Assembly: GCA_964471165.1 (NCBI GenBank)
Contig: CAYYEX010000003.1
Location: 1-54,761, forward strand
From: an uncultured Candidatus Saccharibacteria bacterium
Lineage (GTDB): Bacteria > Patescibacteriota > Minisyncoccia > Phycocordibacterales > UBA2100
Length of the DNA stretch: 54,761 nt
Direction: 5' to 3'
This document shows positions 1-54,761 of the stretch, in pieces. Numbering within the stretch: the first letter of the stretch is position 1; each line of letters opens with the position of its first letter. The position numbers and the translations under genes were made by a program. The notes below the pieces were generated by a model that did not search any database, had not been told where the DNA came from, and saw only the letters and a list, made by a program, of their open reading frames with translations.

Positions 1-1
1 G

Positions 2-86
2 CGGAGGGTGAGAGATTCGAACTCTCGGTCCCTTGCGAGACTCGTCCTTTCCAGGGACGTGCACTAGACCACTATGCGAACCCTCC
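2..86 (-). tRNA. tRNA-Ser (anticodon GGA), class II with long variable arm
   Basis: The reverse complement folds as a cloverleaf. Acceptor is GGAGGGT/ACCCTCC and the D arm is GCA-TAGTGGTCTAG-TGC. The anticodon stem CGTCC/GGACG surrounds loop CTGGAAA (GGA). There is a ~16-nt variable arm, a T arm GAGAG-TTCGAAT-CTCTC and discriminator G. Confidence 0.85.
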
Positions 87-141
87 GTGTCGGGCACAGT
101 ATATGGAATGAGTCACATCTACACAAATGCGCTATACACCA

Positions 142-161
142 TATACCGATATATCGGTATA
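142..161. promoter_or_regulatory. Perfect 20-bp palindrome TATACCGATATATCGGTATA, candidate operator 10 nt upstream of the TrpR-like gene ATG
   Basis: Read directly from the sequence. It is self-complementary over all 20 nt, and a near-identical 18-mer recurs at 594-611. Confidence 0.5.
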
Positions 162-171
162 CTTTCGATAT

Positions 172-591
172 ATGGCTCATGTATCAAAAATTCCGATGAA
201 CGATTCAGATCGTCGTCGCATAGCCGGAAATCTAATGAAAACACTCTTTAGTGATTCGGGGCGCGGTAAAACTATCCTCCCCACACTTCTGACAAAAACT
301 GAGCGGGTGATGCTCGCTAAGCGTCTGGCTGTGATAATAATGATTGAAAAGGATTACTCCTCATACGAAATCTGGAAAAAACTCAAGATAAGCACATCAA
401 CGATTAAACGATATGAGCTTGCGATGGACGCGGGCCTGTACGACCCAATTCTACGAGCGGTACGTATGACAAAAAAAGGCCTGTCGTTTCTGGAACTAAT
501 CGAATTGATAGCGGCAGCGGGATTACCCTCTATCGCAGGTCCGCGCGGGCAAAAAAGACTGAAAGCATTGCGGGCTCGAGCGGGTTCGTAA
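172..591 (+). CDS. TrpR-like / YerC-YecD family helix-turn-helix protein (putative transcriptional regulator)
   Basis: LLTKTERVMLAKRLAVIIMIEKDYSSYEIWKKLKISTSTIKR resembles the Trp-repressor-like HTH core. I prefer the ATG at 172 (MAHVSKIP...) over the ORF-track start at 127, because 127-171 is occupied by the palindrome. Confidence 0.6.
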   Translation: MAHVSKIPMNDSDRRRIAGNLMKTLFSDSGRGKTILPTLLTKTERVMLAKRLAVIIMIEKDYSSYEIWKKLKISTSTIKRYELAMDAGLYDPILRAVRMTKKGLSFLELIELIAAAGLPSIAGPRGQKRLKALRARAGS

Positions 592-593
592 AC

Positions 594-611
594 ATACCGA
601 TATATCGGCAT
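594..611. promoter_or_regulatory. Second copy of the palindrome (ATACCGATATATCGGCAT, one mismatch), 3 nt after the TrpR-like stop codon
   Basis: Read directly. 17 of 18 nt are identical to 143-160. Confidence 0.45.
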
Positions 612-670
612 ACGATAGCCGTCCACTTTTTCAATCTCAATCCAGTTGATACACAACGTAGTCTCTGAAC

Positions 671-702
671 AAAAAAGCGACGCGGCTGCACGAGGCAGCC
701 GC
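671..702 (-). terminator. Intrinsic terminator for the minus-strand small ORF 717-1010
   Basis: Stem GCGGCTGC (682-689) pairs with GCAGCCGC (695-702) around a 5-nt loop. On the minus strand it is followed by GUCGC and a U6 run (plus-strand A run 671-676). Confidence 0.6.
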
Positions 703-716
703 TTTGCATCCGGCGG

Positions 717-1010
717 CTATGTGCCGCTCGTAATTGTGGTTGATTCCTTAATCTTTTCCTTGCGTCTGCGCGCCCGACCGAATTCGGATTCCCTGTCCGA
801 AATTGTCAGCTCTCGTGCGAGATCCGTCTCAACCTCGGGCTCAGCCATCGCCGCGGCGACACGTTCCTCAACCTGTCGAGCACGCTCGGCGATCTGCTCG
901 TTGAGTGCCTCAAACGGGCACCCCGTCGGGACGTGCGATTTGTCCTGTTCAAGTAGCGCACGCTTTCGCAAAAAGCTCCTGTCCACGTTGTCGTTCATGT
1001 TGACCTCCAC
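717..1010 (-). CDS. Hypothetical small acidic/charged protein
   Basis: 97-aa ORF with protein-like composition (FLRKRALLEQDKSH...EALNEQIAERARQVEERV). A minus-strand terminator follows its stop directly. The overlapping plus-strand ORF 646-1110 is Ser/Arg/Cys-rich and shares the same wobble positions. Confidence 0.45.
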   Translation of the reverse strand: MEVNMNDNVDRSFLRKRALLEQDKSHVPTGCPFEALNEQIAERARQVEERVAAAMAEPEVETDLARELTISDRESEFGRARRRKEKIKESTTITSGT

Positions 1011-1127
1011 GAATCCGACCTGTTCCCATACGAACTATACGCCCGACTTTCCTCATCGCAATACACTGCATTTTCCTCTCCCACTCCCCTTGTTTTCAAT
1101 CGCTCGATAGAGCGGTAGCATTACCAC

Positions 1128-1409
1128 ATGATTCTCTTTCGCTTCGCCTACCTGCTCATAGTAGTCGGAACGGTGCTGTATTGCGGATACCTGTTGGTTG
1201 TCGGACCGTGGCCCGAGGCCGGAATACGAATACTTGTTACCTGTGGACTCTGTGTACTCTCGCTTATCGCGCTCGGTATCATCCACCGCATTTGTGCGCT
1301 CGTTGTGAAGCGTTCGCTCTATCCTTCAACAAAGCTCCCGTTTCCTCTCACCCTCATCATTATCATTTTGCTTTGGGTTCTTGTGGGAAGTTACTTTATC
1401 CTCGGGTAG
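1128..1409 (+). CDS. Hypothetical small integral membrane protein (3 predicted TM segments)
   Basis: 93-aa ORF made almost entirely of hydrophobic stretches separated by short charged loops. Confidence 0.45.
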   Translation: MILFRFAYLLIVVGTVLYCGYLLVVGPWPEAGIRILVTCGLCVLSLIALGIIHRICALVVKRSLYPSTKLPFPLTLIIIILLWVLVGSYFILG

Positions 1410-1419
1410 CGCGATGGGG

Positions 1420-2319
1420 CTACACGCGGCCCTTCATTCCTTGCAATGCAGCGATTCGCTCCTCTACAGGTGGATGAGTTGAAAACAGTTTTGTGAGAAA
1501 GCTTGTTGCCTTTCCTGGTCCAAAGGGATTCGAAATATAGAGGTGTGCAGTAGCACTCGACGCACGCTCCAGTGGTTGCGAATACGACGATATTTTCATC
1601 AGCGCGGAGGCAAGTGCATCTGGATAGCGTGTGAGCAGTGCGCCGGAAGCGTCCGCCAAGAACTCTCGCTTACGAGAAATGGAAAATTGAATGAGCTGTG
1701 CTGCAATCGGAGCGAGAATAATACCCACTACCCCGAGCACGAGCACGATTGGATTCGCTTTACTGTCTCGGTTATCGCCGCCAAACATGCTCACACGCAA
1801 AAACATATCCGCGAGCACCGAGAGAAAGCCTGCAAGCACAACCGCAACAGTCATTACGAGAATATCGCGATTGCCCACGTGCGAGAGTTCGTGCGCGATA
1901 ACTCCTTCGAGTTCGGATTTATCGAGTCGCTCAAGCAACCCGGTAGTAACAGCGATTACTGAGTGTTTTGGGTCGCGCCCTGCCGCAAACGCATTCGGCG
2001 CTGCGTCCTGAATAATATAGACACGAGGCTTCGGCAAGCCTGCAGTTATCGAAAGATTTTCGACAATCCGATGAAGCTCGCGAAACTGCGCTGGGTCGGC
2101 TTCGTGCGCACCGGCAGATGAGAGCGCAATTTTGTCCGAAAACCAGTAAGCCGTGACGTTCATCACGATGCTGAAAAGTACCGCAACGTAGAGCAACATC
2201 GGGTTCCCGAAATACTGCGAAGCCGCCCAGCCAACCGCCATAACGAGGACGAAGAAACTAATCATGAGCGCCCACGTCTTGGCAACGTTACTGCTCTGGT
2301 GTGTATAGAGTGAGGCCAT
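1420..2319 (-). CDS. htpX: HtpX-type M48 zinc metalloprotease (membrane protein quality control)
   Basis: It has the HELSHVGNRD (HExxH) motif, several TM segments and a C-terminal STHPPVEERI. I moved the start to ATG 2319 (MASLYTHQ...) because the longer ORF-track N-terminus overlaps the tail of the upstream gene. Confidence 0.85.
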   Translation of the reverse strand: MASLYTHQSSNVAKTWALMISFFVLVMAVGWAASQYFGNPMLLYVAVLFSIVMNVTAYWFSDKIALSSAGAHEADPAQFRELHRIVENLSITAGLPKPRVYIIQDAAPNAFAAGRDPKHSVIAVTTGLLERLDKSELEGVIAHELSHVGNRDILVMTVAVVLAGFLSVLADMFLRVSMFGGDNRDSKANPIVLVLGVVGIILAPIAAQLIQFSISRKREFLADASGALLTRYPDALASALMKISSYSQPLERASSATAHLYISNPFGPGKATSFLTKLFSTHPPVEERIAALQGMKGRV

Positions 2320-2368
2320 AGCAAAAGATATGAATAGACAGTATAGCAAAAACCAATTCTCGCAGCAG

Positions 2369-4117
2369 CTACCAACTCCCACCGCCACCGCCACCAAAGC
2401 CGCCGCCGCTTGAACCACCACCTCCAGAGCCACCACCTCCCGATGTTGGAGATGCTGTCATCGATGCTACCGAGGTCGACATATTACTCATATCGTCAGC
2501 GAATGCGGTGGCTGTGAATACGGGATACGCACCTCCCGCATACCAACTCGGCGGTTCTTTATAGAGCCCCTCAAACTCTTTTGCCCACGCAGCCGATACC
2601 CCGAGTACCATGGCATAGGGAAGAAGTTTTTCGAACAATGCGGGCGACTTCTCTGGTGCATTGTGAAAATCGAGCCGGTCTTTTTCTGCAATCTGGAGGT
2701 AATCTTTGAGACCGAGAATGTGTTCTTTAGTGAGTGCTCCCTTGTGCGTTTTTGCGGGCATTATCATCCCAAAAAAACCAATCACACCGGCAGATATAAC
2801 CGCCGCAATAAACGCCACCCCTGACTCGATTGCGATAGCCAGGAACACGCCAAGCACGAGTGCAAAGACAGTCAAAACGATAAATTTTATTCGTATCGCC
2901 GTTGGGTTCGCACGGAAGTAGCCTCGAGCGACCACTTGTATGCCCACGATGCGCTGGATTTCTTGGAGTCCACTATGCAGGTCTCGACTTTCCGAGAGCT
3001 CGACACTCGTAACACTTTCCTTTTCTCCAAACAGGGCTTGAAGCAGCGCCACTTCGTCTTTTGAAAGAGAATCATCCGCAGCCTTCAATTTGTCGAAGCG
3101 GTATGTGGTCGAAGTAAAGACCGCGAGCGTGGTCGAGTCCTCCCGTGTGATTTTTAGAAATCCTCTCACGGCAAGACGCACAATCGTTGCGGAAACACTC
3201 CCTGGCGTTACTCTCAAATGTAAAATCTCTGACATTGTTGCTGGTGACATGTCATCTGGTGCGTCGTATTCGGGAATGATAGTGCCCCGACCCTTGGCAT
3301 CTTTTCCATGGAGCCTCCAGTATCGAAAGAGGACAAAAAATACTACTACGGGCACGAGCAAAATCAGATTGTTTGCAATTGCCCGCAATATAATGAGCGC
3401 CTCCGATGGTGGAGCAACGATTCCCTTTGGCCATCCAACGGATACTGTGAGCCCTTCCCCAGGTGGCAAAACTCGACCAGTTTGAAAATACCACTCGGTC
3501 CCGTCAGCAGAAATTGCGCGCAATGATGCACAAGGCTCGCTTGAACCAAGCGCTCCCCGATAGCACGCTGCCTGCGTGCTCGACGCCGGTGCATACACTC
3601 GAGCGCTCGAGCTTGCGATACTAAACGTCCAACCATTTCCCGTAACATTCCAGTAGAGTTCATCATACTCGTCAAAAAAACCGACCACGTCGTGTGCCAC
3701 ATAGGTAATCTCGTACGTTTTCTTGCCCGTTACGAGCACATCGGGGTCGCCAATCTTTATGCGCAGATTGTCTCCGTTTTTAAACGACTCAAACATGATT
3801 GGCGAGAACTTTCCGTCGACGACCACAATATTGTCGATGGTAACGCTCCGCCGTGAGCCGCTGGCGTCCTTGTAGATAATGGGAATATCCCGGTAGATGC
3901 CGTGGAGCTTGTCAGCACCGAAGTCGTAATGAATTGTCTCGACTACTTCTGCTGAGCCATCGGGTCGGACATGTATTGATGCTAAGAAACTATCGATAAC
4001 ATCGCCGTGCGCGAACAATGGCGTTACTGCGACGAAAAGTACCGAAGTGAGAGCGACGATAAATCGCAAAATATAGGAGTGAGCGCTATTCGGAAGATTC
4101 CGTGTTTGGGGTTCCAT
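2369..4117 (-). CDS. DUF2207-type membrane protein with C-terminal Gly-rich tail
   Basis: The chain has an N-terminal signal/TM segment, a ~230-aa extracytoplasmic domain, a TM cluster and a terminal GGGGSGGGGSSGGGFGGGGGGSW. The architecture and the adjacency to lemA are typical of DUF2207. Start taken at ATG 4117 (MEPQTRNL...). Confidence 0.65.
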   Translation of the reverse strand: MEPQTRNLPNSAHSYILRFIVALTSVLFVAVTPLFAHGDVIDSFLASIHVRPDGSAEVVETIHYDFGADKLHGIYRDIPIIYKDASGSRRSVTIDNIVVVDGKFSPIMFESFKNGDNLRIKIGDPDVLVTGKKTYEITYVAHDVVGFFDEYDELYWNVTGNGWTFSIASSSARVYAPASSTQAACYRGALGSSEPCASLRAISADGTEWYFQTGRVLPPGEGLTVSVGWPKGIVAPPSEALIILRAIANNLILLVPVVVFFVLFRYWRLHGKDAKGRGTIIPEYDAPDDMSPATMSEILHLRVTPGSVSATIVRLAVRGFLKITREDSTTLAVFTSTTYRFDKLKAADDSLSKDEVALLQALFGEKESVTSVELSESRDLHSGLQEIQRIVGIQVVARGYFRANPTAIRIKFIVLTVFALVLGVFLAIAIESGVAFIAAVISAGVIGFFGMIMPAKTHKGALTKEHILGLKDYLQIAEKDRLDFHNAPEKSPALFEKLLPYAMVLGVSAAWAKEFEGLYKEPPSWYAGGAYPVFTATAFADDMSNMSTSVASMTASPTSGGGGSGGGGSSGGGFGGGGGGSW

Positions 4118-4272
4118 TTTTTTCTTTCTCTTCCTTTTCTTGCAGCGCCTTCTTGAGTGCATCTACAGACATCCGTCCGAAGTCGGGTTCAGCCTGCGCA
4201 TCCGTTTCACTCTTTCTTTCTTTTCGCTTGTCAGGTCCGTTTATATTCATGGCTCGTTCAGACATGACTTCT

Positions 4273-4833
4273 TTAGAACTGTACTTTTACTGGTTCACGT
4301 GCGGCTGTTTCATTGTCGGCAAGCGCAAAAAACTCACGTGTCTTGAATCCAAACATGTTCCCGACGATATTTGTTGGGAACTGTTCGATTGCGTTCTGGA
4401 GTTCCTGCACGACGCCGTTGTAGAATCGACGCGCTGCCTGAATTTTGTTTTCTGTGTCGGAAAGCTCACGCTGCAATTCTACGAAGTTGGAATTTGCCTT
4501 GAGATCCGGATACGCTTCCGACAGAGCGAACACGGATTTGAGTGCCCCGGTGAGCATGTTTTCAGCTGCTGCATGCTCTTCGACAGTTTGTGCACCCATC
4601 GCCTTTGTGCGCGCCTCGGTGACTTTTTGCAGCGTACCCGCCTCGTGCGCAGCGTAACCCTTTACTGTTTCAATAAGATTCGGAATCAGATCGTATCGTC
4701 GCTTCATCTGCACGTCGATATCGGACCATGCTTCCTCTGTGCGGTTAGTAAGTTTTACGAATCGGTTGTATACCGCTACTCCGTAGAGGGCGATAAGCAC
4801 TACAGCGCCGATAATTATATAGAGTGTTGTCAT
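4273..4833 (-). CDS. lemA: LemA family membrane protein
   Basis: Single N-terminal TM segment, then YNRFVKLTNRTEEAWSDIDVQMKRRYDLIPNLIETVKGYAAHE, which matches the LemA signature region. Start taken at ATG 4833 (MTTLYIIIG...). Confidence 0.8.
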   Translation of the reverse strand: MTTLYIIIGAVVLIALYGVAVYNRFVKLTNRTEEAWSDIDVQMKRRYDLIPNLIETVKGYAAHEAGTLQKVTEARTKAMGAQTVEEHAAAENMLTGALKSVFALSEAYPDLKANSNFVELQRELSDTENKIQAARRFYNGVVQELQNAIEQFPTNIVGNMFGFKTREFFALADNETAAREPVKVQF

Positions 4834-4839
4834 GGCATG

Positions 4840-4868
4840 AGTATACCCCCCTGAGATTTGACCCACAA
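4840..4868 (-). promoter_or_regulatory. Candidate sigma70-type promoter TTGTGG-17nt-TATACT, 6 nt upstream of the lemA ATG (possible leaderless mRNA)
   Basis: Minus-strand reading of 4868-4831 is TTGTGG gtcaaatctcagggggg TATACT catgcc ATG. The spacing was counted directly. Confidence 0.35.
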
Positions 4869-4928
4869 CATGTGCCACGGCGACAATGATGTGTATCTCA
4901 GCGGGCAGACCGAATCCCACTCAGGAGA

Positions 4929-7900
4929 CTACTTGACGAGCACTTGTACGGAACCCGTCGCGTATGCCCCCGTGCCGTTCGTACAATAGATAGTATAGGT
5001 TGCCTTTGCAGTGAGCGGTCCAACGGTAAAGCTCGTATCCGGCGCCCCAATCGCAACTTGCTCAGTCTGTGTTTTGAAAGCACGGCACGCAGTGGCATTT
5101 ACACTTGTCCACGTGATGGTGCTGCTCTCCCCCGTCAATATCGGATTCGGTTGTGCTGATACTTGGACTGATATCGGACCGCGCACGAGAGGCTGCGTTT
5201 GCGTCGGCTGTGCTGGCTGCGGATTGAGCATCCCCGAAATCCCTTTTAAGAAACCTGAAAGTGCAGACATGATGCCGTTGAATGCACCTGCTCCACCGCC
5301 ACCACTCGGACTTGTGCCGGGTGTATTTGGTTGCGGCGAAGGGCTCGGAGACGGACTTGGATTCGGGTTTGGTTTTGGAGTATCCGTTCGCGTCTGAGGC
5401 TGTGGCTTTGGTGCTTCTGTTTTCGGTGTATCTGTTTTGGGGGGTGTTTTTGGAGTCGGTGGTGGCGGAAATACATCAGGCTTTGTTTCTGTTGGATACT
5501 TTTTCACGTCTGGGACAGCAGGGCCAGGAGTAACGTCCGGCTTGTTCGTCGTAATTGTTGAACCGATTTTTTCTTCTCCCGCGGGGGTTTTCGCCGGTGT
5601 GTCCGTGTTCGGGTTTGACGGCAATACTGCGTAGAGACCGCCTCCGCCAAGTAAGCCTCCGGCCCACCATTTTGCTTTACTGAACCACGAGCCTAATCCT
5701 CCGCCTCCTGAACCTGACCCTCCACCCCCGGTAACACCGCCCATTCCATTTGAACCAACACCGCCGATTGTGGGAGTAGTGCCAAGCGTTGGTGGTGGAA
5801 CATTACCTGGCTCTACCTGCTCAGCTGCAGCAGGCGGAGTTGTTGGAATTGGTGTTGGCGTTACTGCTGACGTTGCGGGCGCTAGGTTTTCAGTGGTAGT
5901 GACAGGAGATGTGTTCGTGGGCTGCACAGGTTGCGTCGTGTCTGGCGCGGCATTTGCCGTACCTGTTACTCGTTTTACCGTTGCATTGGCGTCGTTGCGA
6001 TACTCACTATCGAATGCGTAGTTAAACAACGCTTTCGGGAACGTAATTGCTGCTTTTACTCCAAGGTTCAAGAGTGGCATCGTAACGTATGGGTTCGAGC
6101 CGTCGACCGCCCACATCACGCCCGAAATGCCACCGGTCCATGCAAGCGCGTGAAGATTTGAGAAAAATCCATTTGTCGGCAGGAATGCCGAACGAACCAC
6201 GGACCAGACCATACCCCCGGCACTCCATCCCTGCGGGGTGGTTGGTTGTGCAGCCTCTGGAGCAGCCTCCGGTGTAACCGGTGCTGGTGTAGATGGTGCA
6301 TTTTGAGCAGGCACAACAACTTCTTCCGGAGCAACATACGGCTCAACACCCGTGACAGGCTCCGGTACAGCTGAGCGGAATCGAGTCCACACCGACTGTT
6401 CCGCGCGCCAATCCTGATATGCTTTGGCATTTATATTGGCAACCTCCTGCAGTGAAAATGTTTTTGCGCCTCCGTTCTGAGCAGCATCAAGACCAGCCCA
6501 GAATGCGTTCAGTTCATTGATATTCTTGGTCACGCTACCAGAACCATCAGCACGAACTGCGTCCTGGCGAACAGATGGAGAATTTTGTCCGCTCGGCGCT
6601 ACGTATGCTTCGCGAGGAATGAATGTTCCCTTTTGTCCCGCCTCTACCGCTGCCTTTGCGAGTGACTGCGCTGCATCAGTGAGATTTACCGCAGCAGATT
6701 TTGCCCGCTCATAATATGTTCCACTTGGATTCAGAACATATCCTTTTCGTGCAATGTCGGCATCTGTCAGCACTCGGTTAGAGAGTAACTCTAACTGCTG
6801 TTTCGTTACCCTATCAGGAAGACTGTCTGTCGTGATAACGGTATCAATGAGTTCATTCATCGCAGTTTGATTTGCGACAACCTCCTGCTCTGACGTAAAC
6901 CATGTCGCAGGAAACTGATACACGTCTCCGATACCGTTATTTGCCGTCATGCTCCCCGACACATTTACATGTTTGAATATTTCCTCTGAAGGCGCCATTA
7001 CACGTACGAGCACACTTTCCGGCACGTTTTTGCCGTACGAAATAGCAATGTCCGGACTATTGGAGAAAAACTGATCGCGGTAAGGACTTTGATATGCCCT
7101 ACTTATTCCGCGGTATAGGTACCTATATCCATCAGGGGCTTGTTCGCTTTGCAAACCAGTTATCATCTGCGGCGTAAGTTCCCGAATCGGGATTGTCTCA
7201 ATCGATTTCAGAGGAGAGCCGCTCGGTACGGAATGTTGCATGTACGGAACATCGGGTGTCGAACGCGCTTGTCCAGAAGTCGTCTCTACAATTGGTTCTG
7301 CGGCTTTTGCTGCTGCGGGCGTGTCCACTTCAACAGGAACAACAGGTTCTGCTTCTGCAATCGCGATTTTTGCAGGGGCTTCACTTCCAGTAATTGCTCG
7401 GTACTGTTCTTCGGTTATCACGCCTTCTGCCAGGAGCTCTTTCGTTCGCGCACGAATTTTACTTTCGACACTTGAAGAATACTTGAGTTTCTGTAGGTCC
7501 TCCGGGGGCATTTGAGAAATGTTCTCAACGCCACGTGAGTTATCAATCGCATCAATGCGCACTGTGCCTTCCGCGCTCAACGTTTTGGCAATTTCAAGCG
7601 AGCGCTTATACGTAGCTATAAAGACCTGGATTGGAACAACACGTCCCGCATCAATCGAATTACCGTTCATGCGAGAAATAACCCCGTTTTCCCATGCATC
7701 AAGTGGATCGCGATATACGTATTCAACCACTGGAATTTTTCCGGCCGCCTCTATTTCTGCAATTCTCGCGCGTGCCGCATCCACATTTGCAACAGAGCCG
7801 TCCATCGCAGCTGCGACCGTTCCATCAAGAAGTCCCTCAAACTTAGAGACTGTTGAACTCTTGCCGGCTCCCGGTCCTCCGACGAACAACATTGCGTATT

Positions 7901-10900
7901 TCCCTTCGTTTTGGAGCGCCCGTTTCCAAACCTCGTCGGCGAGTTCGCCGGAAACCTTTTGTACCGCTCCGGAATTTGTTCCGACGTAACCAATGTCTTT
8001 AAATAGAAGTCGCGCGAGGTCGGGATTTGCTGTCTTGTTGCCGAACAGCGATTGATACTGACTTATGAGCGCGTCTTTTTCGGCAAGATACTTCGCAATA
8101 GAGGCTTCCTGAAGAATCGCGTCATCCCCCGTCAGCTTCGCCCGCGGGAAGTTTTTGAACGCATCGGTTTGCGCTATCGGGTCGTTGAGGTATCCGTTGC
8201 GCACGTCTTCAATATTCTTTGGTGTAACGGGTTCTGTTTCTGGGGTTGCCGCCTCTTCACGCGCCTGGCTTGCGATTATTTCACGATAGTCGTCGAGCGA
8301 AATTACACCATGGTCGAGCATTTGTCCGGCAATACTTTCGGTTTCAATTTCCTCCGCTTGCGCCGACTGCGCAGTATTCGGCGCAGACTTAGACTGAGTA
8401 CGGCCAAGCAAACTACCAACTCCTGTAATGACGTCGTTGAAGGCTTTTGCGATTGCATTTGCAATCGCTGCATCTGCCTTCAGTAGATCGATATTTCCCT
8501 TGTTTGAAATGGTCTCCGGTGCTGGCGCATTGACCGTCACAGTACCTCCAGTTCTCGTATCCAACAGTGCGCTGCCCCTTCCTTGCATTGATGTCGGCGC
8601 GGGAGTAGGTGCCGGTGCGTTAACCGTAATATTTCCTGTATTACGCGTATCAAGTTTTCCGCTTCCCTGTCCTTGGATTGTGGGTAGCGGTTGTGCCGCC
8701 TGCGGTGCAAACGGCGTTGGAGCCGGCGGCGCGCTTGGCGGCGAATCCACGCGCGCGATTGCTTGTTCTCCCTGACCTTCTTCGCGAGTTCGCGTGTTGT
8801 TTGTTGGCTGTGGTTGCGGTGTTCTGTCCCCCGGTGTCGGTGCAGGATTCGCAGGAGTTGGATTCGCTGGTACTGGATTTGCGGGGGCCGGGCTGGTTGG
8901 TGCGGGATTGGCAGGAGCTGGGTTTACCGGAGTAGGAAGTGGCGCAAACTCAGGTGAAGGCGGCTGTATCATCGGCTTAAACGAAGTGAGTGATTCAGAA
9001 ACTGTTTCCTCTACTAGTGGGCCTTCAAACTCTGCGTACTGCCCCGGATTCACCGCGCTATGTACAATGTTGCCCCAGTTTATTTCTCCTTTATAGTCTT
9101 TCGAGTCAGCGACCCGATTCCAATCAGGACGAACGCCCAGCATGAGCATTGACTCATCAAAGGTGGAGTTCACAATGCCGTCGTAAAACGCATTCGCACG
9201 CTGCGCGCCACTGGAATGGCCATCAAACACCGGATTTGGTGCATTACTGCTGTACTGCGCTCTAAGCAAATCATCCCCCAAAGACCCAATAGCGTACCGA
9301 AGAGTCTGGAAAACATCTTTCCCTACCAGACCGGAGCCAACGAGCATATTTCCTGCCAGCGCATCCGCCTGGAGTTCTTCAATGGCACCCGGAGTTGTGA
9401 ATATTGCCTCAGATAGAGGCGGCATTACCTTGTAGTCAGCAAGCTTAACGCGAGAAGCTTGCACGGTACCCGTCATGTAGGCCACGTAGTGTCCAAGCTC
9501 GTGCGCCACCACATATCGCACAAGTTCACCTGGCGTATTTGAGTAATAGCCCTCCATTTTTCGGAGCTGCGCGATGTCCATGACAATTTTCCCCGACCCT
9601 ATGTCGAAGTGCGACCCGATATCGGTGAACTTCGGTAAAGCAGTTGTCGTATCAACAATAACTAATTCCGCTCGACGATACTGTCCCCCGTTTCTCCTTG
9701 CCTGAGTTTCAAGATAATCCTGCATTCTTTCAAAACTTGTACTTATTTCAGCGCGAACTGCTGCACTACTCATACTTGCAAGACGTGGAAGCGGCGTTGT
9801 ATTTGGCAATCCCGCAGGTGTATTTACCGGCGCTGGAATTATTTCTTTTGCAGTTTGGTCGGTTTGTCTGCCGAGTCGGTAGTTCAGCTTCAAATCTTCA
9901 AACTCTTTTTGTGTTCGCACAGGTGCAGGCTGCGTCGGTTGAACGGTTGGTTGTACTTTCGACGCAGTGCCGGGGGCTTCCAAGTTCAATCCTCGGGTAA
10001 CCTCTCCCCTGGGAATCGATCCGGTCCATGTTTCGGGGCGATCGTACCCCTCCATCGGGTCTGCCGCGGGAAACGGTGTCTGCGGAGCAGGAAGGTCCGG
10101 CCCCCTCGTAACCTCTCCCTTTGGAACACCTCCTGTTGTCACATCCAATGGAGGTGTCAGGGTTTCGGGTTTCGCCGAAGTAAGTGTCCCGCTCTCCGGT
10201 GCGTCAACTTTTTCCGGCGTTTCAGCACTTGGCACTTTCGCGTTATCTGCCATGTCTTTCATCAACTGTGAGCCAGCCTCCTGCCCGGAATTCGCAACGG
10301 GTGGAACGTACCCTGTTTTCAACGACCAGTCCGGGTTCAGATGCCCGAGGGCAAACTGATATGCATTCTTATCCATGTCTTTCCAGCGAATAGAATCAAG
10401 CTCTTCCTTTGTGAATGAAATCGTCTCTGTTTCCATCGTTGCTACGTCGTCCAACTTGTCGATCATGCTCTGAGGTAGATAGGTTCGAACACCGAGCGCC
10501 GCATACAATGCCAATTTCAATGAAATTGGACTTGCGTATGTGTATGACGGCGACGTTCCTACAAGATCGTTCGGGTACATTCTTAAATCCGGAGAAAAAT
10601 CCGGCGGGAGTGCGAGCTTGTCATCGCCTCCGGGAACCTGCTTAAATTCCGGCACTTTCTCCGCCTCTGGCGCAACTTCAATTGGATTTGGAAGTTCGGG
10701 GACTACCGTTTCTTGCGGCGTCGGTGTTGTTTCTGCGGGAGTGGTGGGCACAGGCTGTACCTCTGGCACTGGGGGTGCCTGCAGTGACTCGGGCGCTGGT
10801 GCCTGTTTCAATTCCGCCGCAGTCGACTGTTCAACTTTTTGAAGCGTCAATATGTTGGCATTCGCCGCAGATAATTCTGAGGCCAATCCCTTTCGTATCT

Positions 10901-13900
10901 TTTCAAGTTCATCTGAGTCCTCTACAGAGTCAGCTTTCGATGTTGCTTGAGCGATAACTTTTTGTGAACGCGAGAAGAGCGCCTTGCCCTGGGAACGCGC
11001 AGTGTTGAGATTTTGCTCCGTTTGATTTTTTGGTTGTTGCATCGCTGTCAACAAGTTCACGTAGCCACGCAATTCAGCCGCGAGAGCCGCATCCCCCAGT
11101 GCACGAATGTTGTTCGACAATCGTGATGCTCCGTTTGCTGCATTTCTGAGCGTTGCATGCTCAGCTGGATTCGGCGTCGTAGTCAAACGGTCAAGGAGCG
11201 CTCGCGCGGAGCCCATCGTAGTCAAATTTCTTTCCGATTGTTCAATCAGAAGCTCCTGTTTTTTTACGCCTGCAGTTTTCTGAACTATCGCGTCTATTTG
11301 CTTCTTAAGGTCTTGCACACGAGCCTGCGCACTTTTGAGAGACGTACGCGTGTCGTCTAGTTTCTTCTGAAGCGTGGAATTGCTAGAACTATTATCCGGA
11401 GTTGTTTTGGTAATCGGTTCTGCAGGTTTTTCTGGCGAGGTCGTCTCGGTTTTCGTCGGAGCTGCTGGAATCTCAATAGAGCGATTCGGGCTCGGTATAG
11501 ATGTATCTGCCTGCGGAAGATCGGCTCCGCGAGTAACTTCCCCCTTGGCAATCGGACCCTCTGTCGTTTGCGGTCGTTCGTATCCTTCCATTGCATCCGC
11601 AGCCGGGAACTGCGAACCTTCTGGAATAATCATCGGAGCCTGTGGCCACGTCGCCGTATCAAGCCGTTTGAATATTTGATTGAGCGCGAGCGTTTCTGCA
11701 AAATCTGGAGCAATGAACTGCTCAACAGGGGCAGGTGGTTTAGACGCAGTTGCCGTCGACGTGATTGTTTCTTCAGCAGGGGTTTCTTTCTTCGCGTACT
11801 GTGTCGAACCCTGCGGGAGTGTCGATTGGTAAATGCTGGCTATCTTTTCCGCAGAAAACTTATCGGTCAGTCGTACTGAGTGTTCAAGGAATGTTTTTTC
11901 GTTGACGAGCTTAATAATCTGGTCCTGATTGGTGTAATCGAGTTTCGTGTTCGGTCCAATGCCAACCGCTTTGGAAATTCGGGCTATCATGCCTGCTGTG
12001 TCGTTTTCGTATGCTGGTGAAAGCCGGTGCATCAATTTAGAAATCGTGTCGTCGCCACGCTTTATCCATTTCTGCACGTTATTGAAGTCTGCCTGAGTAC
12101 CGACTTCCAGCGACGAAAATCTTCTCGGCTGTTTACCGAGCATCATGTTTCCCGGATTATTGTTGCTGATGCCCTTACCCTTCGCCTCAACACTGGTAGA
12201 AAACGGATTGAAGTCTGGGATGATGTCGCCCGTAAACGGTTGCGCAAAAAGAAGCGACGCTGCGATTGCCGAGCGCGCGAACGCCTGAGTCACTACTTTT
12301 GGAATATTTGGAGAGATGTACGGACGTGTTGGTGCGGCGCTCACCGGTGCCTCGTCACCCAGATCTGAGGTGCGTGAGTCCGAGGCAGTTGGATTGTCAT
12401 TTGTTTCGCTCGCCGAAAGCTGACCGTTGTCGTTTACTACGCGAGTCGCAGCGTCAGCATTATCGTTTGCCGTTGCAATCGCGTCATCCGCGGTGGTTTG
12501 CGCAGTACTAAATCCAAGACGCTCTCCAATCCCCGAAACAACTCCCGAGATTCCCGAACGCAATCCCGCTGTCGCAGCGCGAATGCCACCGACGGCGGAT
12601 TTGATTTCCGAAGCAACTGCGTTTTCAACTCGAGCCACTACCGACGTTTCTGCCGTCCGTGCAGCAAGTCCAGACGCGGCTTCAGGCACGAGTGCGGGCG
12701 GAATCAAGCCCTCACGCAAAGAACCCTTCGCAATTGCCAGCGCTTCAACTGGTGATTCCGCGCCTGCGAATGTGCCCTTTGCTTGAGCTCCGATATCGGC
12801 ATACTTTGCATTTTCCGCGGCAGTCAGTTTTGAATCCCACTTCGCAAGCGCAGACTTCATTTCCGGAGAAAGATTGCTCGGCAACGACGAACGAAGCTCG
12901 TTGTACACACTACGCGCATCGGCAACTGTGGACTTAAATACGTTTTCAATGTGCGCGTCTACCGCGTTGAGTGCAGTGGTTGGTTTGATCGTTGCATCGA
13001 GATTGGACGTCTGCACATTTATGCGTTCCCCGTATTTGGCCTGAACAGCGGTTCTCTCAGCATTCGAGAGGCCCGATGTGTTCAATAGCTCTTTCAGCGG
13101 CGCGTTCGTACTTGCTTCGTTGAGTCCGCGACGAAGCGCAAAATCTCGCGCCTCGCTCAATGTAGAAGCTGTAGAAATATCGGAGGATAGTGCCAGTCGC
13201 TCGTTCAAACTCATCCCATATCCGGGCTTACTGGAGTTTGCTTGCGCTGTATTGAAAAGTCGCGCGCCGAGGCCCTCAGTACTACTATTGGCAGCGAGCG
13301 CCTTTGCAACCTCATCCTTGTACCCTTTCGCCAGCGCCCCCTGAAGCTGGCTATCGAGTGCCGCGCTATCAACTACCACATTACGCTCAGCCGCATACGT
13401 GCCACCGCCCTCTTTGGTGCGACCAACGCGACCAAGCGCCTGCACAAGCTCTTCGCGCTCAAGCTGTGCAACTTCTTTTACAATATTGCCCGCCGTATCT
13501 TTCGTCAGCTTATCGCTTTTGGTGAGGATTGTTTGCACGTAATCGCCTTTGTAATTGAAACCTTCTATCCCTTTTTTATCCACGATAAATGCTGTTTGTC
13601 GCGTTGAGGCTTCTTCTGCAAGTGAGTTAAACGATTGTCGCGTTTCCTTGCCGTTGACGTAGACTTTTCCGTCGGCGCCGTACTCGACGAGTCGTGCAGC
13701 TTTTCCTTCCCCAGCAACAGCACGCATCGCCAACTGCGCCTCCTCAAAGGCGGCCGGCGTTAATGCGACGGTGAGCGTGTTTTTTCCTTCACCGATTGCT
13801 GCCTGGGCGCGGGCGTTGGCCGTCTCAGACGTCCATGCGGTTTTTGTGCGCGTCCCATCCGCAGCAATAGTCTCAACTTCAGTGCGGAACCCATTGAGAT

Positions 13901-16900
13901 CGACGCGCGATGGCTTGATCGCAAGCACACCTTCACTTCCAATGCCCGAACGAATAAGGTTCTGTAATCCTTCGGCCGTTCCGGTCATACCACCCACGAG
14001 CACGCCCTGATTTGTTGCGTAGATATGCGTAAGCGGTGTTTCTGCTTTTGTCGTGCTCACGAACGTATCAACTTTATTTGCGCCAGCACCTCGTCCGTTC
14101 ATTTTCGCAGCTGTAAGCGGAAGCGTGGGATCCGAAAACTGCATTTCTAATTGAGGCTTTCCAAGCTTATCCGTCGGAACATACTTTTCTGCACCCGAGG
14201 CGTCGCGTACGAGCTTGTAACCATTTACACCACCATCTTTGAGTTCGAGCGTTCGAAGCACCTGCTGTGTCGTACGATCCGAGGACGAGAGTCCGACGCG
14301 CTCAAGTTCCTTTTGCGCGGCTGCATTGAATCGCACAGCACCCACCTCTCCGTTGAGGTTTTGCTCCACCAAGTACATGGGTTTGTTACTTTTTGTAAAC
14401 TCGCGCTCAAATTTCGACGCATTTGCATCAAGCATTTCGCTCATTTGCACGCGATTGCCGGCACCCGTCCCTGAATACTTTTCTACCGTGCTCGGCACTC
14501 CTTCAAAACCGTTTTCGGTTTTACGCATGCCGAGTTTTGTCATCACATTGTCGACGGCCGCTTCTTCCGCAGCAGTCACCGCTCTGCGTGAGTCGCTAAT
14601 AACAGATGAGGTTCTCGAACCAGCAAGGTTGTGCACTTCATCTACAACCGCCTTTCTCGTTTGTCCGAGGGCCTGTCTGAGCGCCGTTTGTTCCGCTCCG
14701 GTACCGAGGGAGAGACCAACTAAGTGCCCGCGCGTTTCTGGCGCCATGGCGATTACAGACGCCGTGCCGTTTTCTGACATTTTTGCTGCCGCGATAAATT
14801 CGGAAGGATTCGCGCCTTTGATTGTTTTTACGGGAGCTCCGACTTCGTTAAGAAACTGTCCGTATTTTTCTCCAAATTTCGTAACGAGATCTTGTGTGGG
14901 CGCGAGGTATTCCCACTGCGCACCCTTGCCGAGCGTAAGGCGTGTGCCGATGTAGTCGCCGATACTCACCGCACTCTTACCGAAGCTTGTTGCTGCGTTG
15001 ATTGATTTACCATTTCCCACTGCATAGAGTGCAAGACGTTGACCTTCGCTGAGCGTTTCGACACCTTCGGCAAGCGCAGTGAACTTTTCTTGGATAGCGC
15101 GCCGTGCAGCCGCACGCTCGGCAACAGAAGCGTACTTCGCGGCATTGTATGCCTCTTCAGCTTTCAAGAATGCCTGCCCAATTTCTGGTTTTGTTGAATT
15201 TAATCCTTTCGGCAATGTGGAGGCAAGCTGCGCTTCAAGATTCGCCTTTGCTTGAGCGCTTGCAGCGTCTGCGACTTCGATCTCACGGGCTGTTGCACGC
15301 CCGGCGGCCGCCAAATCTTTTTGCACGGCAGCCACATCTGTGTACGTAAACCCAATTCGGTCTTCCACCTCCTTGAGCAATTTTGCATTTGCCTCGGTGA
15401 GTTTACCTGCCTGCGCCTCAGCAAAAATTGTACGCGAGTCGCCTCCGAGTGCTGTGAGCTCACGCTCCATTTGTGGCACTACATTTTTCGTGAGCTCTTG
15501 CATTGCCGGCGCATCCGCTCGCTCTATTTCTCGAAGAGCGGCCCTGTCTGCATTTATGGTTTCTGGTGTGACACGTGCAAACAACGACTCAGACACTTCG
15601 CGCGATGCCGGTTGCCATGAAGAATTCTCAGATGCGCGCACGAGCATTGCTTCGTTGTTTGTTGCACGCGCAAGCACCTCATACTCACGACCAGCGACAG
15701 CTCGCGTATCGACGACAATGCCTGATTTGTTGAGCTCGGCTGTTGCTCTTTCTAAATTTACTTCGGCTGCTGCGACACGCGCCTGCGCCTCGGCTGCTGC
15801 AATTCGTAATTCTTCGGGAGCACTCGATCCACCCAATAACCCGGTCGTAGATTCACTTGCCGTCACGCGCTCAGCAGCTGCTGTGGCATCCATTTTTGCC
15901 ACACTCACAGCAGAGGACTCAGAAACAAAGTTCTCCACGAGGCGTGCTTCAGAGGTACTCAGTGCGGCACGCTCGGCGTTGAAGCCGAATGATTCGAATG
16001 CCGCGCGTCCGCCCGCTTTTATCGGACCATAGACGAGTTGTCCCACAATCGCCACATCAGCAACTGCAATAGCGCGCTCAACTGCACAACCGTTTAATGC
16101 GCACGTCGCCGCCTCTTTACCGTCAGCCGCAAACGCCGGCATTCCGCCATCAGTGAGTTCATTCCCCCACGCGCCAAGCGTTTGCAAACCGTGTGTTGCC
16201 GCAGCTGAAACGTCGAGCGTCAACTTAGCGGCAAGAGGGATCATGCCGTCGAAACCCGCTTTAAATATTTCGCCGTAGGTGCCGACGAGCTCGCTTCCTT
16301 TTTTCAAACTATCCGTCCATTCATGCAACTTTTTTGCGGCCGCTCCTTCAGTGTCATATGCGCGATCGACGATCTTGTCGTATCGCGAGTCCAAATCATC
16401 CAAATTTCCCGTTCGTGCGATTTCTGCATTCTCGGCTATATCGGCGCGTTCTGCCCTGAGTCGTTCGATTACGCGCTCAAGCCTACCAACTTCCGCATTC
16501 CACGCCGCCTCACCTCGAGGAATTTCGCCGTTGCCACGAAACGTAGCGGGATTCGACGCTCGTACTTTTTCGAGCTGTCTTTCCGCCATTGTAATCGCGT
16601 TATCTTTCGCCTGCTCCTCCTTTTTGATTGCCTGGTACACGTGACTCTCCGGCGTTAATCCCGCATCAAACTTTTGCTGAGCAATTATCGAGTCGCGTGC
16701 GTTGGCCGCATACGCATTGTATTCGGCGGTAAGACTCGCAACTTTCAGTTGATCCTGGCTTGAATATATTGGTCTGCCGTTACTGTCGTAACCGAGGGGC
16801 TTAATCTCACTCACCTCATCATTAAATTTCTGAGTGGTCTCGCTGAAGTTGTTCAGCATTTCCTTCGCGTTGTTGCCCTCGGGTTTTGCGAGCTGCAATA

Positions 16901-18500
16901 TTGGATCCCCTGCGTATTGAGTTTTGTACCAGTCGCCCGCTAGACCGGCAGCTTTGTTTTCGAGAATACTCGCAACGGCATTGTTTTCGATGTAGGTCTT
17001 CATCGAATCGCCCAAATCTTCTCTCATCTCCTTGGCGTCGCCCGGGTCAGCAAGCACGAGTCGGTTACCAATTCGCTCAACGCCGTAGTCATTCAAGACC
17101 TCCTGTATTTCTTTGAGGGCTTTGTCTGATTCGGAGCGTGGAACTACGGAGTCACCAAGACATCCTATGTATCCACACGTACTTTTTTGAACTGCATCGA
17201 TTTTGTCTTGAAGTGCTTTCTGTTCTGCTTGCTGCTCCGGCGTGAGTTTTGAATCACCGCCTTCTGGTGTGCCACAACTGCCCAACGTGCACACCCCCTT
17301 GTTGAGGGCGGCCAGGTCTTGCGGATTGTTTTTAAAATCAAGATTGCCCCTGTCGAGCGGATCATCAGCAACCTCGTCGCCGGCTTTGGGATTTCTAATC
17401 GCCTCGTTGTCGAGCGGACCCCCAGTGAATTGGTCCCACGCGCGCCGAGCTTCTGCGATCGCTTCCTTGTCGCCGCTTTTTACTGCAGCAGTGTAGTCGT
17501 CGCTGAGTTCTCTGAGTCGTGCGGAATCCAACTCCTCACGTTGTTTTATTGGGTCAATTTCAGGTTCACCGCCAAACGGATCTCGCCTCCATTCGTTCAA
17601 CGTATCTTGCGCATAATCTTGAACACGTTTCGAAAGGTCCGACACTTCATCGCCAATCTTTTTCCAAGTATCTGCTACAGGGTTCGTTTTGTCTGCGTCG
17701 GTACCATCTCGAGCGCCATCAGTTCCATCCGGATTTACATCAAAACCAGTTATTGGATCGGATTTGCGAGCAGCGTCGAACAGACTTCCCCCCGCAGTCT
17801 CAGTGGGAGTATCAGGCGACTCAACTTTTGGCTGTAGTGTTGCTTCTTCGCCCTTGAGCCAATTCCACAATCCGCCCTTTGCCTCGGCCTCTTTGAGTTG
17901 CTCAGCGAAACTGTTTACTTCTGGTACGGGTGTTTTTACATCGGGAACATCCTCGCATCGCCCGACGATACAGTTGCCCCAGGTATCGTATTTCGGTGAG
18001 TCATCTTGTTTCGGCTCTGTTTTTGGCTGCTCATCGGGAGTAGGACCCGGCGGTGTCGGCATGCTTGGTGGCGAACCACCTTCACCCGGCTTTGGCTCCT
18101 CTGGCGGTGGGACTGTGCCCGAAGGCGGTTCCGTTGCCGGTGCGCCGCCGGAACCCTCTGTTGGTTGGCCAGGGCATGCTTTGCCGTCACATAATCTCGC
18201 TTCACATCTTTTCTCCGCGACGCAAATACCTTTTACTTCTCCAACCCCAGCTGGATCCTCCCAACATATGCCCACTTTGCAGCCCTTTGTATTTTTTCCC
18301 TTTATGCATTTGGGTGCCTTGGAATCAGTTTCAGCAGCCTTGTTTGGCTCCATGCCGCACTCACAGTCTTTGTGGAACGGCTGACACATGTTGTTCGCAA
18401 ATCCACCCATTGCGCGAGCTACATGTGGTTGTAAAAAAAGAGTCGCAGAAAATGCAAAAAGTAGAACAAGAAAAGCGGCCGCAAAGCGACGCGTTAGCAT
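4929..18500 (-). CDS. Giant (4,523 aa) exported multidomain protein: signal peptide, Cys/Pro-rich stalk, coiled coil, SF2/SecA-like ATPase, zincin peptidase, zeta-toxin-like kinase, ART-like module, C-terminal hydrophobic anchors and Ig-like domain
   Basis: One uninterrupted ORF. N-terminus is MLTRRFAAAFLVLLFAFSATLFLQPHVARA. Motifs located by codon position are:
- ATSFGKS (K1175), DEVH (1287-1290), GMTGTA (1505), QALGRVGR (1687);
- NNPGN (~2113);
- VAHELGHYV (H3000) plus ELQADALAG;
- GGPGAGKS (K3547);
- LYRG (R3797) / SNS (3813-3815) / EQE (3871-3873);
- hydrophobic stretches encoded near nt 6060-6240 and 5620-5700. Confidence 0.9.
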   Translation of the reverse strand: MLTRRFAAAFLVLLFAFSATLFLQPHVARAMGGFANNMCQPFHKDCECGMEPNKAAETDSKAPKCIKGKNTKGCKVGICWEDPAGVGEVKGICVAEKRCEARLCDGKACPGQPTEGSGGAPATEPPSGTVPPPEEPKPGEGGSPPSMPTPPGPTPDEQPKTEPKQDDSPKYDTWGNCIVGRCEDVPDVKTPVPEVNSFAEQLKEAEAKGGLWNWLKGEEATLQPKVESPDTPTETAGGSLFDAARKSDPITGFDVNPDGTDGARDGTDADKTNPVADTWKKIGDEVSDLSKRVQDYAQDTLNEWRRDPFGGEPEIDPIKQREELDSARLRELSDDYTAAVKSGDKEAIAEARRAWDQFTGGPLDNEAIRNPKAGDEVADDPLDRGNLDFKNNPQDLAALNKGVCTLGSCGTPEGGDSKLTPEQQAEQKALQDKIDAVQKSTCGYIGCLGDSVVPRSESDKALKEIQEVLNDYGVERIGNRLVLADPGDAKEMREDLGDSMKTYIENNAVASILENKAAGLAGDWYKTQYAGDPILQLAKPEGNNAKEMLNNFSETTQKFNDEVSEIKPLGYDSNGRPIYSSQDQLKVASLTAEYNAYAANARDSIIAQQKFDAGLTPESHVYQAIKKEEQAKDNAITMAERQLEKVRASNPATFRGNGEIPRGEAAWNAEVGRLERVIERLRAERADIAENAEIARTGNLDDLDSRYDKIVDRAYDTEGAAAKKLHEWTDSLKKGSELVGTYGEIFKAGFDGMIPLAAKLTLDVSAAATHGLQTLGAWGNELTDGGMPAFAADGKEAATCALNGCAVERAIAVADVAIVGQLVYGPIKAGGRAAFESFGFNAERAALSTSEARLVENFVSESSAVSVAKMDATAAAERVTASESTTGLLGGSSAPEELRIAAAEAQARVAAAEVNLERATAELNKSGIVVDTRAVAGREYEVLARATNNEAMLVRASENSSWQPASREVSESLFARVTPETINADRAALREIERADAPAMQELTKNVVPQMERELTALGGDSRTIFAEAQAGKLTEANAKLLKEVEDRIGFTYTDVAAVQKDLAAAGRATAREIEVADAASAQAKANLEAQLASTLPKGLNSTKPEIGQAFLKAEEAYNAAKYASVAERAAARRAIQEKFTALAEGVETLSEGQRLALYAVGNGKSINAATSFGKSAVSIGDYIGTRLTLGKGAQWEYLAPTQDLVTKFGEKYGQFLNEVGAPVKTIKGANPSEFIAAAKMSENGTASVIAMAPETRGHLVGLSLGTGAEQTALRQALGQTRKAVVDEVHNLAGSRTSSVISDSRRAVTAAEEAAVDNVMTKLGMRKTENGFEGVPSTVEKYSGTGAGNRVQMSEMLDANASKFEREFTKSNKPMYLVEQNLNGEVGAVRFNAAAQKELERVGLSSSDRTTQQVLRTLELKDGGVNGYKLVRDASGAEKYVPTDKLGKPQLEMQFSDPTLPLTAAKMNGRGAGANKVDTFVSTTKAETPLTHIYATNQGVLVGGMTGTAEGLQNLIRSGIGSEGVLAIKPSRVDLNGFRTEVETIAADGTRTKTAWTSETANARAQAAIGEGKNTLTVALTPAAFEEAQLAMRAVAGEGKAARLVEYGADGKVYVNGKETRQSFNSLAEEASTRQTAFIVDKKGIEGFNYKGDYVQTILTKSDKLTKDTAGNIVKEVAQLEREELVQALGRVGRTKEGGGTYAAERNVVVDSAALDSQLQGALAKGYKDEVAKALAANSSTEGLGARLFNTAQANSSKPGYGMSLNERLALSSDISTASTLSEARDFALRRGLNEASTNAPLKELLNTSGLSNAERTAVQAKYGERINVQTSNLDATIKPTTALNAVDAHIENVFKSTVADARSVYNELRSSLPSNLSPEMKSALAKWDSKLTAAENAKYADIGAQAKGTFAGAESPVEALAIAKGSLREGLIPPALVPEAASGLAARTAETSVVARVENAVASEIKSAVGGIRAATAGLRSGISGVVSGIGERLGFSTAQTTADDAIATANDNADAATRVVNDNGQLSASETNDNPTASDSRTSDLGDEAPVSAAPTRPYISPNIPKVVTQAFARSAIAASLLFAQPFTGDIIPDFNPFSTSVEAKGKGISNNNPGNMMLGKQPRRFSSLEVGTQADFNNVQKWIKRGDDTISKLMHRLSPAYENDTAGMIARISKAVGIGPNTKLDYTNQDQIIKLVNEKTFLEHSVRLTDKFSAEKIASIYQSTLPQGSTQYAKKETPAEETITSTATASKPPAPVEQFIAPDFAETLALNQIFKRLDTATWPQAPMIIPEGSQFPAADAMEGYERPQTTEGPIAKGEVTRGADLPQADTSIPSPNRSIEIPAAPTKTETTSPEKPAEPITKTTPDNSSSNSTLQKKLDDTRTSLKSAQARVQDLKKQIDAIVQKTAGVKKQELLIEQSERNLTTMGSARALLDRLTTTPNPAEHATLRNAANGASRLSNNIRALGDAALAAELRGYVNLLTAMQQPKNQTEQNLNTARSQGKALFSRSQKVIAQATSKADSVEDSDELEKIRKGLASELSAANANILTLQKVEQSTAAELKQAPAPESLQAPPVPEVQPVPTTPAETTPTPQETVVPELPNPIEVAPEAEKVPEFKQVPGGDDKLALPPDFSPDLRMYPNDLVGTSPSYTYASPISLKLALYAALGVRTYLPQSMIDKLDDVATMETETISFTKEELDSIRWKDMDKNAYQFALGHLNPDWSLKTGYVPPVANSGQEAGSQLMKDMADNAKVPSAETPEKVDAPESGTLTSAKPETLTPPLDVTTGGVPKGEVTRGPDLPAPQTPFPAADPMEGYDRPETWTGSIPRGEVTRGLNLEAPGTASKVQPTVQPTQPAPVRTQKEFEDLKLNYRLGRQTDQTAKEIIPAPVNTPAGLPNTTPLPRLASMSSAAVRAEISTSFERMQDYLETQARRNGGQYRRAELVIVDTTTALPKFTDIGSHFDIGSGKIVMDIAQLRKMEGYYSNTPGELVRYVVAHELGHYVAYMTGTVQASRVKLADYKVMPPLSEAIFTTPGAIEELQADALAGNMLVGSGLVGKDVFQTLRYAIGSLGDDLLRAQYSSNAPNPVFDGHSSGAQRANAFYDGIVNSTFDESMLMLGVRPDWNRVADSKDYKGEINWGNIVHSAVNPGQYAEFEGPLVEETVSESLTSFKPMIQPPSPEFAPLPTPVNPAPANPAPTSPAPANPVPANPTPANPAPTPGDRTPQPQPTNNTRTREEGQGEQAIARVDSPPSAPPAPTPFAPQAAQPLPTIQGQGSGKLDTRNTGNITVNAPAPTPAPTSMQGRGSALLDTRTGGTVTVNAPAPETISNKGNIDLLKADAAIANAIAKAFNDVITGVGSLLGRTQSKSAPNTAQSAQAEEIETESIAGQMLDHGVISLDDYREIIASQAREEAATPETEPVTPKNIEDVRNGYLNDPIAQTDAFKNFPRAKLTGDDAILQEASIAKYLAEKDALISQYQSLFGNKTANPDLARLLFKDIGYVGTNSGAVQKVSGELADEVWKRALQNEGKYAMLFVGGPGAGKSSTVSKFEGLLDGTVAAAMDGSVANVDAARARIAEIEAAGKIPVVEYVYRDPLDAWENGVISRMNGNSIDAGRVVPIQVFIATYKRSLEIAKTLSAEGTVRIDAIDNSRGVENISQMPPEDLQKLKYSSSVESKIRARTKELLAEGVITEEQYRAITGSEAPAKIAIAEAEPVVPVEVDTPAAAKAAEPIVETTSGQARSTPDVPYMQHSVPSGSPLKSIETIPIRELTPQMITGLQSEQAPDGYRYLYRGISRAYQSPYRDQFFSNSPDIAISYGKNVPESVLVRVMAPSEEIFKHVNVSGSMTANNGIGDVYQFPATWFTSEQEVVANQTAMNELIDTVITTDSLPDRVTKQQLELLSNRVLTDADIARKGYVLNPSGTYYERAKSAAVNLTDAAQSLAKAAVEAGQKGTFIPREAYVAPSGQNSPSVRQDAVRADGSGSVTKNINELNAFWAGLDAAQNGGAKTFSLQEVANINAKAYQDWRAEQSVWTRFRSAVPEPVTGVEPYVAPEEVVVPAQNAPSTPAPVTPEAAPEAAQPTTPQGWSAGGMVWSVVRSAFLPTNGFFSNLHALAWTGGISGVMWAVDGSNPYVTMPLLNLGVKAAITFPKALFNYAFDSEYRNDANATVKRVTGTANAAPDTTQPVQPTNTSPVTTTENLAPATSAVTPTPIPTTPPAAAEQVEPGNVPPPTLGTTPTIGGVGSNGMGGVTGGGGSGSGGGGLGSWFSKAKWWAGGLLGGGGLYAVLPSNPNTDTPAKTPAGEEKIGSTITTNKPDVTPGPAVPDVKKYPTETKPDVFPPPPTPKTPPKTDTPKTEAPKPQPQTRTDTPKPNPNPSPSPSPSPQPNTPGTSPSGGGGAGAFNGIMSALSGFLKGISGMLNPQPAQPTQTQPLVRGPISVQVSAQPNPILTGESSTITWTSVNATACRAFKTQTEQVAIGAPDTSFTVGPLTAKATYTIYCTNGTGAYATGSVQVLVK
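8845..8934 (-). repeat. Six tandem 15-nt units inside the giant ORF, encoding (P-A-N-P-x) repeats
   Basis: Plus-strand units are GGATTCGCAGGAGTT / GGATTCGCTGGTACT / GGATTTGCGGGGGCC / GGGCTGGTTGGTGCG / GGATTGGCAGGAGCT / GGGTTTACCGGAGTA. They translate on the minus strand to NPAPANPAPTSPAPANPVPANPTPANPAP. Confidence 0.8.
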
Positions 18501-18566
18501 TCATTAATTGTAGCAGTAGAGCCACGCAATTCGTCTCATTGTGTGGCTCTACCTGTGCATATTTCT
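18501..18566 (-). promoter_or_regulatory. Conserved upstream element, copy 1: 10-bp inverted repeat (18543-18552 / 18516-18525, 17-nt spacer) followed by extended -10 TGcTACAAT, then 6 nt, then the ATG of the giant gene
   Basis: Minus strand reads agaaatatgcacagGTAGAGCCACacaatgagacgaattgcGTGGCTCTACTGcTACAATtaatgaATG. It can be aligned base for base with 20297-20362. Confidence 0.55.
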
Positions 18567-18592
18567 AGTAACCGTTCGGGAGAAAACAGTTG

Positions 18593-20296
18593 CTACTGCT
18601 TGACCTGATTTTTCTTCGTGCGCTGTGCTGCTTTTCCTATTTCCACATTACTGGTGGTACTGGGTAAAAATTCCAGTGATATCCCCATGGTCTCCCGAGC
18701 GCCCTTGATGAAGTTTTCCAAAGCGCGCTCTCGCCGCGCGCTATCTCCCGACTGTGTGGCCAAATAGAGTTCCTTACGCAGCAGTTGGAAATCCAGTTCC
18801 TTCGGGGCTGTCGGGCGCACGTCGTACGAACCGACCCAGAGGCCGCCCGGCTCCACAAGGAGCGTTGTTATCTCGTAGCGGGGGTCAGTACTCAAATACC
18901 GCACATCGTCGGGAAACACGGTCTTTGTGTCAGCATAGCCGGATGGCCCCGTAAGGAGCTGCTCAGGGAACGGCGTCGACACGTCCATATCGGGAAATCG
19001 GGCTTTGAATCCAGCCTTGCTCGAATCGACAGGGTGGTCATGTGTCATGATCAAATATTTGAAATCAGGAAACTTTGCGGCCTCTTCGAGCGCCCGTTTC
19101 TCAAGCAGTCTGCCGAGTGCAGGTGGAATTATTTTCACGTCCCCGTTGCCGAGTAATGTGAGGCAGCTTTCAAATTCCGCGTCACAGATCGTGGCGGCTG
19201 CTGTTTCAACTGGTTTTCCGCTCGGACCAATTTCTGATTGCAAAAGCCGCACCAGACTAGTCGGCGGAAAGTTTTCCAACCGTTTAATTTCACTTGGCGG
19301 GAGCGTGCTCACGCGACCCCACGGCATCTGTGGCGTCTCCGGCACTTTTGGATTCTCCAATTTTTTCTGATTGATCTCAAAAAGTCTTTGTAGCAGGTCC
19401 CTCAGCTTCAGCATGAGCTGCGGCAAAATGCCTTGTGGTTGTACCGCCTTCTCCTCAGCGCGAAATCCTGATTCCGGATTTGAAACATTCTGACGCCCAG
19501 GTTCATTGAGTGCCAGCACCTTCATTGGTTCTGGTGGAGCAAAGCCCGTTGCATCTTTTCGCGGCGGTATCTCGTAGCGCTCCTCTCTCAAGTTTGTGAC
19601 CTCGGGTTCCCTTCGCTGTTCCACGATTGGTTCTATTTTCTTTTGCTCAGAAAAATCGACCGTCTTTGTTTCTTCGATCTTTTCCTGTTTTTTTGTCAAT
19701 GTGTCGAGCCCGTTGGTAAACACAGATTTTTCAGCACTCTTCGTAAATGGTTCCCATGCTGCAAGTGCTTTTTCCACATCCGACTTTGTTCCTTGACCGT
19801 TCTCGAGTGTGCCACGCATCAACTCAAGTCCTGTCGAAGTTCCTGTTTGGTTGGGTTTCGGTGTCTCTGGCGGCTTATCATCTTTCGGTGGTGGTATTTG
19901 CGGCATCTGTGGTGGCTGACCGCCTTTTTCATCTTCTTTTCCCTTACCACCGGAGCATCCCGGTGAACCTTTGTTTGCGCCCTCACAATCTGCCTGTTGT
20001 GGCTTTTCTCCTTCGGCAGTGGCTGTGGCTTCACATTTTTGAGGCGCCACACATTTCCCGGTAACCGGCCCTTTCACGGTTTGGACCTTGCACGGGCAAT
20101 CTTTACCGCCGATCTTAATTCCCGCTTCTGTTTTTATTTCTTTGTTGCATGGCTCGCTGTACACCTTGTTGATCACGCATTCAGGATTGATACCTTCCGC
20201 TGCTTTTGCCGAGGGAATATTCAAAATCACTATCGACGCTCCAATAACGACCGCGACATACACGATAAGAGCGGCCGCATAGCGACGCAGTTGCAT
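18593..20296 (-). CDS. Secreted or membrane-anchored Cys-rich/Pro-rich protein (567 aa), paralogous at its N-terminus to the giant protein; C-terminal globular domain of unknown function
   Basis: N-terminal hydrophobic segment is AALIVYVAVVIGASIVILNIPSAKA. GKCVAPQKCEA matches GICVAEKRCEA in the giant protein. A Pro-rich tract follows in both, and AAWEPFT here matches RAWDQFT there. Confidence 0.7.
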   Translation of the reverse strand: MQLRRYAAALIVYVAVVIGASIVILNIPSAKAAEGINPECVINKVYSEPCNKEIKTEAGIKIGGKDCPCKVQTVKGPVTGKCVAPQKCEATATAEGEKPQQADCEGANKGSPGCSGGKGKEDEKGGQPPQMPQIPPPKDDKPPETPKPNQTGTSTGLELMRGTLENGQGTKSDVEKALAAWEPFTKSAEKSVFTNGLDTLTKKQEKIEETKTVDFSEQKKIEPIVEQRREPEVTNLREERYEIPPRKDATGFAPPEPMKVLALNEPGRQNVSNPESGFRAEEKAVQPQGILPQLMLKLRDLLQRLFEINQKKLENPKVPETPQMPWGRVSTLPPSEIKRLENFPPTSLVRLLQSEIGPSGKPVETAAATICDAEFESCLTLLGNGDVKIIPPALGRLLEKRALEEAAKFPDFKYLIMTHDHPVDSSKAGFKARFPDMDVSTPFPEQLLTGPSGYADTKTVFPDDVRYLSTDPRYEITTLLVEPGGLWVGSYDVRPTAPKELDFQLLRKELYLATQSGDSARRERALENFIKGARETMGISLEFLPSTTSNVEIGKAAQRTKKNQVKQ

Positions 20297-20362
20297 CTGT
20301 TCATACTAACAGTAGAGCCCCGCAATTAGTTCAATTGAGGGGCTCTACCTGTGAATACTTCT
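20297..20362 (-). promoter_or_regulatory. Conserved upstream element, copy 2: inverted repeat (20339-20348 / 20312-20321, 17-nt spacer), extended -10 TGtTAGTAT, 6 nt, then the ATG of the 567-aa gene
   Basis: Minus strand reads agaagtattcacagGTAGAGCCCCtcaattgaactaattgcGGGGCTCTACTGtTAGTATgaacagATG. The geometry is the same as copy 1. The A-to-C change in one arm is matched by a T-to-G change in the other. Confidence 0.55.
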
Positions 20363-20380
20363 CCCCGCCCACCCCGTTAG

Positions 20381-20490
20381 CTTAGCGAGAAGCTTCCTTT
20401 ATGGAACCCTCGGGAGGAGCGGCGGCGACGGACGGAAGAAAATCTCACCAGAGATTTTCTGTGGTTCCAGAAAGGAAGCTTCTCGCGAAG
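20381..20490 (-). repeat. Long imperfect inverted repeat (about 27 bp of pairing) enclosing a second 10-bp hairpin, immediately after the groEL stop codon
   Basis: Arm 20385-20408 (gcgagaagcttcctttatggaacc) pairs with 20463-20486 (ggttccagaaaggaagcttctcgc) at 23 of 24 positions, and 20381-20383 pairs with 20488-20490. The inner hairpin is 20437-20446 / 20451-20460 with loop ACCA. No U-run follows on the minus strand. Confidence 0.6.
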
Positions 20491-20492
20491 CG

Positions 20493-22130
20493 CTAATCCA
20501 TTCCCATCCCACCCATCCCCGGGTCTCCTGCCTTCTTTTCTTCCGGAATATCCGCAATAGCAGCTTCGGTTGTGAGCAATACAGCTGCAGCAGACGCTGC
20601 ATTCTCCACACCGAGTCGCGTTACTTTCACCGGGTCAATGATGCCGGCTTCAATCATGTCGACAATCGTTTCGGTTGCTGCATCGAATCCCTTGTTGTCT
20701 GCACCTGAAATCTGCTCCACGAGCACCATTTCGTCTTCGCGTCCGGTGTTGCGCACAATCTGCTTGAACGGCATCGAGAGTGCACCCACGAGAATGCCGT
20801 AGCCTGCACTCATTTCGGATGTTCCGCTCTTGGTCATTTTTTCCATGTTTTTCACAAGACGCGCTGCCACCTTTACGAGCGATGCACCGCCACCAGGAAT
20901 GATTCCTTCGGCAATTGCTGCTTTCGTTGCATTCACCGCGTCTTCGATTTTGTCTTTGAGATACTTTGCCTCTGTTTCGGTTGCTGCACCCACACGAATA
21001 ACCGCAACTCCGCCGGTAAGCTTCGCAACGCGCTCAGCAAGCTTTTCCTTATCGAACTTCGAAGTTGTCGCGTCGAGCTGTTTCTTGAGTTGTGCCGCGC
21101 GCTTCGTTATTTCCTTACTGTCTCCCTTGCCACCCACAATCACGGTCGAATCTTTTGTTGAAACAACGCGGTTTGCGCGACCGAGCATGGTGAGCTCCGC
21201 CTTCTCAAGCGTAAGACCGAGATCGTCGGAGATCATCTGTGCTCCAACAGTAATTGCGATGTCGGAGAGCATTTCCTTTTTGCGGTCGCCATATCCTGGT
21301 GCCTTGACCGCGAGTACGTTGAAGTTCCCGCGCAAGCGATTGAGCACGAGTGTCGTGAGTGCTTCGCCATCAACATCGTCGGCAATAATCACGAGGTCCT
21401 TCTTGCCGGATTGCGCCACCTTTTCAAGCAGCGGCAGAATGTCTTTGATACTCGAAATCTTTTTGTCTGTAATGAGAATTGGCGCATCCTTCACTTCGGC
21501 CTCCATGCGCTCGGCATTCGTAATCATGTAGGCTGAAACGTAGCCTTTGTCGAACTCCATACCCTCTACGTAATCCGTTTCAATACCGATAGACTGCGAT
21601 TCTTCCACAGTAACCACGCCGTCCTTGCCCACTTTTTCAACAATGTCGGCAATTGCTTCACCGAGTTCGCGGCTTTCTGCCGAGATGGTAGCTACCTGAC
21701 GAACGTCTTCACGACCCTTCACAGGCTTTGCCATTTTCTTAAGCTCTTCCACCGCATCCTTTGCAGCGAGCTCGATGCCACGGCGAACCATCATCGCGTT
21801 TGCACCCATCGCGGTCTTTTTGAGCCCGTCAGTGATGATGGCCTGTGTGAGGACAACCGCGGTCGTGGTGCCGTCGCCTGCTTTGTCGTTTGTCTTGTTG
21901 GCCACTTCTTTCACAATTGATGCACCCATGTTCTCGAACTTGTCTGCAAGCACGATTTCTTTCGCAATTGAGACACCGTCGTTGGTGATGGTTGGACCGC
22001 CCCATGATTTGTCGATTGCGACGTTTCGTCCTTTTGGCCCGAGCGTCACTTTCACTGCGCCCGCTACGATGTCTACGCCGCGTTTGAGCGCTGCGCGAAC
22101 TTCTGTGTCAAAGATTACCTGTTTTGCCAT
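20493..22130 (-). CDS. groL: Chaperonin GroEL (Cpn60)
   Basis: MAKQVIFDTEVRAALKRGVD, VTLGPKGRNV, AGDGTTTA and a C-terminal GMGGMGMD tail. Full length, 545 aa. Confidence 0.97.
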   Translation of the reverse strand: MAKQVIFDTEVRAALKRGVDIVAGAVKVTLGPKGRNVAIDKSWGGPTITNDGVSIAKEIVLADKFENMGASIVKEVANKTNDKAGDGTTTAVVLTQAIITDGLKKTAMGANAMMVRRGIELAAKDAVEELKKMAKPVKGREDVRQVATISAESRELGEAIADIVEKVGKDGVVTVEESQSIGIETDYVEGMEFDKGYVSAYMITNAERMEAEVKDAPILITDKKISSIKDILPLLEKVAQSGKKDLVIIADDVDGEALTTLVLNRLRGNFNVLAVKAPGYGDRKKEMLSDIAITVGAQMISDDLGLTLEKAELTMLGRANRVVSTKDSTVIVGGKGDSKEITKRAAQLKKQLDATTSKFDKEKLAERVAKLTGGVAVIRVGAATETEAKYLKDKIEDAVNATKAAIAEGIIPGGGASLVKVAARLVKNMEKMTKSGTSEMSAGYGILVGALSMPFKQIVRNTGREDEMVLVEQISGADNKGFDAATETIVDMIEAGIIDPVKVTRLGVENAASAAAVLLTTEAAIADIPEEKKAGDPGMGGMGMD

Positions 22131-22162
22131 AGCTGTATTTCTGAAATGATTAACTCTTGTAT

Positions 22163-22540
22163 TTAGTTCAAGATTGCGAGAATGTCGCTTTCGCGCACGA
22201 GGAAGTGCTCGTGGTCTTCATCGATACTCACTTCGTTATCCCAACCAGAGTTGAAGATAACTTTATCGCCCACACTCACCGTGACTACTATCACCTTTCC
22301 GTCGTCACTTATGCGGCCGGGACCAACTGCAAGTACTGTGCCGAGCTTCGATTTTTCTTTCTGCGCACTATCAGGAAGGATGATGCCAGAGGCCGACTTC
22401 TTTTCCGGTAAATCGTCGCGTCGCACGAGTACGCGATCCGAAAGGGGTTGCACCGGGGCCTTCGCCTTTGGTGCGGTAGACTTCACCGACTTTTTGCTCA
22501 CTTTTTTTGGTGCTGATTTCTTCATCTTTTTCTTTGCCAT
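22163..22540 (-). CDS. groS: Co-chaperonin GroES with a ~30-aa Lys-rich N-terminal extension
   Basis: The core PLSDRVLVRR...SGIILPDSAQEKSKLGTVLAVGPGR...GDKVIF is canonical GroES. It is preceded by MAKKKMKKSAPKKVSKKSVKSTAPKAKAPVQ, with no internal Met before the core. Confidence 0.9.
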   Translation of the reverse strand: MAKKKMKKSAPKKVSKKSVKSTAPKAKAPVQPLSDRVLVRRDDLPEKKSASGIILPDSAQKEKSKLGTVLAVGPGRISDDGKVIVVTVSVGDKVIFNSGWDNEVSIDEDHEHFLVRESDILAILN

Positions 22541-22601
22541 ATGTGCTGTTTTAGCTAAATAATCCTGTTAGATAAGCGGTTTTCTACTCCGCGACGACCG
22601 G

Positions 22602-22630
22602 ATTATACATACCTATCATGGGCCGTGCAA
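22602..22630 (-). promoter_or_regulatory. Candidate groES-groEL promoter TTGCAC-17nt-TATAAT
   Basis: Plus-strand gtgcaa (22625-22630) and attata (22602-22607) read TTGCAC and TATAAT on the minus strand, with exactly 17 nt between them. The promoter lies about 60 nt upstream of the groES ATG. Confidence 0.5.
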
Positions 22631-22642
22631 TTTCGGCGTGGA

Positions 22643-22671
22643 TTGACCCATTGCCTCGCTTTTGTTAGGAT
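22643..22671 (+). promoter_or_regulatory. Candidate secG promoter TTGACC-17nt-TAGGAT, 8 nt upstream of ATG 22680 (possible leaderless mRNA)
   Basis: Counted directly: TTGACC at 22643-22648, a 17-nt spacer, TAGGAT at 22666-22671, tctgccac, then ATG. Confidence 0.35.
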
Positions 22672-22679
22672 TCTGCCAC

Positions 22680-22913
22680 ATGGATCTCCTCCGACAGGTA
22701 CTGCCCTTCGTGCAGATTGGATTGTCCGTACTCATCATTGTGGCGGTCATTTTGCAGCGCACGGGCGCCTCTTTGGGCGGAGCATTCGGAGCCGACAATT
22801 TTTCGTCTGGTTTCCACACCCGCCGTGGTTTAGAGAAAACCCTCTTCACGGCGACGATCGTTCTCGGTGTTTTGTTTGCCGCGTCCGCACTCTTGAATTT
22901 ACTCATTAGTTAA
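22680..22913 (+). CDS. secG: Preprotein translocase subunit SecG
   Basis: 77 aa with two TM segments flanking a Gly-rich loop (VILQRTGASLGGAFGADNFSSGFHTRRGLEKTL), as in SecG. I prefer ATG 22680 over the TTG at 22662. Confidence 0.75.
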   Translation: MDLLRQVLPFVQIGLSVLIIVAVILQRTGASLGGAFGADNFSSGFHTRRGLEKTLFTATIVLGVLFAASALLNLLIS

Positions 22914-23010
22914 CGGTTTTTCCGCATATCGCCCGTTGGGCGTGTGTGCTTGCGCCATTGCGCTATGGACCCCGTGAGATAATCCGGGCTTCACTTCTAG
23001 ATACATTCAT

Positions 23011-24870
23011 ATGCAACTTGAATCTGACGAATCACCTGATTCATCAAGACGTAAAATATCTCATGGGGTGGATGACTCCCTTGACGGTACGCCTGTACCC
23101 ACAAAAAAAGCAACGCTCACAAAAGAACGCAGCATTATGCGTTTTTCAGTGCTCGACGAATTAGTCGCGCGTTTTTCTCCTGCAGAACGCCTTATCCTGT
23201 ACACACTCACCGTTACGCTTGCGGTGAGCGCACTCGCACTGCTCTCTGGGGCAAACGAAACAGTCTCGCTACAGGTGCCGTCACGTGGCGGCTCCATCAC
23301 CGAAGGACTCATCGGCCCTGCCCGCTTCATCAATCCCGTGCTCGCGACATCCGCCGCAGATAGCGACCTCACTGCGCTCGTGTACTCGGGACTTGTGCGC
23401 CCGCTGCCCGACGGCACCACAGTGCCCGATATTGCGGAGAGCTATACCGTTTCCGACGACGGTACAACATACACATTCAAACTGCGAACACGCGCAACCT
23501 TCCAAGACGGTGAGCCCGTGACTTCCGCAGACATCGTATTCACCGTAAAACAGATTCAGAATCCTGACATCAAAAGTCCACACCGTTCGGACTGGGACGG
23601 TGTAGCCATCACCGCGCCAGACGACCACACAATAGTGTTCACGCTTCCGCATGCCTACGCTCCATTCATCGAAAATTGCACGCTTGGTATTTTGCCTGAG
23701 CATTTGTGGAAAGACACAACGCCCGAAGATTTTCCGTTCAACCCGCTCAACACTCATCCGGTAGGCTCCGGACCATACCGCGTGAAGCAGGTCGAAGAAG
23801 ATTCCACCGGCTCTGCCACTCGATTTGATTTGGAACCATTCTCCGACTTCACTCTCGGGCGAGCGCACATTAGTTCGCTTACGTTGCGTCTCTACAACAA
23901 CGAAGACGCAATTGTGACCGCTTTCAACAAAGGTGAAATTAGTGCAGTTGCCGGAATTTCGTCCGAACAACTCGCGGCCCTCAACCTCAACAATTCAACA
24001 GTTATGCGCTCCACACTCCCGCGCGTATTTGGCGTATTTTTCAACCAGAACCACGCACCCGTCTTTGCTGACGCTGCGGTGCGCAGCGCGCTTGATATTG
24101 CACTCGATAAAGACCGCCTTGTGCGCGCTACACTCGGTGGATTCGCGACACCACTCTCTAGTCCTATCCCTCCGATGAACTCTGGCTTCGTTATAGCCAC
24201 CGGCAACACCACGAGCACGGTTTCCACCGCATACACCCTCGACTCTGTCGACGCTGCGCGCGACGCGCTTGAACGAGGTGGATGGAAGTGGAATGAGACC
24301 GAAGCCGTCTGGAAAAAAGGTACGCAGATACTGCAGTTCACGCTCGCAACAACAGATACTCCAGAGTTGGTTGCAAGCGCAAACGCGGTTACAACCGCGT
24401 GGCGACAAACCGGCGTCAAGGTAACGGTAAAGGTGTATTCGCTCGCGGAGCTCAACACGACCGTTATCCGACCACGCGAATACGACGCAATACTCTTCGG
24501 CGAAGTTGTTGGCCGCGAGCCGGACCTTTATGCGTTCTGGCACTCTTCGCAACGCAATGACCCCGGACTGAACCTCTCCTTGTATGCGAACGCCAAAGCT
24601 GATACACTCCTCTCGCAAGCACGCGCGACGACAAAGAGACAGGATCGCGACAAGCTCTACACGGAATTTGCGGATTTAATCCGAGAGGATCAGCCCGCCA
24701 TCTTTCTGTATGCTCCGGACTTCCTGTATGTCTTACCAAAAAATGTCATCGGCGTGAGAATCGGCTCCCTCACAACACCTGCTGAACGGTACGAAAGCGT
24801 ATACCGCTGGTACACGGATACAGAGCGTGTGTGGGAAATCTTTGCACGAGATTCAAACCAGACCCTTTAA
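23011..24870 (+). CDS. ABC transporter substrate-binding protein, family 5 (peptide/nickel, OppA/DppA-like), membrane-anchored
   Basis: YTFKLRTRATFQDGEPVTSADIVFT and the overall length and pattern are typical of SBP family 5. The N-terminal TM segment is LILYTLTVTLAVSALALLSG. The true start may be the internal Met at 23137. Confidence 0.7.
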   Translation: MQLESDESPDSSRRKISHGVDDSLDGTPVPTKKATLTKERSIMRFSVLDELVARFSPAERLILYTLTVTLAVSALALLSGANETVSLQVPSRGGSITEGLIGPARFINPVLATSAADSDLTALVYSGLVRPLPDGTTVPDIAESYTVSDDGTTYTFKLRTRATFQDGEPVTSADIVFTVKQIQNPDIKSPHRSDWDGVAITAPDDHTIVFTLPHAYAPFIENCTLGILPEHLWKDTTPEDFPFNPLNTHPVGSGPYRVKQVEEDSTGSATRFDLEPFSDFTLGRAHISSLTLRLYNNEDAIVTAFNKGEISAVAGISSEQLAALNLNNSTVMRSTLPRVFGVFFNQNHAPVFADAAVRSALDIALDKDRLVRATLGGFATPLSSPIPPMNSGFVIATGNTTSTVSTAYTLDSVDAARDALERGGWKWNETEAVWKKGTQILQFTLATTDTPELVASANAVTTAWRQTGVKVTVKVYSLAELNTTVIRPREYDAILFGEVVGREPDLYAFWHSSQRNDPGLNLSLYANAKADTLLSQARATTKRQDRDKLYTEFADLIREDQPAIFLYAPDFLYVLPKNVIGVRIGSLTTPAERYESVYRWYTDTERVWEIFARDSNQTL

Positions 24871-24896
24871 ATTGTTACAAACGCATTAATAACCAC

Positions 24897-26879
24897 ATGG
24901 AACAGCATTTCTCAAACAAAGGCGGCGCCTTCGTGCCCGCCCCAAACGACACCCCCGCCTCGGGGCAACAGCCGCGTGGCCCAAAGCCACAACAGCGTCC
25001 GAATCATAAACCCGCAGATAGACCGGAGGGTCGACCTGATGGCAGGCCCGCTCAGCCAGGACAACCGGGACAAAAGCCGGGAGGTCGCGGCCGCTCACGC
25101 CGACCGTTCTCATCGCGCCCTGCTCGTCCGCCTCGCGGTCGCACCAAGGTAGAACATCAGGCACCGTCCACACGCGACAAAAAGCCAGTACAGCTCGTGC
25201 CCCCACCCAAGGACGACGTGGTGCGCATTATTCCGCTCGGCGGCGTGGAAGAAATCGGCCGCAACATGACAGCAGTTCAATTCCGCGACGACATATTTGT
25301 TCTCGATGCAGGATTCGCCTTCTCCGAAGACGACACACCAGGTATCGATTACATTCTTCCAAACACTGGATACTTGGAAGAGAACCGAGATAAAATTCGT
25401 GGACTCCTCATTTCCCACGGCCACCTCGACCACATCGGCGGTATCCCCTACATCATCGATCGTATCGGTAACCCAACCATCTACACCCGCCGACTCACCG
25501 GCATGATGATTAAGAAGCGCCAGGAGGAGTTTGCGCAGGTTGCGCCCGTTCAAATTCGTGAAGTTGAACGCGACGAAGTCATCAAACTCGGCCAGCTCAC
25601 AATTCGCTTTTTCGGTGTAACCCACACAGTCCCCGACTCGATGGGTATCATTATCGAAACACCATACGGCGACGTGGTATTCACCGGCGACATCAAACTC
25701 AACCACGAAGGCGGTGAACCGTCGGACGAAGAAAAGCGTGAGTTCGGTATATTCAAAGACCGCAACGTTTTGGCTCTCCTTATGGACTCCACAAACGTAT
25801 GGCAGCCTGGATTCTCCATCCCTGAATCGAACGTGTATCGAACGCTCGAAGCAATCATTAAAGACTCAAAGGGCCGACTCATTATCGCGATGTTCGCCTC
25901 ACACCTCGAGCGCCTCATCCGTGTCGTAAAGTTTGCAGAAGACTACGGCAAGAAAATTGTTATCGACGGACGTTCGATGAAAACGAACATCGAGATTGCG
26001 CGAGAACTCGGTCTCATCAAATACAAAGACGACACCGTTGTCACTGTTGAGAACATGCTCCAGTATCCACCAGAGCGCATGATTATTCTTGCAACGGGGG
26101 CACAGGGAGACGAGTTCGCCTCACTCGCTCGCATCGGCAACAAAACACACAAGTACATCCGCCTGCAGCCCACCGACACAATCGTGCTCTCGTCGTCTGT
26201 CATTCCAGGCAACGAACGAGCCGTGCAGAAGCTCAAGGACAATCTTTCGCGTCAGGGTGCACACATCATCACCTACCATGCCTCCGATGTGCACGCCTCT
26301 GGTCACGGTAACCGCGAGGAAGCAGTATGGATTCACAAGCAAATCCGTCCGAAGTTCTTCGTTCCGGTACACGGCTACCACTACATGCTCCGTGTTCACG
26401 CAGACCTCGCAGTTGAAATGGGCGTCAATCCAAAGAACGTGATTGTGCCGGATAACTCATCGGTTATCGAAATTACTGCTGGCGAAAAAATCTCCAAGCA
26501 TGCAGTGAAAGCTCCGTCTGAGTTGCGCGTTGTCGAAGGTCACACAGTCTCCGAACTCTCCGATGTACTCATGCGCGACCGTAAGGCACTCGGACAAGAG
26601 GGTTTCTGCGTGGTTGTGGCCACGGTGGACCGCCGCACCGGCAAGCTCCACAAATCGCCCGACATCATTTCCCGCGGCTTCGTGTATCTGCGCGACAACA
26701 AAGACCTCATGGATCAAACGCGACTCATCATCCGCAAGTCGGTTGAAACATCGATGCGTAATCCCCGCTCGGCCGACCTCGACGTTGCCCGCGAAGACCT
26801 CGCAGAATCTGTGGCGCGATTCCTTCTGCAGCGCACAATGAAACGACCAATCGTGATTCCGGTCATTGTTTCTATCTAA
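24897..26879 (+). CDS. rnj: Ribonuclease J (metallo-beta-lactamase / beta-CASP) with ~100-aa Pro/Arg/Gly-rich N-terminal extension
   Basis: IIPLGGVEEIGRNMT, HGHLDHIGG (HxHxDH), and ASGH and HGYHYMLRVH in the beta-CASP/C-terminal part. I chose ATG 24897 because it follows the upstream stop (24868-24870). Confidence 0.85.
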   Translation: MEQHFSNKGGAFVPAPNDTPASGQQPRGPKPQQRPNHKPADRPEGRPDGRPAQPGQPGQKPGGRGRSRRPFSSRPARPPRGRTKVEHQAPSTRDKKPVQLVPPPKDDVVRIIPLGGVEEIGRNMTAVQFRDDIFVLDAGFAFSEDDTPGIDYILPNTGYLEENRDKIRGLLISHGHLDHIGGIPYIIDRIGNPTIYTRRLTGMMIKKRQEEFAQVAPVQIREVERDEVIKLGQLTIRFFGVTHTVPDSMGIIIETPYGDVVFTGDIKLNHEGGEPSDEEKREFGIFKDRNVLALLMDSTNVWQPGFSIPESNVYRTLEAIIKDSKGRLIIAMFASHLERLIRVVKFAEDYGKKIVIDGRSMKTNIEIARELGLIKYKDDTVVTVENMLQYPPERMIILATGAQGDEFASLARIGNKTHKYIRLQPTDTIVLSSSVIPGNERAVQKLKDNLSRQGAHIITYHASDVHASGHGNREEAVWIHKQIRPKFFVPVHGYHYMLRVHADLAVEMGVNPKNVIVPDNSSVIEITAGEKISKHAVKAPSELRVVEGHTVSELSDVLMRDRKALGQEGFCVVVATVDRRTGKLHKSPDIISRGFVYLRDNKDLMDQTRLIIRKSVETSMRNPRSADLDVAREDLAESVARFLLQRTMKRPIVIPVIVSI

Positions 26880-26943
26880 AAACGACACTTGATTCCTCAC
26901 CAACAAAGGCATAGGCTACTCCCGGGAAACTGGAGCAATTGCC

Positions 26944-27231
26944 ATGTTTGGATTATCGATGGTCGCTGGCGTCATCCAACGGTTTCGCGTGGCTCGCTAC
27001 GAGCAACGAATTCGGGATAATCAGTGGAAGGTCGCGGCGACAAAACATGCCATCGCGGAAGTCCTCTGCGTCGAGGAAGACACGCTCACCGACGAAACCG
27101 ACATCTCGGAGCGTGGATTCGCGATTGCAGTGGCAATAACGAAACAAGCGCAGATGCCAATCAATCCGCGCGATGTCACGACGGTCGGCAACGTACTGAA
27201 TTTCGTCGAAGCGAACCTCGATCTCGATTAA
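26944..27231 (+). CDS. Hypothetical small protein with acyl-carrier-protein-like sequence pattern (no canonical DSL serine motif)
   Basis: A sample of 20 codons (27061-27120) has G/C at 16 of 20 third positions, which supports coding. IAEVLCVEEDTLTDETDISERGFAIAVAI...INPRDVTTVGNVLNFVEANL aligns by eye to the ACP helix pattern. Confidence 0.5.
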   Translation: MFGLSMVAGVIQRFRVARYEQRIRDNQWKVAATKHAIAEVLCVEEDTLTDETDISERGFAIAVAITKQAQMPINPRDVTTVGNVLNFVEANLDLD

Positions 27232-27342
27232 ATAAGCCACGGAGCACGGCATCAAAGCGCAGAATCTCGCGCTTTTTTGTTTGACAGCACACAGGTATGG
27301 GGACATATTTCGCACGGGAGACAAAAAACAAGGAACCCAAGG

Positions 27343-27594
27343 ATGGACCAACCGCTCATTGGCACACGAACAGCGTTCTATCGATACCCGGCGCTCCAAA
27401 CACTCGACACCATGCTGCTGTTGATTGAGGTCAACCGCTTCTCGCTCTGGGACCTCGTGCGCATTCTCAATCGCGTCGGAGACGCATCGAGCGTAGAAGC
27501 AGAAATTGCATGGCTCGTGCGTTACAGATATGTATGGAAGGGGCCCTCGTCCGTCTATGAGATTTCGCCCAAGGGCTTCAACCGCATCCGCTGA
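27343..27594 (+). CDS. Hypothetical small protein, possibly winged-helix DNA-binding
   Basis: SLWDLVRILNRVGDASSVEAEIAWLVRYRYVWKGPSSVYEISPKGFNRI resembles the recognition helix, wing and terminal helix of wHTH proteins. Start taken at ATG 27343, preceded by AAGGA. Confidence 0.4.
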   Translation: MDQPLIGTRTAFYRYPALQTLDTMLLLIEVNRFSLWDLVRILNRVGDASSVEAEIAWLVRYRYVWKGPSSVYEISPKGFNRIR

Positions 27595-27615
27595 ATACAA
27601 AGTTCAGCCGCGAAC

Positions 27616-27652
27616 AAAAAAACGACCGGAACTGGTTTCCGCGTCGTTTTTT
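27616..27652. terminator. Bidirectional intrinsic terminator between convergent genes
   Basis: A7 run, then stem ACGACCGGAA / TTCCGCGTCGT (one bulge) with loop CTGG, then a T6 run. Confidence 0.6.
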
Positions 27653-27670
27653 GCTTTCACTTTTTACCGG

Positions 27671-28552
27671 TTAGGCAATTCGCCAGCTTCCCTTGCTGCT
27701 CGCTACGAGCCCATCCTTTTTCAAATCAGTAAGCGCCTGACGAATCATGTGTTCCTCAAATGATAATTTGTGTGCAAGCGCGAGGTCGCCATGCGCACCT
27801 TCGCTCAACGCTCGAATAACTGCTCCTCGCACTTGTCGCAGAGACCCAATGAATTTTGTTTGCATAACATATGATGCACTTCTGCGAGTGGGGTTCACAT
27901 GAAGCGACTTCACATGCGACCCGTAATCCATGAGTGCCCAGTACCATTCTCGCGGGTCCTGCCCCACGCTCGCCTGCTCTATCAGTGGCACAAGCTCGCG
28001 ATCATGCACTGCCGCATCTTTTTTCACATACACTAACTTTCTACGACCGCTTGGTTTTAGTGTAGTGGGAAAAAAGTGATGAATGAATGCTGCGCGCACA
28101 TTCGTTTCGACCATTGTGTGGGGCTCGTTATATGCAAATGTGCGCACTGCGGCGCGCGTGTATGGTCCAACACCGGGCAAACGCTCGGCGGTCGCGCGCT
28201 TGAAGTTGCCGCTGTACTCGTGAACTATAAGTTTCGCTGCATCGTGTAAGTATTTTCCCCTACGATTGTACCCAAGGCCACTCCATTCTTTTAAAACGGA
28301 GGAAAGCTTCGCTTCGGCAAGCGCTTCAACCGTTGGGAAATGCTTCAGAAAACTCTTGTACTTTTGCAGAACTCGCGGCACCTGTGTTTGCTGCAGCATA
28401 ATCTCAGAGACTAAAATGCGGTATGGATTGCGTGTCTTGCGCCACGGCAGGGAGTGCCGACCGTGATTCTTGTAGTAATCCCACACCGCGCGTTGGAACG
28501 CAGCTACAGCTTTAGACGCCGGGGTTTGTACTTTTTTCGTCGGCGTGGACAT
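27671..28552 (-). CDS. HhH-GPD superfamily DNA glycosylase, MutY-like, cysteine-free (no 4Fe-4S loop), with C-terminal extra domain
   Basis: LVSEIMLQQTQVPRV, LGYNRRGKYLH and LPGVGPYTRAAV (HhH-GPD). From Met 28552 (MSTPTKK...) the protein contains no Cys at all. Confidence 0.7.
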   Translation of the reverse strand: MSTPTKKVQTPASKAVAAFQRAVWDYYKNHGRHSLPWRKTRNPYRILVSEIMLQQTQVPRVLQKYKSFLKHFPTVEALAEAKLSSVLKEWSGLGYNRRGKYLHDAAKLIVHEYSGNFKRATAERLPGVGPYTRAAVRTFAYNEPHTMVETNVRAAFIHHFFPTTLKPSGRRKLVYVKKDAAVHDRELVPLIEQASVGQDPREWYWALMDYGSHVKSLHVNPTRRSASYVMQTKFIGSLRQVRGAVIRALSEGAHGDLALAHKLSFEEHMIRQALTDLKKDGLVASSKGSWRIA

Positions 28553-28766
28553 GAATGACGGGTTCAGCTGCTTGCCCCTGCAGGTCGATTGGCATAATGA
28601 AAATTGCAATAATGTATGCGAGTCCAAGCGGGAAAAATCCCGTAACAAGGACTGCTGCAACGAACAACACACGCAGCACTGTCACATCAATAACAAAATA
28701 TTCAGCGAATCCGGCTATCACGCCAGCTATCATCGCATTCTTGGGGGAGCGTTTGAGTGCTTTCAT
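28512..28766 (-). CDS. PspC-domain membrane protein
   Basis: RSPKNAMIAGVIAGFAEYFVIDVTVLRVLFV matches the PspC domain pattern, and a second TM segment follows. It overlaps the downstream gene start by 41 nt. Confidence 0.7.
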   Translation of the reverse strand: MKALKRSPKNAMIAGVIAGFAEYFVIDVTVLRVLFVAAVLVTGFFPLGLAYIIAIFIMPIDLQGQAAEPVIHVHADEKSTNPGV

Positions 28767-28846
28767 GCGCCCAGTATACGCATACTAACGCGACTAACAA
28801 CACCGGCTCCTGTAATTCATCCAATTGGACAAATTACATGAGTTTA

Positions 28847-29548
28847 CTAGATGTCGTAAATCACATCCTTTCGCTCCACTTTCACTTCCCAATCGAGGCG
28901 TTGTGCGGTCTTAAACAACTTTAGATTCGGATTGAAGCAAATTGGCCGCGCCACCATTTCCAAAAACGGGATATCACTCTCGGTGTCCCCGACTCCCACG
29001 GAGTATGCGAGCGTGAGGTCTGCTTTTTCTATCGCTCGTTTTACAATATTTCCCTTATTGAAAATGAGATGCTCGTCAGTAATCGCTCCGGTAAACAAAT
29101 CCTGCGGACCAATTTCATACACAACTCCATACGCCTTATCAAACCCCAGGCGCGGGCAAAATTTATCGAGAACGGTTTTGGGTGAGTGCGACACGGCAAG
29201 CAGGTAGTACCCTTTTGACTTCAGGAGCTTCAGTAAGTCCCGCGTGTATTTATATGTGCGTTTCCACTGTTCTTCCACGAGCTGTTCAGAGGCTTCGGCG
29301 AGTTCTGCATAGTGCACGCCCTTGAGATGCGAACGAAACGCACGAATTACCGCTTCAATGTATTCTTGGTAGTCGCCCTCGCGGTCGAGCCATTTGCGAT
29401 GCTCTCGCTCATATACTGAGCGCGTATCAGAAGGAAATGCCCCACGCTCGATAAGCGTCTCCACGAGCTGAATCAAGAGAGATGAGCGAAAAATTGTTCC
29501 ATCCACATCAAAGACCGCCATTTTTCGACGCTCATTCCGTTCAGCCAT
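28847..29548 (-). CDS. HAD-superfamily hydrolase, subfamily IB-like (phosphoserine-phosphatase-like)
   Basis: Motif I is FDVDGTIF, with a helical cap region, then SHSPK and GVGDTESD (motif IV). The start is either ATG 29548 or ATG 29521. Confidence 0.7.
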   Translation of the reverse strand: MAERNERRKMAVFDVDGTIFRSSLLIQLVETLIERGAFPSDTRSVYEREHRKWLDREGDYQEYIEAVIRAFRSHLKGVHYAELAEASEQLVEEQWKRTYKYTRDLLKLLKSKGYYLLAVSHSPKTVLDKFCPRLGFDKAYGVVYEIGPQDLFTGAITDEHLIFNKGNIVKRAIEKADLTLAYSVGVGDTESDIPFLEMVARPICFNPNLKLFKTAQRLDWEVKVERKDVIYDI

Positions 29549-29777
29549 AGAGCCATGGTTGCACACAGGTGCCCCCTTGCGTAATTGCACCATGTATTGC
29601 ATAGTCATGACGGCATGTGAAGCCAGGCAATAGACTTCAAGGGAGTCAGGAATGTCGCTTGTTGAAATCGGGGGCTATCCGGGTAGATTTGGTCGCGGCG
29701 GCCACGGCCGCATCCCGCAAAAAGGGCGCCAGCATCGCAAGACTGCTGCTGCCACTGCGGATCAGGCACAGGTCCAG

Positions 29778-30086
29778 ATGCCGGACGGCCGCTTCATCAG
29801 TGCGGATTATTTCGCCGCTATCCACGAGAAGGCGCGCGCAAAAATCGGGGCAAACGCCCGCGGTTTCGCCAATATCGTCGAAGCGTTCGACAAGCCTCAC
29901 GAGCACAAGAGGCTGCACGAATGGATGAAGCATCTGCGCAAGCGCGGCGGCTACGGAGATCTCGACGCCGACACATTCCTTTGCATCGCGGTTTGCTACA
30001 CCGCCGCACGCTGGAATACGACGCCGGCACTGCTGTACGAAGAAATCATTCGTGCCCGGAGCGTGCGCGCGCTTTTGCCGAAGTAA
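29778..30086 (+). CDS. Hypothetical protein
   Basis: Protein-like from Met 29778 (MPDGRFISADYFAAIHEKARAK...). The longer ORF-track N-terminus is Gly/Arg-rich and doubtful. The overlapping minus-strand ORF runs into ddl and is rejected. Confidence 0.4.
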   Translation: MPDGRFISADYFAAIHEKARAKIGANARGFANIVEAFDKPHEHKRLHEWMKHLRKRGGYGDLDADTFLCIAVCYTAARWNTTPALLYEEIIRARSVRALLPK

Positions 30087-30183
30087 CGGCACAACTGAAC
30101 ATTCGATGGGTCGGGCGGCATACACTGGTTGTGCCGCCCTTTTGATTTGGTATATGTGATTTTGTATGTGGTACGGTAGGTAT

Positions 30184-31251
30184 ATGAAAAAGATTCGTGT
30201 CGCAATTCTTTTTGGCGGTAAATCCGCCGAGCACGAAGTGTCCCTTAAGTCGGCGCGTAACGTGGCCGAAGCAATCGATAAAGACAAATACGAGGTAGTG
30301 CTCATCGGTATCGACAAAGCGGGTCACTGGCTCCCCCCGGCAAAATCTTCACAGCTCTTGAAAGAAATCTCAGTACCTGCATCGGGCACGAGTATGGCCC
30401 TCGCGCCCGGAGAAAACGGCCTCATGCAGAGCACGGAAGAGCCGAATGCTGGTTCCATCGATGTGGTCTTCCCCATCTTGCACGGACCGTTTGGCGAAGA
30501 CGGCACGGTACAGGGGTTGCTGCGCCTCGCAAACGTTCCGTTCGTTGGAGCCGGAGTACTCGGTTCAGCAGTGGGAATGGATAAAGACGTAATGAAGCGG
30601 CTCCTGCGCGACGCAGGAGTTCCAATCGGCGCGTTCCTCACCGCAACAGAAACCACTCCAGTCGATTTTGAAACTGCAAAAACAAAACTTGGCTTGCCCT
30701 TGTTTATCAAACCCGCAAATCTCGGCTCCTCCGTTGGTGTGAGCAAAGTGGAAACAGAAGAAGGATTCAATACTGCAGTTGCCGAAGCGTTTTCATTTGA
30801 TACAAAAATCCTCATCGAGGCGTTTATCAAAGGCCGCGAGATTGAATGCTCGGTTCTGGGCAACGAATCGCCCATTGCCTCGCTCCCTGGAGAAGTTGTG
30901 GTACACAGCGACTTTTATTCCTACGAGTCGAAATATCTCGACGCGGAAGGGTCTTCAATACAAATCCCCGCAGACCTGCCAGCCGAGTTAATCAAAAAAG
31001 TTCAGGAAACCGCCGTGTGCGCCTACAAAGCGCTCTGCTGCGAAGGCATGGGCCGCGTTGACTCGTTTGTTACAGAAGACGGTCAGGTAATTGTGAACGA
31101 AATCAACACCATCCCGGGATTCACAAATATCAGTATGTACCCAAAAATGTGGGAGGCTTCGGGTGTGTCATATTCGGAACTTATCGACCGCCTCATCAAC
31201 CTTGCACTCGAACGCCACGAAAAACAGCAAAAATTGAGGACTCACAAATAG
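30184..31251 (+). CDS. ddl: D-alanine--D-alanine ligase
   Basis: MKKIRVAILFGGKSAEHEVSLKSA, an ATP-grasp core, and EINTIPGFTNISMYPKMW near the C-terminus. Confidence 0.93.
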   Translation: MKKIRVAILFGGKSAEHEVSLKSARNVAEAIDKDKYEVVLIGIDKAGHWLPPAKSSQLLKEISVPASGTSMALAPGENGLMQSTEEPNAGSIDVVFPILHGPFGEDGTVQGLLRLANVPFVGAGVLGSAVGMDKDVMKRLLRDAGVPIGAFLTATETTPVDFETAKTKLGLPLFIKPANLGSSVGVSKVETEEGFNTAVAEAFSFDTKILIEAFIKGREIECSVLGNESPIASLPGEVVVHSDFYSYESKYLDAEGSSIQIPADLPAELIKKVQETAVCAYKALCCEGMGRVDSFVTEDGQVIVNEINTIPGFTNISMYPKMWEASGVSYSELIDRLINLALERHEKQQKLRTHK

Positions 31252-31332
31252 CACTTGCGCGCGCTACGGAGCCCTCATATAGTTACGCCTAGGCCACCGC
31301 AAATGGGGGCTTTCACAGGGAGGCTGACTCGA

Positions 31333-31713
31333 ATGAGGGCATGCAACTTGCCGCACACTGCGCGCGACAAAAGCATCGAATTTCCCGGCAACATCTTCGG
31401 TGTGCCGAGCGAACTCGAACTCGCATTTTCCGACGTCCAGATTCACGAGCGCGTGAAGATCTGCGACACCGTCCTCGGTCATCTTTTGAAGCCCGACAAG
31501 GAACTGATCAACTCGCTGATCGCCACCGCAATCCGCGGCCGCTCCGATGCGGTCAGCCGGGAACACCGCGTGTTCTTCGTTTTCTGCACCGTCGCCGAAC
31601 ACGCTCGCAAGCGCAACGTTTCCCGAAGCAGCGTCATCGCGCAAATCGCAACCGCCAGATCGCTGAGCGCACTGCGGGATGTAACCGGCGTGCGGGAATC
31701 GATAACCGCCTGA
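31333..31713 (+). CDS. Hypothetical protein
   Basis: 20 codons from 31441 have G/C at 16 of 20 third positions in this frame. The antisense ORF 31264-31734 scores 11 of 20. The start is uncertain (ATG 31303 or 31333). Confidence 0.5.
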   Translation: MRACNLPHTARDKSIEFPGNIFGVPSELELAFSDVQIHERVKICDTVLGHLLKPDKELINSLIATAIRGRSDAVSREHRVFFVFCTVAEHARKRNVSRSSVIAQIATARSLSALRDVTGVRESITA

Positions 31714-31743
31714 CGGACATTCGTCACAGATCATTTAAAACCG

Positions 31744-31779
31744 AAACCCCGGAGCAGCGGCGCTGCTCCGGGGGGTTTT
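31744..31779. terminator. Strong bidirectional intrinsic terminator between convergent genes
   Basis: 12-bp GC-rich stem CCCCGGAGCAGC (31747-31758) / GCTGCTCCGGGG (31762-31773) with loop GGC. It is flanked by AAA and GGTTTT. Confidence 0.75.
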
Positions 31780-32440
31780 ATTTAATTTTGAGCCATCTAC
31801 TCCTACTTTCGGGCCACACGGCTGTAAGTTCGTGAACGGTGCAATCATGTTTGTGCGCTTTACAGACGTAGCGACCATAGAGCACAAATCCATTGTTCAC
31901 ATAGCGCCAATCTTTTTTCGGCACCAGACTCTCTAAGTCCTTTGAGATTTTGTACAAGTCGAGATTGTCCGACAAATCAAACCGATACGCAAAGCGCTTT
32001 ACATGAGTATCAGTCGGAATCCCCTCCCACATACCGTAGAGTTCGCCGAGCACAACATTGGCCGTCTTGTATGCAACTCCCGGGAGTGTAATTAACTCCG
32101 CTACCGACTTGGGAATCTGTCCCCCGAAATCGCGTTCGACTATCTTTGCTGCGCAAATAATCGCCTTTGCCTTATTGCGGAAAAACGTAACCGAGGAAAT
32201 TTCCTTTGTTAGTGTTTCCAAATCGGCATTGGCAAAATGCTTCACCGTTTTGTACTTCTTGAAAAGTGGTTCGGTGACACGATTCACCACTTTGTCGGTG
32301 CACTGTGCCGACATCAATACCGCAACCACCAGCTGAAACGGCGTTTTGTAATTGAGTTCTGTTTTCGGTTCCGGGTAGAATTTTTTTAGAAATGCGACAA
32401 TCTTTTTCGCTCGCGCCTTGCGCTCTTCGTGTTTCGTCAT
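31778..32440 (-). CDS. nth: Endonuclease III (HhH-GPD), with only two of the four usual Fe-S cysteines
   Basis: TPFQLVVAVLMSAQCTD, LPGVAYKTANVVL (catalytic Lys context) and IPTDTHVKRF (Asp). The C-terminus is YVCKAHKHDCTVHEL and lacks the full C-x6-C-x2-C-x5-C motif. Confidence 0.85.
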   Translation of the reverse strand: MTKHEERKARAKKIVAFLKKFYPEPKTELNYKTPFQLVVAVLMSAQCTDKVVNRVTEPLFKKYKTVKHFANADLETLTKEISSVTFFRNKAKAIICAAKIVERDFGGQIPKSVAELITLPGVAYKTANVVLGELYGMWEGIPTDTHVKRFAYRFDLSDNLDLYKISKDLESLVPKKDWRYVNNGFVLYGRYVCKAHKHDCTVHELTAVWPESRSRWLKIK

Positions 32441-32449
32441 CGGACCATC

Positions 32450-32953
32450 CTACTGGATGGTAATGGGGATTTCCACAGCGTCATCATGCTCGGGGAGGCC
32501 AGACGGGTTGTCTTTCAAAAGTATCAATGTTGCCGGGCCCTTGTATCCACCTTCAATGATGATTGTGGAAGAGAACCCGACCTGCTCGGTCGTCATCCAT
32601 TCACCAAGCGCGCTTGCAAAGGTGCGCGCAATCACATTACTGTCCTTGTCGCGCACCTGTATTGGAAACGATGCCTCAAAAAACCAGTTCCCTGGTGCCT
32701 CGCCTTTCACGGCAAATGTTGCGCCAACGGTTGTATTTGGCTTGGGGGTTGTCGTTATTACACGAGCCGAGAGCGGTTGGTCTGCAGCCGGTTTTACGGG
32801 CTCAGGTGCCACAACAGCAGGCTTCTCGGGAGTCGTCGTGGCTATAGGGCCCGTTTGGACCGATGGGAGCGTAAAGAGCATCGTCACCATGGCAATAATC
32901 ACGATAAAAAGCAGTATTGCTACTACCATCCAGATTTTTGCGGTTCTATCCAT
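32450..32953 (-). CDS. Membrane-anchored Gmad2 (Ig-like, GerM-associated) domain protein
   Basis: N-terminal TM segment and a Pro/Thr linker, followed by FAVKGEAPGNWFFEASFPIQVRDKDSNVIA...ATLILLKDNPSGLPEHD, which is typical of Gmad2. Confidence 0.65.
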   Translation of the reverse strand: MDRTAKIWMVVAILLFIVIIAMVTMLFTLPSVQTGPIATTTPEKPAVVAPEPVKPAADQPLSARVITTTPKPNTTVGATFAVKGEAPGNWFFEASFPIQVRDKDSNVIARTFASALGEWMTTEQVGFSSTIIIEGGYKGPATLILLKDNPSGLPEHDDAVEIPITIQ

Positions 32954-33037
32954 AGGGCTTATGACGGGTTAGTCCAATCGAAATTACAAGGCCTCTTAGC
33001 GTGGCTAATGTCAATATTTCTGATAGTATAGCCCGAA

Positions 33038-34030
33038 TTGTCTCATATGGCATCAAACAAAAAGCGCAAAAATGTCGTTGTTTTGGGCGGTGGAACCGGC
33101 ACGTTTACTGTGCTCACCGGCCTCAAAAACTACCCCGTAGACCTCACGGCGATTGTGACAATGTCGGACGATGGAGGTTCCACGGGGGTACTCCGTGATG
33201 AACTCGGCGTACTTCCACCGGGCGACGTGCGTCAGTGCTTAGTCGCACTCTCTACATCCGACGAGCTCATGCGCACACTCATGAACTACCGCTTTTCCCA
33301 AGGCGCTCTTAAGGGACACAGCTTTGGTAACTTGCTCCTCTCCGCACTCGAGAAAATTACCGGCGACTTTGACAGCGCTGTAGAGAAAGCGAGCGAGGTG
33401 CTTCGCATCCGCGGACGTGTCATCCCCTCCACACTCGACAAGGTTAAGCTCGCTGCAAAAGTGGGTGGCAAGACAGTGCGCGGAGAAAACATAATTCATA
33501 AAACAAAACTCAACGGTAATCTGGAGCGCATGTGGCTCGAACCACACGGACGAGCAAACCCCAAGGCTCTCGAAGCAGTGAAAAACGCCGACGTGATTGT
33601 TATCGGACCCGGCGACCTATTCTCGAGCCTCATTCCAAACCTGCTTGTAAAAGGTTTGCCGGAAGCGATTTGTAAGAGCAAGGCAACAAAGGTGCTCGTG
33701 TGCAATCTGATGTCGTATGAGAAGCATAGCAGGAACTTCTCCGTGGCCAACTTCACCGCGACAATCGAAAAGTACCTCGGTGGTGCGTTCGACGTGATTA
33801 TTTACAACAGCAAGACGCCGTCAAAATCGCTCGTGCAGCGATATGCCCGCGAAGGAGAAACCCTCACCCGACTCGAGCTCCCGGTTGATCGCACCGTTAT
33901 GGGCGAGGACCTCGTGGCAACTTCCGGCCTCCCGAAGCGACTCAAACACGATAAGATTGTTCGCTCGCTCATTCGCCACGACCCTGCGAAGCTCGCAGCG
34001 GTGATTGCAAAAATCGCCAAGGTTAAATAG
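33038..34030 (+). CDS. YvcK / CofD-family protein (gluconeogenesis factor-like, UPF0052)
   Basis: VVVLGGGTGTFTVLTGLK, IVTMSDDGGSTGVLRDELGVLPPGDVRQCLVAL and VIGPGDLFSSLIPNLLV. Confidence 0.85.
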   Translation: MSHMASNKKRKNVVVLGGGTGTFTVLTGLKNYPVDLTAIVTMSDDGGSTGVLRDELGVLPPGDVRQCLVALSTSDELMRTLMNYRFSQGALKGHSFGNLLLSALEKITGDFDSAVEKASEVLRIRGRVIPSTLDKVKLAAKVGGKTVRGENIIHKTKLNGNLERMWLEPHGRANPKALEAVKNADVIVIGPGDLFSSLIPNLLVKGLPEAICKSKATKVLVCNLMSYEKHSRNFSVANFTATIEKYLGGAFDVIIYNSKTPSKSLVQRYAREGETLTRLELPVDRTVMGEDLVATSGLPKRLKHDKIVRSLIRHDPAKLAAVIAKIAKVK

Positions 34031-34043
34031 CCCGCGATTCGAC

Positions 34044-34985
34044 TTAGCGCGTTACGCGCAAATAGGTGCGGTCATCTGCCGCAGCGTGTCCCTTCTTTGG
34101 TTTCATTGCGTGAATCGATCGCTCTGCGATGCCAAGCGGGTCCGTACGTTCAACTGTTTGGAGTGCGGTTTCTGTTTCCTGCAGTGAATTGCGCAGTGTC
34201 GACGGTGGGTAGCCATCGCTTGCCAACACAATTGATTTTGCCTCCACGGGCACGGATATGTGTTCAACATACTGCTCTGGAATATCTCTGCCATCTACTA
34301 CCGCATACCCCCACTCTGGCGCATCTGGATTATTTGCATACTGATTTTGCCACTCACGCAGCTCTTGTGCACGCGCGCTGACAGGGTCATGCTCTACGAG
34401 CTCCTCATCACTCACACCATCTGCTCGCGCTCGTTCAATCGCGTGTTTGCGAATTGCTGCACGCCTCACGTCTGGTGGAATTCCGGGATTGTATCCAACA
34501 CCATCAAGCAGGTACGAGCAGTCGCCGATGCGTACAATTCTGTTTTGTTTTGGAAAAAATAGTACACAGACAAAGCTCGGATTTCCCGGTACCTCAGTTT
34601 GTGCAACCGCTTCGCGCAATCGTTCGGTGAGGAACACTGCTGCATCCTCGGCCTTTAAATCTGTAGCGGAGCGGAGTGCATCGATAGCAATACGAATCGC
34701 AAATTGTGCGGGCGTCTCCCCGTCTACCGATTTAGGATTTTTTGGAGTCGAAACACCATCGAGAACTGCAACACAGTGCTCAGTTACGAGGAACGCGTCT
34801 TCCGTGCCGCGCACCTCGTCGCGCGCCTCAGAAAACTGATCCATGAGCTTCCACTCACCTTGTTTCTCGGCATTCTCCCGGGATTTATCGGTGAGACGAA
34901 GCTTTTCCATGCGGCGAGTATACCCCGTGGGATAAATACTTCCGAGCGCTGCAACAAATTCTTTTCTGTCTATCCCATGGGGCAT
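34044..34985 (-). CDS. Hypothetical protein, PP2C-like phosphatase fold suspected
   Basis: DAFLVTEHCVAVLDGVS, IVLASDGYP and a C-terminal DDRTYLRVT resemble PP2C motifs with degenerate metal ligands. Confidence 0.4.
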   Translation of the reverse strand: MPHGIDRKEFVAALGSIYPTGYTRRMEKLRLTDKSRENAEKQGEWKLMDQFSEARDEVRGTEDAFLVTEHCVAVLDGVSTPKNPKSVDGETPAQFAIRIAIDALRSATDLKAEDAAVFLTERLREAVAQTEVPGNPSFVCVLFFPKQNRIVRIGDCSYLLDGVGYNPGIPPDVRRAAIRKHAIERARADGVSDEELVEHDPVSARAQELREWQNQYANNPDAPEWGYAVVDGRDIPEQYVEHISVPVEAKSIVLASDGYPPSTLRNSLQETETALQTVERTDPLGIAERSIHAMKPKKGHAAADDRTYLRVTR

Positions 34986-35052
34986 ATCAGAGCCGGAGTT
35001 TTCCCCTTGCAGGGATTTGTGCGGCTGTTACCATGCGACCTACAGCTGAATA

Positions 35053-35151
35053 TCGTATCAAGAGCGCGGTGAAAGTTCTGGCTTTATGAACCGCCGGCAA
35101 CCCTGACTTCAAAATCAGAAGGTGCCCTCCAGACCCTTTCGGGAGATACAT
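35053..35151 (+). promoter_or_regulatory. SAM-I (S-box) riboswitch aptamer upstream of metK
   Basis: GUAUCAAGAG..GCGGUGAAAG..AUGAACCGCCGGCAACC, a P3 hairpin CUGA-CUUCAAAA-UCAG, AAGGUGCC, a P4 hairpin CCC-UUUC-GGG, and AGAUAC closing P1 with GUAUC. The order and conserved strings match the SAM-I consensus from memory. Confidence 0.8.
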
Positions 35152-35161
35152 TTGTCGATGC

Positions 35162-35191
35162 ATCTCCCCACAGGGAGATATCTGCTTTTTT
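35162..35191 (+). terminator. Riboswitch expression-platform terminator (AUCUCCC / GGGAGAU stem, then AUCUGC-U6)
   Basis: AUCUCCC (35162-35168) can pair either with GGGAGAU at 35141-35147, which is the 3' side of P1 (antiterminator), or with GGGAGAU at 35173-35179 (terminator), followed by the U-run at 35186-35191. Confidence 0.55.
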
Positions 35192-35308
35192 AGAAGCTGT
35201 TTGAGCGAAACGAATTACAGATTCTTAATCCGCCCAAATTTTCCCTCCGGAAAATTTAGGAGGATATAAGATTTTCTAAACTCGCAAGCTACGTTAAGTA
35301 AATCTAAT

Positions 35309-36361
35309 ATGTTCCATTCATTAGCGCGCTACACGACAGAGTCGGTAACCTCCGGTCACCCGGACAAAGTATGCGATCAGATTTCTGATGCAATACTCGA
35401 CGCCTGCCTCGCGCAAGACCCAAAGAGCCGCGTTGCGGTTGAATCATTCGGTAGCCACGGCACACTCATGCTCGGCGGCGAACTCACCACAACTGCCGTG
35501 ATTGATGCCGAGGCAATCGCTCGAAAAGTTTACAAAGACATCGGTTACACCGATGAGTTGAAAGTACTCAACACAATCGTTACTCAGTCCCCCGACATTT
35601 CTCAGGGAGTGGACACCGGCGGCGCCGGCGACCAGGGAATCATGTATGGATTCGCAACCGACGAAACACCAGAAATGCTTCCGCTCGGCGTTGTGCTCGC
35701 ACACGCCCTTGCGCGCAAGCTCGAAGCAGTTCGTCGCGACAACACACTCGAGTGGGTAAAGCCTGACGGAAAAACACAGGTTACCATCGACGATGGTGCA
35801 GTACTTACCGCTCTCATTTCTACGCAGCACGACGAGGCTGTCTCGCAAGAGGAAATCCGCGAGAAGCTCATCAAAGAGGTGTTCACACCGATTCTCGGCG
35901 ACGTTTCTGAAATCGAAATCCTCGTCAACCCTACAGGCAAGTTCGTGCTCGGTGGGTTTGCAGCAGACGCCGGACTCACTGGTCGTAAAATCATGGTTGA
36001 TACCTACGGCGGACTCATGCCCCACGGAGGCGGTGCATTCTCCGGTAAAGACTCCACCAAGGTGGACCGCTCTGCCGCATACATGTGCCGCTTTGCAGCG
36101 AAAAACCTCGTTGCAAATGGACATGCAAAAAAGGCTATCGTTTCTGTTGCCTACGCTATCGGTCGTGTGGAGCCGGTGATGATTGAAGCGTTCGATGACG
36201 AAGGCAACAATCTGACCGACCTCGTAACCAAAAACTTCGACTTCCGCCCACAGGCAATCATCGAACGCCTTGGTTTGCGAAAGCCAATCTTTCAGGCAAC
36301 GGCAGCCTACGGACACTTTGGTGTTGCGGGCCGCTCGTGGGAAGAAATCGTAAAAATCTAA
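35309..36361 (+). CDS. metK: S-adenosylmethionine synthetase
   Basis: ESVTSGHPDKVCDQISDAILD, GAGDQGIMYGFA and DTYGGLMPHGGGAFSGKDSTKVDRSAAY. Confidence 0.95.
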   Translation: MFHSLARYTTESVTSGHPDKVCDQISDAILDACLAQDPKSRVAVESFGSHGTLMLGGELTTTAVIDAEAIARKVYKDIGYTDELKVLNTIVTQSPDISQGVDTGGAGDQGIMYGFATDETPEMLPLGVVLAHALARKLEAVRRDNTLEWVKPDGKTQVTIDDGAVLTALISTQHDEAVSQEEIREKLIKEVFTPILGDVSEIEILVNPTGKFVLGGFAADAGLTGRKIMVDTYGGLMPHGGGAFSGKDSTKVDRSAAYMCRFAAKNLVANGHAKKAIVSVAYAIGRVEPVMIEAFDDEGNNLTDLVTKNFDFRPQAIIERLGLRKPIFQATAAYGHFGVAGRSWEEIVKI

Positions 36362-36389
36362 CTACGCTCGATTGTATCGAAAAAGAATT

Positions 36390-36422
36390 GACCGTGCGGC
36401 GCGAGCCGCACGGTCTTTTTTT
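36390..36422. terminator. Strong intrinsic terminator after metK (also serves the convergent gene)
   Basis: Stem GACCGTGCGGC / GCCGCACGGTC with loop GCGA, followed by T7. An A-rich stretch lies upstream. Confidence 0.85.
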
Positions 36423-36442
36423 ATTCGCAGTGCAAACCGCGA

Positions 36443-37657
36443 TTATCGGTGAACGACAGGAATCTGGATACAGTCGGGTGCGCCATGCACTTTCTTGTCC
36501 GGGCGTCCGGTAACTTCAACGCCCACCAATCCCGTTTCACTTATCTGAGCTGTGATACGCAGAAAGTACTCTTTGAAGTGCCCCTTCGTATCACTCTCGT
36601 CGAGATACACCGGAATCCGAATAGACTCTTGCTGCACACTGTGCTGGAGAATCCACGACGGGCGCTTCATCTCACGTGCCTCGGCATATTTTGCGGCAAA
36701 GAGCTGGGCGTCGTCGTCGGAAAAGATGACCTGCTTGAGTCCCGAGGACATCACCCCCTTGAGCACTGTCGGCGTGCCGTTTGCGATGCTTGCTGGGTCA
36801 GTTTTCTTGCTCACCAGCGAGCAGCTCGGAATAAACTGCGACATGCCCGCCTGCTGCGAAAGAAACGGCAGAAAGGCTTTCGACCCCAGATACGCAGCCG
36901 GCGGATAGAGCGTTTTCAACTCACCAGAACGATAACGCGCAACCAGTCGCGCGCGGCCTTCGATATTCCGGTTGAGCGATTCCGGAATAATGAGCACATG
37001 CTCGCCGACGAGCTCATCGTTGCTGATATCGCACTCGTCGACAATGTTCGTGGTAACGCCTTGCCGCGTGAGCGATGCCTGCAACACGTGCAACGCCGGT
37101 TTGTAGAAACGCTCCATTTCTGAAACGATAATCGTCCACGAAGCAGCGCCGCCGCAGGCTTTCATCATCCTGGCAACCGCTGCAACACCACCGCCAACAG
37201 GGGGATGGTATTTCGGAAGCGATTCGTCGAGCAGCGCCATGAATGCGAGGCCGCGTGGATTGTATGCGTCAACCTCCGCGATGCGGTAACAGCCGTCAGT
37301 ATCCTGCATCATGTCCACTTTCATTATCGGGGGCACCGCGCCGCCGATGTCTTTGGGCCCGAGGAGTCCACGAATGCCCGCGTTTGCAAGCGCAAGGAAC
37401 TGCGCGTCGCTGTTTGTGAGCGAGCGCTCCTGCGACAATGCGCTCAGTCGCTCGCTCAACGTACGCATGGCCGCATACACGGTACGCGCAAGCACTTCGA
37501 GCTGCTGGCTCTGCGTGCACGTGAGCGCATACGCCGCAGGCGAGAGCACATAGGTATTCTTGCGCCTGAGTTCCTGGGTTGCCCAGTAACCAATCGAAAC
37601 GAGATAGGAATCGATTTCGCTACGCGGAATCCAGAGATGTTTTACTTGGCCAGCCAT
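36443..37657 (-). CDS. Hypothetical protein, possibly a circularly permuted ATP-grasp enzyme
   Basis: PIMKVDMMQDTDGCYRIAEVDAYNPRG resembles the Mg-binding E-x-N strand of ATP-grasp enzymes but sits near the N-terminus. VLKGVMSSGLKQVIF and WILQHSVQ come later in the chain. Confidence 0.35.
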   Translation of the reverse strand: MAGQVKHLWIPRSEIDSYLVSIGYWATQELRRKNTYVLSPAAYALTCTQSQQLEVLARTVYAAMRTLSERLSALSQERSLTNSDAQFLALANAGIRGLLGPKDIGGAVPPIMKVDMMQDTDGCYRIAEVDAYNPRGLAFMALLDESLPKYHPPVGGGVAAVARMMKACGGAASWTIIVSEMERFYKPALHVLQASLTRQGVTTNIVDECDISNDELVGEHVLIIPESLNRNIEGRARLVARYRSGELKTLYPPAAYLGSKAFLPFLSQQAGMSQFIPSCSLVSKKTDPASIANGTPTVLKGVMSSGLKQVIFSDDDAQLFAAKYAEAREMKRPSWILQHSVQQESIRIPVYLDESDTKGHFKEYFLRITAQISETGLVGVEVTGRPDKKVHGAPDCIQIPVVHR

Positions 37658-37741
37658 CGGCAGTTTCCTTTTTTGAAAGATCTCGGTGTCTCACGGACAC
37701 CATGTTGGCGGTTTCTAGACCCCGCCAACATGGCAGCCGCG

Positions 37742-38176
37742 TTATTTTGCGAGCGCCTCAACTTCGGAAAGTGCAGTAACCGTCTGCCACGGCTCCTCTT
37801 GGGCCCGCTCCGGAGTACAGTGGGCAAACTTTCCATTTTTAAATCGTATGGTTTTGGCTCCAACTACATTCCCATGTGTGATTTCTTCGTAGATGTAGTC
37901 ACCGATTACATACGTTTCCCCCGGGCTACTACGGTGCCGGTGAATAATTTCTCGAAATAGTTCTGCGCTCTTTTTCTCCGTAAAAATTACTTCTGCGAAA
38001 AAATGCCTGATACCAAGCATGTCGAGTGCCCCGTCGCGCCCGGGTTCATTTTTTGATACCAAGACCACGGTCATTCGTTCCTTGAGCATTGCAAGCATTG
38101 CGCGTGCACCGGGTATGAGCATCCCAGCTTCAGGATCGTAGACTGTTCTATTGAAGTCGATGATTGCAAGTTTCAT
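37742..38176 (-). CDS. Small HAD-superfamily hydrolase
   Basis: MKLAIIDFNRTVYD (motif I variant), VLVSKN, and GETYVIGDYIYEEI (motif IV). Confidence 0.6.
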   Translation of the reverse strand: MKLAIIDFNRTVYDPEAGMLIPGARAMLAMLKERMTVVLVSKNEPGRDGALDMLGIRHFFAEVIFTEKKSAELFREIIHRHRSSPGETYVIGDYIYEEITHGNVVGAKTIRFKNGKFAHCTPERAQEEPWQTVTALSEVEALAK

Positions 38177-38199
38177 ATTATTTGTGGTGTACGTGGATT

Positions 38200-38233
38200 A
38201 AAAAAACGAGCCCGCTCGGAAGAGCGGGCTCGT
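38200..38233 (-). terminator. Strong minus-strand intrinsic terminator, 24 nt upstream of the HAD gene start
   Basis: Minus strand reads ACGAGCCCGCUC-UUCC-GAGCGGGCUCGU followed by U7. Confidence 0.8.
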
Positions 38234-38379
38234 TTGGGTGCACTTTTTTATGGAGTTATGCGCGCAATACGATGCCTGCCTCTGCCGAGGTGTGTGAATA
38301 AGTATACGTATGACGCCAAGATGACATATCCTGAAGCTATCATAGGTTTAATTTCGTGCAAGGAAACGCGCATTCGTGC

Positions 38380-38417
38380 AAAAAAAGCCCGGGTTACCTG
38401 ATTCAGGTTCCCGGGTC
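38380..38417 (-). terminator. Minus-strand intrinsic terminator about 110 nt downstream of the glmS stop
   Basis: Minus strand reads GACCCGGGAACCUG-AAU-CAGGUAACCCGGGC followed by U7. The stem has one mismatch and one bulge. Confidence 0.7.
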
Positions 38418-38525
38418 TTCAGTTTCCCTTCCTCACTCGCGCGTTCTATGGCGCGTTGGGGGCGCGGCCTCAACCTGCCCCACGTATATTGTACCCAGTA
38501 TTGCCAAGGCACGATGAACCTACGC

Positions 38526-40346
38526 CTACTCAACGGTCACGGATTTTGCGAGGTTGCGCGGCCTATCCACATTGAACCCCTTTTCCTTTGCAAAGTAGTA
38601 CGCAAAAAGCTGCAACGGTATGACCGAGAGAATTGGCGTGAGCATTTCGATGGTTTCGGGTATGTACATCACGTCGTCGGCATATTCTTTAATTCCTTCG
38701 TTGCCTTCTGTTGCGACTGCAATCACCGGCCCCTTGCGAGCACGCACCACCTGAATGTTGGAAATCATTTTGTCGTAAACCGAATCGCTTGGTGCAATGG
38801 CAACAGTAGGAAAATGCTCATCAATCATCGCAAGCGGTCCGTGTTTCATTTCCCCTGCGCCACACCCTTCAGCGTGCACGTAAGATATTTCTTTGAGCTT
38901 GAGTGCTCCTTCGTAGGCAACAGGATAGTTATATTTGCGTGCGATATACATAAAATCGCGGCACTTTATGTACTTCTTAGCGAGCTGCTCAATCTTGTCT
39001 CGCGACTTGAGAATCGTCTCAATCTTTTCAGGAAGTGCTTGGAGCGCCTCGGCAATTTCCTTCCCTGTTGCTACGCTCATTTGCCGCTGGCGGCCGAGAA
39101 ACATAGTAAGGAGCGCAAAGGCCGTGAGTTGCGATACGAGCGCCTTTGTCGACGCCACACCCACTTCGGGACCCGCATGGTTGTAAACTCCCGCATCTGT
39201 CTCGCGTGCGATTGTGGAACCCACGGTGTTTACAATGCCAAGTGTAATAGCACCCTTGCGCTTACCCTCGCGAATCGCTTCGAGTGTATCTGCAGTTTCT
39301 CCCGACTGTGACACCGCTAGTACCGCCGTCTTTTCATCTAAAATCGGTGAGCGATAGCGAAACTCGCTCCCGAGCTCAACTTCGATGGGAATACCCGCAT
39401 ACTCTTCGAGCATGTATTCCCCGGTAAGCCCTGCGTAGTATGCAGTTCCGCAGCCCACAATGATGAGCCGTTTAACCGCTTGTAACTCCTCAGCCACGGC
39501 TTCGAGCCCACCGAGCTTTGCGCGTCCCTCATCCGGAATCAATCTCCCCCGGATGGTGTTTCGCACCACTTCGGGAGCCTCCATGATTTCTTTAAGCATG
39601 AAGTGTTCGTAGCCATCACGCTGCGCCACCTGTTCGTCCCAATCAATTTCCTCGGGCGCGCGGGTGATTGATTTTGAATCGAGCGTAAAGATTTCGTGAC
39701 TATCTGGTGTGAGGGATACGATTTCTCCATCGTTGAGAAATACTACGGTGCGTGTGTGGCGCAGAATCGGACTCGCGTCGGAGGCAATGAACGCTTCATG
39801 CTCACCCAATCCCACCACAACCGGCGCGCCAAGGCGTGCCCCGATAAGACGCTTAGGTTCTTTTTTGTATTGAATCACCATCCCGTAAGCACCACGCAAT
39901 TCGTTGATAGCTTTGAGTGCAGCTTTTTCAAAACTTTCTTCCGTTTTCAGATGCTCCTCCACGAGATGCGAAATCACTTCGGTGTCTGTTGCCGAAGCAA
40001 ACGTGTGCCCTTTTTTAATCAGTGCATCTTTGAGCTCCTTAAAATTTTCGATGATACCGTTGTGTACAACCCACACGTCGCCGCCACAATCCGAATGCGG
40101 ATGCGCGTTCTGTTCAGTTGGTTCTCCGTGTGTCGCCCAACGCAAGTGCGCTATACCGCTGGTGCCATAGAAGCCTGATGGAATCTTTCGCTTCAAAATG
40201 TTGACCGCACCCTTTGCCTTGATTGCTCCACTCTCAGGCGTATATACGCCGGCAGAATCATAGCCGCGATATTCAAGCGACATAAGTCCGTCGACGAGGA
40301 CCTCGCCTGCGTTTTTCGAACCCGTGTAGGCAAAAATACCGCACAT
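38526..40346 (-). CDS. glmS: Glutamine--fructose-6-phosphate aminotransferase (isomerizing)
   Basis: N-terminal MCGIFAY (Ntn-Cys), two SIS domains, and C-terminal DRPRNLAKSVTVE. Confidence 0.96.
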   Translation of the reverse strand: MCGIFAYTGSKNAGEVLVDGLMSLEYRGYDSAGVYTPESGAIKAKGAVNILKRKIPSGFYGTSGIAHLRWATHGEPTEQNAHPHSDCGGDVWVVHNGIIENFKELKDALIKKGHTFASATDTEVISHLVEEHLKTEESFEKAALKAINELRGAYGMVIQYKKEPKRLIGARLGAPVVVGLGEHEAFIASDASPILRHTRTVVFLNDGEIVSLTPDSHEIFTLDSKSITRAPEEIDWDEQVAQRDGYEHFMLKEIMEAPEVVRNTIRGRLIPDEGRAKLGGLEAVAEELQAVKRLIIVGCGTAYYAGLTGEYMLEEYAGIPIEVELGSEFRYRSPILDEKTAVLAVSQSGETADTLEAIREGKRKGAITLGIVNTVGSTIARETDAGVYNHAGPEVGVASTKALVSQLTAFALLTMFLGRQRQMSVATGKEIAEALQALPEKIETILKSRDKIEQLAKKYIKCRDFMYIARKYNYPVAYEGALKLKEISYVHAEGCGAGEMKHGPLAMIDEHFPTVAIAPSDSVYDKMISNIQVVRARKGPVIAVATEGNEGIKEYADDVMYIPETIEMLTPILSVIPLQLFAYYFAKEKGFNVDRPRNLAKSVTVE

Positions 40347-40368
40347 CGGGCTACTGTATCACGAGCAC

Positions 40369-41355
40369 TCAGGCCAAAACCAGCTCCGCGATTGAGCGCC
40401 GAAACGCATAAATTGCGTTGTCATTTATAGGACGAGAGGGATAGGTGCGGTTCGAGAGAATGACGAGTCCGACACCCCTGTCGATGTCACAGACAACGCT
40501 CGTACCAGTAAAACCGGTTTTTCCGAATGTGCGCGGTCCGAAATGGGTCCCCATAAATGAGCCATGATTGAGTCCCCACCCAAGACCCTTGTGCGCACCC
40601 TTAACGATGTACGGAAAACTCCCCGCGAGCAGACTCTCGAGAAATGATGCGATGTCACCGGCATTAGAGAACAATCCTGCATGACCCACAGCAAGGCCAG
40701 CGCGAGCAAATGCGCGCGCGGATTCGTCGTGCACAATTCCAACCACGTCCCCTGTTTCCTCTGTTTCGGTCGGCGCAATAGAGAACGCAACATCAGGAAC
40801 CATCCCAGCAACCGGGAAAAACGTGGAGCGCATGTTCAACGGTTCAAAAAAAGCTTCGCGGGCAAGCACGTCGATTGTTTTGCCACTCACGCGCTCAACA
40901 ATGATGCCGAGCAAGTAGGAAGGGAGGTTCGAATAGTGCGACTCGCCGGGCAATTCAGCAAAACCGGTGGCGAAGATGTGGCCACGAATCTCGCGAGGCG
41001 GGAGGTGTGCGAGCAGCGACATTGCAGGTCCGTGTACGCGGTACTTCAATAAATCTTCAATGGTAGCCGCATGGTCATTCTGTAACTCTGGTATCCATGT
41101 GCGCACCAAGTCATCAAACGACAGTGCACCATCGGATTCAAGCTTGAGAATAAGGGACGCAAGCGGTATTGATTTGGTGATTGAGGCGAGGTCGTAAATG
41201 GTGTCTTCGCGCACCAGCTCGCCATTGAGTGCTATGGTGCCAAACGCATTAATAGTGCGCTCCCCCGTGCGAACGACGGCAATCACACATCCGGGAAATA
41301 CCCCCTCCGAGATTGCTTTTTTGGTTATTTCCGCGATTTCTGCGGAGCGATTCAT
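40369..41355 (-). CDS. Serine hydrolase of the beta-lactamase / PBP4*-like (class C-related) family
   Basis: S-x-x-K motif in YDLASITKS, with overall length and pattern (YSN, HAGLFS) typical of the family. Its start overlaps the upstream stop as ATGA. Confidence 0.7.
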   Translation of the reverse strand: MNRSAEIAEITKKAISEGVFPGCVIAVVRTGERTINAFGTIALNGELVREDTIYDLASITKSIPLASLILKLESDGALSFDDLVRTWIPELQNDHAATIEDLLKYRVHGPAMSLLAHLPPREIRGHIFATGFAELPGESHYSNLPSYLLGIIVERVSGKTIDVLAREAFFEPLNMRSTFFPVAGMVPDVAFSIAPTETEETGDVVGIVHDESARAFARAGLAVGHAGLFSNAGDIASFLESLLAGSFPYIVKGAHKGLGWGLNHGSFMGTHFGPRTFGKTGFTGTSVVCDIDRGVGLVILSNRTYPSRPINDNAIYAFRRSIAELVLA

Positions 41356-41735
41356 AGTTGTGAAAGAAAATGCGTAATCTTATCCGATGACTCTCGCGCT
41401 ATGAATTCTTCCTTTGTAAGCCATTCATACTGGTCGTGTTCATAGCTCAGTGTGATGACAGGGTCCGTAACCTTCGCATGGTAGAGAATCATCACCCAGT
41501 ACTCGTTGCGTTTGTTTGTGCTGCCGTACGCACCGCGCACAATCAAATCCTCTACCTCGATACCGGCCTCTTCGCGAATCTCGCGACGCATGCTCTCTTC
41601 AAGATTCTCCCGTTCCTCGAGCTGACCCCCTGGCAAATCCCATGTAAGTGGCCGCGACGGATCGGTGTCCGAGCGACGAAGTGCCAATATTTTTCCTGCT
41701 GAATTAAAAACGAAGGCTTTTTGCGAAACCTCCAT
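41352..41735 (-). CDS. NUDIX hydrolase
   Basis: Nudix box GGQLEERENLEESMRREIREEAGI (Gx5Ex7REUxEExGU). Start taken at ATG 41735, 2 nt after the upstream stop. Confidence 0.85.
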   Translation of the reverse strand: MEVSQKAFVFNSAGKILALRRSDTDPSRPLTWDLPGGQLEERENLEESMRREIREEAGIEVEDLIVRGAYGSTNKRNEYWVMILYHAKVTDPVITLSYEHDQYEWLTKEEFIARESSDKITHFLSQL

Positions 41736-41737
41736 AG

Positions 41738-42817
41738 CTACGCGTCCGGGTATGCTTCTTTTATTTGTTGTGCGAGATACGGGTTCCACATTGCGCCGGT
41801 AGCGGACATGACCACATCTGCTCCTGCGTCGCGGTAGGCCTTGTAGTCATCTGCAACTGTTACACCGCCCACGCCCTCTAGGCTAAATGTGAAGCCACGC
41901 TTATCTTTTATGGCCTTCATACGCTTCACAAAATCGATACCGGCCCAACGTATTCCCGCTCCACAAACACCGGAGCGAAGTCGCGCGGGAGAGCCTGGCA
42001 ATGCCTGCTCGCCGGCTGCGTTGCGCACCTCTGCCTGCAATGTGTTGATACCAGAAATACCGTTGGCGTATTCGTTGGCAATTTCGGCGAGCTTTTCCAT
42101 GTCGGCATCATCTTTGTAGTAACCCACTTTCAAAATAAGTGGCGTGTTACCGATGACACTGCGAATGCCCTTGGCGACCTGTTCGGTCACGTCGAGGTTG
42201 TAGCAGATGAGACCCTCGTTTCCAATGTTCGGACACGAGAGGTTTGTTTCGAGAACTTTTGCTCCCGTTTCGTACGAAAGTTTTGCAGCGAGCACGCAGT
42301 CATCTATAAACTCCTGCTGGCTTTGTCCCTCTCGAACGGTTCCCATCGAAGAGAGCACCAAAACCTGCCCCTTACCAGCTGCGGCAATTGCCTTTTGCGC
42401 ATCTGCCTGCCAGACACCGGCTTCCTTTGATGGCACTCCAAACGAGTTTGTTATTGAAAGCGGTTCTGTGTACGTGGCATCTGCAACCACAGGGTTTGCA
42501 AGCGCCGCGAAATCCAAATCCCCTTTTGGATGAATGGCGAGCACATTAGGAAACGGATGTGATGGAAAAATACCAGAGCGGACCGTCTTGTAGACGGCAA
42601 TATCAAATCCTTTTTTGAACGCGGCTGCGCAAAATGCACTGTTGAGCAATGGGCCGGCGGGAATCCCAAGCGGCGCGAATACTTTCTGTCCGTGGAAATC
42701 GTGTGTTGGCTCCCCCGATTGTACGAAGGTATCGTGGTCAGCAAACGCACCAAACGGACCTTGGTCGTAATTATCTTCGTAGGAACGGAGCGGATCGTAG
42801 AACGGCGCTTGAAGCAT
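41738..42817 (-). CDS. Dihydroorotate dehydrogenase-like (class 1 DHOD/DHPD family) flavin TIM-barrel oxidoreductase
   Basis: GIPAGPLLNS, NLSCPNIG and GVGGVTVADD are typical of the family. I prefer ATG 42817 over the TTG at 42883. Confidence 0.65.
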   Translation of the reverse strand: MLQAPFYDPLRSYEDNYDQGPFGAFADHDTFVQSGEPTHDFHGQKVFAPLGIPAGPLLNSAFCAAAFKKGFDIAVYKTVRSGIFPSHPFPNVLAIHPKGDLDFAALANPVVADATYTEPLSITNSFGVPSKEAGVWQADAQKAIAAAGKGQVLVLSSMGTVREGQSQQEFIDDCVLAAKLSYETGAKVLETNLSCPNIGNEGLICYNLDVTEQVAKGIRSVIGNTPLILKVGYYKDDADMEKLAEIANEYANGISGINTLQAEVRNAAGEQALPGSPARLRSGVCGAGIRWAGIDFVKRMKAIKDKRGFTFSLEGVGGVTVADDYKAYRDAGADVVMSATGAMWNPYLAQQIKEAYPDA

Positions 42818-42854
42818 GCGCGCATCATACACGATGGCCCGACACGTGCGCCAG

Positions 42855-42883
42855 TATATAAAAGTGGATTCAAATGAACTCAA
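42855..42883 (-). promoter_or_regulatory. Candidate promoter TTGAGT-17nt-TATATA for the DHOD-like gene
   Basis: Minus strand reads TTGAGT (42883-42878), a 17-nt spacer, then TATATA (42860-42855). The -35 lies in the proximal unit of the 10-bp tandem repeat. Confidence 0.4.
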
Positions 42884-42910
42884 GAAAACTCAAGAGAACT
42901 CAAGAGAACT
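42877..42910. repeat. 3.4 tandem copies of a 10-bp unit (AACTCAAGAR)
   Basis: aactcaagaa / aactcaagag / aactcaagag / aact, read directly. It lies between the matrixin-gene stop and the DHOD-like gene start. Confidence 0.85.
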
Positions 42911-43841
42911 ATAGTCGACACACTGCGTTGAGCGCAGCAATATCTTCTTTTGTTGGGACTATGTTTGCGCTCTGGTTGAGGCGATACATGATGGATTCCT
43001 TGCCATCCACATGCTCAATACCGAGCGCATGACCAAATTCATGCGCGAGCAAGCGTGTGAGCCGAGTCTGCGAATCAAACTCGAATACTGTGATTGATTC
43101 ACTACCCGCACGACTCTCAAATACACCCTCCTCGAACTCCTCTCCTGTCTGGGCACCAACTTTGTTGTAAGTGCGTGCTGTTGCGTTGATGTCTCCTGCA
43201 ATAATATTCAATTTTTTAGCCAGTGCGTTCACCTCATCAGCGAGTGCATTTACTCTCTGCTGTTCCGCCGTGATTACTTGCTGCCGTTTCTGCAGTGCTT
43301 CTTTCTCGGCATTTAAGCGCTTCACGACCGCAGATGTTGCACCGCCACGAGCATTCCACGAATCAACCTCTTTCTGGTAGGCGCTCGCGTCCTGCTCGAA
43401 ACGAGCAACAGTTGCCTCAAATGCAGCCTTTTGCTGGAGGAATTGTGAACGCTTTGCATCATACTCAGCTTCCGCGCTCTCATATTTTGCGTTCGTGTTT
43501 GTTATCTGAGAACCTAAATCCTTGAGAGTTTCGGTGGTCTCTTGTCGCACGTCGTATTCAAATTTCACCGTAATTACTGGTGTACCGGTCGCGAGCTCAA
43601 CAAACAAATCCCTGCCGGAAACCAATTCCCAGACGGCAACCGCATCATCTGCCGCGCGCTCCACGTCGGCACGCGAAACATCGAAGCCCGCATCTATGGA
43701 GTTTATCGTGTACGGAATGGCAATTCTGCACGGGAGAACCTCTTGGACCATCTGATAGGAAAACACCCGCAGGGGCGCGCGGAACACAAACACAACCCCC
43801 GCTATGAGGACCAGCAGGATGAGTGTTGATGCGCGCCCCAT
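42909..43841 (-). CDS. Membrane-anchored matrixin-type (M10, metzincin) zinc metalloprotease with coiled-coil linker
   Basis: HEFGHALGIEH (HExxHxxGxxH) followed by the Met-turn SIMY. N-terminal TM segment is LILLVLIAGVVFVF, and the central region is Ala/Glu/Gln-rich. Confidence 0.8.
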   Translation of the reverse strand: MGRASTLILLVLIAGVVFVFRAPLRVFSYQMVQEVLPCRIAIPYTINSIDAGFDVSRADVERAADDAVAVWELVSGRDLFVELATGTPVITVKFEYDVRQETTETLKDLGSQITNTNAKYESAEAEYDAKRSQFLQQKAAFEATVARFEQDASAYQKEVDSWNARGGATSAVVKRLNAEKEALQKRQQVITAEQQRVNALADEVNALAKKLNIIAGDINATARTYNKVGAQTGEEFEEGVFESRAGSESITVFEFDSQTRLTRLLAHEFGHALGIEHVDGKESIMYRLNQSANIVPTKEDIAALNAVCRL

Positions 43842-43850
43842 ACGAGGCGT

Positions 43851-44267
43851 TTATGCGACCTTCTTCGCAGCCTTTTTTACTGCCTTTTTCACTGTCTTCT
43901 TTGCCACTTTAACAGCGCCTCCGGCCTCGTCACGAAGTTCGTCCCAATGAGCCTTCAGCTCTTTTGCGGCTCGCATGAGCGCTTCTTTGTCTACCTTCGG
44001 ACCGTTTGCGGCGTATGCTTTTGCTGCCTTGTCGACGATTTTCATTACCGCCGCTTTATCAATTTTTTGGAGCTTTTTTGCCTCTTTCACAACGTCGCGC
44101 TTCATATCAGATGCCCACTTTGAGGCAATCTTTCGATGCTTTGTCGCGTCCTTGCTTGCATAAAAATAGTATCCTGCTGCTGCAGCAGCTCCTGCTGCGG
44201 CGAGCGCTGCGAGTCCGAGACCCGCACGTGATCCTTTCTGAACCGACTTTTCCTGTTTTTTTGCCAT
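43851..44267 (-). CDS. YtxH-like Lys/Ala-rich membrane-associated protein
   Basis: GLGLAALAAAGAAAAAGYYFYASKDATKHRK is followed by long amphipathic Lys/Ala helices. Start taken at ATG 44267. Confidence 0.4.
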   Translation of the reverse strand: MAKKQEKSVQKGSRAGLGLAALAAAGAAAAAGYYFYASKDATKHRKIASKWASDMKRDVVKEAKKLQKIDKAAVMKIVDKAAKAYAANGPKVDKEALMRAAKELKAHWDELRDEAGGAVKVAKKTVKKAVKKAAKKVA

Positions 44268-44288
44268 ACTGAAAAAAATTAACAATAA

Positions 44289-44594
44289 TTATTCCGAACT
44301 ATCTTCTTGGGGCTTGCGCGACTTCCCGCGCGGTCGCATAAAGCTCTCGGCTCGTCTGCGCGCAAATCCTGCCAGGGTTGAGAACTTGAAGCCCTCGCGT
44401 TTGATTGCTCCGCGCAGGTCTGCAACATCCGCGCGAATCAAGTCGCCCTCCTCGCTCACTATCTGCGTCACATGCTCGACATGGCGCAGTATCTTCACTA
44501 CTCGGTAGAGAATAAGTGCAAGTAGAACCGCAACGACAATGACCGCAAGCGTGGCCACGACGAAAAACACGTCCATCTTCACGAATTCATTCAT
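44289..44594 (-). CDS. Small single-pass membrane protein, DUF948 (YtxG)-like
   Basis: An N-terminal TM segment is followed by a charged helical region. Pairing with a YtxH-like neighbour mirrors the ytxG-ytxH arrangement known in Firmicutes. Confidence 0.35.
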   Translation of the reverse strand: MNEFVKMDVFFVVATLAVIVVAVLLALILYRVVKILRHVEHVTQIVSEEGDLIRADVADLRGAIKREGFKFSTLAGFARRRAESFMRPRGKSRKPQEDSSE

Positions 44595-44694
44595 ACCAGT
44601 GCTAGTACTGTATCAGACCGCGTCGATAGTGCATTCCCCGCCTTCTGTGGTTTATCAAAAAAGGCGGGAGATTTGATGAAGCATCGATTTCCCA

Positions 44695-45318
44695 TTAGCG
44701 GCAGCTGAGCGCCTCGCGGCACTGTGTGCGCTGCGGCTCCGGAGCCTGGTCGCACATATTGCATTGCGCTGACTTTGTAGGCATAGCACCCGGTGCTGGA
44801 GCGGCACCCGTACCTGCCCCCGCTTTCATCATGGCACTCATGTCGGTAAATGTGACTCCAGACGGAAGCTGGAACTTTGATTCATCGGCCGACCACTTTG
44901 AGCACTTGTAGTCTGTTTTCTTATCCGGGTCGAGTCCTTGTTGTGAGTCGCCGGCTGGAGTCCCCTCTGTCGTCGTGAACGATGATTTAAAGCCCTGATT
45001 CATGCCCTCCATCCATGTATTCACGGTGGTGCCATCAGAAATCATGTGACCAACAAACGTTCCCGACTGTGTTTCCGACATAAAGTCTCCGCGCACCTTC
45101 CCCTTGGCGACATATATAGTGCCGGATGTCTCGGACTGGGGCTCGTAGAAATCACACTTCTGCGAAACGCCAGATGCTACGAGCTCTTTCATCGACCGCA
45201 TTGCGGCCGGTGTGTCACCTCCTGTCATCATTGAGCTACCACCCGTACTCGAGTAGAAATACCAACCTCCTGCCGCCACAAGAATAACCGCAATAATACC
45301 GATAACTGTTTTATTCAT
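44695..45318 (-). CDS. Hypothetical membrane-anchored extracytoplasmic protein with C-terminal Cys cluster
   Basis: TM segment is VIGIIAVILVAAGGWYFY, and the chain ends in CNMCDQAPEPQRTQCREALSC. Start taken at ATG 45318. Confidence 0.5.
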   Translation of the reverse strand: MNKTVIGIIAVILVAAGGWYFYSSTGGSSMMTGGDTPAAMRSMKELVASGVSQKCDFYEPQSETSGTIYVAKGKVRGDFMSETQSGTFVGHMISDGTTVNTWMEGMNQGFKSSFTTTEGTPAGDSQQGLDPDKKTDYKCSKWSADESKFQLPSGVTFTDMSAMMKAGAGTGAAPAPGAMPTKSAQCNMCDQAPEPQRTQCREALSCR

Positions 45319-45418
45319 AGAAATGCGAATGAATGATATGCCCCCACTATGAACCTGTGGGGGCGCTGCGCAAGCAGGGCGCGGGTACAAACAAACTGTC
45401 GATTTGCTGCGGAAACAC

Positions 45419-46003
45419 TTACTTAATCCCCCCGCTCATCTGCCAGTCGCTGATAGCCTGAAACGGATGGATGAGATTTATGACGTTGAGTGTGAGATTG
45501 TCGCGAATCATGTAGAGCGCAAACAATTCAAAGACGACCGCAGCAATGACGATAATCCACCACGAATATTTCCGGGCGGCCACGAACCCGACGGCCATGA
45601 ACAGGGTATCCATTACCGAGTTAATGATGCTGTCCCCCGAATACCCCACCGCAAGTGCCTGCTCACGATAGTGCTGGATAACCATGGGAGTATTTTCCGA
45701 CACCTCCCACGCGCTCTCCACACCAAGAGCAAGGAGAATCCGCAGTCGAAACGGAATGTTTGGCATGAGCCACGCAAGGACGCCATAAAAGATGAATCCG
45801 TGCACGATGTGCGAAAAGGTGTACCAATCCGACAAATGCTGCGAGTTCCCGGTACTGAGCACTGTACCTTCCCATAGTTTTATGGTGCCGCACTCACAAA
45901 TTGGCGGCTGGCCGAATATAAAGAGCGTAACCGCCTGCGCCGCTACGATGGCTACGCCCACAAGCGCGGCTGTGCGCAGGGTCATTTTCACAATTCCCGA
46001 CAT
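45419..46003 (-). CDS. DUF2585 (UPF0314) family integral membrane protein
   Basis: CECGTIKLWEGTVLSTGNSQHLSDWYTFSHIVHGFIFYG resembles the conserved N-terminal block of UPF0314 proteins. Confidence 0.55.
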   Translation of the reverse strand: MSGIVKMTLRTAALVGVAIVAAQAVTLFIFGQPPICECGTIKLWEGTVLSTGNSQHLSDWYTFSHIVHGFIFYGVLAWLMPNIPFRLRILLALGVESAWEVSENTPMVIQHYREQALAVGYSGDSIINSVMDTLFMAVGFVAARKYSWWIIVIAAVVFELFALYMIRDNLTLNVINLIHPFQAISDWQMSGGIK

Positions 46004-46089
46004 ACCCCCAGTCTAGCAGTCCATAGGCCACATATGTCATACTTTTGATATCAGTACGTCTTATCTGCATTAATACTTACGTCATATTT

Positions 46090-47208
46090 ATGAACATGGA
46101 TTTTATAAAGAACTTTGAACCGACCCCACTCAAGCTCGTAAAGCTTGTAGGAATACTTGTGGCAGCACTTGTGGTGCTTGCGGTGGCTGCGCAAATGTTT
46201 GCCCCCTCGCTCCCCGTCTCGATGCTGCCTGGCGCGCCCGGAATGGACGCCGCATATCCGAGCGAAATGGGCGTTTCGTATTCGACAGATAACTACGACG
46301 GAGGCTATGGCTACGCATCTGCAAAACAGGTTTCTGCACCGACTGGTGGATACGCAGGAGGCATAGCGCAAAGCGGCATCACACTCTCGGCGCGAAACTT
46401 AGTGCCGATTACGAATATCAATCCGAGCATGCCGCCGTTTCCCGGTTCTCAGCCTTCTGGCGACACTGCGGAGGATTACGAGGTGACCGATTACAGCGCC
46501 CAAATAGAAACGCGAAAACTTAATCAAACGTGTGCGGCGTTTGCTGAACTCAAGGAAAAAGACTACGTGGTATTCGAATCCTCGAATAAATACGATTCGG
46601 GATGTTCATTCTCATTTAAGGTGGAGCACGCTCGCGTGGCCGAGGTTCTTGCGTGGATTAAAGACCTTGACCCTCGCTACCTCAACGAAAATACTTACAC
46701 AATAAAGAAACAGGTCGACGACTTTACGAGCGAAGAAGACATTCTTAAAAAGAAACTCGCCGATATTGATGCCACACTCAAGAGCGCAACTGCTGCCTAC
46801 GACCAAGTAACCCGTCTTGCTACGCAAACCGAAGACGCCTCGAGCTTAGCCCAAATTATCCAGAGCCGCATCCAAATCATCCAGCAACTCACCCAGGAGA
46901 AGCTCAACGTGAGTGAGCAGCTTGAGCGTCTTGCTCGTGCAAAGGCAGAAAGCTTGGACCACCTCGACTACACGTACTTCAATGTAAACGTTGCGGAAAA
47001 CAAGTTCATAGACACTGAGGCAGTTAAAGATTCTTGGAAGCAGTCAGTGCGCGACGTTGTGCATGTAATCAACGGAGCTATGCAGGGAGTAACCATCAAC
47101 CTCATTGCACTCTTTGTACTCCTAGTGCAATACGCGCTCTACGCACTCATTCTCCTGCTCGTTGTGAAGTACGGCTGGCAGACCGCAGTGAAAATCTGGA
47201 AAAAGTAG
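46090..47208 (+). CDS. DUF4349-like membrane protein (N-terminal anchor, coiled coil, C-terminal TM pair)
   Basis: Architecture plus DDFTSEEDILKKKLADIDATLK...LNVSEQLERLARAK...YTYFNVNVAE, then two C-terminal TM segments. Confidence 0.5.
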   Translation: MNMDFIKNFEPTPLKLVKLVGILVAALVVLAVAAQMFAPSLPVSMLPGAPGMDAAYPSEMGVSYSTDNYDGGYGYASAKQVSAPTGGYAGGIAQSGITLSARNLVPITNINPSMPPFPGSQPSGDTAEDYEVTDYSAQIETRKLNQTCAAFAELKEKDYVVFESSNKYDSGCSFSFKVEHARVAEVLAWIKDLDPRYLNENTYTIKKQVDDFTSEEDILKKKLADIDATLKSATAAYDQVTRLATQTEDASSLAQIIQSRIQIIQQLTQEKLNVSEQLERLARAKAESLDHLDYTYFNVNVAENKFIDTEAVKDSWKQSVRDVVHVINGAMQGVTINLIALFVLLVQYALYALILLLVVKYGWQTAVKIWKK

Positions 47209-47227
47209 TAGTCTTCGCGACCGCAAT

Positions 47228-47484
47228 ACATTTCGGAGCCGGATAATCTTTTGCTAAAGATTTCCTCTGTCGCAGCCCGTCGGCTTTGCGAACGCTCCGA
47301 AAGCATTGCGGCCGCTTCGATGTGGCACGTAGCGGAGGCGGCGGGTGTGGTTTTGGAGGCCCACAAAGCGACCAAGCGAAGCGACACCTCCCTCTTTGGG
47401 GAATTTGAAGCCCGACGGGGCGAGACTAAGCTAATTTCTTAGCAAAGAAATTCGCGACCCCAAAGAGGGTGGTGTCCGAAGCGC
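47228..47484. other. Non-coding region with nested inverted repeats (candidate structured RNA or MITE-like relic)
   Basis: Four local stems were read directly:
- TTTCGGAGC (47231-47239) / GCTCCGAAA (47294-47302);
- AATCTTT-TGCT-AAAGATT (about 47245-47262);
- CACCTCCCTCTTTGGGG (47386-47402) / CCCCAAAGAGGGTGGTG (47458-47474), pairing at 16 of 17;
- AATTTCTT-AGCA-AAGAAATT (about 47433-47452).
In addition, block 47244-47290 resembles the reverse complement of 47404-47452. Confidence 0.45.
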
Positions 47485-47488
47485 AAAG

Positions 47489-48034
47489 TTATGAAAAAAT
47501 GGTCGCGGTGTTGCGCAACTGGAGGCGTAGCTCGCGGTGGTCAGGAAACTCCTCTGCTACGAGGGCCCAAAAGGCCTTGGAGTGGTCGAACTGCCGGATG
47601 TGGCAAATCTCGTGGGCTACGATGTAGTCGGCAAGCCGTGGCTCAAGGAGGGCGATTTTGTAGTTAAACGAAAGGTTTGCAGTCTCAGAGCAGCTTCCCC
47701 AGCGGCTTTTTTGTGCGCGTATTGAAATTTTCTTGTAGGTCACCCCGTAACGAGCGGCGTAATGTTCTGCGCGAGCAACAGAAAGCGCGAGCGCCTGCTT
47801 CTTGAGCCCGGGAATATCGGCGCGCCGGATGCGCAGGATGGTGCGACCCCGTGTTTCCTCCACTTTTGTGCGCACCCATTGCGAGTGCTTCATCACAAAA
47901 TCTTCAATCGCCTGCAATGCAAAGAAACGCGGCGCAGTAACCACCACATTGCCATCGGGATATATTGCAAGACGCATCGTGCGTGCACGCTTGCTTCGTT
48001 TTACCGTGTAATCAATGTCGAGCTGCTTTCGCAT
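47489..48034 (-). CDS. YgjP/DUF45 (WLM/SprT-like) metal-dependent hydrolase
   Basis: VAHEICHIRQFDHSKAFWALV (HExxH...H) near the C-terminus, with the size typical of DUF45. Confidence 0.75.
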   Translation of the reverse strand: MRKQLDIDYTVKRSKRARTMRLAIYPDGNVVVTAPRFFALQAIEDFVMKHSQWVRTKVEETRGRTILRIRRADIPGLKKQALALSVARAEHYAARYGVTYKKISIRAQKSRWGSCSETANLSFNYKIALLEPRLADYIVAHEICHIRQFDHSKAFWALVAEEFPDHRELRLQLRNTATIFS

Positions 48035-48145
48035 ACGCGCATCCTACCAGATGTTTTTATTTTTTTGGAATATTTCGTTTGTTAAATCTTCATCCCAAAG
48101 AAAAACACGCGGCTGTGCCGCGTGTTTTTCAGAAATCATCGCTGA

Positions 48146-48874
48146 TTATTGTTCGAGAGTAATGCCAGTGATTGAAATCGGCTCCATCGGTCGGTCATGA
48201 CCGTCGGTTCGTGAAGAAACGATTGAGTTCACTGTGTCTATCCCCGAAACCACGTGTGCAAAGACCGTGTGCTTCGAGTCGAGGAAGTTGTTGTCGGCAA
48301 CGTTGATGAAAAATTGGCTGCCGTTGGTGTTGGGACCGGAGTTTGCCATTGCAACCGAGCCGATAACGTTGTTGTTATTTGCATGAATCTCGTCTGCAAA
48401 GCTGTAGCCCGGACCACCCGTGCCCCACATCGCCTCCTTGGAATCGTCCTTGGTGAGCGGGTCGCCTCCTTGAATCATAAACCCAGCGATTACGCGGTGG
48501 AACTTGGTGCCATCGTAGAAGCCACTGGTGGCGAGCTTGGTAAAGTTTTCAACTGTCTTAGGCGCATTGCCGTCGAACTCGATTTTGATGTCCCCCTGTG
48601 ATGTGTGGAGTGTTGCGTGCATAATTTTTTTATTATTAGTAGTAATTGGTTGCTCCCCCGTCACCGGCACCGCCCCTGCCACCGCGCCCGAGAGCGAGAA
48701 GTTGTCTGAAGCCGATGTGGTTGTGGTGGCCGCATAGAATCCCTCCACAGCGGCTGCGGCCTGCTGGGCAGCCTCGGTGTTCGTGGCCTGTGTGGAGTGC
48801 CAATCACCGAATATCATCCACAGCACCACGACCATAATCATGACTGCTGCTGGTAATGCCGTAGCGCGAAGCAT
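48146..48874 (-). CDS. Membrane-anchored cyclophilin-type peptidyl-prolyl cis-trans isomerase
   Basis: FHRVIAGFMIQGGDP and SVAMANSGPNTNGSQFFI. Start taken at ATG 48874 (MLRATALPAAVMIMVVVLW...), which gives an N-terminal TM anchor. Confidence 0.88.
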   Translation of the reverse strand: MLRATALPAAVMIMVVVLWMIFGDWHSTQATNTEAAQQAAAAVEGFYAATTTTSASDNFSLSGAVAGAVPVTGEQPITTNNKKIMHATLHTSQGDIKIEFDGNAPKTVENFTKLATSGFYDGTKFHRVIAGFMIQGGDPLTKDDSKEAMWGTGGPGYSFADEIHANNNNVIGSVAMANSGPNTNGSQFFINVADNNFLDSKHTVFAHVVSGIDTVNSIVSSRTDGHDRPMEPISITGITLEQ

Positions 48875-48912
48875 GCGGGCTAGTATACAACAGTCGCCCA
48901 CTCTGCAAAGAC

Positions 48913-49230
48913 TTATCTGCGAACCGAATCGAGATAGGGCTGAATTGCCGTGGAAATCTCGCCAAAACCCGGAATAATGCCGACAATGCTCAAGAACCAC
49001 CCCAGGAAAATAAGCATCGCAATCGAGCCCACAATTGCTCCTGCTCCCTGCATAATGCCGCGGAAAAACCACGAACGGGAATCGCCGGTGAGGTGCTTAA
49101 TCTCTTCCAGATCATTCTTAATACCCTCTTCCAGTATCTGCACCTCATCTTTCCCGGCACTTTCGGCCAGTGCCTGCTTTTGAACCTCTTCTTCGGGGAC
49201 GAAGGTTAGCTCTTGTTCGTTGTCGGCCAT
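48913..49230 (-). CDS. Hypothetical small membrane protein (acidic N-terminus, two C-terminal TM segments)
   Basis: 105-aa ORF ending with WFFRGIMQGAGAIVGSIAMLIFLGWFLSIVGIIPGF. Confidence 0.5.
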   Translation of the reverse strand: MADNEQELTFVPEEEVQKQALAESAGKDEVQILEEGIKNDLEEIKHLTGDSRSWFFRGIMQGAGAIVGSIAMLIFLGWFLSIVGIIPGFGEISTAIQPYLDSVRR

Positions 49231-49346
49231 AGCAGTCGTTTAGTTAGTGGGAGTATACCCCGTGAGATACGAATCCCTAGCGACCTATGCACAGTCGAGT
49301 ATTGTTATCTCATGGGGTATGTCAGAAAAGTGCATTGCTCCATGAG

Positions 49347-50048
49347 CTACAAAAATCCTGTTTTTGTGCCTGCGGTGTGCATGGAACACCGCAGCGAAAT
49401 ATTGTCGCTGTCACTCGCGTCTCCGCCATCGCGCGCATGCTGTACGAGCTCAAAAAAAAGAGCGCTGTCTGCCTGGCACACTGCGCATCGCCCCGCATCG
49501 CGCTCCCACACAATCGTTTTAACCTGTGCAGGAATCATCCGCTCGCGATTGTAGGCATCATCGGCGCCACCAAATGATGGACTCAGCACAAACTTAAATA
49601 TCCGACGCTTGTCTTTCATGTGGCGCTGCGCATCTACTAGGCTAAATATGCCCTTGTCGTACCACACACCCGCGTCGAGGCGCTCGTATACTTGAATCTG
49701 CATTGCTTCTCTGCGCACACCGTCTTTGTATTGTTGCGCCTCGCGATAAAACTTGCCGTTGTCGCTCAGGCGCCCGCTTTCATGCGCAAGCTCTTGGTCT
49801 GCAGATTTTTTCTGCACTCCTTTGGTTGAGGCGTCGTGACCTTCCACCACAAACAGCTGCTCGGCTTCGTGCCATTCATCGGTGTGCTCGTCGCCCTTGT
49901 CCGAAATTAAAAAGACCGACGGTCGGCCGTCGTCGCGGTAGTTCATATTCTTTTGCACTCCCTGCTGCTCGCGCATCAGCACTTCTGCATGCGAAACAAT
50001 CATTGAGCGGCGTGCGGTTGCACCCGGGTCTCCCAGAAAATTCGACAT
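49347..50048 (-). CDS. HNH endonuclease with an N-terminal ~170-aa beta-rich (PUA/SRA-like?) domain
   Basis: The C-terminus VWERDAGRCAVCQADSALFFELVQHARDGGDASDSDNISLRCSMH fits a C-x2-C...H...N...C-x2-H HNH pattern. The N-domain has VWYDKGIFSLVDA...IFKFVL. Confidence 0.6.
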   Translation of the reverse strand: MSNFLGDPGATARRSMIVSHAEVLMREQQGVQKNMNYRDDGRPSVFLISDKGDEHTDEWHEAEQLFVVEGHDASTKGVQKKSADQELAHESGRLSDNGKFYREAQQYKDGVRREAMQIQVYERLDAGVWYDKGIFSLVDAQRHMKDKRRIFKFVLSPSFGGADDAYNRERMIPAQVKTIVWERDAGRCAVCQADSALFFELVQHARDGGDASDSDNISLRCSMHTAGTKTGFL

Positions 50049-50075
50049 CGCGGCAGTGTAACAGATTGTTACCTA

Positions 50076-51131
50076 CTAGTGCGACGCAACGTAGGCACGT
50101 GTTTTGGGACCAAAGTATCCTGCCGCCGGTGAAATACCCTTTGCCTTTTGATAGGTAATCAGTGCCTTCTGTGTGAGTGAGCCAAAGTAGAGCGTCTCGT
50201 AGCCCGGAGAGCCGTCGCCAATGTTTGTAATCAGGTAGCCGTTGGCATTAAGGAACTTTTGCAGCTTACGCACATCTTCTCCTTTCATGCCGATTTCCAA
50301 GTCACGTGTGTAGCCCACGTTTGTTCCCGCAGTGTTGGACGACGATGTAAGTGTGAAGGCAGCTGCGGGCGTGGGGGTAATTCCGGTGGCGTTACCGAGT
50401 GCCGAAAGAATGGACTGAGTAACAGATACCCCTGCGGCTGTTGCGCTGTTGAACGTGGATTTAAAATTGCTTGCGAGCGTTTGTGCGAGCGTTGCTGCAT
50501 CGTTTGTTTTTTCAAGCGCCTGCTGCACGGCATTCATACGCTCCTGAATCGAAAAGACTTGTGTAAGGCGCGGAAATGGATCCGTTGCACCGTTTTTACG
50601 GATTTCGAAATGGAGGTGTGGTGCACCACCCGAAGCATTGCCCGTGTTTCCCACGTAGCCCAGCACATCGTCACGCTTCAGTATCACTCCGCGCTCGATT
50701 CCCTTTGCAATCTCGCGTAGGTGCATATATACAAATTGTTCGCCGCCGGGATTTGCCGTGCGCACGTATAATCCGGAATCAGCGCCGTCGCCCGTTGAGA
50801 GCACGACTGCATCTGTGGGAGAAACCACTGGAGTGCCGGAGGGCGCCATGATATCGAGGCCTTCGTGCGTGCGCGTGCCGCCTCCTCGTGGGTCGCCGAA
50901 GTTTTGTGTGAGGTTACCCACTTCCACTCCCAATAACACCGGAATCGGAATGTTTTGCACTGCGATGTCGCCGAGGGCCTGTATTTGGCTTTGGTACTGC
51001 GAGCCACGTCGCCAGTAATCCATCCAATCAGAATCACTTCCGCCATTATTAACTTGGGCGAGTACTGACAGCGGTGCAGCCGATATAAGGAGCACCGCAA
51101 TAAACATACTGCGTGCCGCGTATTGCTTCAT
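50076..51131 (-). CDS. Secreted M23 (LytM-type) peptidase with C-terminal peptidoglycan-binding domain
   Basis: HEGLDIMAPSGTPV and GNTGNASGGAPHLHFEIR. The C-terminus GEDVRKLQKFLNANGY...FGSLTQKALITYQKAKGI is PG_binding_1-like. Start is ATG 51131 or 51152. Confidence 0.85.
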   Translation of the reverse strand: MKQYAARSMFIAVLLISAAPLSVLAQVNNGGSDSDWMDYWRRGSQYQSQIQALGDIAVQNIPIPVLLGVEVGNLTQNFGDPRGGGTRTHEGLDIMAPSGTPVVSPTDAVVLSTGDGADSGLYVRTANPGGEQFVYMHLREIAKGIERGVILKRDDVLGYVGNTGNASGGAPHLHFEIRKNGATDPFPRLTQVFSIQERMNAVQQALEKTNDAATLAQTLASNFKSTFNSATAAGVSVTQSILSALGNATGITPTPAAAFTLTSSSNTAGTNVGYTRDLEIGMKGEDVRKLQKFLNANGYLITNIGDGSPGYETLYFGSLTQKALITYQKAKGISPAAGYFGPKTRAYVASH

Positions 51132-51166
51132 GTTCACATCATTAAGACGCATAGCCGAGATACTTC

Positions 51167-52252
51167 TTACTGTTCAATCGCAAAGTTCATCTGTGATTCG
51201 GGGATTCCATTCTGTACTCCATACGCAATTGCTTCTTTCCACGTGGATTTGTCGGAATGCTTGGCAGAAAACAACTTGTCTTTGAACACCACGGTTACGT
51301 CGTCCTTACCTGGCTCCCACAGGTGAAAGAACCATTTGTTGTCAATAATATCCTTTTGAATGTCATCAATCTGTTTTTTGCTCAAGCGGATGTCGTGGAG
51401 CACCCGCTCCCCCTCTTTTCGCGTACGAACAATGCGCAGGTGTTCGAGAATCTTCTTGTCGAGCAGACTGTTCTCCACGAGCACTCCCTTGAGCTTGTAG
51501 CGGTCAATATCGATTTGGCATTCCTCGTATAACTTCTTGAGTTTTTTGTACTGCTCTTCGAGCTTTTGTGCGCGCACCAACAAATCTCCCGTTTTTGTTC
51601 CCTCGACGGATTCCCGAATCATCTCTTTGCCTTTTTCTTTTGCCTTCTCGGTGAGCATCGCTTTTACATCGGTGAGCTCTTTGAGTTTGTCTTCCATTAT
51701 TTGTTTGATGTCAAAACATCTCTTGTCGCTCTCCTCATCGACTTTCGGCTTTCGGCGCAGAAACCCTGCCGGTAAATATCCAAACGGCATCAGCGCAAGG
51801 CCAAATACCACAATACCGATGAGTACCCAGGTGAGTGTGCTCGTGCCCGTATCAGTGTCGGCATTCGCGGCTACTGGTGTGCCACCAAGATTCACAGTAG
51901 GTATTGGCACTGTGCCAACCGGACCGGAGTTCTGTGTGGTTACCGGCGCGGGCGTGGGCGTGGTTGTTTGTGTGGGTCGTGTGGGAGCGGTGCCGCTCGT
52001 TGCCGCACTGCTTCCCGTTGGAGTTGGTGTGGGTGTGGGTGCTGCGGGTTGCACTGCAGAATCTGGAGCGGCAGTTGTCGCAGGGGTCGACGCGGCGGCA
52101 GTCGAGTCTGCTGGTACAGGAGTTGGCTCCTGCGCCGCGCCCGTATCAGCAGGTCGAGGGTCAGCTGGTGCCGAGCCATCACTCTGCGCAAACACAAAAA
52201 CGGGGGTGACGAGGATAATTGCAAGCGCGATGACAGATGTGGAGAAGCGCAT
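51167..52252 (-). CDS. Hypothetical bitopic membrane protein (signal peptide, Pro/Thr-rich ectodomain, TM, cytoplasmic coiled coil plus globular domain)
   Basis: MRFSTSVIALAIILVTPVFVFAQS, a PT-rich ~120 aa, TM segment LTWVLIGIVVFGLALMPFGYL, then a charged helical region. Confidence 0.55.
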   Translation of the reverse strand: MRFSTSVIALAIILVTPVFVFAQSDGSAPADPRPADTGAAQEPTPVPADSTAAASTPATTAAPDSAVQPAAPTPTPTPTGSSAATSGTAPTRPTQTTTPTPAPVTTQNSGPVGTVPIPTVNLGGTPVAANADTDTGTSTLTWVLIGIVVFGLALMPFGYLPAGFLRRKPKVDEESDKRCFDIKQIMEDKLKELTDVKAMLTEKAKEKGKEMIRESVEGTKTGDLLVRAQKLEEQYKKLKKLYEECQIDIDRYKLKGVLVENSLLDKKILEHLRIVRTRKEGERVLHDIRLSKKQIDDIQKDIIDNKWFFHLWEPGKDDVTVVFKDKLFSAKHSDKSTWKEAIAYGVQNGIPESQMNFAIEQ

Positions 52253-52254
52253 AT

Positions 52255-52476
52255 CTATTGCTGATTAATGAGTTCCTCGTACTCGCCGTTGCGCTGATCT
52301 GCCATGCCTTTGACTGCTTCGGCACGCGCCTTATCGTCGAGCGCCTTCATCACACCCTGGTCGGTTGCTCCGTGGCCCAAGGCGGACCGCTGCATGTACA
52401 GATAGAGCGCAAGCCCCGTGCCGAGCAAAAGCAAGATGAGGCCAATATATCCTCCTTGATACCCCCGCCGGTACAT
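52255..52476 (-). CDS. Hypothetical small membrane protein
   Basis: 73 aa with one TM segment (YIGLILLLLGTGLALYLY). Its stop lies 2 nt before the next gene start, consistent with an operon. Confidence 0.45.
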   Translation of the reverse strand: MYRRGYQGGYIGLILLLLGTGLALYLYMQRSALGHGATDQGVMKALDDKARAEAVKGMADQRNGEYEELINQQ

Positions 52477-52498
52477 CTGCGTATTATATACCCGCGCC

Positions 52499-52882
52499 CT
52501 ATGGCGCTGTTTTGAGGACCTCGTTTACCTTTTCAACAATTTGAGCGGTCGTGTAGTCGGCCTTATGGAGATACACGAGTGCACCAAGAGCTACAATACT
52601 TTCCTCGGTTTCTGTTGGCGGCGTGAGATTACTTAAAATAATGACCGGAATGTATTTTAGCTTGTCAGAGTTCTTGATGAGTTTCAGAACATCGGGGCCG
52701 CTGAGTACCGGAATCATGATGTCGAGAAGAATGACTGATGGCATTGCGTCCATCACATAGAGCTTGGCGATTGCATCGGCCCCCTCGAGCGCATGCTCAA
52801 CGAGGCACTTCTCGGGTGCAAATGCTCGTTCGAGCATTTTGATAAAAGAGAGGTCGTCATCAATGATAAATATCTTTTGCAT
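52499..52882 (-). CDS. Stand-alone response regulator receiver (CheY-like) protein
   Basis: MQKIFIIDDD, the phospho-acceptor context VILLDIMIP, and PVIILSN. There is no output domain, and no histidine kinase in the window. Confidence 0.8.
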   Translation of the reverse strand: MQKIFIIDDDLSFIKMLERAFAPEKCLVEHALEGADAIAKLYVMDAMPSVILLDIMIPVLSGPDVLKLIKNSDKLKYIPVIILSNLTPPTETEESIVALGALVYLHKADYTTAQIVEKVNEVLKTAP

Positions 52883-53075
52883 AGGTGGGTACGAAATTAA
52901 TTAGTGAGAACAAATAAAAGAGTCTCCTTCATGAGGATGTACGACGGACAGACAGAGAGTGGTTAAGACTTCGACACGTCTTATGGAGCGGTGTGACCCG
53001 AGTACTTGTGGGACGTTCTTACGCAGTGAGTATTACACATATCCACAACCGTTGTATGAACTTCTTATGAATGAA

Positions 53076-53375
53076 TCAAACTACACGTATTGAAAATGTT
53101 ACGGGGTCTTCGTCGTTTATTTTTTCTGCTTTGCGCACTGCGGCCTTGGTTGGCAATAAATATGTACCCGACTTTTTGTCTGGAAATATCGACGTGTTCC
53201 ACTTTGTTTTCCCCACGGTAACTTCGACGCGGATGGAACCGAACCCGACAGCCTTTGTGCCGTACTTCTTTTTGATATCGTCGGAAACTTTTTTATCAAC
53301 ATGCAAAAACCGCCATGCCCCCATCCCGGGAAACACAACAATCTTGGATTTCAATTTATACGGCGTGGACGCCAT
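53076..53375 (-). CDS. DUF1905 domain protein
   Basis: GMGAWRFLHVDKKVSDDI...IRVEVTVGKTKWNTSIFPDKKSGTYLLPTKAAVRKA matches the DUF1905 pattern. Start taken at ATG 53375. Confidence 0.7.
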   Translation of the reverse strand: MASTPYKLKSKIVVFPGMGAWRFLHVDKKVSDDIKKKYGTKAVGFGSIRVEVTVGKTKWNTSIFPDKKSGTYLLPTKAAVRKAEKINDEDPVTFSIRVV

Positions 53376-53615
53376 TTTATTTACGCAGCATGCCCCAAAA
53401 AGCGTTGGCCATATGTTCAAATACAATTTCCAATCGCGGGCGACGCGCAGGATAAATCATCATGGCGTGCGATGCGGGAAACGCGCGAGACTGGAGTGTG
53501 GGCATGCTACTGAGGGATTGCTGTGCTCCATCCATAGTTATCCAATAACGGTATACCCGAGTCGGGCACGCTTCAAGCGAATGTATTGACGGTTCTGTTA
53601 ATATAACGCGTAGTC

Positions 53616-53648
53616 AAAAAGGCGCCTGGGGCAATCCAGACGCCTTTT
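53616..53648 (-). terminator. Intrinsic terminator after the His-rich small ORF
   Basis: Minus strand reads AAAAGGCGUCUGG-AUUGCC-CCAGGCGCC followed by U5, with one mismatch in the stem. Confidence 0.6.
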
Positions 53649-53669
53649 ACTTCCTCTGCCCTTCTCAAC

Positions 53670-53843
53670 TTAGCGCTTGTAGATGCCAAACGCGTTCAGT
53701 ATCTGCCAAATCGGTGATGCCATATGCTCCACCGCTACAGCTACCTTTGCGATTGCTCGGCGATGGTCAGCATGCATAAACTCGCGAATGCGAGCCAACT
53801 CTTCATCTTGATGAGGATCGTGATGTGCGTGTGAATGTCCCAT
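53670..53843 (-). CDS. Small His-rich protein (57 aa from the ATG; 69 aa if the TTG at 53879 is used)
   Basis: MGHSHAHHDPHQDEELARIREFMHADHRRAIAK... has 8 His in the first 28 residues. It has its own terminator and lies downstream of the ArsR-family gene. Confidence 0.5.
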   Translation of the reverse strand: MGHSHAHHDPHQDEELARIREFMHADHRRAIAKVAVAVEHMASPIWQILNAFGIYKR

Positions 53844-53905
53844 TCGGAGTAAGTTACTCCGTATCCCGTCCGCATACAAGCGTCATTTTCATCATCTGTG
53901 CATAA

Positions 53906-53935
53906 CCATATTCGCCTATTCGCGCGCGACCAATG
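53906..53935. promoter_or_regulatory. Degenerate third copy of the ATTCGCC-ATTCGCGCG motif, upstream of the His-rich ORF
   Basis: CCATATTCGCCTATTCGCGCGCGACCAATG compared with CCATTCGCCCATTCGCGCGAATGGG at 54311 and 54393. Confidence 0.35.
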
Positions 53936-54000
53936 TTTCTTAGTCGTACTCGACTTTAGAAACATGAAGCACTCCTGTGGTGAGTGGGTCTCGGGTGGAT

Positions 54001-54285
54001 TTAAACGATGGCGAGAATAGCTTTTGCAGACTGGGACAAATCGTCTGCGAGTCGGTAATGCATTTCCATACTCTTTTGTTCCCTATCAACGAATCCGGCT
54101 GCATGGAGCACGCCAAGGTGTTTCGACGTCGCCTTGAGTGACAACCGTATCTGGTCAGCAATTTCACCAACACGGGCGGTTTTACGCTTCTTTAAAAATA
54201 CAAGAATCGCGATACGTCGCTTGTTTGCAACTGCTTTGAAAAGACGCTCTTGGTCCTTCCCCTTCATGTGAACAGTATATCCCAT
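54001..54285 (-). CDS. ArsR/SmtB-family winged-helix transcriptional regulator
   Basis: LFKAVANKRRIAILVFLKKRKTARVGEIADQIRLSLKATSKHLGVLHAAGFVDREQKSMEMHYRL is the canonical ArsR HTH-wing pattern. Confidence 0.85.
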   Translation of the reverse strand: MGYTVHMKGKDQERLFKAVANKRRIAILVFLKKRKTARVGEIADQIRLSLKATSKHLGVLHAAGFVDREQKSMEMHYRLADDLSQSAKAILAIV

Positions 54286-54310
54286 ACCAAAACGTGCCCG
54301 CTCCCGCCAT

Positions 54311-54335
54311 CCATTCGCCCATTCGCGCGAATGGG
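54311..54335. promoter_or_regulatory. 25-nt repeat containing the perfect 18-bp palindrome CCCATTCGCGCGAATGGG (54318-54335), 26-50 nt upstream of the ArsR-family gene: candidate operator
   Basis: Read directly. The palindrome is exact, and the 25-mer is repeated identically at 54393-54417. Confidence 0.5.
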
Positions 54336-54392
54336 CACAAGGATGCCGGAATGGTTACATTCTGCCGCGACGAGCTGACGGACCCTCGGGAC

Positions 54393-54417
54393 CCATTCGC
54401 CCATTCGCGCGAATGGG
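54393..54417. promoter_or_regulatory. Second identical copy of the 25-nt repeat and 18-bp palindrome (54400-54417)
   Basis: Read directly. It lies 17 nt downstream of the MazG-like stop, so it could also act as a hairpin at that gene's 3' end. Confidence 0.45.
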
Positions 54418-54433
54418 TCCACGGTGAGATGGG

Positions 54434-54761
54434 TTAGAGTTTGTTGTATTTTGTGTGGCGGCCGCGGGATTTGGATACGGGATATTTGGCGGCGTTTTTC
54501 TTGAGTTTTGCTTTGTAGGCTTTGGGCAAATCGATATCGAGCTCGTGCGCAAGCAAGAACACATATGCAAGCACGTCGGCAAGCTCCTCGCCAATGTCGG
54601 CTTTATTGGTTTTTATATATTTGGCAATCTCGGCCTCGCTCTTGCCTTCCAGCGAGAGCGGCGCCGTGCTGCCCGCAGGCGCCCCACCGTTGACGGCAGG
54701 AGCGGCGCGAGGGCCGGCGTTCTGGGCCTGCCACTTGCGGGCGAGCGCGATGGCCTTCGAC
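54434..54761 (-). CDS. MazG-like nucleotide pyrophosphohydrolase, 5'-truncated by the window edge
   Basis: My own minus-strand translation reads ...SEAEIAKYIKTNKADIGEELADVLAYVFLLAHELDIDLPKAYKAKLKKNAAKYPVSKSRGRHTKYNKL*. The EELADVL...LA..L.IDL...K..KN..KYP pattern is typical of the family. It is absent from the ORF track because no start codon lies inside the window. Confidence 0.65.
   Translation of the reverse strand, partial: SKAIALARKWQAQNAGPRAAPAVNGGAPAGSTAPLSLEGKSEAEIAKYIKTNKADIGEELADVLAYVFLLAHELDIDLPKAYKAKLKKNAAKYPVSKSRGRHTKYNKL

Follow-up and report, generated by a model that had tools for sequence, protein, structure and literature searches.

A 4,523-residue multi-enzyme protein with a predicted Sec signal is one allele of a hypervariable groEL-lemA slot in a Kaiserbacteria-like patescibacterium

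Little is known of the means by which CPR/Patescibacteria episymbionts attach to their hosts, feed on them or kill them and, to our knowledge, few candidate molecules are available. The group is generally regarded as episymbiotic. The 54,761-nt stretch of DNA analysed here (the window) derives from a Kaiserbacteria-like member of the Patescibacteria (CPR), which is ultra-small and uncultivated, and a quarter of it is occupied by a single reading frame in which an ATPase, a peptidase and a toxin-type kinase lie behind a predicted signal peptide (Table 1). This arrangement raises the question of what kind of protein the gene encodes and on which cell the protein would act.

Reading frame and export-type features of the giant protein

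The initial annotation described one uninterrupted ORF of 4,523 codons, which was borne out, and all of the motif positions it listed were exact on re-check, i.e. FGKS (K1175), DEVH (1287), MTGTA (1505) and QALGRVGR (1687) in the ATPase part, NNPGN (2114), HELGH (H3000) and ELQADALAG (3042) in the hydrolase and zincin part, and GGPGAGKS (3541-3548; K3547), R3797, SNS (3813-3815) and EQE (3871-3873) in the C-terminal half. A chimeric join, or ORFs fused by an assembly or gene-calling error, could in principle generate so long a chain, and the sequence comes from a metagenome assembled from short reads; the protein forms a singleton cluster, with the identical sequence on record from one ENA/NCBI contig of 173.5 kb. 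However, the frame stays open over 13.5 kb at a uniform GC content, and a sequence check of the ORF detected no internal DNA repeats, i.e. nothing repeat-like that could cause a mis-join. Moreover, the N- and C-terminal modules match both ends of positional orthologues, the flanking genes are the correct ones, and two independent assemblies contain a 7,694-aa homologue in identical form. An artefact is, therefore, highly improbable, and we conclude that the 4,523-aa ORF is a genuine gene.

Table 1. Features of the giant protein and of its locus; nucleotide positions are those of the window
Feature	Residues	Position	Strand	Basis or remark
Whole ORF		4929..18500	-	4,523 aa + stop codon; single uninterrupted frame
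Predicted Sec-type signal peptide (RR, hydrophobic core, VARA/M)	1-30	18411..18500	-	Kyte-Doolittle 2.17
Cys-rich N-terminal module (10 Cys)	39-109	18174..18386	-	match to P0005
Pro-rich then Ala/Glu-rich stalk	116-1100	15201..18155	-	composition and Cys positions
Borderline hydrophobic segment	805-823	16032..16088	-	Kyte-Doolittle 1.57; directly after CxxxxC loop
Divergent SF2 (DEAD/DEAH-like) ATPase	1150-1720	13341..15053	-	Pfam DEAD and motifs
Second borderline hydrophobic segment	2069-2087	12240..12296	-	Kyte-Doolittle 1.22
NNPGN module, Enc34-type (PHA02564) peptidoglycan glycosidase fold	2105-2232	11805..12188	-	AlphaFold and Foldseek
Putatively helical segment between two repeated linear motifs		9975..11615	-	motif pair
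Zincin metallopeptidase, PF04228/YpfJ type (HELGH, ELQADALAG)	2932-3109	9174..9707	-	Pfam
Zeta-toxin-family P-loop kinase (GGPGAGKS)	3463-3702	7395..8114	-	Pfam
Globular segment with R/SNS/EQE triad ('ART-like')	3780-3900	6801..7163	-	motifs only
Gly-rich weakly hydrophobic stretches and Pro/Thr-rich spacer	4086-4430	5211..6245	-	composition
Conserved C-terminal beta-rich domain (~90 aa), Cys pair 4472/4506		4932..5210	-	alignment A3
Neighbouring 567-aa exported protein (predicted signal peptide, Cys-rich, Pro-rich)		18593..20296	-	N-terminal plan of the giant protein
groES-groEL, upstream border of slot		20493..22906	-	
lemA-DUF2207-htpX (M48), downstream border of slot		1420..4920	-	

In Kyte-Doolittle profiles, the signal peptide is the only strongly hydrophobic segment of the protein. 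Residues 90-109 of the Cys-rich module that follows are 65% identical to residues 84-103 of P0005, and the N-terminal plan recurs in P0004, P0006 and the 567-aa neighbour. The stalk, which had no match in a tiled Pfam scan, contains four CxxxxC loops (177/182, 404/409, 442/447 and 800/805). Altogether, Cys residues are confined to residues 39-805 and to the pair close to the C terminus, leaving a Cys-free interior of 3,666 residues (P ~3e-14), and this distribution fits an exported chain. In the C-terminal domain, one W and two C are invariant (alignment of the giant protein with P0003-6 and P0010); the profile of this domain had no significant match in the PDB.

The initial annotation also assigned to the protein an anchor of its own, and this was unsupported: the N-terminal segment alone is clearly hydrophobic, nothing within residues 4086-4430 exceeds a Kyte-Doolittle value of 1.2, and the protein has no LPXTG motif. 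The two borderline hydrophobic segments, which flank the ATPase, are both below the usual transmembrane thresholds; motifs related to the first of them are found in P0010 (ERA..VAD..VG) and P0002 (IVGQ).

A conserved groEL-lemA slot with variable content

The gene order RNase J-SBP-SecG-groES-groEL-slot-LemA-HtpX is present in the window and at L008, L009, L010/L011, L012 and L013. In these six related Patescibacteria contigs, the slot is filled by an exported protein whose length ranges from 1,246 to 7,694 aa, and all of the slot orthologues have an equivalent predicted signal N terminus ending in AxA. GroEL is 74-81% identical across the loci, and the slot proteins share only the signal peptide, the Cys-rich N-terminal module, the NNPGN hydrolase and the C-terminal beta domain. 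The largest of them, from a Ca. Kaiserbacteria MAG, is the closest homologue of the giant protein in the ATPase and the zincin, and its locus has small secreted proteins (328 and 532 aa) comparable to the 567-aa neighbour. By BLAST, paralogy between this neighbour and the N terminus of the giant protein was not significant. Scans for promoters and terminators gave nothing informative. From the conserved synteny together with the shared end modules and NNPGN hydrolase, we conclude that the gene is a vertically inherited, hypervariable chromosomal locus, that the giant gene is one allele of it, and that its conserved core is a predicted phage-type muramidase.

The chromosomal, non-mobile location among housekeeping genes, which was part of the initial annotation and which Pfam recognised on ~40 ORFs of the window, is strengthened by the synteny across six genomes. 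These observations bear on polyvalent proteins, i.e. proteins of phages and conjugative elements with 2-15 disparate enzymatic domains per polypeptide (Iyer et al. 2017, PMC5512222), with which the giant protein has in common that several unrelated enzymes (a helicase-type ATPase, a peptidase and toxin-type enzymes) lie on one chain. The giant protein could also be read as an ordinary polyvalent protein residing on an integrated phage or conjugative element; in line with this, the nearest relatives of the NNPGN module and of the zeta-like kinase are found in phage virion or large proteins, and a large serine recombinase lies just outside the window, beyond tRNA-Ser. Unlike polyvalent proteins, the giant protein has a fixed chromosomal locus, vertical inheritance and a predicted Sec signal, a feature not described for polyvalent proteins. 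Moreover, Pfam detected no phage or conjugation genes among the ~40 ORFs, modules other than the NNPGN module and the kinase had no phage, plasmid or IMG/VR homologues, and Pfam and PHROG scans of the protein detected no MuF, SNF2, DNA methylase or ART domains. Occupancy of the slot in six genomes, each time between housekeeping genes, already contradicts this reading, and we give it hardly any credence.

Enzymatic modules of the giant protein

The NNPGN motif, noted at ~2113 in the initial annotation, is present at 2114 within a module for which AlphaFold gave a model with a pLDDT of 89.9. The best Foldseek match of the model was 7q47, the catalytic domain of the phage Enc34 endolysin (probability 1.0, TM 0.65-0.67), and matches in BFVD were virion proteins and internal virion protein D. 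With the region as query, phmmer returned 9vvp_L, and 9vvp was the only useful match in all PDB sequence searches combined; beyond it, no match of use came from queries with the ATPase segment or its profile (A1), the zeta+ART segment, P0003, P0010 or the 567-aa neighbour. By tblastn, the module matched 258 phage records, and it was the sole match among plasmids. Based on the model, the module is a homologue of phage internal-virion/endolysin domains with an all-helical fold resembling the lysozyme alpha-lobe and carrying a Glu; the Glu that is near-invariant in alignment A2 corresponds to E2206, which is the candidate catalytic residue. A literature search for the NNPGN motif found nothing relevant, and the enzymology of the Enc34 domain has been described (PMC8943055). 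Enc34-type endolysins (PHA02564) and the N-terminal domains of podovirus internal virion protein D, with which the module shares the fold and the conserved Glu, cut peptidoglycan at phage lysis or genome ejection. Unlike these domains, the NNPGN module is embedded in a cellular exported protein (residue ~2100) and constitutes the core that is conserved throughout a chromosomal gene family.

For the ATPase, the motifs claimed initially are exact, and a tiny family (alignment A1) shows conservation of motifs I, II, III and VI. By contrast, the Pfam DEAD score on tiles of the giant protein was borderline (26.5 bits vs a cut-off of 26). In hhalign, the module aligned with E. coli DeaD over 103 columns (E 1e-3) and with E. 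coli SecA over 28 P-loop columns only (probability 1%). A second RecA domain was not detected. The structure model was poor (pLDDT 42), and its Foldseek matches to DEAD-box proteins and SecA were weak, the best being SecA 6itc_A (E 0.01). No relative was detected in IMG/VR. The distant homologues P0007 and P0009 are on short contigs with uninformative neighbours. An insert of ~215 aa separates motifs II and III, at the position where SecA carries its preprotein-binding domain; a likeness to SecA, as suggested by the motif spellings and the position of this insert, was not established, as it was unsupported by Pfam and hhalign.

Giant multi-enzyme proteins with a divergent DEAD-type ATPase, peptidase and wall-degrading domains have been reported in ultra-small predatory bacteria (West-Roberts et al. 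2023, bioRxiv 10.1101/2023.11.21.568195), and were overlooked in the initial statement that no described system has this layout. The Omnitrophota 'Archaeovorins' and Dockerin-type proteins resemble the giant protein in being very long single chains from ultra-small uncultivated bacteria, in combining a DEAD-type ATPase, peptidases and wall-degrading domains, and in the proposal that they function in contact with another cell. If the giant protein belonged to this SecA_DEAD family and its relatives, the ATPase would help in the export of its own chain, which would agree with the spellings DEVH, MTGTA and Q..GR.GR, with the insert, with the weak match to 6itc_A and with the common theme of ultra-small bacteria and wall-degrading domains. 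However, the Pfam families SecA_DEAD and SecA_PP_bind did not match any of five ATPase family members even at E<=10, and the hhalign alignment was far shorter with SecA than with DeaD. Moreover, the published proteins comprise >10,000-85,000 residues and many transmembrane helices, whereas the giant protein has 4.5 thousand residues and one segment above a Kyte-Doolittle value of 1.6, comes from a different phylum, is equipped with a zeta-type kinase and a predicted Enc34-type muramidase, and is encoded in a conserved groEL-lemA slot. Membership in this family is, therefore, very unlikely.

The zincin and the zeta-toxin-like P-loop were both borne out by Pfam on tiles of the giant protein. Zn_peptidase (PF04228) scored 31.7 bits vs a cut-off of 23.2, with HExxH and the downstream E..QAD in place; the score against NCBIfam NF050010 was 43 bits vs an equivalog cut-off of 250 and, thus, the zincin is not an equivalog of that family. 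Homologous zincins occur twice in P0002. Upstream of the zincin, the motif FPAAD[AP]MEGY[ED]RP..GEVTRG is found at residues 2296-2330 and again at residues 2790-2842, and the two copies may be processing sites. Zeta_toxin (PF06414) scored 39.4 bits vs a cut-off of 22.3, and the kinase is 34% identical to the C terminus of an 878-aa siphovirus protein (UOF78922.1; E 6e-35). In passing the Pfam threshold and in having a Walker A motif, it resembles Zeta/PezT toxins and secreted zeta-like effectors; unlike Zeta/PezT toxins, it is fused inside a giant protein predicted to be secreted, and the window has no gene for an epsilon/PezA-type antitoxin. A literature search linking CPR and zeta toxins found nothing relevant.

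The ART-like segment fared differently. The residues of the proposed R/S/ExE triad are present, but a loose triad of this kind arises in 15% of shuffles, the spacing from R to S is only 16 residues, and the segment had no match in Pfam, the PDB, phages or plasmids. Accordingly, from the multi-enzyme chain behind a signal peptide that was originally proposed, the putative ATPase, the predicted wall hydrolase, the zincin and the zeta-type kinase stand, while the ART is unsupported. In total, we conclude that the allele in the window grew by accretion of the long, probably helical stalk, the putative divergent SF2 ATPase, the PF04228 zincin and the zeta-toxin-family kinase.

Possible action at the surface of a partner cell

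The ATPase, the zinc peptidase and the toxin-type kinase were added to the phage-like wall-cutting enzyme, probably to act on the wall of a host cell. We favour, as rather probable, that the slot gene is a genuine, vertically inherited gene for an exported wall-attacking protein that is aimed at a partner or host cell, and the predicted signal peptides of all slot orthologues support this. The giant protein is, then, most likely a Sec-exported surface stalk that attacks the peptidoglycan pathway of the partner. The conserved scaffold of the slot proteins comprises the predicted Sec signal, the disulfide-type Cys-rich module, the Enc34-type glycosidase and the C-terminal beta domain. We infer that the protein leaves the cell by Sec and then either remains on display at the surface or is released, and that the glycosidase and possibly also the zincin would open the peptidoglycan of the contacted cell; the zincin may, in addition, cut the giant chain into pieces. 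Zeta toxins poison cell-wall precursor or nucleotide-sugar metabolism, and the zeta-type kinase would do so if it reached the cytoplasm of the partner. The SF2 ATPase may occupy a cytoplasmic loop flanked by the two weakly hydrophobic segments; alternatively, it may come into play only once delivered. There is no ATP outside the cell for modules behind a Sec signal, and the presence of the ATPase and the kinase in this position, therefore, counts against the favoured reading. Similarly, no delivery device or translocation domain was recognisable in the giant protein or the ORFs of the window.

The five shorter slot orthologues have no recognisable toxin and, thus, the core function of the slot could be housekeeping. 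The giant protein would then be an exported or membrane-spanning autolysin, i.e. a scaffold for remodelling of the cell's own wall in which an ATPase in a cytoplasmic loop regulates or powers the external hydrolase, and phage or immune-type pressure, acting on a protein that is exposed, would account for the hypervariability. In agreement with this, every related genome has an NNPGN-bearing slot protein beside the genes for chaperonin, SecG, LemA and HtpX, weakly hydrophobic segments flank the ATPase in P0002 as well, and ddl, glmS and an M23 peptidase are encoded in the window, indicating that the cell makes its own wall. However, the ATPase-flanking segments score below transmembrane thresholds, the zeta-toxin-family kinase falls outside any plausible cytoplasmic loop, and a size range of 1.2-7.7 thousand residues at this level of GroEL identity would be unusual for an autolysin. 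We consider a housekeeping envelope protein possible but unlikely.

Partner-directed action could also be directed against competitors, the giant protein being a contact-dependent interbacterial toxin of the polymorphic type rather than a device for host interaction. Its predicted signal peptide, the strong variation in content among alleles, and its zeta-type kinase and lysozyme-like domain, both known as payloads of polymorphic toxins (Lipocone paper), would suit such a weapon. Like polymorphic toxins and MARTX-type exotoxins, it is an exported chain with several catalytic payloads; in the MARTX-type logic, payloads make sense only inside or on the target cell, and the zincin could serve in autoprocessing. 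Unlike in these toxins, a conserved beta domain occupies the last 90 residues in place of a variable toxin tip, and Pfam and a repeat check detected no tandem repeats, RHS, filamentous haemagglutinin or other pre-toxin repeats, translocation region or T5/T6/T7 markers in the protein. Moreover, the window yielded no gene of a T5SS, T6SS, T7SS or CDI system and no candidate for an immunity gene; the genes downstream encode LemA, DUF2207 and HtpX, none of them from a known immunity family, although small unannotated ORFs exist, and delivery would be entirely hypothetical. We regard this alternative as improbable and conclude that the giant gene encodes no classic polymorphic toxin and, likewise, no polyvalent protein of a mobile element.

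Returning to action on a host cell, a more far-reaching version, which we put forward only tentatively, is that the region between groEL and lemA-htpX is a fixed 'effector slot' of Kaiserbacteria-like CPR bacteria in which a Sec-exported muramidase stalk repeatedly gains and loses phage-ejection and toxin enzymes, and that the allele in the window is a self-contained contact weapon or feeding device that breaches the host wall and passes its ATP-dependent enzymes (the SF2 ATPase and the zeta-type kinase) into the host cytoplasm without a dedicated secretion machine. If true, episymbionts would deliver effectors from cell to cell in a way that is new. How ATP-dependent enzymes operate behind a Sec signal is a puzzle, the answer to which would reveal an unusual topology or delivery route.

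The locus provides a concrete candidate for host interaction that is conserved, easily found and comparable between genomes, with a conserved scaffold, a predicted muramidase on a stalk, and sharply differing accessory enzymes. The muramidase, zincin and kinase domains are each open to expression and assay, and a survey of hundreds of MAGs could show whether the content of the slot tracks host or habitat. A metagenome scan added one marginal locus, L005, with a protein of ordinary size.

Gene integrity and chromosomal slot

As the initial annotation described, the giant gene is one uninterrupted ORF, and all motif and residue positions quoted for its product were exact on recheck. GC content was uniform over the giant gene and the neighbouring genes, codon usage was similar to usage in the rest of the window's genes (RSCU, r = 0.76), and GC3 was slightly lower (0.48 vs 0.56 ± 0.05 for the other window genes). 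Neither tandem repeats nor direct DNA repeats of at least 25 bases were detected inside the gene. The identical protein is recorded on a 173.5-kb contig (ENA ERZ27247837, and NCBI) and is a singleton in clustering at 90% identity. Moreover, the two ends of the gene and the genes on either side line up with those of the orthologues, which argues against a chimeric assembly; that the same assembly was obtained twice for P0002, the closest homologue of the ATPase module, is a further point against it. The ATG lacks a Shine-Dalgarno sequence, TACAAT lies six bases upstream, and the upstream spacer contains a hairpin with a 12-bp stem (GTAGAGCCACAC...GCGTGGCTCTAC); a leaderless start is possible.

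The proposed housekeeping chromosomal context was borne out across the whole window, in which the annotated genes are secG, groES, groEL, a gene for an SBP_bac_5 protein, and those for RNase J, ddl, glmS, metK, CofD, HhH-GPD glycosylases and an M23 peptidase; lemA, DUF2207 and htpX lie 3' of the giant gene. P0002, from a Candidatus Kaiserbacteria MAG, is encoded at the same place, in the order RNase J-SBP-SecG-groES-groEL-(two small secreted Cys/Pro-rich proteins)-P0002-...-LemA-HtpX-TrpR-like. Similarly, four proteins with NNPGN domains 34-51% identical to that of the giant protein (P0005, P0004, P0006 and P0010) are all encoded between groEL and lemA-htpX, and GroEL of slot-bearing relatives is 74-81% identical to the window copy. 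By contrast, the slot proteins have in common only a signal peptide, a Cys-rich N-terminal module, NNPGN and a C-terminal domain. Among them, only P0002 shares the ATPase and zincin of the giant protein, the zeta kinase was found in none of the other slot proteins, and the shortest slot protein belongs to the genome with the closest GroEL (L008, 81%). Set against the few common modules, the conserved synteny and GroEL identity show that the giant gene is a positional orthologue within a chromosomal slot that is hypervariable. By the condition set in the initial annotation, homologues at this conserved slot speak against an ordinary polyvalent protein.

Between groEL and the giant gene lies the gene for an exported protein whose N-terminal plan is that of the giant protein (signal peptide, Cys-rich ..G.CVA...CEA, Pro-rich) and whose C-terminal region contains a THDHP motif. 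This protein had no match in Pfam or PDB; small secreted proteins of a comparable type (328 and 532 aa) are encoded at the Kaiserbacteria locus.

Features of the giant gene, its window and related loci
Feature	Location (strand)	Size or residues	Remark
Giant gene	window 4929-18500 (-)	4,523 aa	
DEAD match		residues 1159-1302	Pfam 26.5 bits, cut-off 26
FPAAD-GEVTRG motif copy	window 11511-11615 (-)	residues 2296-2330	
FPAAD-GEVTRG motif copy	window 9975-10133 (-)	residues 2790-2842	
Zn_peptidase PF04228 match		residues 2932-3109	Pfam 31.7 bits, cut-off 23.2
Zeta_toxin match (kinase domain)		residues 3463-3702	Pfam 39.4 bits, cut-off 22.3
Upstream spacer	window 18501-18592 (-)	92 bp	
Exported protein	window 18593-20296 (-)	567 aa	
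tRNA-Ser(GGA)	window 1-86 (-)		window edge
SAM-I (S-box) riboswitch	window 35052-35152 (+)		directly 5' of metK
metK	window 35309-36361		S-adenosylmethionine synthetase
Envelope protein	window 42909-43841 (-)		
Envelope protein	window 50076-51152 (-)		
Envelope protein	window 51167-52252 (-)		
Serine recombinase	L001 28626-29954		source contig
P0005	L008	1,246 aa	slot occupant
P0004	L012	1,544 aa	slot occupant
P0006	L009	1,870 aa	slot occupant
P0010	L013	2,040 aa	slot occupant
P0002	L010 10001-33085	7,694 aa	MBI5470382.1
IS200/Y1_Tnp-like gene	L010 9105-9767		opposite strand to P0002 gene
Haem-copper oxidase cluster	L010 37432-41945		
Siphovirus protein	L017 2117-4753	878 aa	MW202577.1, UOF78922.1

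Enzymatic modules

Pfam searches on tiles of the giant protein matched three families, Zeta_toxin, Zn_peptidase PF04228 and, at a borderline score, DEAD, in agreement with the kinase, peptidase and ATPase modules proposed initially. The NCBIfam YpfJ-type zincin model gave 43 bits with the giant protein, enough for a family resemblance but not for an equivalog match.

The NNPGN module matches the N terminus of Gp29 (PDB 9vvp_L) and, in 258 phage records, the N termini of internal virion protein D or 'endolysin-domain' proteins. Its AlphaFold model, from an alignment of 45 sequences, is confident (pLDDT 89.9); among solved structures it is closest to the phage Enc34 endolysin catalytic domain (7q47, probability 1.0, TM 0.65-0.67), and the matches in BFVD are phage virion proteins. 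The Enc34 domain (family PHA02564) is muralytic by experiment; it is a glycosidase of diverged lysozyme fold that has a catalytic Glu (PMC8943055). E2206 of the giant protein is at the position of a near-invariant Glu in the module alignment.

A freshwater siphovirus protein matches the zeta-like module with its C-terminal 250 residues, at 34% identity (E 6e-35). This protein, the closest relative of the module, is annotated as 'thymidylate kinase', has a long helical part N-terminal of the zeta-like part, and may be a phage-delivered kinase. The motif FPAAD[AP]MEGY[ED]RP[QE]T..G.I.[KR]GEVTRG occurs twice in the giant protein, flanking a ~450-residue segment (residues ~2340-2790), with an additional GEVTRG at residue 2795; the repeats could be processing or binding sites.

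When residues 1101-2250 were searched exhaustively with HMMER against 1.84 billion representatives, the only relatives of the ATPase part were P0002, the partial proteins P0007-9 and the short fragments P0031, P0101 and P0111. The family alignment conserves G.GK[TS], DE[VA]H, [ST][AG]T and Q...R.GR, and an insert of ~215 residues separates motifs II and III. In SecA, the preprotein-binding domain is inserted at the corresponding place; because of this position and the fitting motif spellings, a SecA-like motor was suspected. However, no SecA Pfam family matched any of the five family members, even at E ≤ 10, and hhalign against E. coli SecA aligned just 28 P-loop columns with a probability of 1%, while against DeaD 103 columns were aligned (E 1e-3). 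The structure model of the ATPase was poor (pLDDT 42), and its weak Foldseek matches mixed DEAD-box RecA1 domains with SecA. As the SecA tests gave no support, we call the module a putative divergent SF2 ATPase. Distant homologues of the ATPase module occur in Firestonebacteria and unclassified contigs (L015, L016 and L004 8-14986); these are multi-thousand-residue proteins that have strong transmembrane segments C-terminal of the ATPase and share a C-terminal motif, and their genes adjoin more large unannotated ORFs.

The R/SNS/EQE triad of the proposed ART-like module can be seen in the sequence, but searches of Pfam, PDB, phages and plasmids gave no match; 15% of shuffles of the giant protein yield a comparable loose R/S/ExE triad. 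In total, sequence and model comparisons support that the giant protein is an exported modular protein with a phage-type peptidoglycan glycosidase as its conserved core; in the window allele, a zincin, a zeta-family kinase and a putative SF2 ATPase have been added to this core.

Export and proposed function

The N terminus of the giant protein, with RR, then a hydrophobic core, then VARA|M, has the layout of a textbook Sec signal, and an equivalent signal ending in AxA is present in all relatives (P0002, P0004, P0005, P0006 and P0010). Cys is restricted to residues 39-805, as a ten-Cys cluster and four CxxxxC loops, and to residues 4472/4506; the 3,666-residue interior is Cys-free, while ~31 Cys would be expected from the other window proteins (P ~3e-14). 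This distribution fits an exported chain in which a few outer modules are disulfide-stabilised. The C-terminal domain is common to five other proteins, with an invariant Trp and Cys pair; a PDB search with its profile gave no significant match. The anchor attributed to the protein was not confirmed: clear hydrophobicity is confined to the N-terminal segment, and an LPXTG motif is absent.

Among published proteins, the closest in kind are the giant multi-enzyme proteins described from predatory bacteria of ultra-small size, in which peptidase domains and domains that degrade the wall occur together with a divergent DEAD-type ATPase (West-Roberts et al. 2023). The likeness is functional, not familial; tested for SecA_DEAD, size and multiple TM segments, the giant protein differed from them in all three. 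Like polyvalent proteins (Iyer et al. 2017), it carries many enzymes on one chain, and two of its module types are phage-related; unlike theirs, its gene is not part of a mobile element. With polymorphic toxins it shares the payload logic; it differs from them in its conserved C terminus, and neither a known immunity-gene family nor a trafficking system was recognised in the window. Altogether, the observation itself was confirmed, its initial interpretation as a surface-displayed multi-effector device was supported in part, and we rate the giant protein as a Patescibacteria version of a giant multi-enzyme surface protein, distinguished by a fixed hypervariable slot, an Enc34-type muramidase core, a zeta-type kinase and the lack of a dedicated secretion system. 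Within a literature collection of limited coverage, no paper combining CPR and zeta toxin was found.

The giant protein would be displayed on the cell or shed, and would attack the wall of a contacted cell via the glycosidase and perhaps also the zincin. Wall synthesis is blocked by zeta toxins through phosphorylation of UDP-GlcNAc; thus, if inside the partner cytoplasm, the kinase would extend the attack to the same pathway. Alternatively, the zincin might process the chain, and the FPAAD...GEVTRG repeats could mark cleavage sites. The main difficulty of this proposal is the supply of ATP outside the cell for the ATPase and kinase. Either the borderline hydrophobic segments 805-823 and 2069-2087 would span the membrane and leave the ATPase cytoplasmic, or the ATPase and kinase would be active only once delivered; segment 805-823 comes after a CxxxxC loop, and a motif corresponding to it occurs in both P0002 and P0010. 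That the slot lies among secG, groESL and htpX may have to do with the load that such a protein places on secretion and folding.

Neighbouring loci

In P0002, a Hint/intein splicing domain (Pfam 37.2 bits) that ends in ..VAHNT was detected, as were two zincins of the PF04228 type and ~10 strong hydrophobic segments in a cluster. Its gene is closely preceded by an IS200/Y1_Tnp-like gene, and elsewhere on this contig is a cluster for a haem-copper oxidase (COX1, COX2, COX3, COX4_pro and UbiA), unexpected in a CPR genome. Just past tRNA-Ser, the source contig encodes a large serine recombinase (Resolvase+Recombinase+Zn_ribbon) along with small unannotated ORFs, with ~3.8 kb to the contig end; this region, outside the window, may be the edge of an integrated element. 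Finally, the window encodes three further envelope proteins: an M10 peptidase of the matrixin type that is interrupted by a coiled-coil insert, an M23 peptidase with PG_binding_1, and a protein that combines a signal peptide and a Pro/Thr-rich region with a transmembrane segment and a coiled coil.

Follow-up and report, generated by a model that had tools for sequence, protein, structure and literature searches.

Residues ~1112-1970 of a giant protein of 4,523 residues, encoded in the 54,761-nucleotide stretch of DNA analysed here (the window), are interpreted by us, with moderate confidence, as a very divergent SecA-type motor embedded in a protein predicted to be exported. The host of this protein is an ultra-small Kaiserbacteria (CPR) bacterium. 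An earlier note on this DNA had described positions 13401-15023, which correspond to aa ~1160-1700 of the ORF, as an SF2 ATPase with SecA-flavoured motifs inside a Sec-exported protein. All four motif strings that it named were found at their positions in the ORF. The ORF and the parts of the module are as follows:

4929..18500, minus strand: giant ORF that contains the finding, 4523 aa, single and uninterrupted
12591..15167, minus strand: conserved module, predicted to be SecA-like, aa ~1112-1970
14973..14996, minus strand: motif I (Walker A) AATSFGKS, aa 1169-1176, with Lys 1175
14592..14648, minus strand: motif II string VVDEVHNLAGSRTSSVISD, aa 1285-1303, with VVDEVH, D1287 and E1288
14031..14591, minus strand: ~187-aa insert, aa 1304-1490, which hhalign places where SecA has its preprotein cross-linking domain (PPXD)
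13968..14030, minus strand: return strand ETPLTHIY and motif III, aa 1491-1511, within the best local hhalign match
13968-13994, minus strand: motif III GGMTGTAEG, aa 1503-1511, exact string match
13341..13967, minus strand: putative second RecA-like lobe (NBD2-like), aa 1512-1720, with motif V-like GIEGFN at aa 1644
13401..13442, minus strand: motif VI QALGRVGRTKEGGG, aa 1687-1700, with R1691 and R1694
12591..13340, minus strand: ~250 aa after NBD2, aa 1721-1970, conserved in the family and located at the site of the SecA scaffold and wing

Judged from its motifs, the module is a genuine SF2 ATPase, as the note had proposed, since all four motifs are present, the catalytic residues are conserved and the Pfam DEAD model scores above its cut-off (26.6 bits versus 26). 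The NBD2-like lobe was matched weakly by Pfam Helicase_C_2 and Helicase_C, each in one family member. The motifs are spaced by ~116 aa (I to II), 218 aa (II to III) and ~182-184 aa (III to VI), which agrees with the values given beforehand (~112, ~218 and ~182 aa); in E. coli SecA (MG1655) the distances are 105, 180 and 181 aa. The room for an insertion that had been seen between motifs II and III is indeed occupied, by an insert of ~190 aa exactly at the SecA PPXD site. The strand SRTSSVIS, which follows VVDEVH, leads into this insert, and its SecA counterpart is DEVDSILIDEARTPLIIS.

Only six relatives (P0002-P0007) were found among 1.84 billion representatives. P0002 aligned to aa 1153-1937 of the window protein with 28% identity (E 6e-53). 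Wherever these regions are covered, P0002-P0007 retain the Lys of Walker A, DE[VAI]H and the two Args of motif VI, at an overall identity of only 23-37%, so that the conservation check suggested by the note came out in favour of an ATPase and against a chance resemblance. Across its few homologues, the giant protein is best conserved in the module, which is also the only long stretch that it shares with P0002, P0003 and P0005; a Zn-peptidase is the only other region common to the window protein and P0002. The module is thus the conserved core, and the flanking domains vary. Walker A reads GEGKT or GGGKT in the relatives. The exact GMTGTA is unique to the window protein, the relatives having LSATL or ASGTI, a generic SF2 motif III; motif VI is also of the generic SF2 type, and neither of these two strings, listed in the note as SecA variants, is specific to SecA. 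The Arg of SecA motif V (AGRGTD) is apparently replaced, with GIEGFN, GTNGIN and GATGKN at this position in a register set by eye.

The SecA identity is partly supported, all of the support coming from profile-profile comparison (hhalign with shuffle controls). Alignment of the family to a SecA motor alignment gave a score of 35.5 (P 0.0026), compared to 17.1±2.4 (maximum 22.4) for 60 column shuffles. When the window protein was left out and the family was compared to SecA together with embedded SecA-like domains, the score was 47.1 (P 7e-5) over 325 collinear columns, with shuffles at 16.2±2.7 (maximum 25.3; z = 11.5). The hhalign probabilities were low (11-59%). The best local match covers SecA 324-430, which runs from the second half of the PPXD over the return strand and motif III into the beginning of NBD2, and several single SecA-type templates each selected the same region independently. 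In these alignments the match is collinear from Walker A through the ~190-aa insert to motif III, and the insert sits at the PPXD site, in register with SecA 228-368; the insert alone matched the PPXD moderately (z=3.35, hhalign P 0.06). The Pfam models SecA_DEAD, SecA_PP_bind and P-loop_SecA did not match the window module or P0002, although the same three models do match embedded modules of Legionella and Megaera (1e-25 to 2e-37). HMMER profiles found nothing in either direction, and a profile search of the PDB gave no match. Two AlphaFold models were of too low quality (pLDDT 41.5 and 45.5) for a comparison of folds, and their Foldseek matches were meaningless. The SecA flavour claimed for the module is supported by the insert at the PPXD site and the collinear hhalign match, and not by the Pfam SecA models or HMMER. 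The apparent loss of the motif V Arg, the lack of Pfam or HMMER matches to SecA and the lack of detected similarity to the SecA scaffold or wing, also in the ~250 aa after NBD2, speak against a SecA motor.

The remaining parts of the giant protein and its upstream neighbour are:

18411..18500, minus strand: signal-peptide-like segment, aa 1-30, from by-eye reading and a hydropathy scan
18174..18386, minus strand: Cys-rich N-terminal region, aa 39-109, 10 Cys
11859..12176, minus strand: domain like the N-terminus of phage protein Gp29, aa 2109-2214 (PDB 9vvp_L, E 7.5e-8; GISNNNPGNM)
9168..9767, minus strand: YpfJ-type neutral Zn-metallopeptidase with HELGH, aa 2912-3111, also in P0002
7542..7898, minus strand: zeta-toxin-like P-loop kinase with GGPGAGKSS, aa ~3535-3653 (27.2 bits versus a cut-off of 22.3)
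4947..5210, minus strand: C-terminal domain of ~88 aa with 2 Cys, in common with a 2274-aa protein of a related genome (L005)
18593..20296, minus strand: upstream ORF of 567 aa with predicted signal peptide and Cys-rich N-terminus

At a guess from its sequence pattern, the C-terminal domain might be Ig-like. Zeta toxins require cytoplasmic nucleotide substrates. The N-terminus, read by eye, consists of MLTRR, a hydrophobic core of 18-19 residues and ARA followed by M, and apart from aa 1-30 (Kyte-Doolittle 2.17) no segment of the protein is strongly hydrophobic. P0002, the 567-aa neighbour and the L005 protein have the same N-terminal layout. Export by the Sec pathway, as stated in the note, is consistent with this signal-peptide-like N-terminus, the reading by eye and the hydropathy scan being its basis. 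The hydropathy scan revealed no convincing transmembrane segment beyond the N-terminal one, and in P0002, P0003 and P0005 clusters of hydrophobic segments follow the motor module. From aa 806 to 4471 (3,666 residues) Cys is absent, against an expectation of 29.5 (P ~1e-13), and this stretch spans the motor and all enzymatic domains. The signal-like segment and the Cys-free stretch are both traits related to export.

The giant gene is chromosomal and lies among housekeeping genes; a 173.5-kb contig on record carries the identical giant protein. Its position is a variable slot between GroEL and LemA. The same slot harbours a homologue of 7,694 aa (P0002) in another Kaiserbacteria genome and the 2274-aa protein in L005. 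No phage or plasmid context was seen around the gene, and searches of viral contigs and plasmids gave no matches. The 567-aa upstream ORF, for which no Pfam match was found, may be a partner of the giant gene.

In the mechanism we propose, two RecA-like lobes would carry the SF2 motifs, the first being interrupted after the post-DEVH strand by the ~190-aa insert, a putative counterpart of the SecA PPXD, and the family-specific region of ~250 aa would take the place of scaffold and wing. The motor would be part of a multi-domain giant that bears a signal peptide, is depleted of Cys and has Gp29-like, Zn-metallopeptidase and zeta-toxin-like domains downstream. Because of the analogy to SecA and to SecA-like modules in other giants, we infer that the module acts on polypeptide, which it would bind and push, and not on nucleic acid, and that it works in cis, as a tethered motor that would help the giant chain to cross a membrane. 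During export it would most likely act at the cytoplasmic face of the producer. Two observations stand against a tethered motor: no convincing later transmembrane segment would hold it on the cytoplasmic side, and it follows 1,100 exported residues with no obvious means of driving its own exit.

The note had left a choice between delivery into a foreign cell and an unusual topology, and thereby omitted the published option of self-export. Delivery fits two features, the zeta-toxin domain further downstream and the lack of Cys over 3,666 residues. The Cys-free chain would be exported and inserted into a host or prey cell, where the motor would fold, burn ATP of the recipient and pull the effector domains downstream of it into the cell, or mimic SecA and disturb the Sec pathway of the recipient. 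An N-terminal signal followed by no convincing transmembrane segment, motor and enzymatic domains that share the Cys-free stretch, a kinase with need for cytoplasmic nucleotides and the order of motor before effector-like domains are all compatible with this, and PMC8080830 describes CPR bacteria such as Saccharibacteria and Absconditabacteria as living attached to other cells. We nevertheless consider action in a recipient unlikely. Neither a delivery apparatus, a pore-forming or receptor-binding domain nor an immunity gene was found, the hydrophobic clusters after the module in P0002, P0003 and P0005 fit a motor anchored in the producer membrane, self-export is what the literature proposes (bioRxiv 10.1101/2023.11.21.568195), and a SecA-type motor working in trans in another cell is without experimental precedent.

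The module could also be an ordinary DExH helicase or translocase acting on DNA or RNA and carrying an unrelated insert, like the SF2 helicases of polyvalent proteins from phages and plasmids. Its Pfam signals are of DEAD, ResIII and Helicase_C type only, DEVH/DEAH is conserved instead of the DEVD of SecA, LSATL in the relatives is DExH-like, motif Ia (LAPTQDL) resembles by eye the DEAD-box PTRELA, and zeta toxin, metallopeptidase and phage-protein-like domains are typical companions in polyvalent proteins (PMC5512222). The alignment of SecA versus helicases, proposed in the note, had a divided outcome: RecQ (42.3) and DEAD-box helicase (39.4) were the best hhalign matches for the motif I-II core, at least equal to SecA, but the SecA profile alignment runs through the insert (z 7.8-11.5), even without the window protein. 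The distance between motifs II and III, 203-234 aa in the family, corresponds to the SecA layout (180 aa in SecA, 196-215 aa in embedded SecA-like domains) and not to RecQ (35 aa) or DEAD-box proteins (31 aa). Furthermore, the helicases in polyvalent proteins are of SNF2-like type and occur together with methylases (PMC5512222), no methylase was found here, and the chromosomal gene had no phage or plasmid context and no matches in viral contigs or plasmids. A nucleic-acid motor is therefore doubtful in our view. It is highly improbable that the module has decayed into a remnant without catalytic activity and serves only as structural spacer: a non-canonical Walker A (TSFGKS), the apparent absence of the motif V Arg and extreme divergence from all known families would suit a remnant, but homologues with only 23-37% overall identity retain Lys, DE, motif III and the two Args of motif VI, and no other part of these giants, which are otherwise unalignable, is as well conserved as the module.

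The SecA-type motor that we favour has the order of elements of canonical SecA and SecA2, namely NBD1 followed by the insert in the PPXD position, then the return strand carrying motif III and NBD2 carrying motif VI, at similar motif spacings. As in SecA, the strand after motif II enters the insert (RTSSVIS versus RTPLIIS), and the PPXD-like Y..V..G....PVD.LG..Q......D...QITA aligns to SecA YIV.DGEV.IVDE.TGR...GRRWSDGLHQAIEA. Unlike canonical SecA, the module is not a free-standing cytosolic protein of ~800-1000 aa, has no detectable scaffold, wing or C-terminal tail, shows DExH for DEVD and no motif V Arg, and is recognised by no SecA profile HMM. With polyvalent proteins (Iyer et al. 2017, PMC5512222) and polymorphic toxins the giant shares many unrelated enzymatic or toxin domains in one huge chain and a conserved core with variable cargo among homologues. 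It differs from polyvalent proteins by its chromosomal gene outside any phage or conjugative element, its predicted Sec-type signal peptide and a motor unlike their SNF2-like, methylase-fused helicases (PMC5512222); neither an immunity gene nor any trafficking domain recognised in polymorphic toxins was found.

Internal SecA-like motors also occur in giant plasmid-borne "SecA-like domain proteins" (1,600-5,200 aa) of Rickettsiales, namely Ca. Megaera (CP113870), the Rickettsia endosymbiont of Culicoides (CP084574) and Ca. Bandiella, and of Legionella geestiana (NZ_CP041715). Their motif II-III spacing (196-215 aa) is similar to that of the window family, and hhalign of the family against these domains selected the same PPXD/motif III region, although direct sequence similarity to the window module was not detectable. 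In contrast to the window module they keep GEGK[ST], DEVD[SN] and G[LM]TGT, are 23-27% identical to canonical SecA and match Pfam SecA_DEAD (1e-25 to 2e-37), and they are encoded on plasmids of intracellular bacteria and not on a chromosome.

Divergent SecA_DEAD and preprotein-binding domains without scaffold or wing are found in giant proteins from Omnitrophota and Actinobacteriota (West-Roberts et al., bioRxiv 10.1101/2023.11.21.568195) and in giant actinobacterial toxins (Kaur et al., eLife 2021, PMC8195603). These embedded modules were proposed to export their own giant protein, the motor working from the cytoplasmic side of the producing cell. Neither paper reports such modules in CPR (Kaiserbacteria). 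The window protein resembles these giants in its putative SecA-type DEAD motor with preprotein-binding insert within a chain of thousands of residues, in the lack of scaffold and wing, in very divergent, fast-evolving sequences, in peptidase and toxin-type domains alongside the motor, in signal peptides, and in an ultra-small host, the hosts being predicted to be host-dependent or predatory. It differs in that their modules match Pfam SecA_DEAD and SecA_PP_bind, in DEVH/DEAH for DEVD and the lost motif V Arg, in the absence of a run of transmembrane helices beside the motor (P0002, P0003 and P0005 have one), in its CPR host and in its size (4.5 kaa, compared to >30 kaa for Omnitrophota giants). 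A SecA-like motor in a giant protein is thus known from other bacteria and not reported in these papers for Kaiserbacteria. Since SecA-like modules without scaffold and wing have already been described, the window module would be a very divergent case of a known arrangement.

A single unbroken open reading frame on the minus strand (window 4929..18500; 4,523 aa) contained all four motif strings that the earlier note had quoted, each at an exact amino acid position, and the spacings given there were correct. The positions of these motifs and of three further domains of the giant protein are listed below.

Motifs and domains of the giant window protein
aa 1169-1176, minus strand: AATSFGKS, motif I (Walker A, with lysine K1175)
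aa 1285-1303, minus strand: VVDEVHNLAGSRTSSVISD, motif II region (VVDEVH, with D1287 and E1288)
aa 1503-1511, minus strand: GGMTGTAEG, motif III
aa 1687-1700, minus strand: QALGRVGRTKEGGG, motif VI
aa 2109-2214 (window 11859-12176), minus strand: domain like the N-terminus of phage Gp29, with the motif GISNNNPGNM (PDB 9vvp_L, 1295 aa, E 7.5e-8)
aa 2912-3111, minus strand: YpfJ-type Zn-metallopeptidase (Zn_peptidase/YpfJ match)
aa ~3535-3653, minus strand: zeta-toxin-like P-loop kinase (Zeta_toxin match)

Relatives of the motor module (aa ~1112-1970) were collected by phmmer with aa 1100-1800, run exhaustively over 1.84 billion representatives, which returned seven proteins including the query. 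One of them, P0002 (MBI5470382.1), has 7,694 aa and is annotated as 'hypothetical protein [Candidatus Kaiserbacteria bacterium]'. P0003, P0004 and P0005, large metagenomic proteins of unknown taxon that are cut off by scaffold gaps or contig ends, have clusters of hydrophobic segments behind the module, and the genes next to theirs are very large; P0006 and P0007 amount to short fragments. An alternative genetic code considered for the P0003 contig was dropped, since a stretch of N in the scaffold accounts for the frame break. No relative of the module turned up in scans of genome contigs, viral contigs or metagenome contigs, nor in tblastn of plasmids. Detectable homology between the window protein and P0002 is limited to two regions, the module (28-32% identity; 28% over 785-847 aligned residues, E 6e-53) and the Zn-peptidase domain, so that the module represents a conserved core within an otherwise variable protein. 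The P0002 protein (L095 10001-33085, GCA_016217975.1) also carries an intein (PF14890) and two Zn-peptidase-like regions, and a Y1-transposase-like gene lies immediately upstream. The same Kaiserbacteria contig encodes cytochrome oxidase (COX1-3), which would be unusual for CPR bacteria.

Overall identity among the module relatives is only 23-37%. The relatives show G.GKT as Walker A and DE[VAI]H as Walker B, motif III varies in the family between MTGTA, LSATL and ASGTI, and motif VI between QALGRVGRT, QNVGRLSRT and QLLLRTGRS. Every relative whose sequence extends over the motifs in question retains the Walker A lysine, DE[VAI]H, an [ST][AG]T motif III and the two arginines of Q..GR..R; the check on motif conservation in homologues proposed in the earlier note thus came out in favour of its ATPase call, with Walker A, Walker B, motif III and motif VI all present. 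The Pfam DEAD model (PF00270) scored 26.6 bits on a 631-aa segment against a cut-off of 26, 25.8 on an 861-aa segment, and 23.2 on the entire window protein, the latter two below the cut-off. As far as sequence can show, the module is an SF2 (DEAD/DExH-like) ATPase. On the two tandem RecA-like folds expected of such an ATPase, AlphaFold2 models of the 631-aa module (7-sequence alignment) and of a 253-aa insert construct (5-sequence alignment) reached a pLDDT of 41.5 and 45.5, respectively, and Foldseek against PDB returned noise for both.

The earlier note had suggested a SecA-like motor. We compared the family alignment (A1) by hhalign with a SecA motor alignment made of E. coli SecA and ten diverse SecA, SecA2 and SecA-like genes from the plasmid collection, with a set of embedded SecA-like domains (Legionella, Megaera, Rickettsia, Bandiella), and with a third alignment combining both sets. 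A1 matched the SecA motor alignment with a score of 35.5 (P 0.0026, z 7.8), while sixty column shuffles gave 17.1±2.4 (maximum 22.4) and the reversed alignment 19.9. The best local match was not to the generic P-loop; it spans SecA 324-430, comprising the C-terminal half of the preprotein cross-linking domain (PPXD), the return strand, motif III and the first strand of the second RecA-like lobe (NBD2). The PPXD part reads, on the SecA side, YIV.DGEV.IVDE.TGR...GRRWSDGLHQAIEAKE. With a permissive setting, collinearity extended across motifs I, Ia, II, the insert, III and VI. When the window protein was left out, the family matched the combined alignment even so, with a score of 47.1 (P 7e-5; fifty shuffles 16.2±2.7, maximum 25.3, z 11.5) over 325 collinear columns, which begin ahead of Walker A and end where NBD2 starts; the exact GMTGTA of the window protein therefore cannot drive this score. 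The insert alone (aa 1304-1490) gave a weaker signal against PPXD (16.7 versus 9.7±2.1 for shuffles, maximum 18.9, z 3.35). The distance from DExH to motif III is 218 aa in the window protein and 203-234 aa in the relatives, compared to 180 in SecA, 196-215 in embedded SecA-like domains, 35 in RecQ and 31 in a DEAD-box helicase. A large domain thus sits in the first lobe (NBD1) between the strand after motif II and motif III, as SecA-type motors have it.

Other results speak against a specific SecA origin. SecA_DEAD (PF07517) and P-loop_SecA (PF21090) gave no match at E<=1 in the window module or in P0002, nor did Pfam SecA_PP_bind match either of them, while in the same Pfam run the Legionella and Megaera embedded modules scored 1e-25 and 2e-37 with SecA_DEAD. 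HMMER was negative both ways when the family was set against a home-made SecA set, and neither the single sequence nor a profile retrieved a helicase or SecA in PDB sequence searches. Against E. coli SecA alone, hhalign aligned only Walker A. Over the motif I-II core, RecQ (42.3) and a DEAD-box helicase (39.4) scored at least equal to any single SecA, and motif VI, with the strand that follows it, is common to SF2 in general. The arginine of SecA motif V (AGRGTD in E. coli) is seemingly absent, with GIEGFN, GTNGIN, GATGKN and ISQGVD in its place (register set by eye). The ~250 residues after NBD2 are conserved within the family; their hhalign comparison with SecA 590-835 (scaffold and wing) scored 17.1 versus 11.5±2.3 for shuffles (maximum 18.6), the sole aligned part being motif VI, and similarity to the helical scaffold and wing is not significant. 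The SecA reading of the earlier note is partly supported: it is carried by the collinear match and the insert at the PPXD site, while the Pfam and HMMER SecA models, scaffold and wing, and the motif V arginine did not bear it out. Its question of whether SecA or DExH helicases match better has a divided answer: the motif I-II core fits RecQ and DEAD-box proteins at least as well, and the match through the insert is to SecA. Taken together, a SecA-type motor with a PPXD-equivalent insert is the probable ancestor of the module.

The N-terminus of the window protein consists of MLTRR, a hydrophobic core of 18-19 residues and ARA|M, and is read as a putative Sec-type signal peptide. In a hydropathy scan it is the only strong hydrophobic segment, with a weak one at aa 801-819. 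The description of the protein as Sec-exported in the earlier note therefore has a signal-peptide-like N-terminus in its favour, on the basis of this reading and the scan rather than of a predictor. The scan, which is simple and not a topology predictor, showed no transmembrane run adjoining the motor in the window protein; in P0002, P0003 and P0005 it showed hydrophobic clusters after the motor. The 20 cysteines of the window protein are confined to aa 39-805 (a Cys-rich N-terminus followed by four C-x4-C pairs at 177/182, 404/409, 442/447 and 800/805) and to the last ~50 residues (4472/4506). The 3,666 residues in between (aa 806-4471), with the motor and every enzymatic domain among them, have none, versus 29.5 expected if Cys were as common as in the other proteins of the window, at 0.8% (P ~1e-13). 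The module likewise avoids Cys in P0002 and P0005. We read this absence as selection on a chain that crosses a membrane unfolded or works outside the cytoplasm.

Pfam on sub-segments of the window protein revealed no additional domains. A pattern noticed by eye at aa ~3796-3880 (window ~6860-7115, minus strand; YRGISR ... FFSNSPD ... SEQEVV) resembles an R-S-E ADP-ribosyltransferase; this identity is not claimed, because Pfam on the sub-segment gave no domain (no match at E<=5). Short internal repeats occur at aa ~2300-2837 and ~3270-3330 (window ~9990-11600 and ~8500-8700, minus strand). FPAAD(A/P)MEGY(E/D)RP..T..G.I..GEVTRG is found near aa 2300-2325 and 2810-2837, with an extra GEVTRG at 2795, and G(Q/R)GS..LDTR..G..TVNAPAP is present in two copies. 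Elsewhere in the window, a 310-aa protein (42909-43841, minus strand) has a Pfam matrixin (Peptidase_M10) match that extends over 262 residues for 147 profile positions, which suggests an insert of ~100 aa; weak coiled-coil-type matches indicate that this insert may be a coiled coil. A tRNA-Ser (GGA) lies at the very start of the window (1-86, minus strand).

The neighbours of the giant gene are GroEL, LemA, DUF2207, M48 peptidase, RNase J, Ddl, MetK, GlmS, GroES and, three genes away, SecG; no SecA is encoded in the 54.8-kb window. The window GroEL has 80-82% identity to MAGs labelled Ca. Kaiserbacteria, Paceibacterota or Patescibacteria. The order RNase J, SBP5, SecG, GroES, GroEL, LemA, M48 is conserved in related genomes, with a GroEL-LemA gap of ~0.1 to ~7.6 kb, and of ~28 kb in the locus of P0002 (L095), whose gene occupies this same slot in GCA_016217975.1. 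The housekeeping neighbours and the conserved synteny with a variable gap place the giant gene on the chromosome in a variable slot. Different giant signal-peptide proteins occupy this interval (window 4921-20492) in different genomes (L005, L008-L013, L095). In the window, the giant gene shares it with the gene of a 567-aa secreted, Cys-rich protein; in L005 it holds a different signal-peptide protein of 2,274 aa, which has the last ~88 residues alone in common with the window protein. The giant gene is missing from the related Kaiserbacteria loci obtained via GroEL, with L005 keeping the C-terminal domain only. The 567-aa ORF (window 18593-20296, minus strand) lies directly upstream of the giant gene; its product starts with a signal peptide, has 10 Cys in a Cys-rich N-terminus, and gave no Pfam, NCBIfam or PHROG match. 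In L095, too, Cys-rich secreted proteins are encoded upstream of the giant gene, two of them (328 and 532 aa), analogous to the 567-aa ORF but with no detectable sequence similarity to it.

By analogy with giant proteins of Omnitrophota and Actinobacteria, we lean slightly towards the view that the module would be a tethered polypeptide-translocation motor serving the giant chain. It may sit anchored on the cytoplasmic face of the producer, which fits the hydrophobic clusters of the relatives. These clusters are at odds with action of the motor inside a recipient cell, the alternative raised in the earlier note, which we regard as unlikely; the window protein itself lacks such clusters, and its Cys-free stretch and zeta-toxin domain leave room for this possibility. 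Similarly improbable is a plain nucleic-acid helicase with an unrelated insert. It would agree with the alignment of the motif I-II core, at least as good to RecQ and the DEAD-box helicase as to a single SecA, but conflicts with the spacing, as 203-234 aa separate DExH from motif III in the family and 31-35 in these helicases.

More doubtful again is the idea of a multi-effector protein that delivers itself and has the SecA-like module as its conserved engine; a SecA-type motor would then act in trans within a different organism. The Cys-free chain would leave the Kaiserbacteria cell and thread into an attached host cell, where the motor would fold and draw on host ATP to ratchet in the peptidase and the zeta-toxin domain that lie downstream of it; alternatively, it might block the host's own Sec pathway.

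SecA-like motors of giant proteins have so far been noticed via Pfam matches (Omnitrophota, Actinobacteria) or annotation (some Rickettsiales), and their function is predicted. The window case indicates that CPR/Patescibacteria have the arrangement as well, and that it has diverged there to the point where standard annotation yields 'hypothetical protein', as for the homologue MBI5470382.1. Here the motor stays as a conserved core while the effector-like domains around it are exchanged. If such motors do drive export or delivery of chains of several thousand residues, this would help to explain how very small host-dependent bacteria can put very large surface or effector proteins to use. With ~860 aa, the module is small enough for expression and assay.

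In Omnitrophota and some Actinobacteria, most giant proteins have divergent SecA DEAD and preprotein-binding domains and lack scaffold and wing, and the SecA-type domains were proposed to aid export of the giant protein itself (bioRxiv 10.1101/2023.11.21.568195). Related accounts exist for the closest systems (PMC8195603; 10.64898/2026.06.07.730766). Like these embedded modules, the window protein (4523 aa) and P0002 (7694 aa) would combine DEAD and preprotein-binding parts without scaffold and wing, the SecA assignment in this comparison coming from hhalign only. Unlike them, the window protein lacks numerous transmembrane regions, some of which adjoin the motor in those proteins. Canonical SecA differs by its scaffold and wing, to which the window module has no significant similarity, and by its motif V arginine, which seems to be missing from the module. 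Polyvalent proteins of phages and conjugative elements also unite several unrelated effector-type domains in one polypeptide, but are encoded by phages, plasmids or conjugative elements, whereas the window gene is chromosomal among housekeeping genes; a mobile-element origin of this type was rejected on this context and the lack of viral-contig or plasmid relatives of the module. Plasmids of Legionella geestiana, Ca. Megaera, a Rickettsia endosymbiont and Ca. Bandiella (L094, L098, L099, L100) encode proteins of ~1,600-5,200 aa with clear SecA-like motors (SecA_DEAD 1e-25 to 2e-37), and the Ca. Megaera plasmid has two adjacent 'SecA-like domain protein' genes. The literature cited here on giant-protein SecA-like modules does not report them from Kaiserbacteria or other CPR. 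A SecA-like motor inside a giant protein is an already known phenomenon, and the window module is, judged by its profile matches, a very divergent variant of this motor.

What the first reader, a model, noticed from the sequence alone, without database searches (positions are those of the whole stretch)
18501..20362. Shared ~55-nt upstream element with a covarying 10-bp inverted repeat abutting an extended -10 box, 6 nt from each ATG
Copy 1 is at 18501-18566 and copy 2 at 20297-20362. On the minus strand they read GTAGAGCCAC-N17-GTGGCTCTAC-TGcTACAAT-taatga-ATG and GTAGAGCCCC-N17-GGGGCTCTAC-TGtTAGTAT-gaacag-ATG. Four features are shared:
- The arms are 10 bp in both copies, and the one difference (A/C) is matched by a compensating change (T/G) in the partner arm.
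- The 17-nt loops are 13 of 17 identical.
- The upstream flank AGAA(A/G)TAT(G/T)CACAG is shared.
- The spacing to the TGnTAnnAT box and to the ATG is identical.
This is either an operator overlapping the -35 region of two co-regulated, probably leaderless promoters, or a conserved RNA hairpin at the 3' end of the preceding transcripts. Either way it ties the two secreted-protein genes into one regulon.
Basis: seen in the sequence. Interest (0 to 1): 0.68.

Follow-up and report, generated by a model that had tools for sequence, protein, structure and literature searches.

The report
Hairpin-plus-leaderless-promoter cassette, giant secreted genes
Two neighbouring genes for large secreted proteins in an uncultivated Patescibacteria (Kaiserbacteria-like) genome carry the same ~100-base start module: a small upstream box, a hairpin that is conserved by structure, a promoter only 6 bases before the ATG, and a conserved first 35 coding bases. 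It is a real, lineage-specific expression cassette built mostly from ordinary parts, not a wide regulon.

Summary
A 101-nt direct repeat (18466-18566 and 20262-20362, minus strand, 77% identical) holds a 10-bp inverted repeat that abuts TGnTAnnAT, 6 nt before each ATG.

Three corrections apply:
- The repeat runs 35 nt into both coding sequences.
- The loops are 12/17 identical, not 13/17.
- TGnTAnnnT-N6-ATG is a habit of this genome (8 found, 0.9 expected), that is, ordinary leaderless promoters.

The module sits after groESL, in front of hypervariable giant secreted-protein genes, in about 12 related Paceibacterota genomes.
- **Hairpin.** It is kept by compensatory changes (5-8 of 10 pairs). 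Its loop varies from 3 to 17 nt, and it lies 0, 1, 2 or 11 nt from the -10 box. It is present at every post-groEL site but lost at most second-gene sites. This argues against a fixed-geometry operator and favours an RNA hairpin that ends or insulates groESL transcription, although the window copies lack a U-run.
- **Candidate protein-contact site.** The better candidate is an upstream box, (C)TCCACAG, always 25-27 or 36-38 nt from the TG.
- **Copy number.** I found no more than two copies in any genome or locus examined, so the "regulon" is two adjacent paralogous cassettes.

Interest is modest.

The parts
18553..18566 (-). Copy 1 upstream flank, ending in the box CACAG (18553-18557). It is the window's version of the clade box (C)TCCACAG and lies 37 nt from the TG of the -10 box.
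   Evidence: In relatives the box lies 25-27 or 36-38 nt from the TG at every site.
18516..18552 (-). Copy 1 hairpin: GTAGAGCCAC-N17-GTGGCTCTAC, with an inner CAAT/ATTG stem.
   Evidence: Its closest relatives are the post-groEL hairpins of L004, L023 and L124.
18507..18515 (-). Copy 1 extended -10 box, TGCTACAAT. It is followed by the 6-nt spacer 18501-18506 and the ATG at 18498-18500.
18466..18500 (-). Copy 1 conserved 5' coding block (MLTRRFAAAFL). It contains a predicted small hairpin at +9..+26 (18475-18492), followed by CGCUUUUCU.
20349..20362 (-). Copy 2 upstream flank, ending in the box CACAG (20349-20353), 37 nt from the TG.
20312..20348 (-). Copy 2 hairpin: GTAGAGCCCC-N17-GGGGCTCTAC, with an inner CAATTG/TAATTG stem.
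20303..20311 (-). Copy 2 extended -10 box, TGTTAGTAT. It is followed by the spacer 20297-20302 and the ATG at 20294-20296.
20262..20296 (-). Copy 2 conserved 5' coding block (MQLRRYAAALI), with the same predicted +9..+26 hairpin (20271-20288).
4929..18500 (-). Giant secreted protein gene (4523 aa). It has a signal peptide and a Cys-rich N-terminal module, plus Zeta_toxin-like and Zn_peptidase-like stretches.
18593..20296 (-). 567-aa secreted protein gene. Its signal peptide and Cys-rich N-terminus look paralogous to those of the giant gene by eye. It has no Pfam match and belongs to a very small family.
20493..22130 (-). groEL, with groES at 22163-22540. This is the co-directional upstream transcription unit that the ancestral hairpin follows.
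20380..20492 (-). Covarying structured RNA (~115 nt) between the groEL stop codon and copy 2. It belongs to the same intergenic region and may be part of the groESL 3' UTR that the hairpin closes.

Best explanation
The two copies are paralogous 5' expression cassettes of a fast-evolving family of large secreted proteins. This family sits directly downstream of groES-groEL in a Kaiserbacteria-like (Paceibacterota/Patescibacteria) lineage.

Each cassette has four parts:
1. An upstream box, (C)TCCACAG.
2. A hairpin selected for its structure.
3. An extended -10 promoter whose transcript starts at, or within a base of, the A of the ATG (a leaderless mRNA).
4. About 33 nt of 5' coding sequence conserved at the nucleotide level.

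**How it most likely works**
- The hairpin acts in RNA, at the end of the co-directional upstream transcript. Ancestrally this is groESL with its structured 3' UTR. The hairpin serves as a terminator or 3'-end-protecting stem, and so insulates the leaderless promoter that begins immediately after it.
- The T/A-rich TGnTAnnAT box stands in for the weak U-rich tail.
- The hairpin is not a fixed-geometry dimer operator.
- The element most likely to contact protein on DNA (RNA polymerase or an activator) is the box. Its distance to the -10 box is held at about 26 or about 37 nt, one helical turn apart, whatever lies in between.

**Shown**
- The repeat, the hairpin and its covariation.
- The genome-wide leaderless signature.
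- The box phasing.
- The restriction to these genes.

**Inferred**
- Termination or insulation by the hairpin.
- The transcription start site.
- Protein binding at the box.
For: **Organism and synteny**
- groEL's best matches are Paceibacterota/Kaiserbacteria.
- The order secG, then groES-groEL, then large secreted gene(s) is conserved.

**The hairpin is present at every post-groEL site examined**. These sites are win2, L004a, L023a, L124a, L129a, L015, L128a, L005a, L006a, L105a, L126a, and L001a. L001a is inferred to be such a site from a shared sequence block.
- Loops range from 3 to 17 nt.
- Arms differ by compensated changes, for example GTAGAG/CTCTAC, GCAGAG/CTCTGC, ACAGAG/CTCTGT, ACAAAGACC/GGTCTTTGT and GCGGCGCC/GGCGCCGC.
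- On the arms-only alignment, 98.9% of cells are paired and 8 of 10 pairs have changes on both sides (5 of 10 without L126a). No shuffle out of 500 reached this, and structures slid by 1-3 columns collapse to 23-51% paired.
- In L105a the hairpin is followed by UUCGUUUUG, and in L006a by UUGUUACUAUU. These are terminator-like tails.

**The hairpin is weak or absent where termination is not needed**
- At second-gene sites the 3' arm is gone in L004b, L006b, L079b and L001b.
- In L127 the upstream neighbour is divergent. There the hairpin is a weak 6-bp stem at one site and absent at the other.

**The hairpin's register to the -10 box varies** (0, 1, 2 or 11 nt).

**Leaderless promoter**
- TGNTANNNT-N6-ATG occurs 8 times against 0.92 expected, mostly at starts of long ORFs.

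**Box phasing**
- An unbiased regex, CCACA[AG]-N20-45-ext-10-N5-8-start, was run over about 230 kb of related DNA. It hits only these sites, plus one overlap inside the L127a hairpin arm.
- The spacings are 26, 26, 26, 27 and 36, 36, 37, 37, 37, 38. The window copies are at 37, L126a at 25 and L126b at 26.
- These spacings are reached by at least six different internal layouts.

**Specificity**
- The covariance model R1 gives 80.4 and 70.7 bits for the two window copies. The next hit scores 17.7 bits and lies inside a CDS.
- All hits in 242 kb of relatives are the known sites.
- AGAGCC-N4-30-GGCTCT is found only at these sites.
Against: - The window hairpins have no U-run. Their tails are UGCUACAAUU and UGUUAGUAUG.
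- The genome's clear terminators carry obvious A and T tracts: 27617-27652, 31747-31773, 36390-36415, 38204-38235 and 48100-48130.
- The simple terminator scan did not flag either hairpin.
- The stems are almost pure Watson-Crick palindromes. Sense and antisense fold energies are equal and wobble pairs are very few. That pattern suits DNA-level selection at least as well as RNA-level selection.
- The 5' arm GTAGAGCC survives unchanged next to the box at three sites that have lost the 3' arm (L004b, L006b, L079b). The arm sequence therefore has a role beyond pairing.
- Within a genome the two sites share arm sequence (GTAGAGCC in the window, GCGGCGCC in L126). A trans-acting factor could explain that as well as recent duplication could.
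- L127a keeps a small hairpin although its upstream neighbour is divergent.
- No transcript data are available.
Confidence: 0.5

Rival explanations
1. Operator. The inverted repeat is duplex DNA bound by a dimeric regulator that sits over the -35/spacer region and represses or activates the two leaderless promoters together.
For: - The palindromes are near-perfect Watson-Crick with no strand bias.
- The AGAGCC/GGCTCT core is conserved in about 10 genomes, while loops and flanks diverge.
- The two sites within one genome share arm sequence (window, and L126).
- The half-site centre distances of 16-17 and 27 bp differ by about one helical turn.
- The site overlaps the core promoter, where repressors usually bind.
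Against: - Half-site spacing is not fixed, and complementarity runs right up to a 3-5-nt loop in the short forms. That is a hairpin signature, not an operator signature.
- The hairpin's centre moves relative to the -10 box, to about -28, -34 or -39.
- The core sequence itself is replaced through compensated changes in L105a and L126.
- Four of six second-gene sites have lost one half-site yet keep the promoter and the box.
- The two window copies differ at a mirrored pair of positions, which a single regulator would not require.
- The conserved neighbourhood holds no regulator gene with a recognised Pfam domain. Several called genes there have no Pfam hit.
Confidence: 0.15
2. DNA-structure element. 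The palindrome extrudes as a cruciform under negative supercoiling, next to a promoter that lacks a -35 element. It would make the giant-gene promoters sensitive to supercoiling or stress, or it would form a composite activator site together with the CCACAG box.
For: - The palindromes are Watson-Crick-only.
- The long-loop forms have an AT-rich centre (AATTG).
- The element is adjacent to the -10 box at most sites.
- The distances box to 5' arm and box to -10 box are quantised by about 11 bp.
- The 5' arm persists next to the box without its partner.
Against: - There is no direct evidence.
- The short GC-rich forms (CCCCC-ggac-GGGGG) extrude poorly.
- The element is dispensable at most second-gene sites.
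- Cruciform-regulated promoters are rare (own knowledge).
Confidence: 0.1
3. No present function for the hairpin. The shared block would simply be the residue of a recent tandem duplication, or of gene conversion, of a gene's 5' end.
For: - The block is sharply bounded at -66..+35.
- The two proteins share an N-terminal module that looks paralogous by eye.
- The locus is highly plastic: gene bodies are unrelated between close relatives.
Against: - The hairpin is retained in about 12 genomes whose groEL is only 83-95% identical. It shows multiple compensatory changes, while the surrounding intergenic DNA cannot be aligned.
- The two window copies are only 77% identical, so the duplication is not recent, yet they keep perfect 10-bp pairing.
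Confidence: 0.08
4. Dispersed palindromic repeat (REP/MITE-like), or a recombination or transposase target hairpin.
For: - The element is a palindromic hairpin.
- In one relative (L015) an IS200-like Y1 transposase gene flanked by palindromes sits in the same intergenic region.
Against: - There are only two copies in 54.7 kb and none elsewhere in 242 kb of relatives.
- The palindromes flanking the L015 transposase (CCGGGACGTCCGACGTCCCGG) are unrelated in sequence.
- The element always lies at the same genomic position.
Confidence: 0.03

Closest known systems
Rho-independent (intrinsic) terminators placed back to back with the next gene's promoter
   Same: - A stable GC-cored stem-loop follows a co-directional, highly expressed operon (groESL).
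- It is kept by compensatory change, with free loop sequence and length.
- Two relatives (L105a, L006a) have a U-rich tail.
- It is lost or weak where there is no upstream co-directional transcript, or where the upstream gene is a paralogue.
   Different: - The window copies have no U-run. The promoter's TGnTAnnAT occupies the place of the U-tract.
- The stems are almost free of G-U pairs.
- The 5' arm sequence is conserved beyond what pairing requires.
- The long-loop form (14 bp with a 9-nt loop, or 10 bp + 1x1 mismatch + 4-6 bp) is unlike the genome's own canonical terminators.
Leaderless-mRNA promoters of Actinobacteria and Deinococcus-Thermus (the bacterial leaderless class of GeneMarkS-2; own knowledge)
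   Same: - A -10-like TAnnnT lies 6-7 nt before the start codon.
- There is no Shine-Dalgarno sequence.
- The signature is enriched across the window.
   Different: - Here a TG extension is nearly always present and no -35 element is recognisable.
- The lineage is Patescibacteria. Two literature searches found no description of leaderless promoters in this group.
UP elements and class I activator sites, which are promoter-upstream sites that depend on the face of the helix
   Same: The box lies at about -58..-53 or -47..-42. These two positions are one helical turn apart and are held through many rearrangements of the intervening DNA.
   Different: - The box is not A/T-rich like an UP element.
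- No binding protein is known.
- The phasing is inferred from about 16 related sites, not from experiment.
CIRCE/HrcA operator of groESL and dnaK operons
   Same: It is an inverted repeat associated with groESL. CIRCE is reported to act both as DNA and in the mRNA (own knowledge).
   Different: - The sequence is unrelated to TTAGCACTC-N9-GAGTGCTAA.
- It lies downstream of groEL, not upstream of groES.
- Its spacer is variable.
Conserved 5' cassettes of variable surface-protein gene families, for example Mycoplasma vsp/vlp/vsa (own knowledge)
   Same: A promoter region plus signal-peptide coding sequence is conserved at the DNA level, in front of tandem genes whose bodies diverge or are swapped.
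   Different: - There are only two genes per genome.
- There are no invertible segments and no recombinase.
- No sequence variation was seen between the three assemblies of this strain.

Membership tests
Intrinsic (Rho-independent) terminator | Stable GC-rich stem-loop | tested here: met
   The window copies fold at -24.1 and -32.8 kcal/mol (z = -3.6 and -4.3). In the hairpin-only folds the stems give -17 to -32 kcal/mol across all post-groEL sites.
Intrinsic (Rho-independent) terminator | U-tract immediately 3' of the stem | tested here: inconclusive
   The window tails are UGCUACAAUU and UGUUAGUAUG, with no U-run, and the scan did not flag them. L105a (UUCGUUUUG) and L006a (UUGUUACUAUU) are U-rich. 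The genome's other terminators have clear T-tracts.
Intrinsic (Rho-independent) terminator | Location after a co-directional transcription unit | tested here: met
   The hairpin follows groEL or the first large gene at the hairpin-bearing sites. In L015 an IS200-like insertion lies between groEL and the hairpin, and L001a is assigned only by a shared sequence block. It is weak or absent in L127, where the neighbours are divergent.
Intrinsic (Rho-independent) terminator | Transcripts actually end there | not testable with these tools
   No transcriptome data are available.
Extended -10 / leaderless promoter | TGn + TAnnnT, with the start codon at the expected +1 (6-7 nt after the hexamer) and no SD | tested here: met
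   The window copies read TGCTACAAT-taatga-ATG and TGTTAGTAT-gaacag-ATG. The pattern occurs 8 times against 0.92 expected. The same layout is found at the 18 related sites tabulated, with 8 nt rather than 6-7 at L126a.
Extended -10 / leaderless promoter | TSS at the A of the ATG | not testable with these tools
   This needs dRNA-seq or 5' RACE.
Dimeric-regulator palindromic operator | Fixed half-site spacing and fixed register to the promoter | tested here: not met
   Loops are 3-5 or 17 nt. The hairpin-to-TG distance is 0, 1, 2 or 11 nt.
Dimeric-regulator palindromic operator | Both half-sites kept at all co-regulated promoters | tested here: not met
   The 3' arm is absent in L004b, L006b, L079b and L001b.
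Dimeric-regulator palindromic operator | A cognate DNA-binding protein | not tested
   No regulator domain is recognised by Pfam among the conserved neighbours, though several neighbouring genes have no hit. The rest of the genome was not available.
CIRCE (HrcA operator) | Consensus TTAGCACTC-N9-GAGTGCTAA upstream of groES or dnaK | tested here: not met
   The sequence read is unrelated, and the element lies downstream of groEL. The groES upstream region shows no CIRCE either.
REP/MITE-type dispersed palindromic repeat | Many dispersed copies per genome | tested here: not met
   There are two copies in the window and none elsewhere in 242 kb of relatives. The full source genome was not available.
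Any Rfam family | Match to a curated covariance model | tested here: not met
   Searches give nothing at these sites, at the gathering threshold or at E <= 5.

The most novel reading that the evidence does not exclude
The whole -66..+35 block would be one dedicated control module for giant secreted, toxin-like proteins of an episymbiotic Patescibacterium.
- A regulator or RNA-polymerase contact binds the phased CCACAG(+GTAGAGCC) box.
- The palindrome next to the -10 box couples promoter activity to groESL (stress) transcription or to supercoiling. It could do so through polymerases terminating over the -10 box, or through cruciform extrusion.
- The invariant +9..+26 hairpin followed by a U-run, at the 5' end of the leaderless mRNA, acts as an early checkpoint. 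In this reading, a translation-coupled attenuator operates before the cell commits to a 13.6-kb transcript.
Probability: 0.12. Interest if true: 0.6.

Novelty: new variant of a known kind. Interest (0 to 1): 0.35.

Why it matters
Almost nothing is known about transcription signals in Patescibacteria/CPR, and no genetic system was available to this analysis.

This locus offers a compact natural data set:
- About 16 homologous sites with many internal rearrangements.
- A leaderless extended -10 promoter, with a partner box at a spacing locked to the helical repeat.
- A hairpin maintained by covariation.
- The whole module in front of the cell's largest secreted proteins. These carry Zeta-toxin-like and Zn-peptidase-like stretches, and Amidase_2 domains in relatives, and are plausible host-interaction factors.

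If the module is confirmed, it would give usable promoter and terminator parts and a candidate regulatory site for this lineage.

It does not reveal a new kind of mechanism, and the 'regulon' it defines is only two adjacent genes.

Tried and rejected
**Searches that led nowhere**
- The word-indexed protein search with the 567-aa protein found only one homologue.
- The same search with the first 900 aa of the giant protein found nothing, probably because low-complexity words filled the candidate list.
- The metagenome-contig scan with the 5' CDS pattern returned only GC-rich chance matches.
- Most of the 101 genome contigs stretches were chance matches of the same kind. Ten stretches, from six Paceibacterota contigs, were true.
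- Rfam gave no match at the gathering threshold or at E <= 5.
- Literature searches on leaderless translation in CPR/Patescibacteria gave nothing specific.

**Tests that were uninformative or negative**
- Strand test: sense and antisense folding energies and wobble counts show no bias. The strand, and the choice between RNA and DNA, could not be decided this way.
- Population variation or loop inversion: the three assemblies carrying this locus are identical over 16.9 kb, and all long loops have the same orientation.

**Ideas considered and rejected**
- The box or the 5' arm as a -35 hexamer. The spacers would be 21 nt or more.
- CIRCE.
- A REP/RAYT target.
- A tRNA fragment, suggested by GGTAGAGC resembling a D-arm. 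ARAGORN found nothing there.
- An invertible promoter. The segment between the arms is only 3-17 nt.

**Weak extra hits judged to be chance**
- 5767-5826: 17.7 bits, inside the giant CDS.
- 44607-44650: the box lies 29 nt from a TGATACAGT, out of phase.
Full report
**1. What is in the window**

On the minus strand, groES (22163-22540) and groEL (20493-22130) are followed by a 567-aa ORF (18593-20296) and a 4523-aa ORF (4929-18500).
- Both large ORFs begin with a typical signal peptide (MQLRRYAAALIV..., MLTRRFAAAFLV...) and a Cys-rich segment that looks paralogous by eye (GKCVAPQKCEA / GICVAEKRCEA).
- The giant protein has weak Zeta_toxin and Zn_peptidase matches. The 567-aa protein has no Pfam match.
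- The 567-aa family is tiny: 21 representatives at E <= 1e-3 among 1.84 billion.

- The hairpin pattern occurs twice, against 0 expected.
- The pair is the top direct repeat of the window: 101 nt, 18466-18566 and 20262-20362, 77% identical.
- The conserved block is sharply bounded. Identity is 22% from -120 to -67, 76% from -66 to -1, 80% from +1 to +35, and 30% from +36 to +95.
- The loops are 12/17 identical, not 13/17.
- Both hairpins fold well beyond shuffled controls, and the stem continues into the 'loop'.

**2. The extended -10 box 6 nt from the ATG is a habit of this genome**

TGNTANNNT-N6-ATG occurs 8 times in the window against 0.92 expected (0 of 100 shuffles reach 8). Besides the two copies, it sits at the starts of the ORFs ending at 40346, 46003, 48034 and 50048, among others. 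None of these starts has a Shine-Dalgarno sequence. This part of the finding is therefore an ordinary leaderless promoter of this organism. Only what lies upstream of it, and just downstream in the CDS, is specific to the pair.

**3. Organism and relatives**

groEL's closest matches are Paceibacterota and Candidatus Kaiserbacteria MAGs. I fetched the loci around groEL proteins that are 83-95% identical. I also scanned 185,579 species genomes with the conserved 5' CDS pattern. Together these gave about 12 distinct genomes with the same synteny: secG, groES-groEL, then one or two very large secreted-protein genes.

The gene bodies are almost unrelated between genomes. Only the signal peptide and Cys-rich module, plus scattered domains, match. 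The locus is therefore hypervariable behind a conserved 5' cassette. In the genome scan no genome had more than two copies, and these were always the adjacent pair.

**4. Anatomy across sites**

'a' sites follow groEL:
- win2, L004a, L023a, L124a, L129a, L015: box + 10-bp arms + 17-nt 'loop', abutting TGCTACAAT (TGTTAGTAT in win2).
- L128a: box + GTAGAGCCCCA-ttttg-TGGGGCTCTAC, abutting the -10 box.
- L005a and L006a: box + 10-nt filler + an 11-bp hairpin with a 4-nt loop, abutting the -10 box (0 or 1 nt).
- L001a and L105a: box + short hairpin + 11-nt filler.
- L126a (groEL 83% identical): TCAACAG + AGGCGGCGCCC-tcat-GGGGCGCCGCCT, abutting TGGTACAAT.

'b' sites lie between the first and second large gene:
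- win1: full long-loop hairpin.
- L126b: TCCACAT + GCGGCGCCAC-gaat-GTGGCGCCGC + 2 nt.
- L004b, L006b, L079b: AATCTCCACAGGTAGAGCC is kept, but there is no 3' arm.
- L001b: the box only.

In L127 the upstream neighbours are divergent genes. One site has a 6-bp stem and the other has none.

L015 is also an 'a' site. There an IS200-like transposase gene flanked by its own palindromes has been inserted between groEL and the cassette.

**5. The hairpin is selected as a structure**

- On an arms-only alignment of 11 sites, 98.9% of cells pair. Eight of 10 pairs show changes on both sides (5 of 10 without the distant L126a). No shuffle out of 500 reaches this, and partners slid by 1-3 columns collapse to 23-51% paired.
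- Caveat: I chose the arms because they pair, so the percentage paired is partly circular. The independent fact is that a perfect stem of 10 bp or more exists at the homologous place at every 'a' site.
- Loop length (3-17 nt), register to the -10 box (0, 1, 2 or 11 nt) and even the core sequence change. AGAGCC becomes AAGACC in L105a and GCGCC in L126, each with compensation.
- This is not how a dimeric operator behaves.
- Together with presence at all 'a' sites but only 2 of 6 'b' sites, and decay in L127, it fits an RNA hairpin that closes the upstream co-directional transcript. That transcript is the highly expressed groESL operon.
- L105a (UUCGUUUUG) and L006a (UUGUUACUAUU) have terminator-like tails.

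**6. What does not fit a plain terminator**

- The window copies have no U-run, whereas the genome's other terminators carry obvious A and T tracts. The simple scan does not flag the window hairpins.
- The stems are almost purely Watson-Crick. Sense and antisense energies are equal.
- GTAGAGCC persists next to the box at three 'b' sites that have lost its partner.
- The two sites within one genome share their arm sequence (window, and L126).
- For these reasons I hold the terminator/insulator reading at about 0.5. I keep an operator (0.15) and a DNA-structure role (0.1) as rivals.

**7. The phased box**

- Just 5' of the hairpin region, every clade member has (C)TCCACA(G/A). The window copies read TTCACAG and TGCACAG.
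- Its distance to the TG of the -10 box is 25-27 nt at L004b, L006b, L079b, L128a, L126a and L126b.
- It is 36-38 nt at win1, win2, L004a (where the box is degenerate), L023a, L124a, L129a, L015, L005a, L006a, L105a, L001a and L001b.
- No site has a distance between 28 and 35 nt.
- An unbiased regex that allowed 20-45 nt, run over about 230 kb of related DNA, returned only these sites. The one exception is an overlap with a hairpin arm in L127a.
- The same total length is reached by at least six different internal layouts: long loop, short hairpin with an upstream filler, short hairpin with a downstream filler, hairpin alone, half hairpin, and no hairpin.
- I read this as a DNA-level, helical-face constraint between the box and the promoter. 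The box is therefore the best candidate for a contact with polymerase or an activator. Common descent inflates the counts, so this remains an inference.

**8. The 5' coding block**

- Codons 4-9 are CGT CGC NNT GCG GCC GCT in nearly all sites, synonymous positions included.
- Codon 6 is hypervariable (Y/F/P/S/N/V).
- Codons 16 and 20 vary freely at the third position.
- The invariant bases form a predicted hairpin at +9..+26, which includes a U-G pair, with codon 6 as its loop. It is followed by CGCUUUUCU.
- Because the stem never varies, covariation can neither support nor contradict it. The pattern of constraint nevertheless points to a nucleic-acid-level role at the very 5' end of the leaderless mRNA.

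**9. Regulon**

- The covariance model R1, built from seven long-loop sites, scores the two window copies at 80.4 and 70.7 bits. The next hit is 17.7 bits inside the giant CDS.
- In 242 kb of relatives every hit is a known 'a' or 'b' site.
- Within the sequence I could reach, the 'regulon' is therefore the two adjacent paralogous cassettes. The remaining ~119 kb of the 173.5-kb source contig and the rest of the genome could not be scanned.

**10. Verdict**

The promoters are leaderless, and the RNA-hairpin option is favoured over the operator option.
- It is a lineage-specific composite of known kinds of parts, with two unexplained extras: the phased box and the invariant 5' mRNA hairpin.
- Interest is modest.
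- The more novel item nearby is the covarying ~115-nt RNA directly after groEL (20380-20492). It has 35 predicted pairs, 22 of them with compensatory changes in five sequences, and no Rfam match.

Noticed in passing
window 20380-20492 (minus strand): A structured RNA of ~115 nt lies immediately after the groEL stop codon.
- It has a long outer stem (29-nt arms) and an inner hairpin, ACAGAAAATYTC-tggt-GARATTTTCT.
- It has a C/U-rich single strand with an anti-SD-like CCUCC.
- Across 5 relatives it shows 35 predicted pairs, 22 of them with compensatory double changes.
- It has no Rfam match.
- It is present in the window, L004, L023, L124, L129 and L007, occurs as variants in L005, L128 and L127, and is absent in L006 and L105.
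- It is a candidate new 3'-UTR element or sRNA of groESL.
   Followed up: partly
window 18475-18492 and 20271-20288 (minus strand): An invariant predicted hairpin lies at +9..+26 of both leaderless mRNAs.
- The stem is GCGUCGC/GCGGC(C)GC, which includes a U-G pair.
- Its loop is the hypervariable codon 6.
- It is followed by CGCUUUUCU.
- Synonymous sites of codons 4-9 are frozen across about 14 sites.
   Followed up: partly
window: ATGs at 40346, 46003, 48034, 50048, 32440 (minus); 33038 (plus): Many unrelated genes start 6 nt (8 nt at 33038) after a TGnTAnnnT box (TAGGAT without the TG at 32440) with no Shine-Dalgarno sequence. Leaderless extended -10 promoters appear to be common in this Patescibacterium.
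   Followed up: partly
L015 6355-7150: In one relative an IS200-like Y1 transposase gene (Pfam Y1_Tnp, E = 2e-6) lies on the opposite strand, inserted between groEL and the cassette. It is flanked on both sides by the palindrome CCGGGACGTCCGACGTCCCGG, a REP/RAYT-like arrangement.
   Followed up: partly
L004 ~11760-11800; L023 and L001 (upstream of their 'a' sites): A second conserved block, CTCGAGAGCCCTAAAAAC-N11-13-CGCTCGCTT, lies between the post-groEL RNA and the hairpin in L004, L023 and L001. Similar CGCACTCGCTTG repeats occur in L127. The block is absent from the window. It contains AGAGCC, so it could compete with the 5' arm for the 3' arm. That idea was not tested.
   Followed up: no
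window 4929-18500 and the equivalent genes in L004-L129: The secreted giant genes behind the cassette are hypervariable between close relatives (groEL 88-95% identical).
- Only the signal peptide and Cys-rich module, plus scattered domains, are shared.
- The domains seen are Zeta_toxin-like, Zn_peptidase-like and, in relatives, Amidase_2.
- The C-terminal ~220 aa of the 567-aa protein recurs at the C-terminus of L124's 1644-aa protein and as stand-alone ~250-aa proteins.

   Followed up: partly
window 35052-35152 (+): A SAM riboswitch (RF00162, 48.6 bits) lies upstream of the ORF 35309-36361.
   Followed up: no
window 54311-54424: Two 32-nt direct repeats (91% identical) lie 82 nt apart. They contain the palindrome CCCATTCGCGCGAATGGG and form a 31-nt-arm inverted repeat (D11, I2).
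   Followed up: no
window 142-168 and 586-612: 27-nt inverted repeats (85% complementary), built on TATACCGATATATCGGTATAC, bracket the 154-aa ORF 127-591 next to tRNA-Ser (1-86).
   Followed up: no
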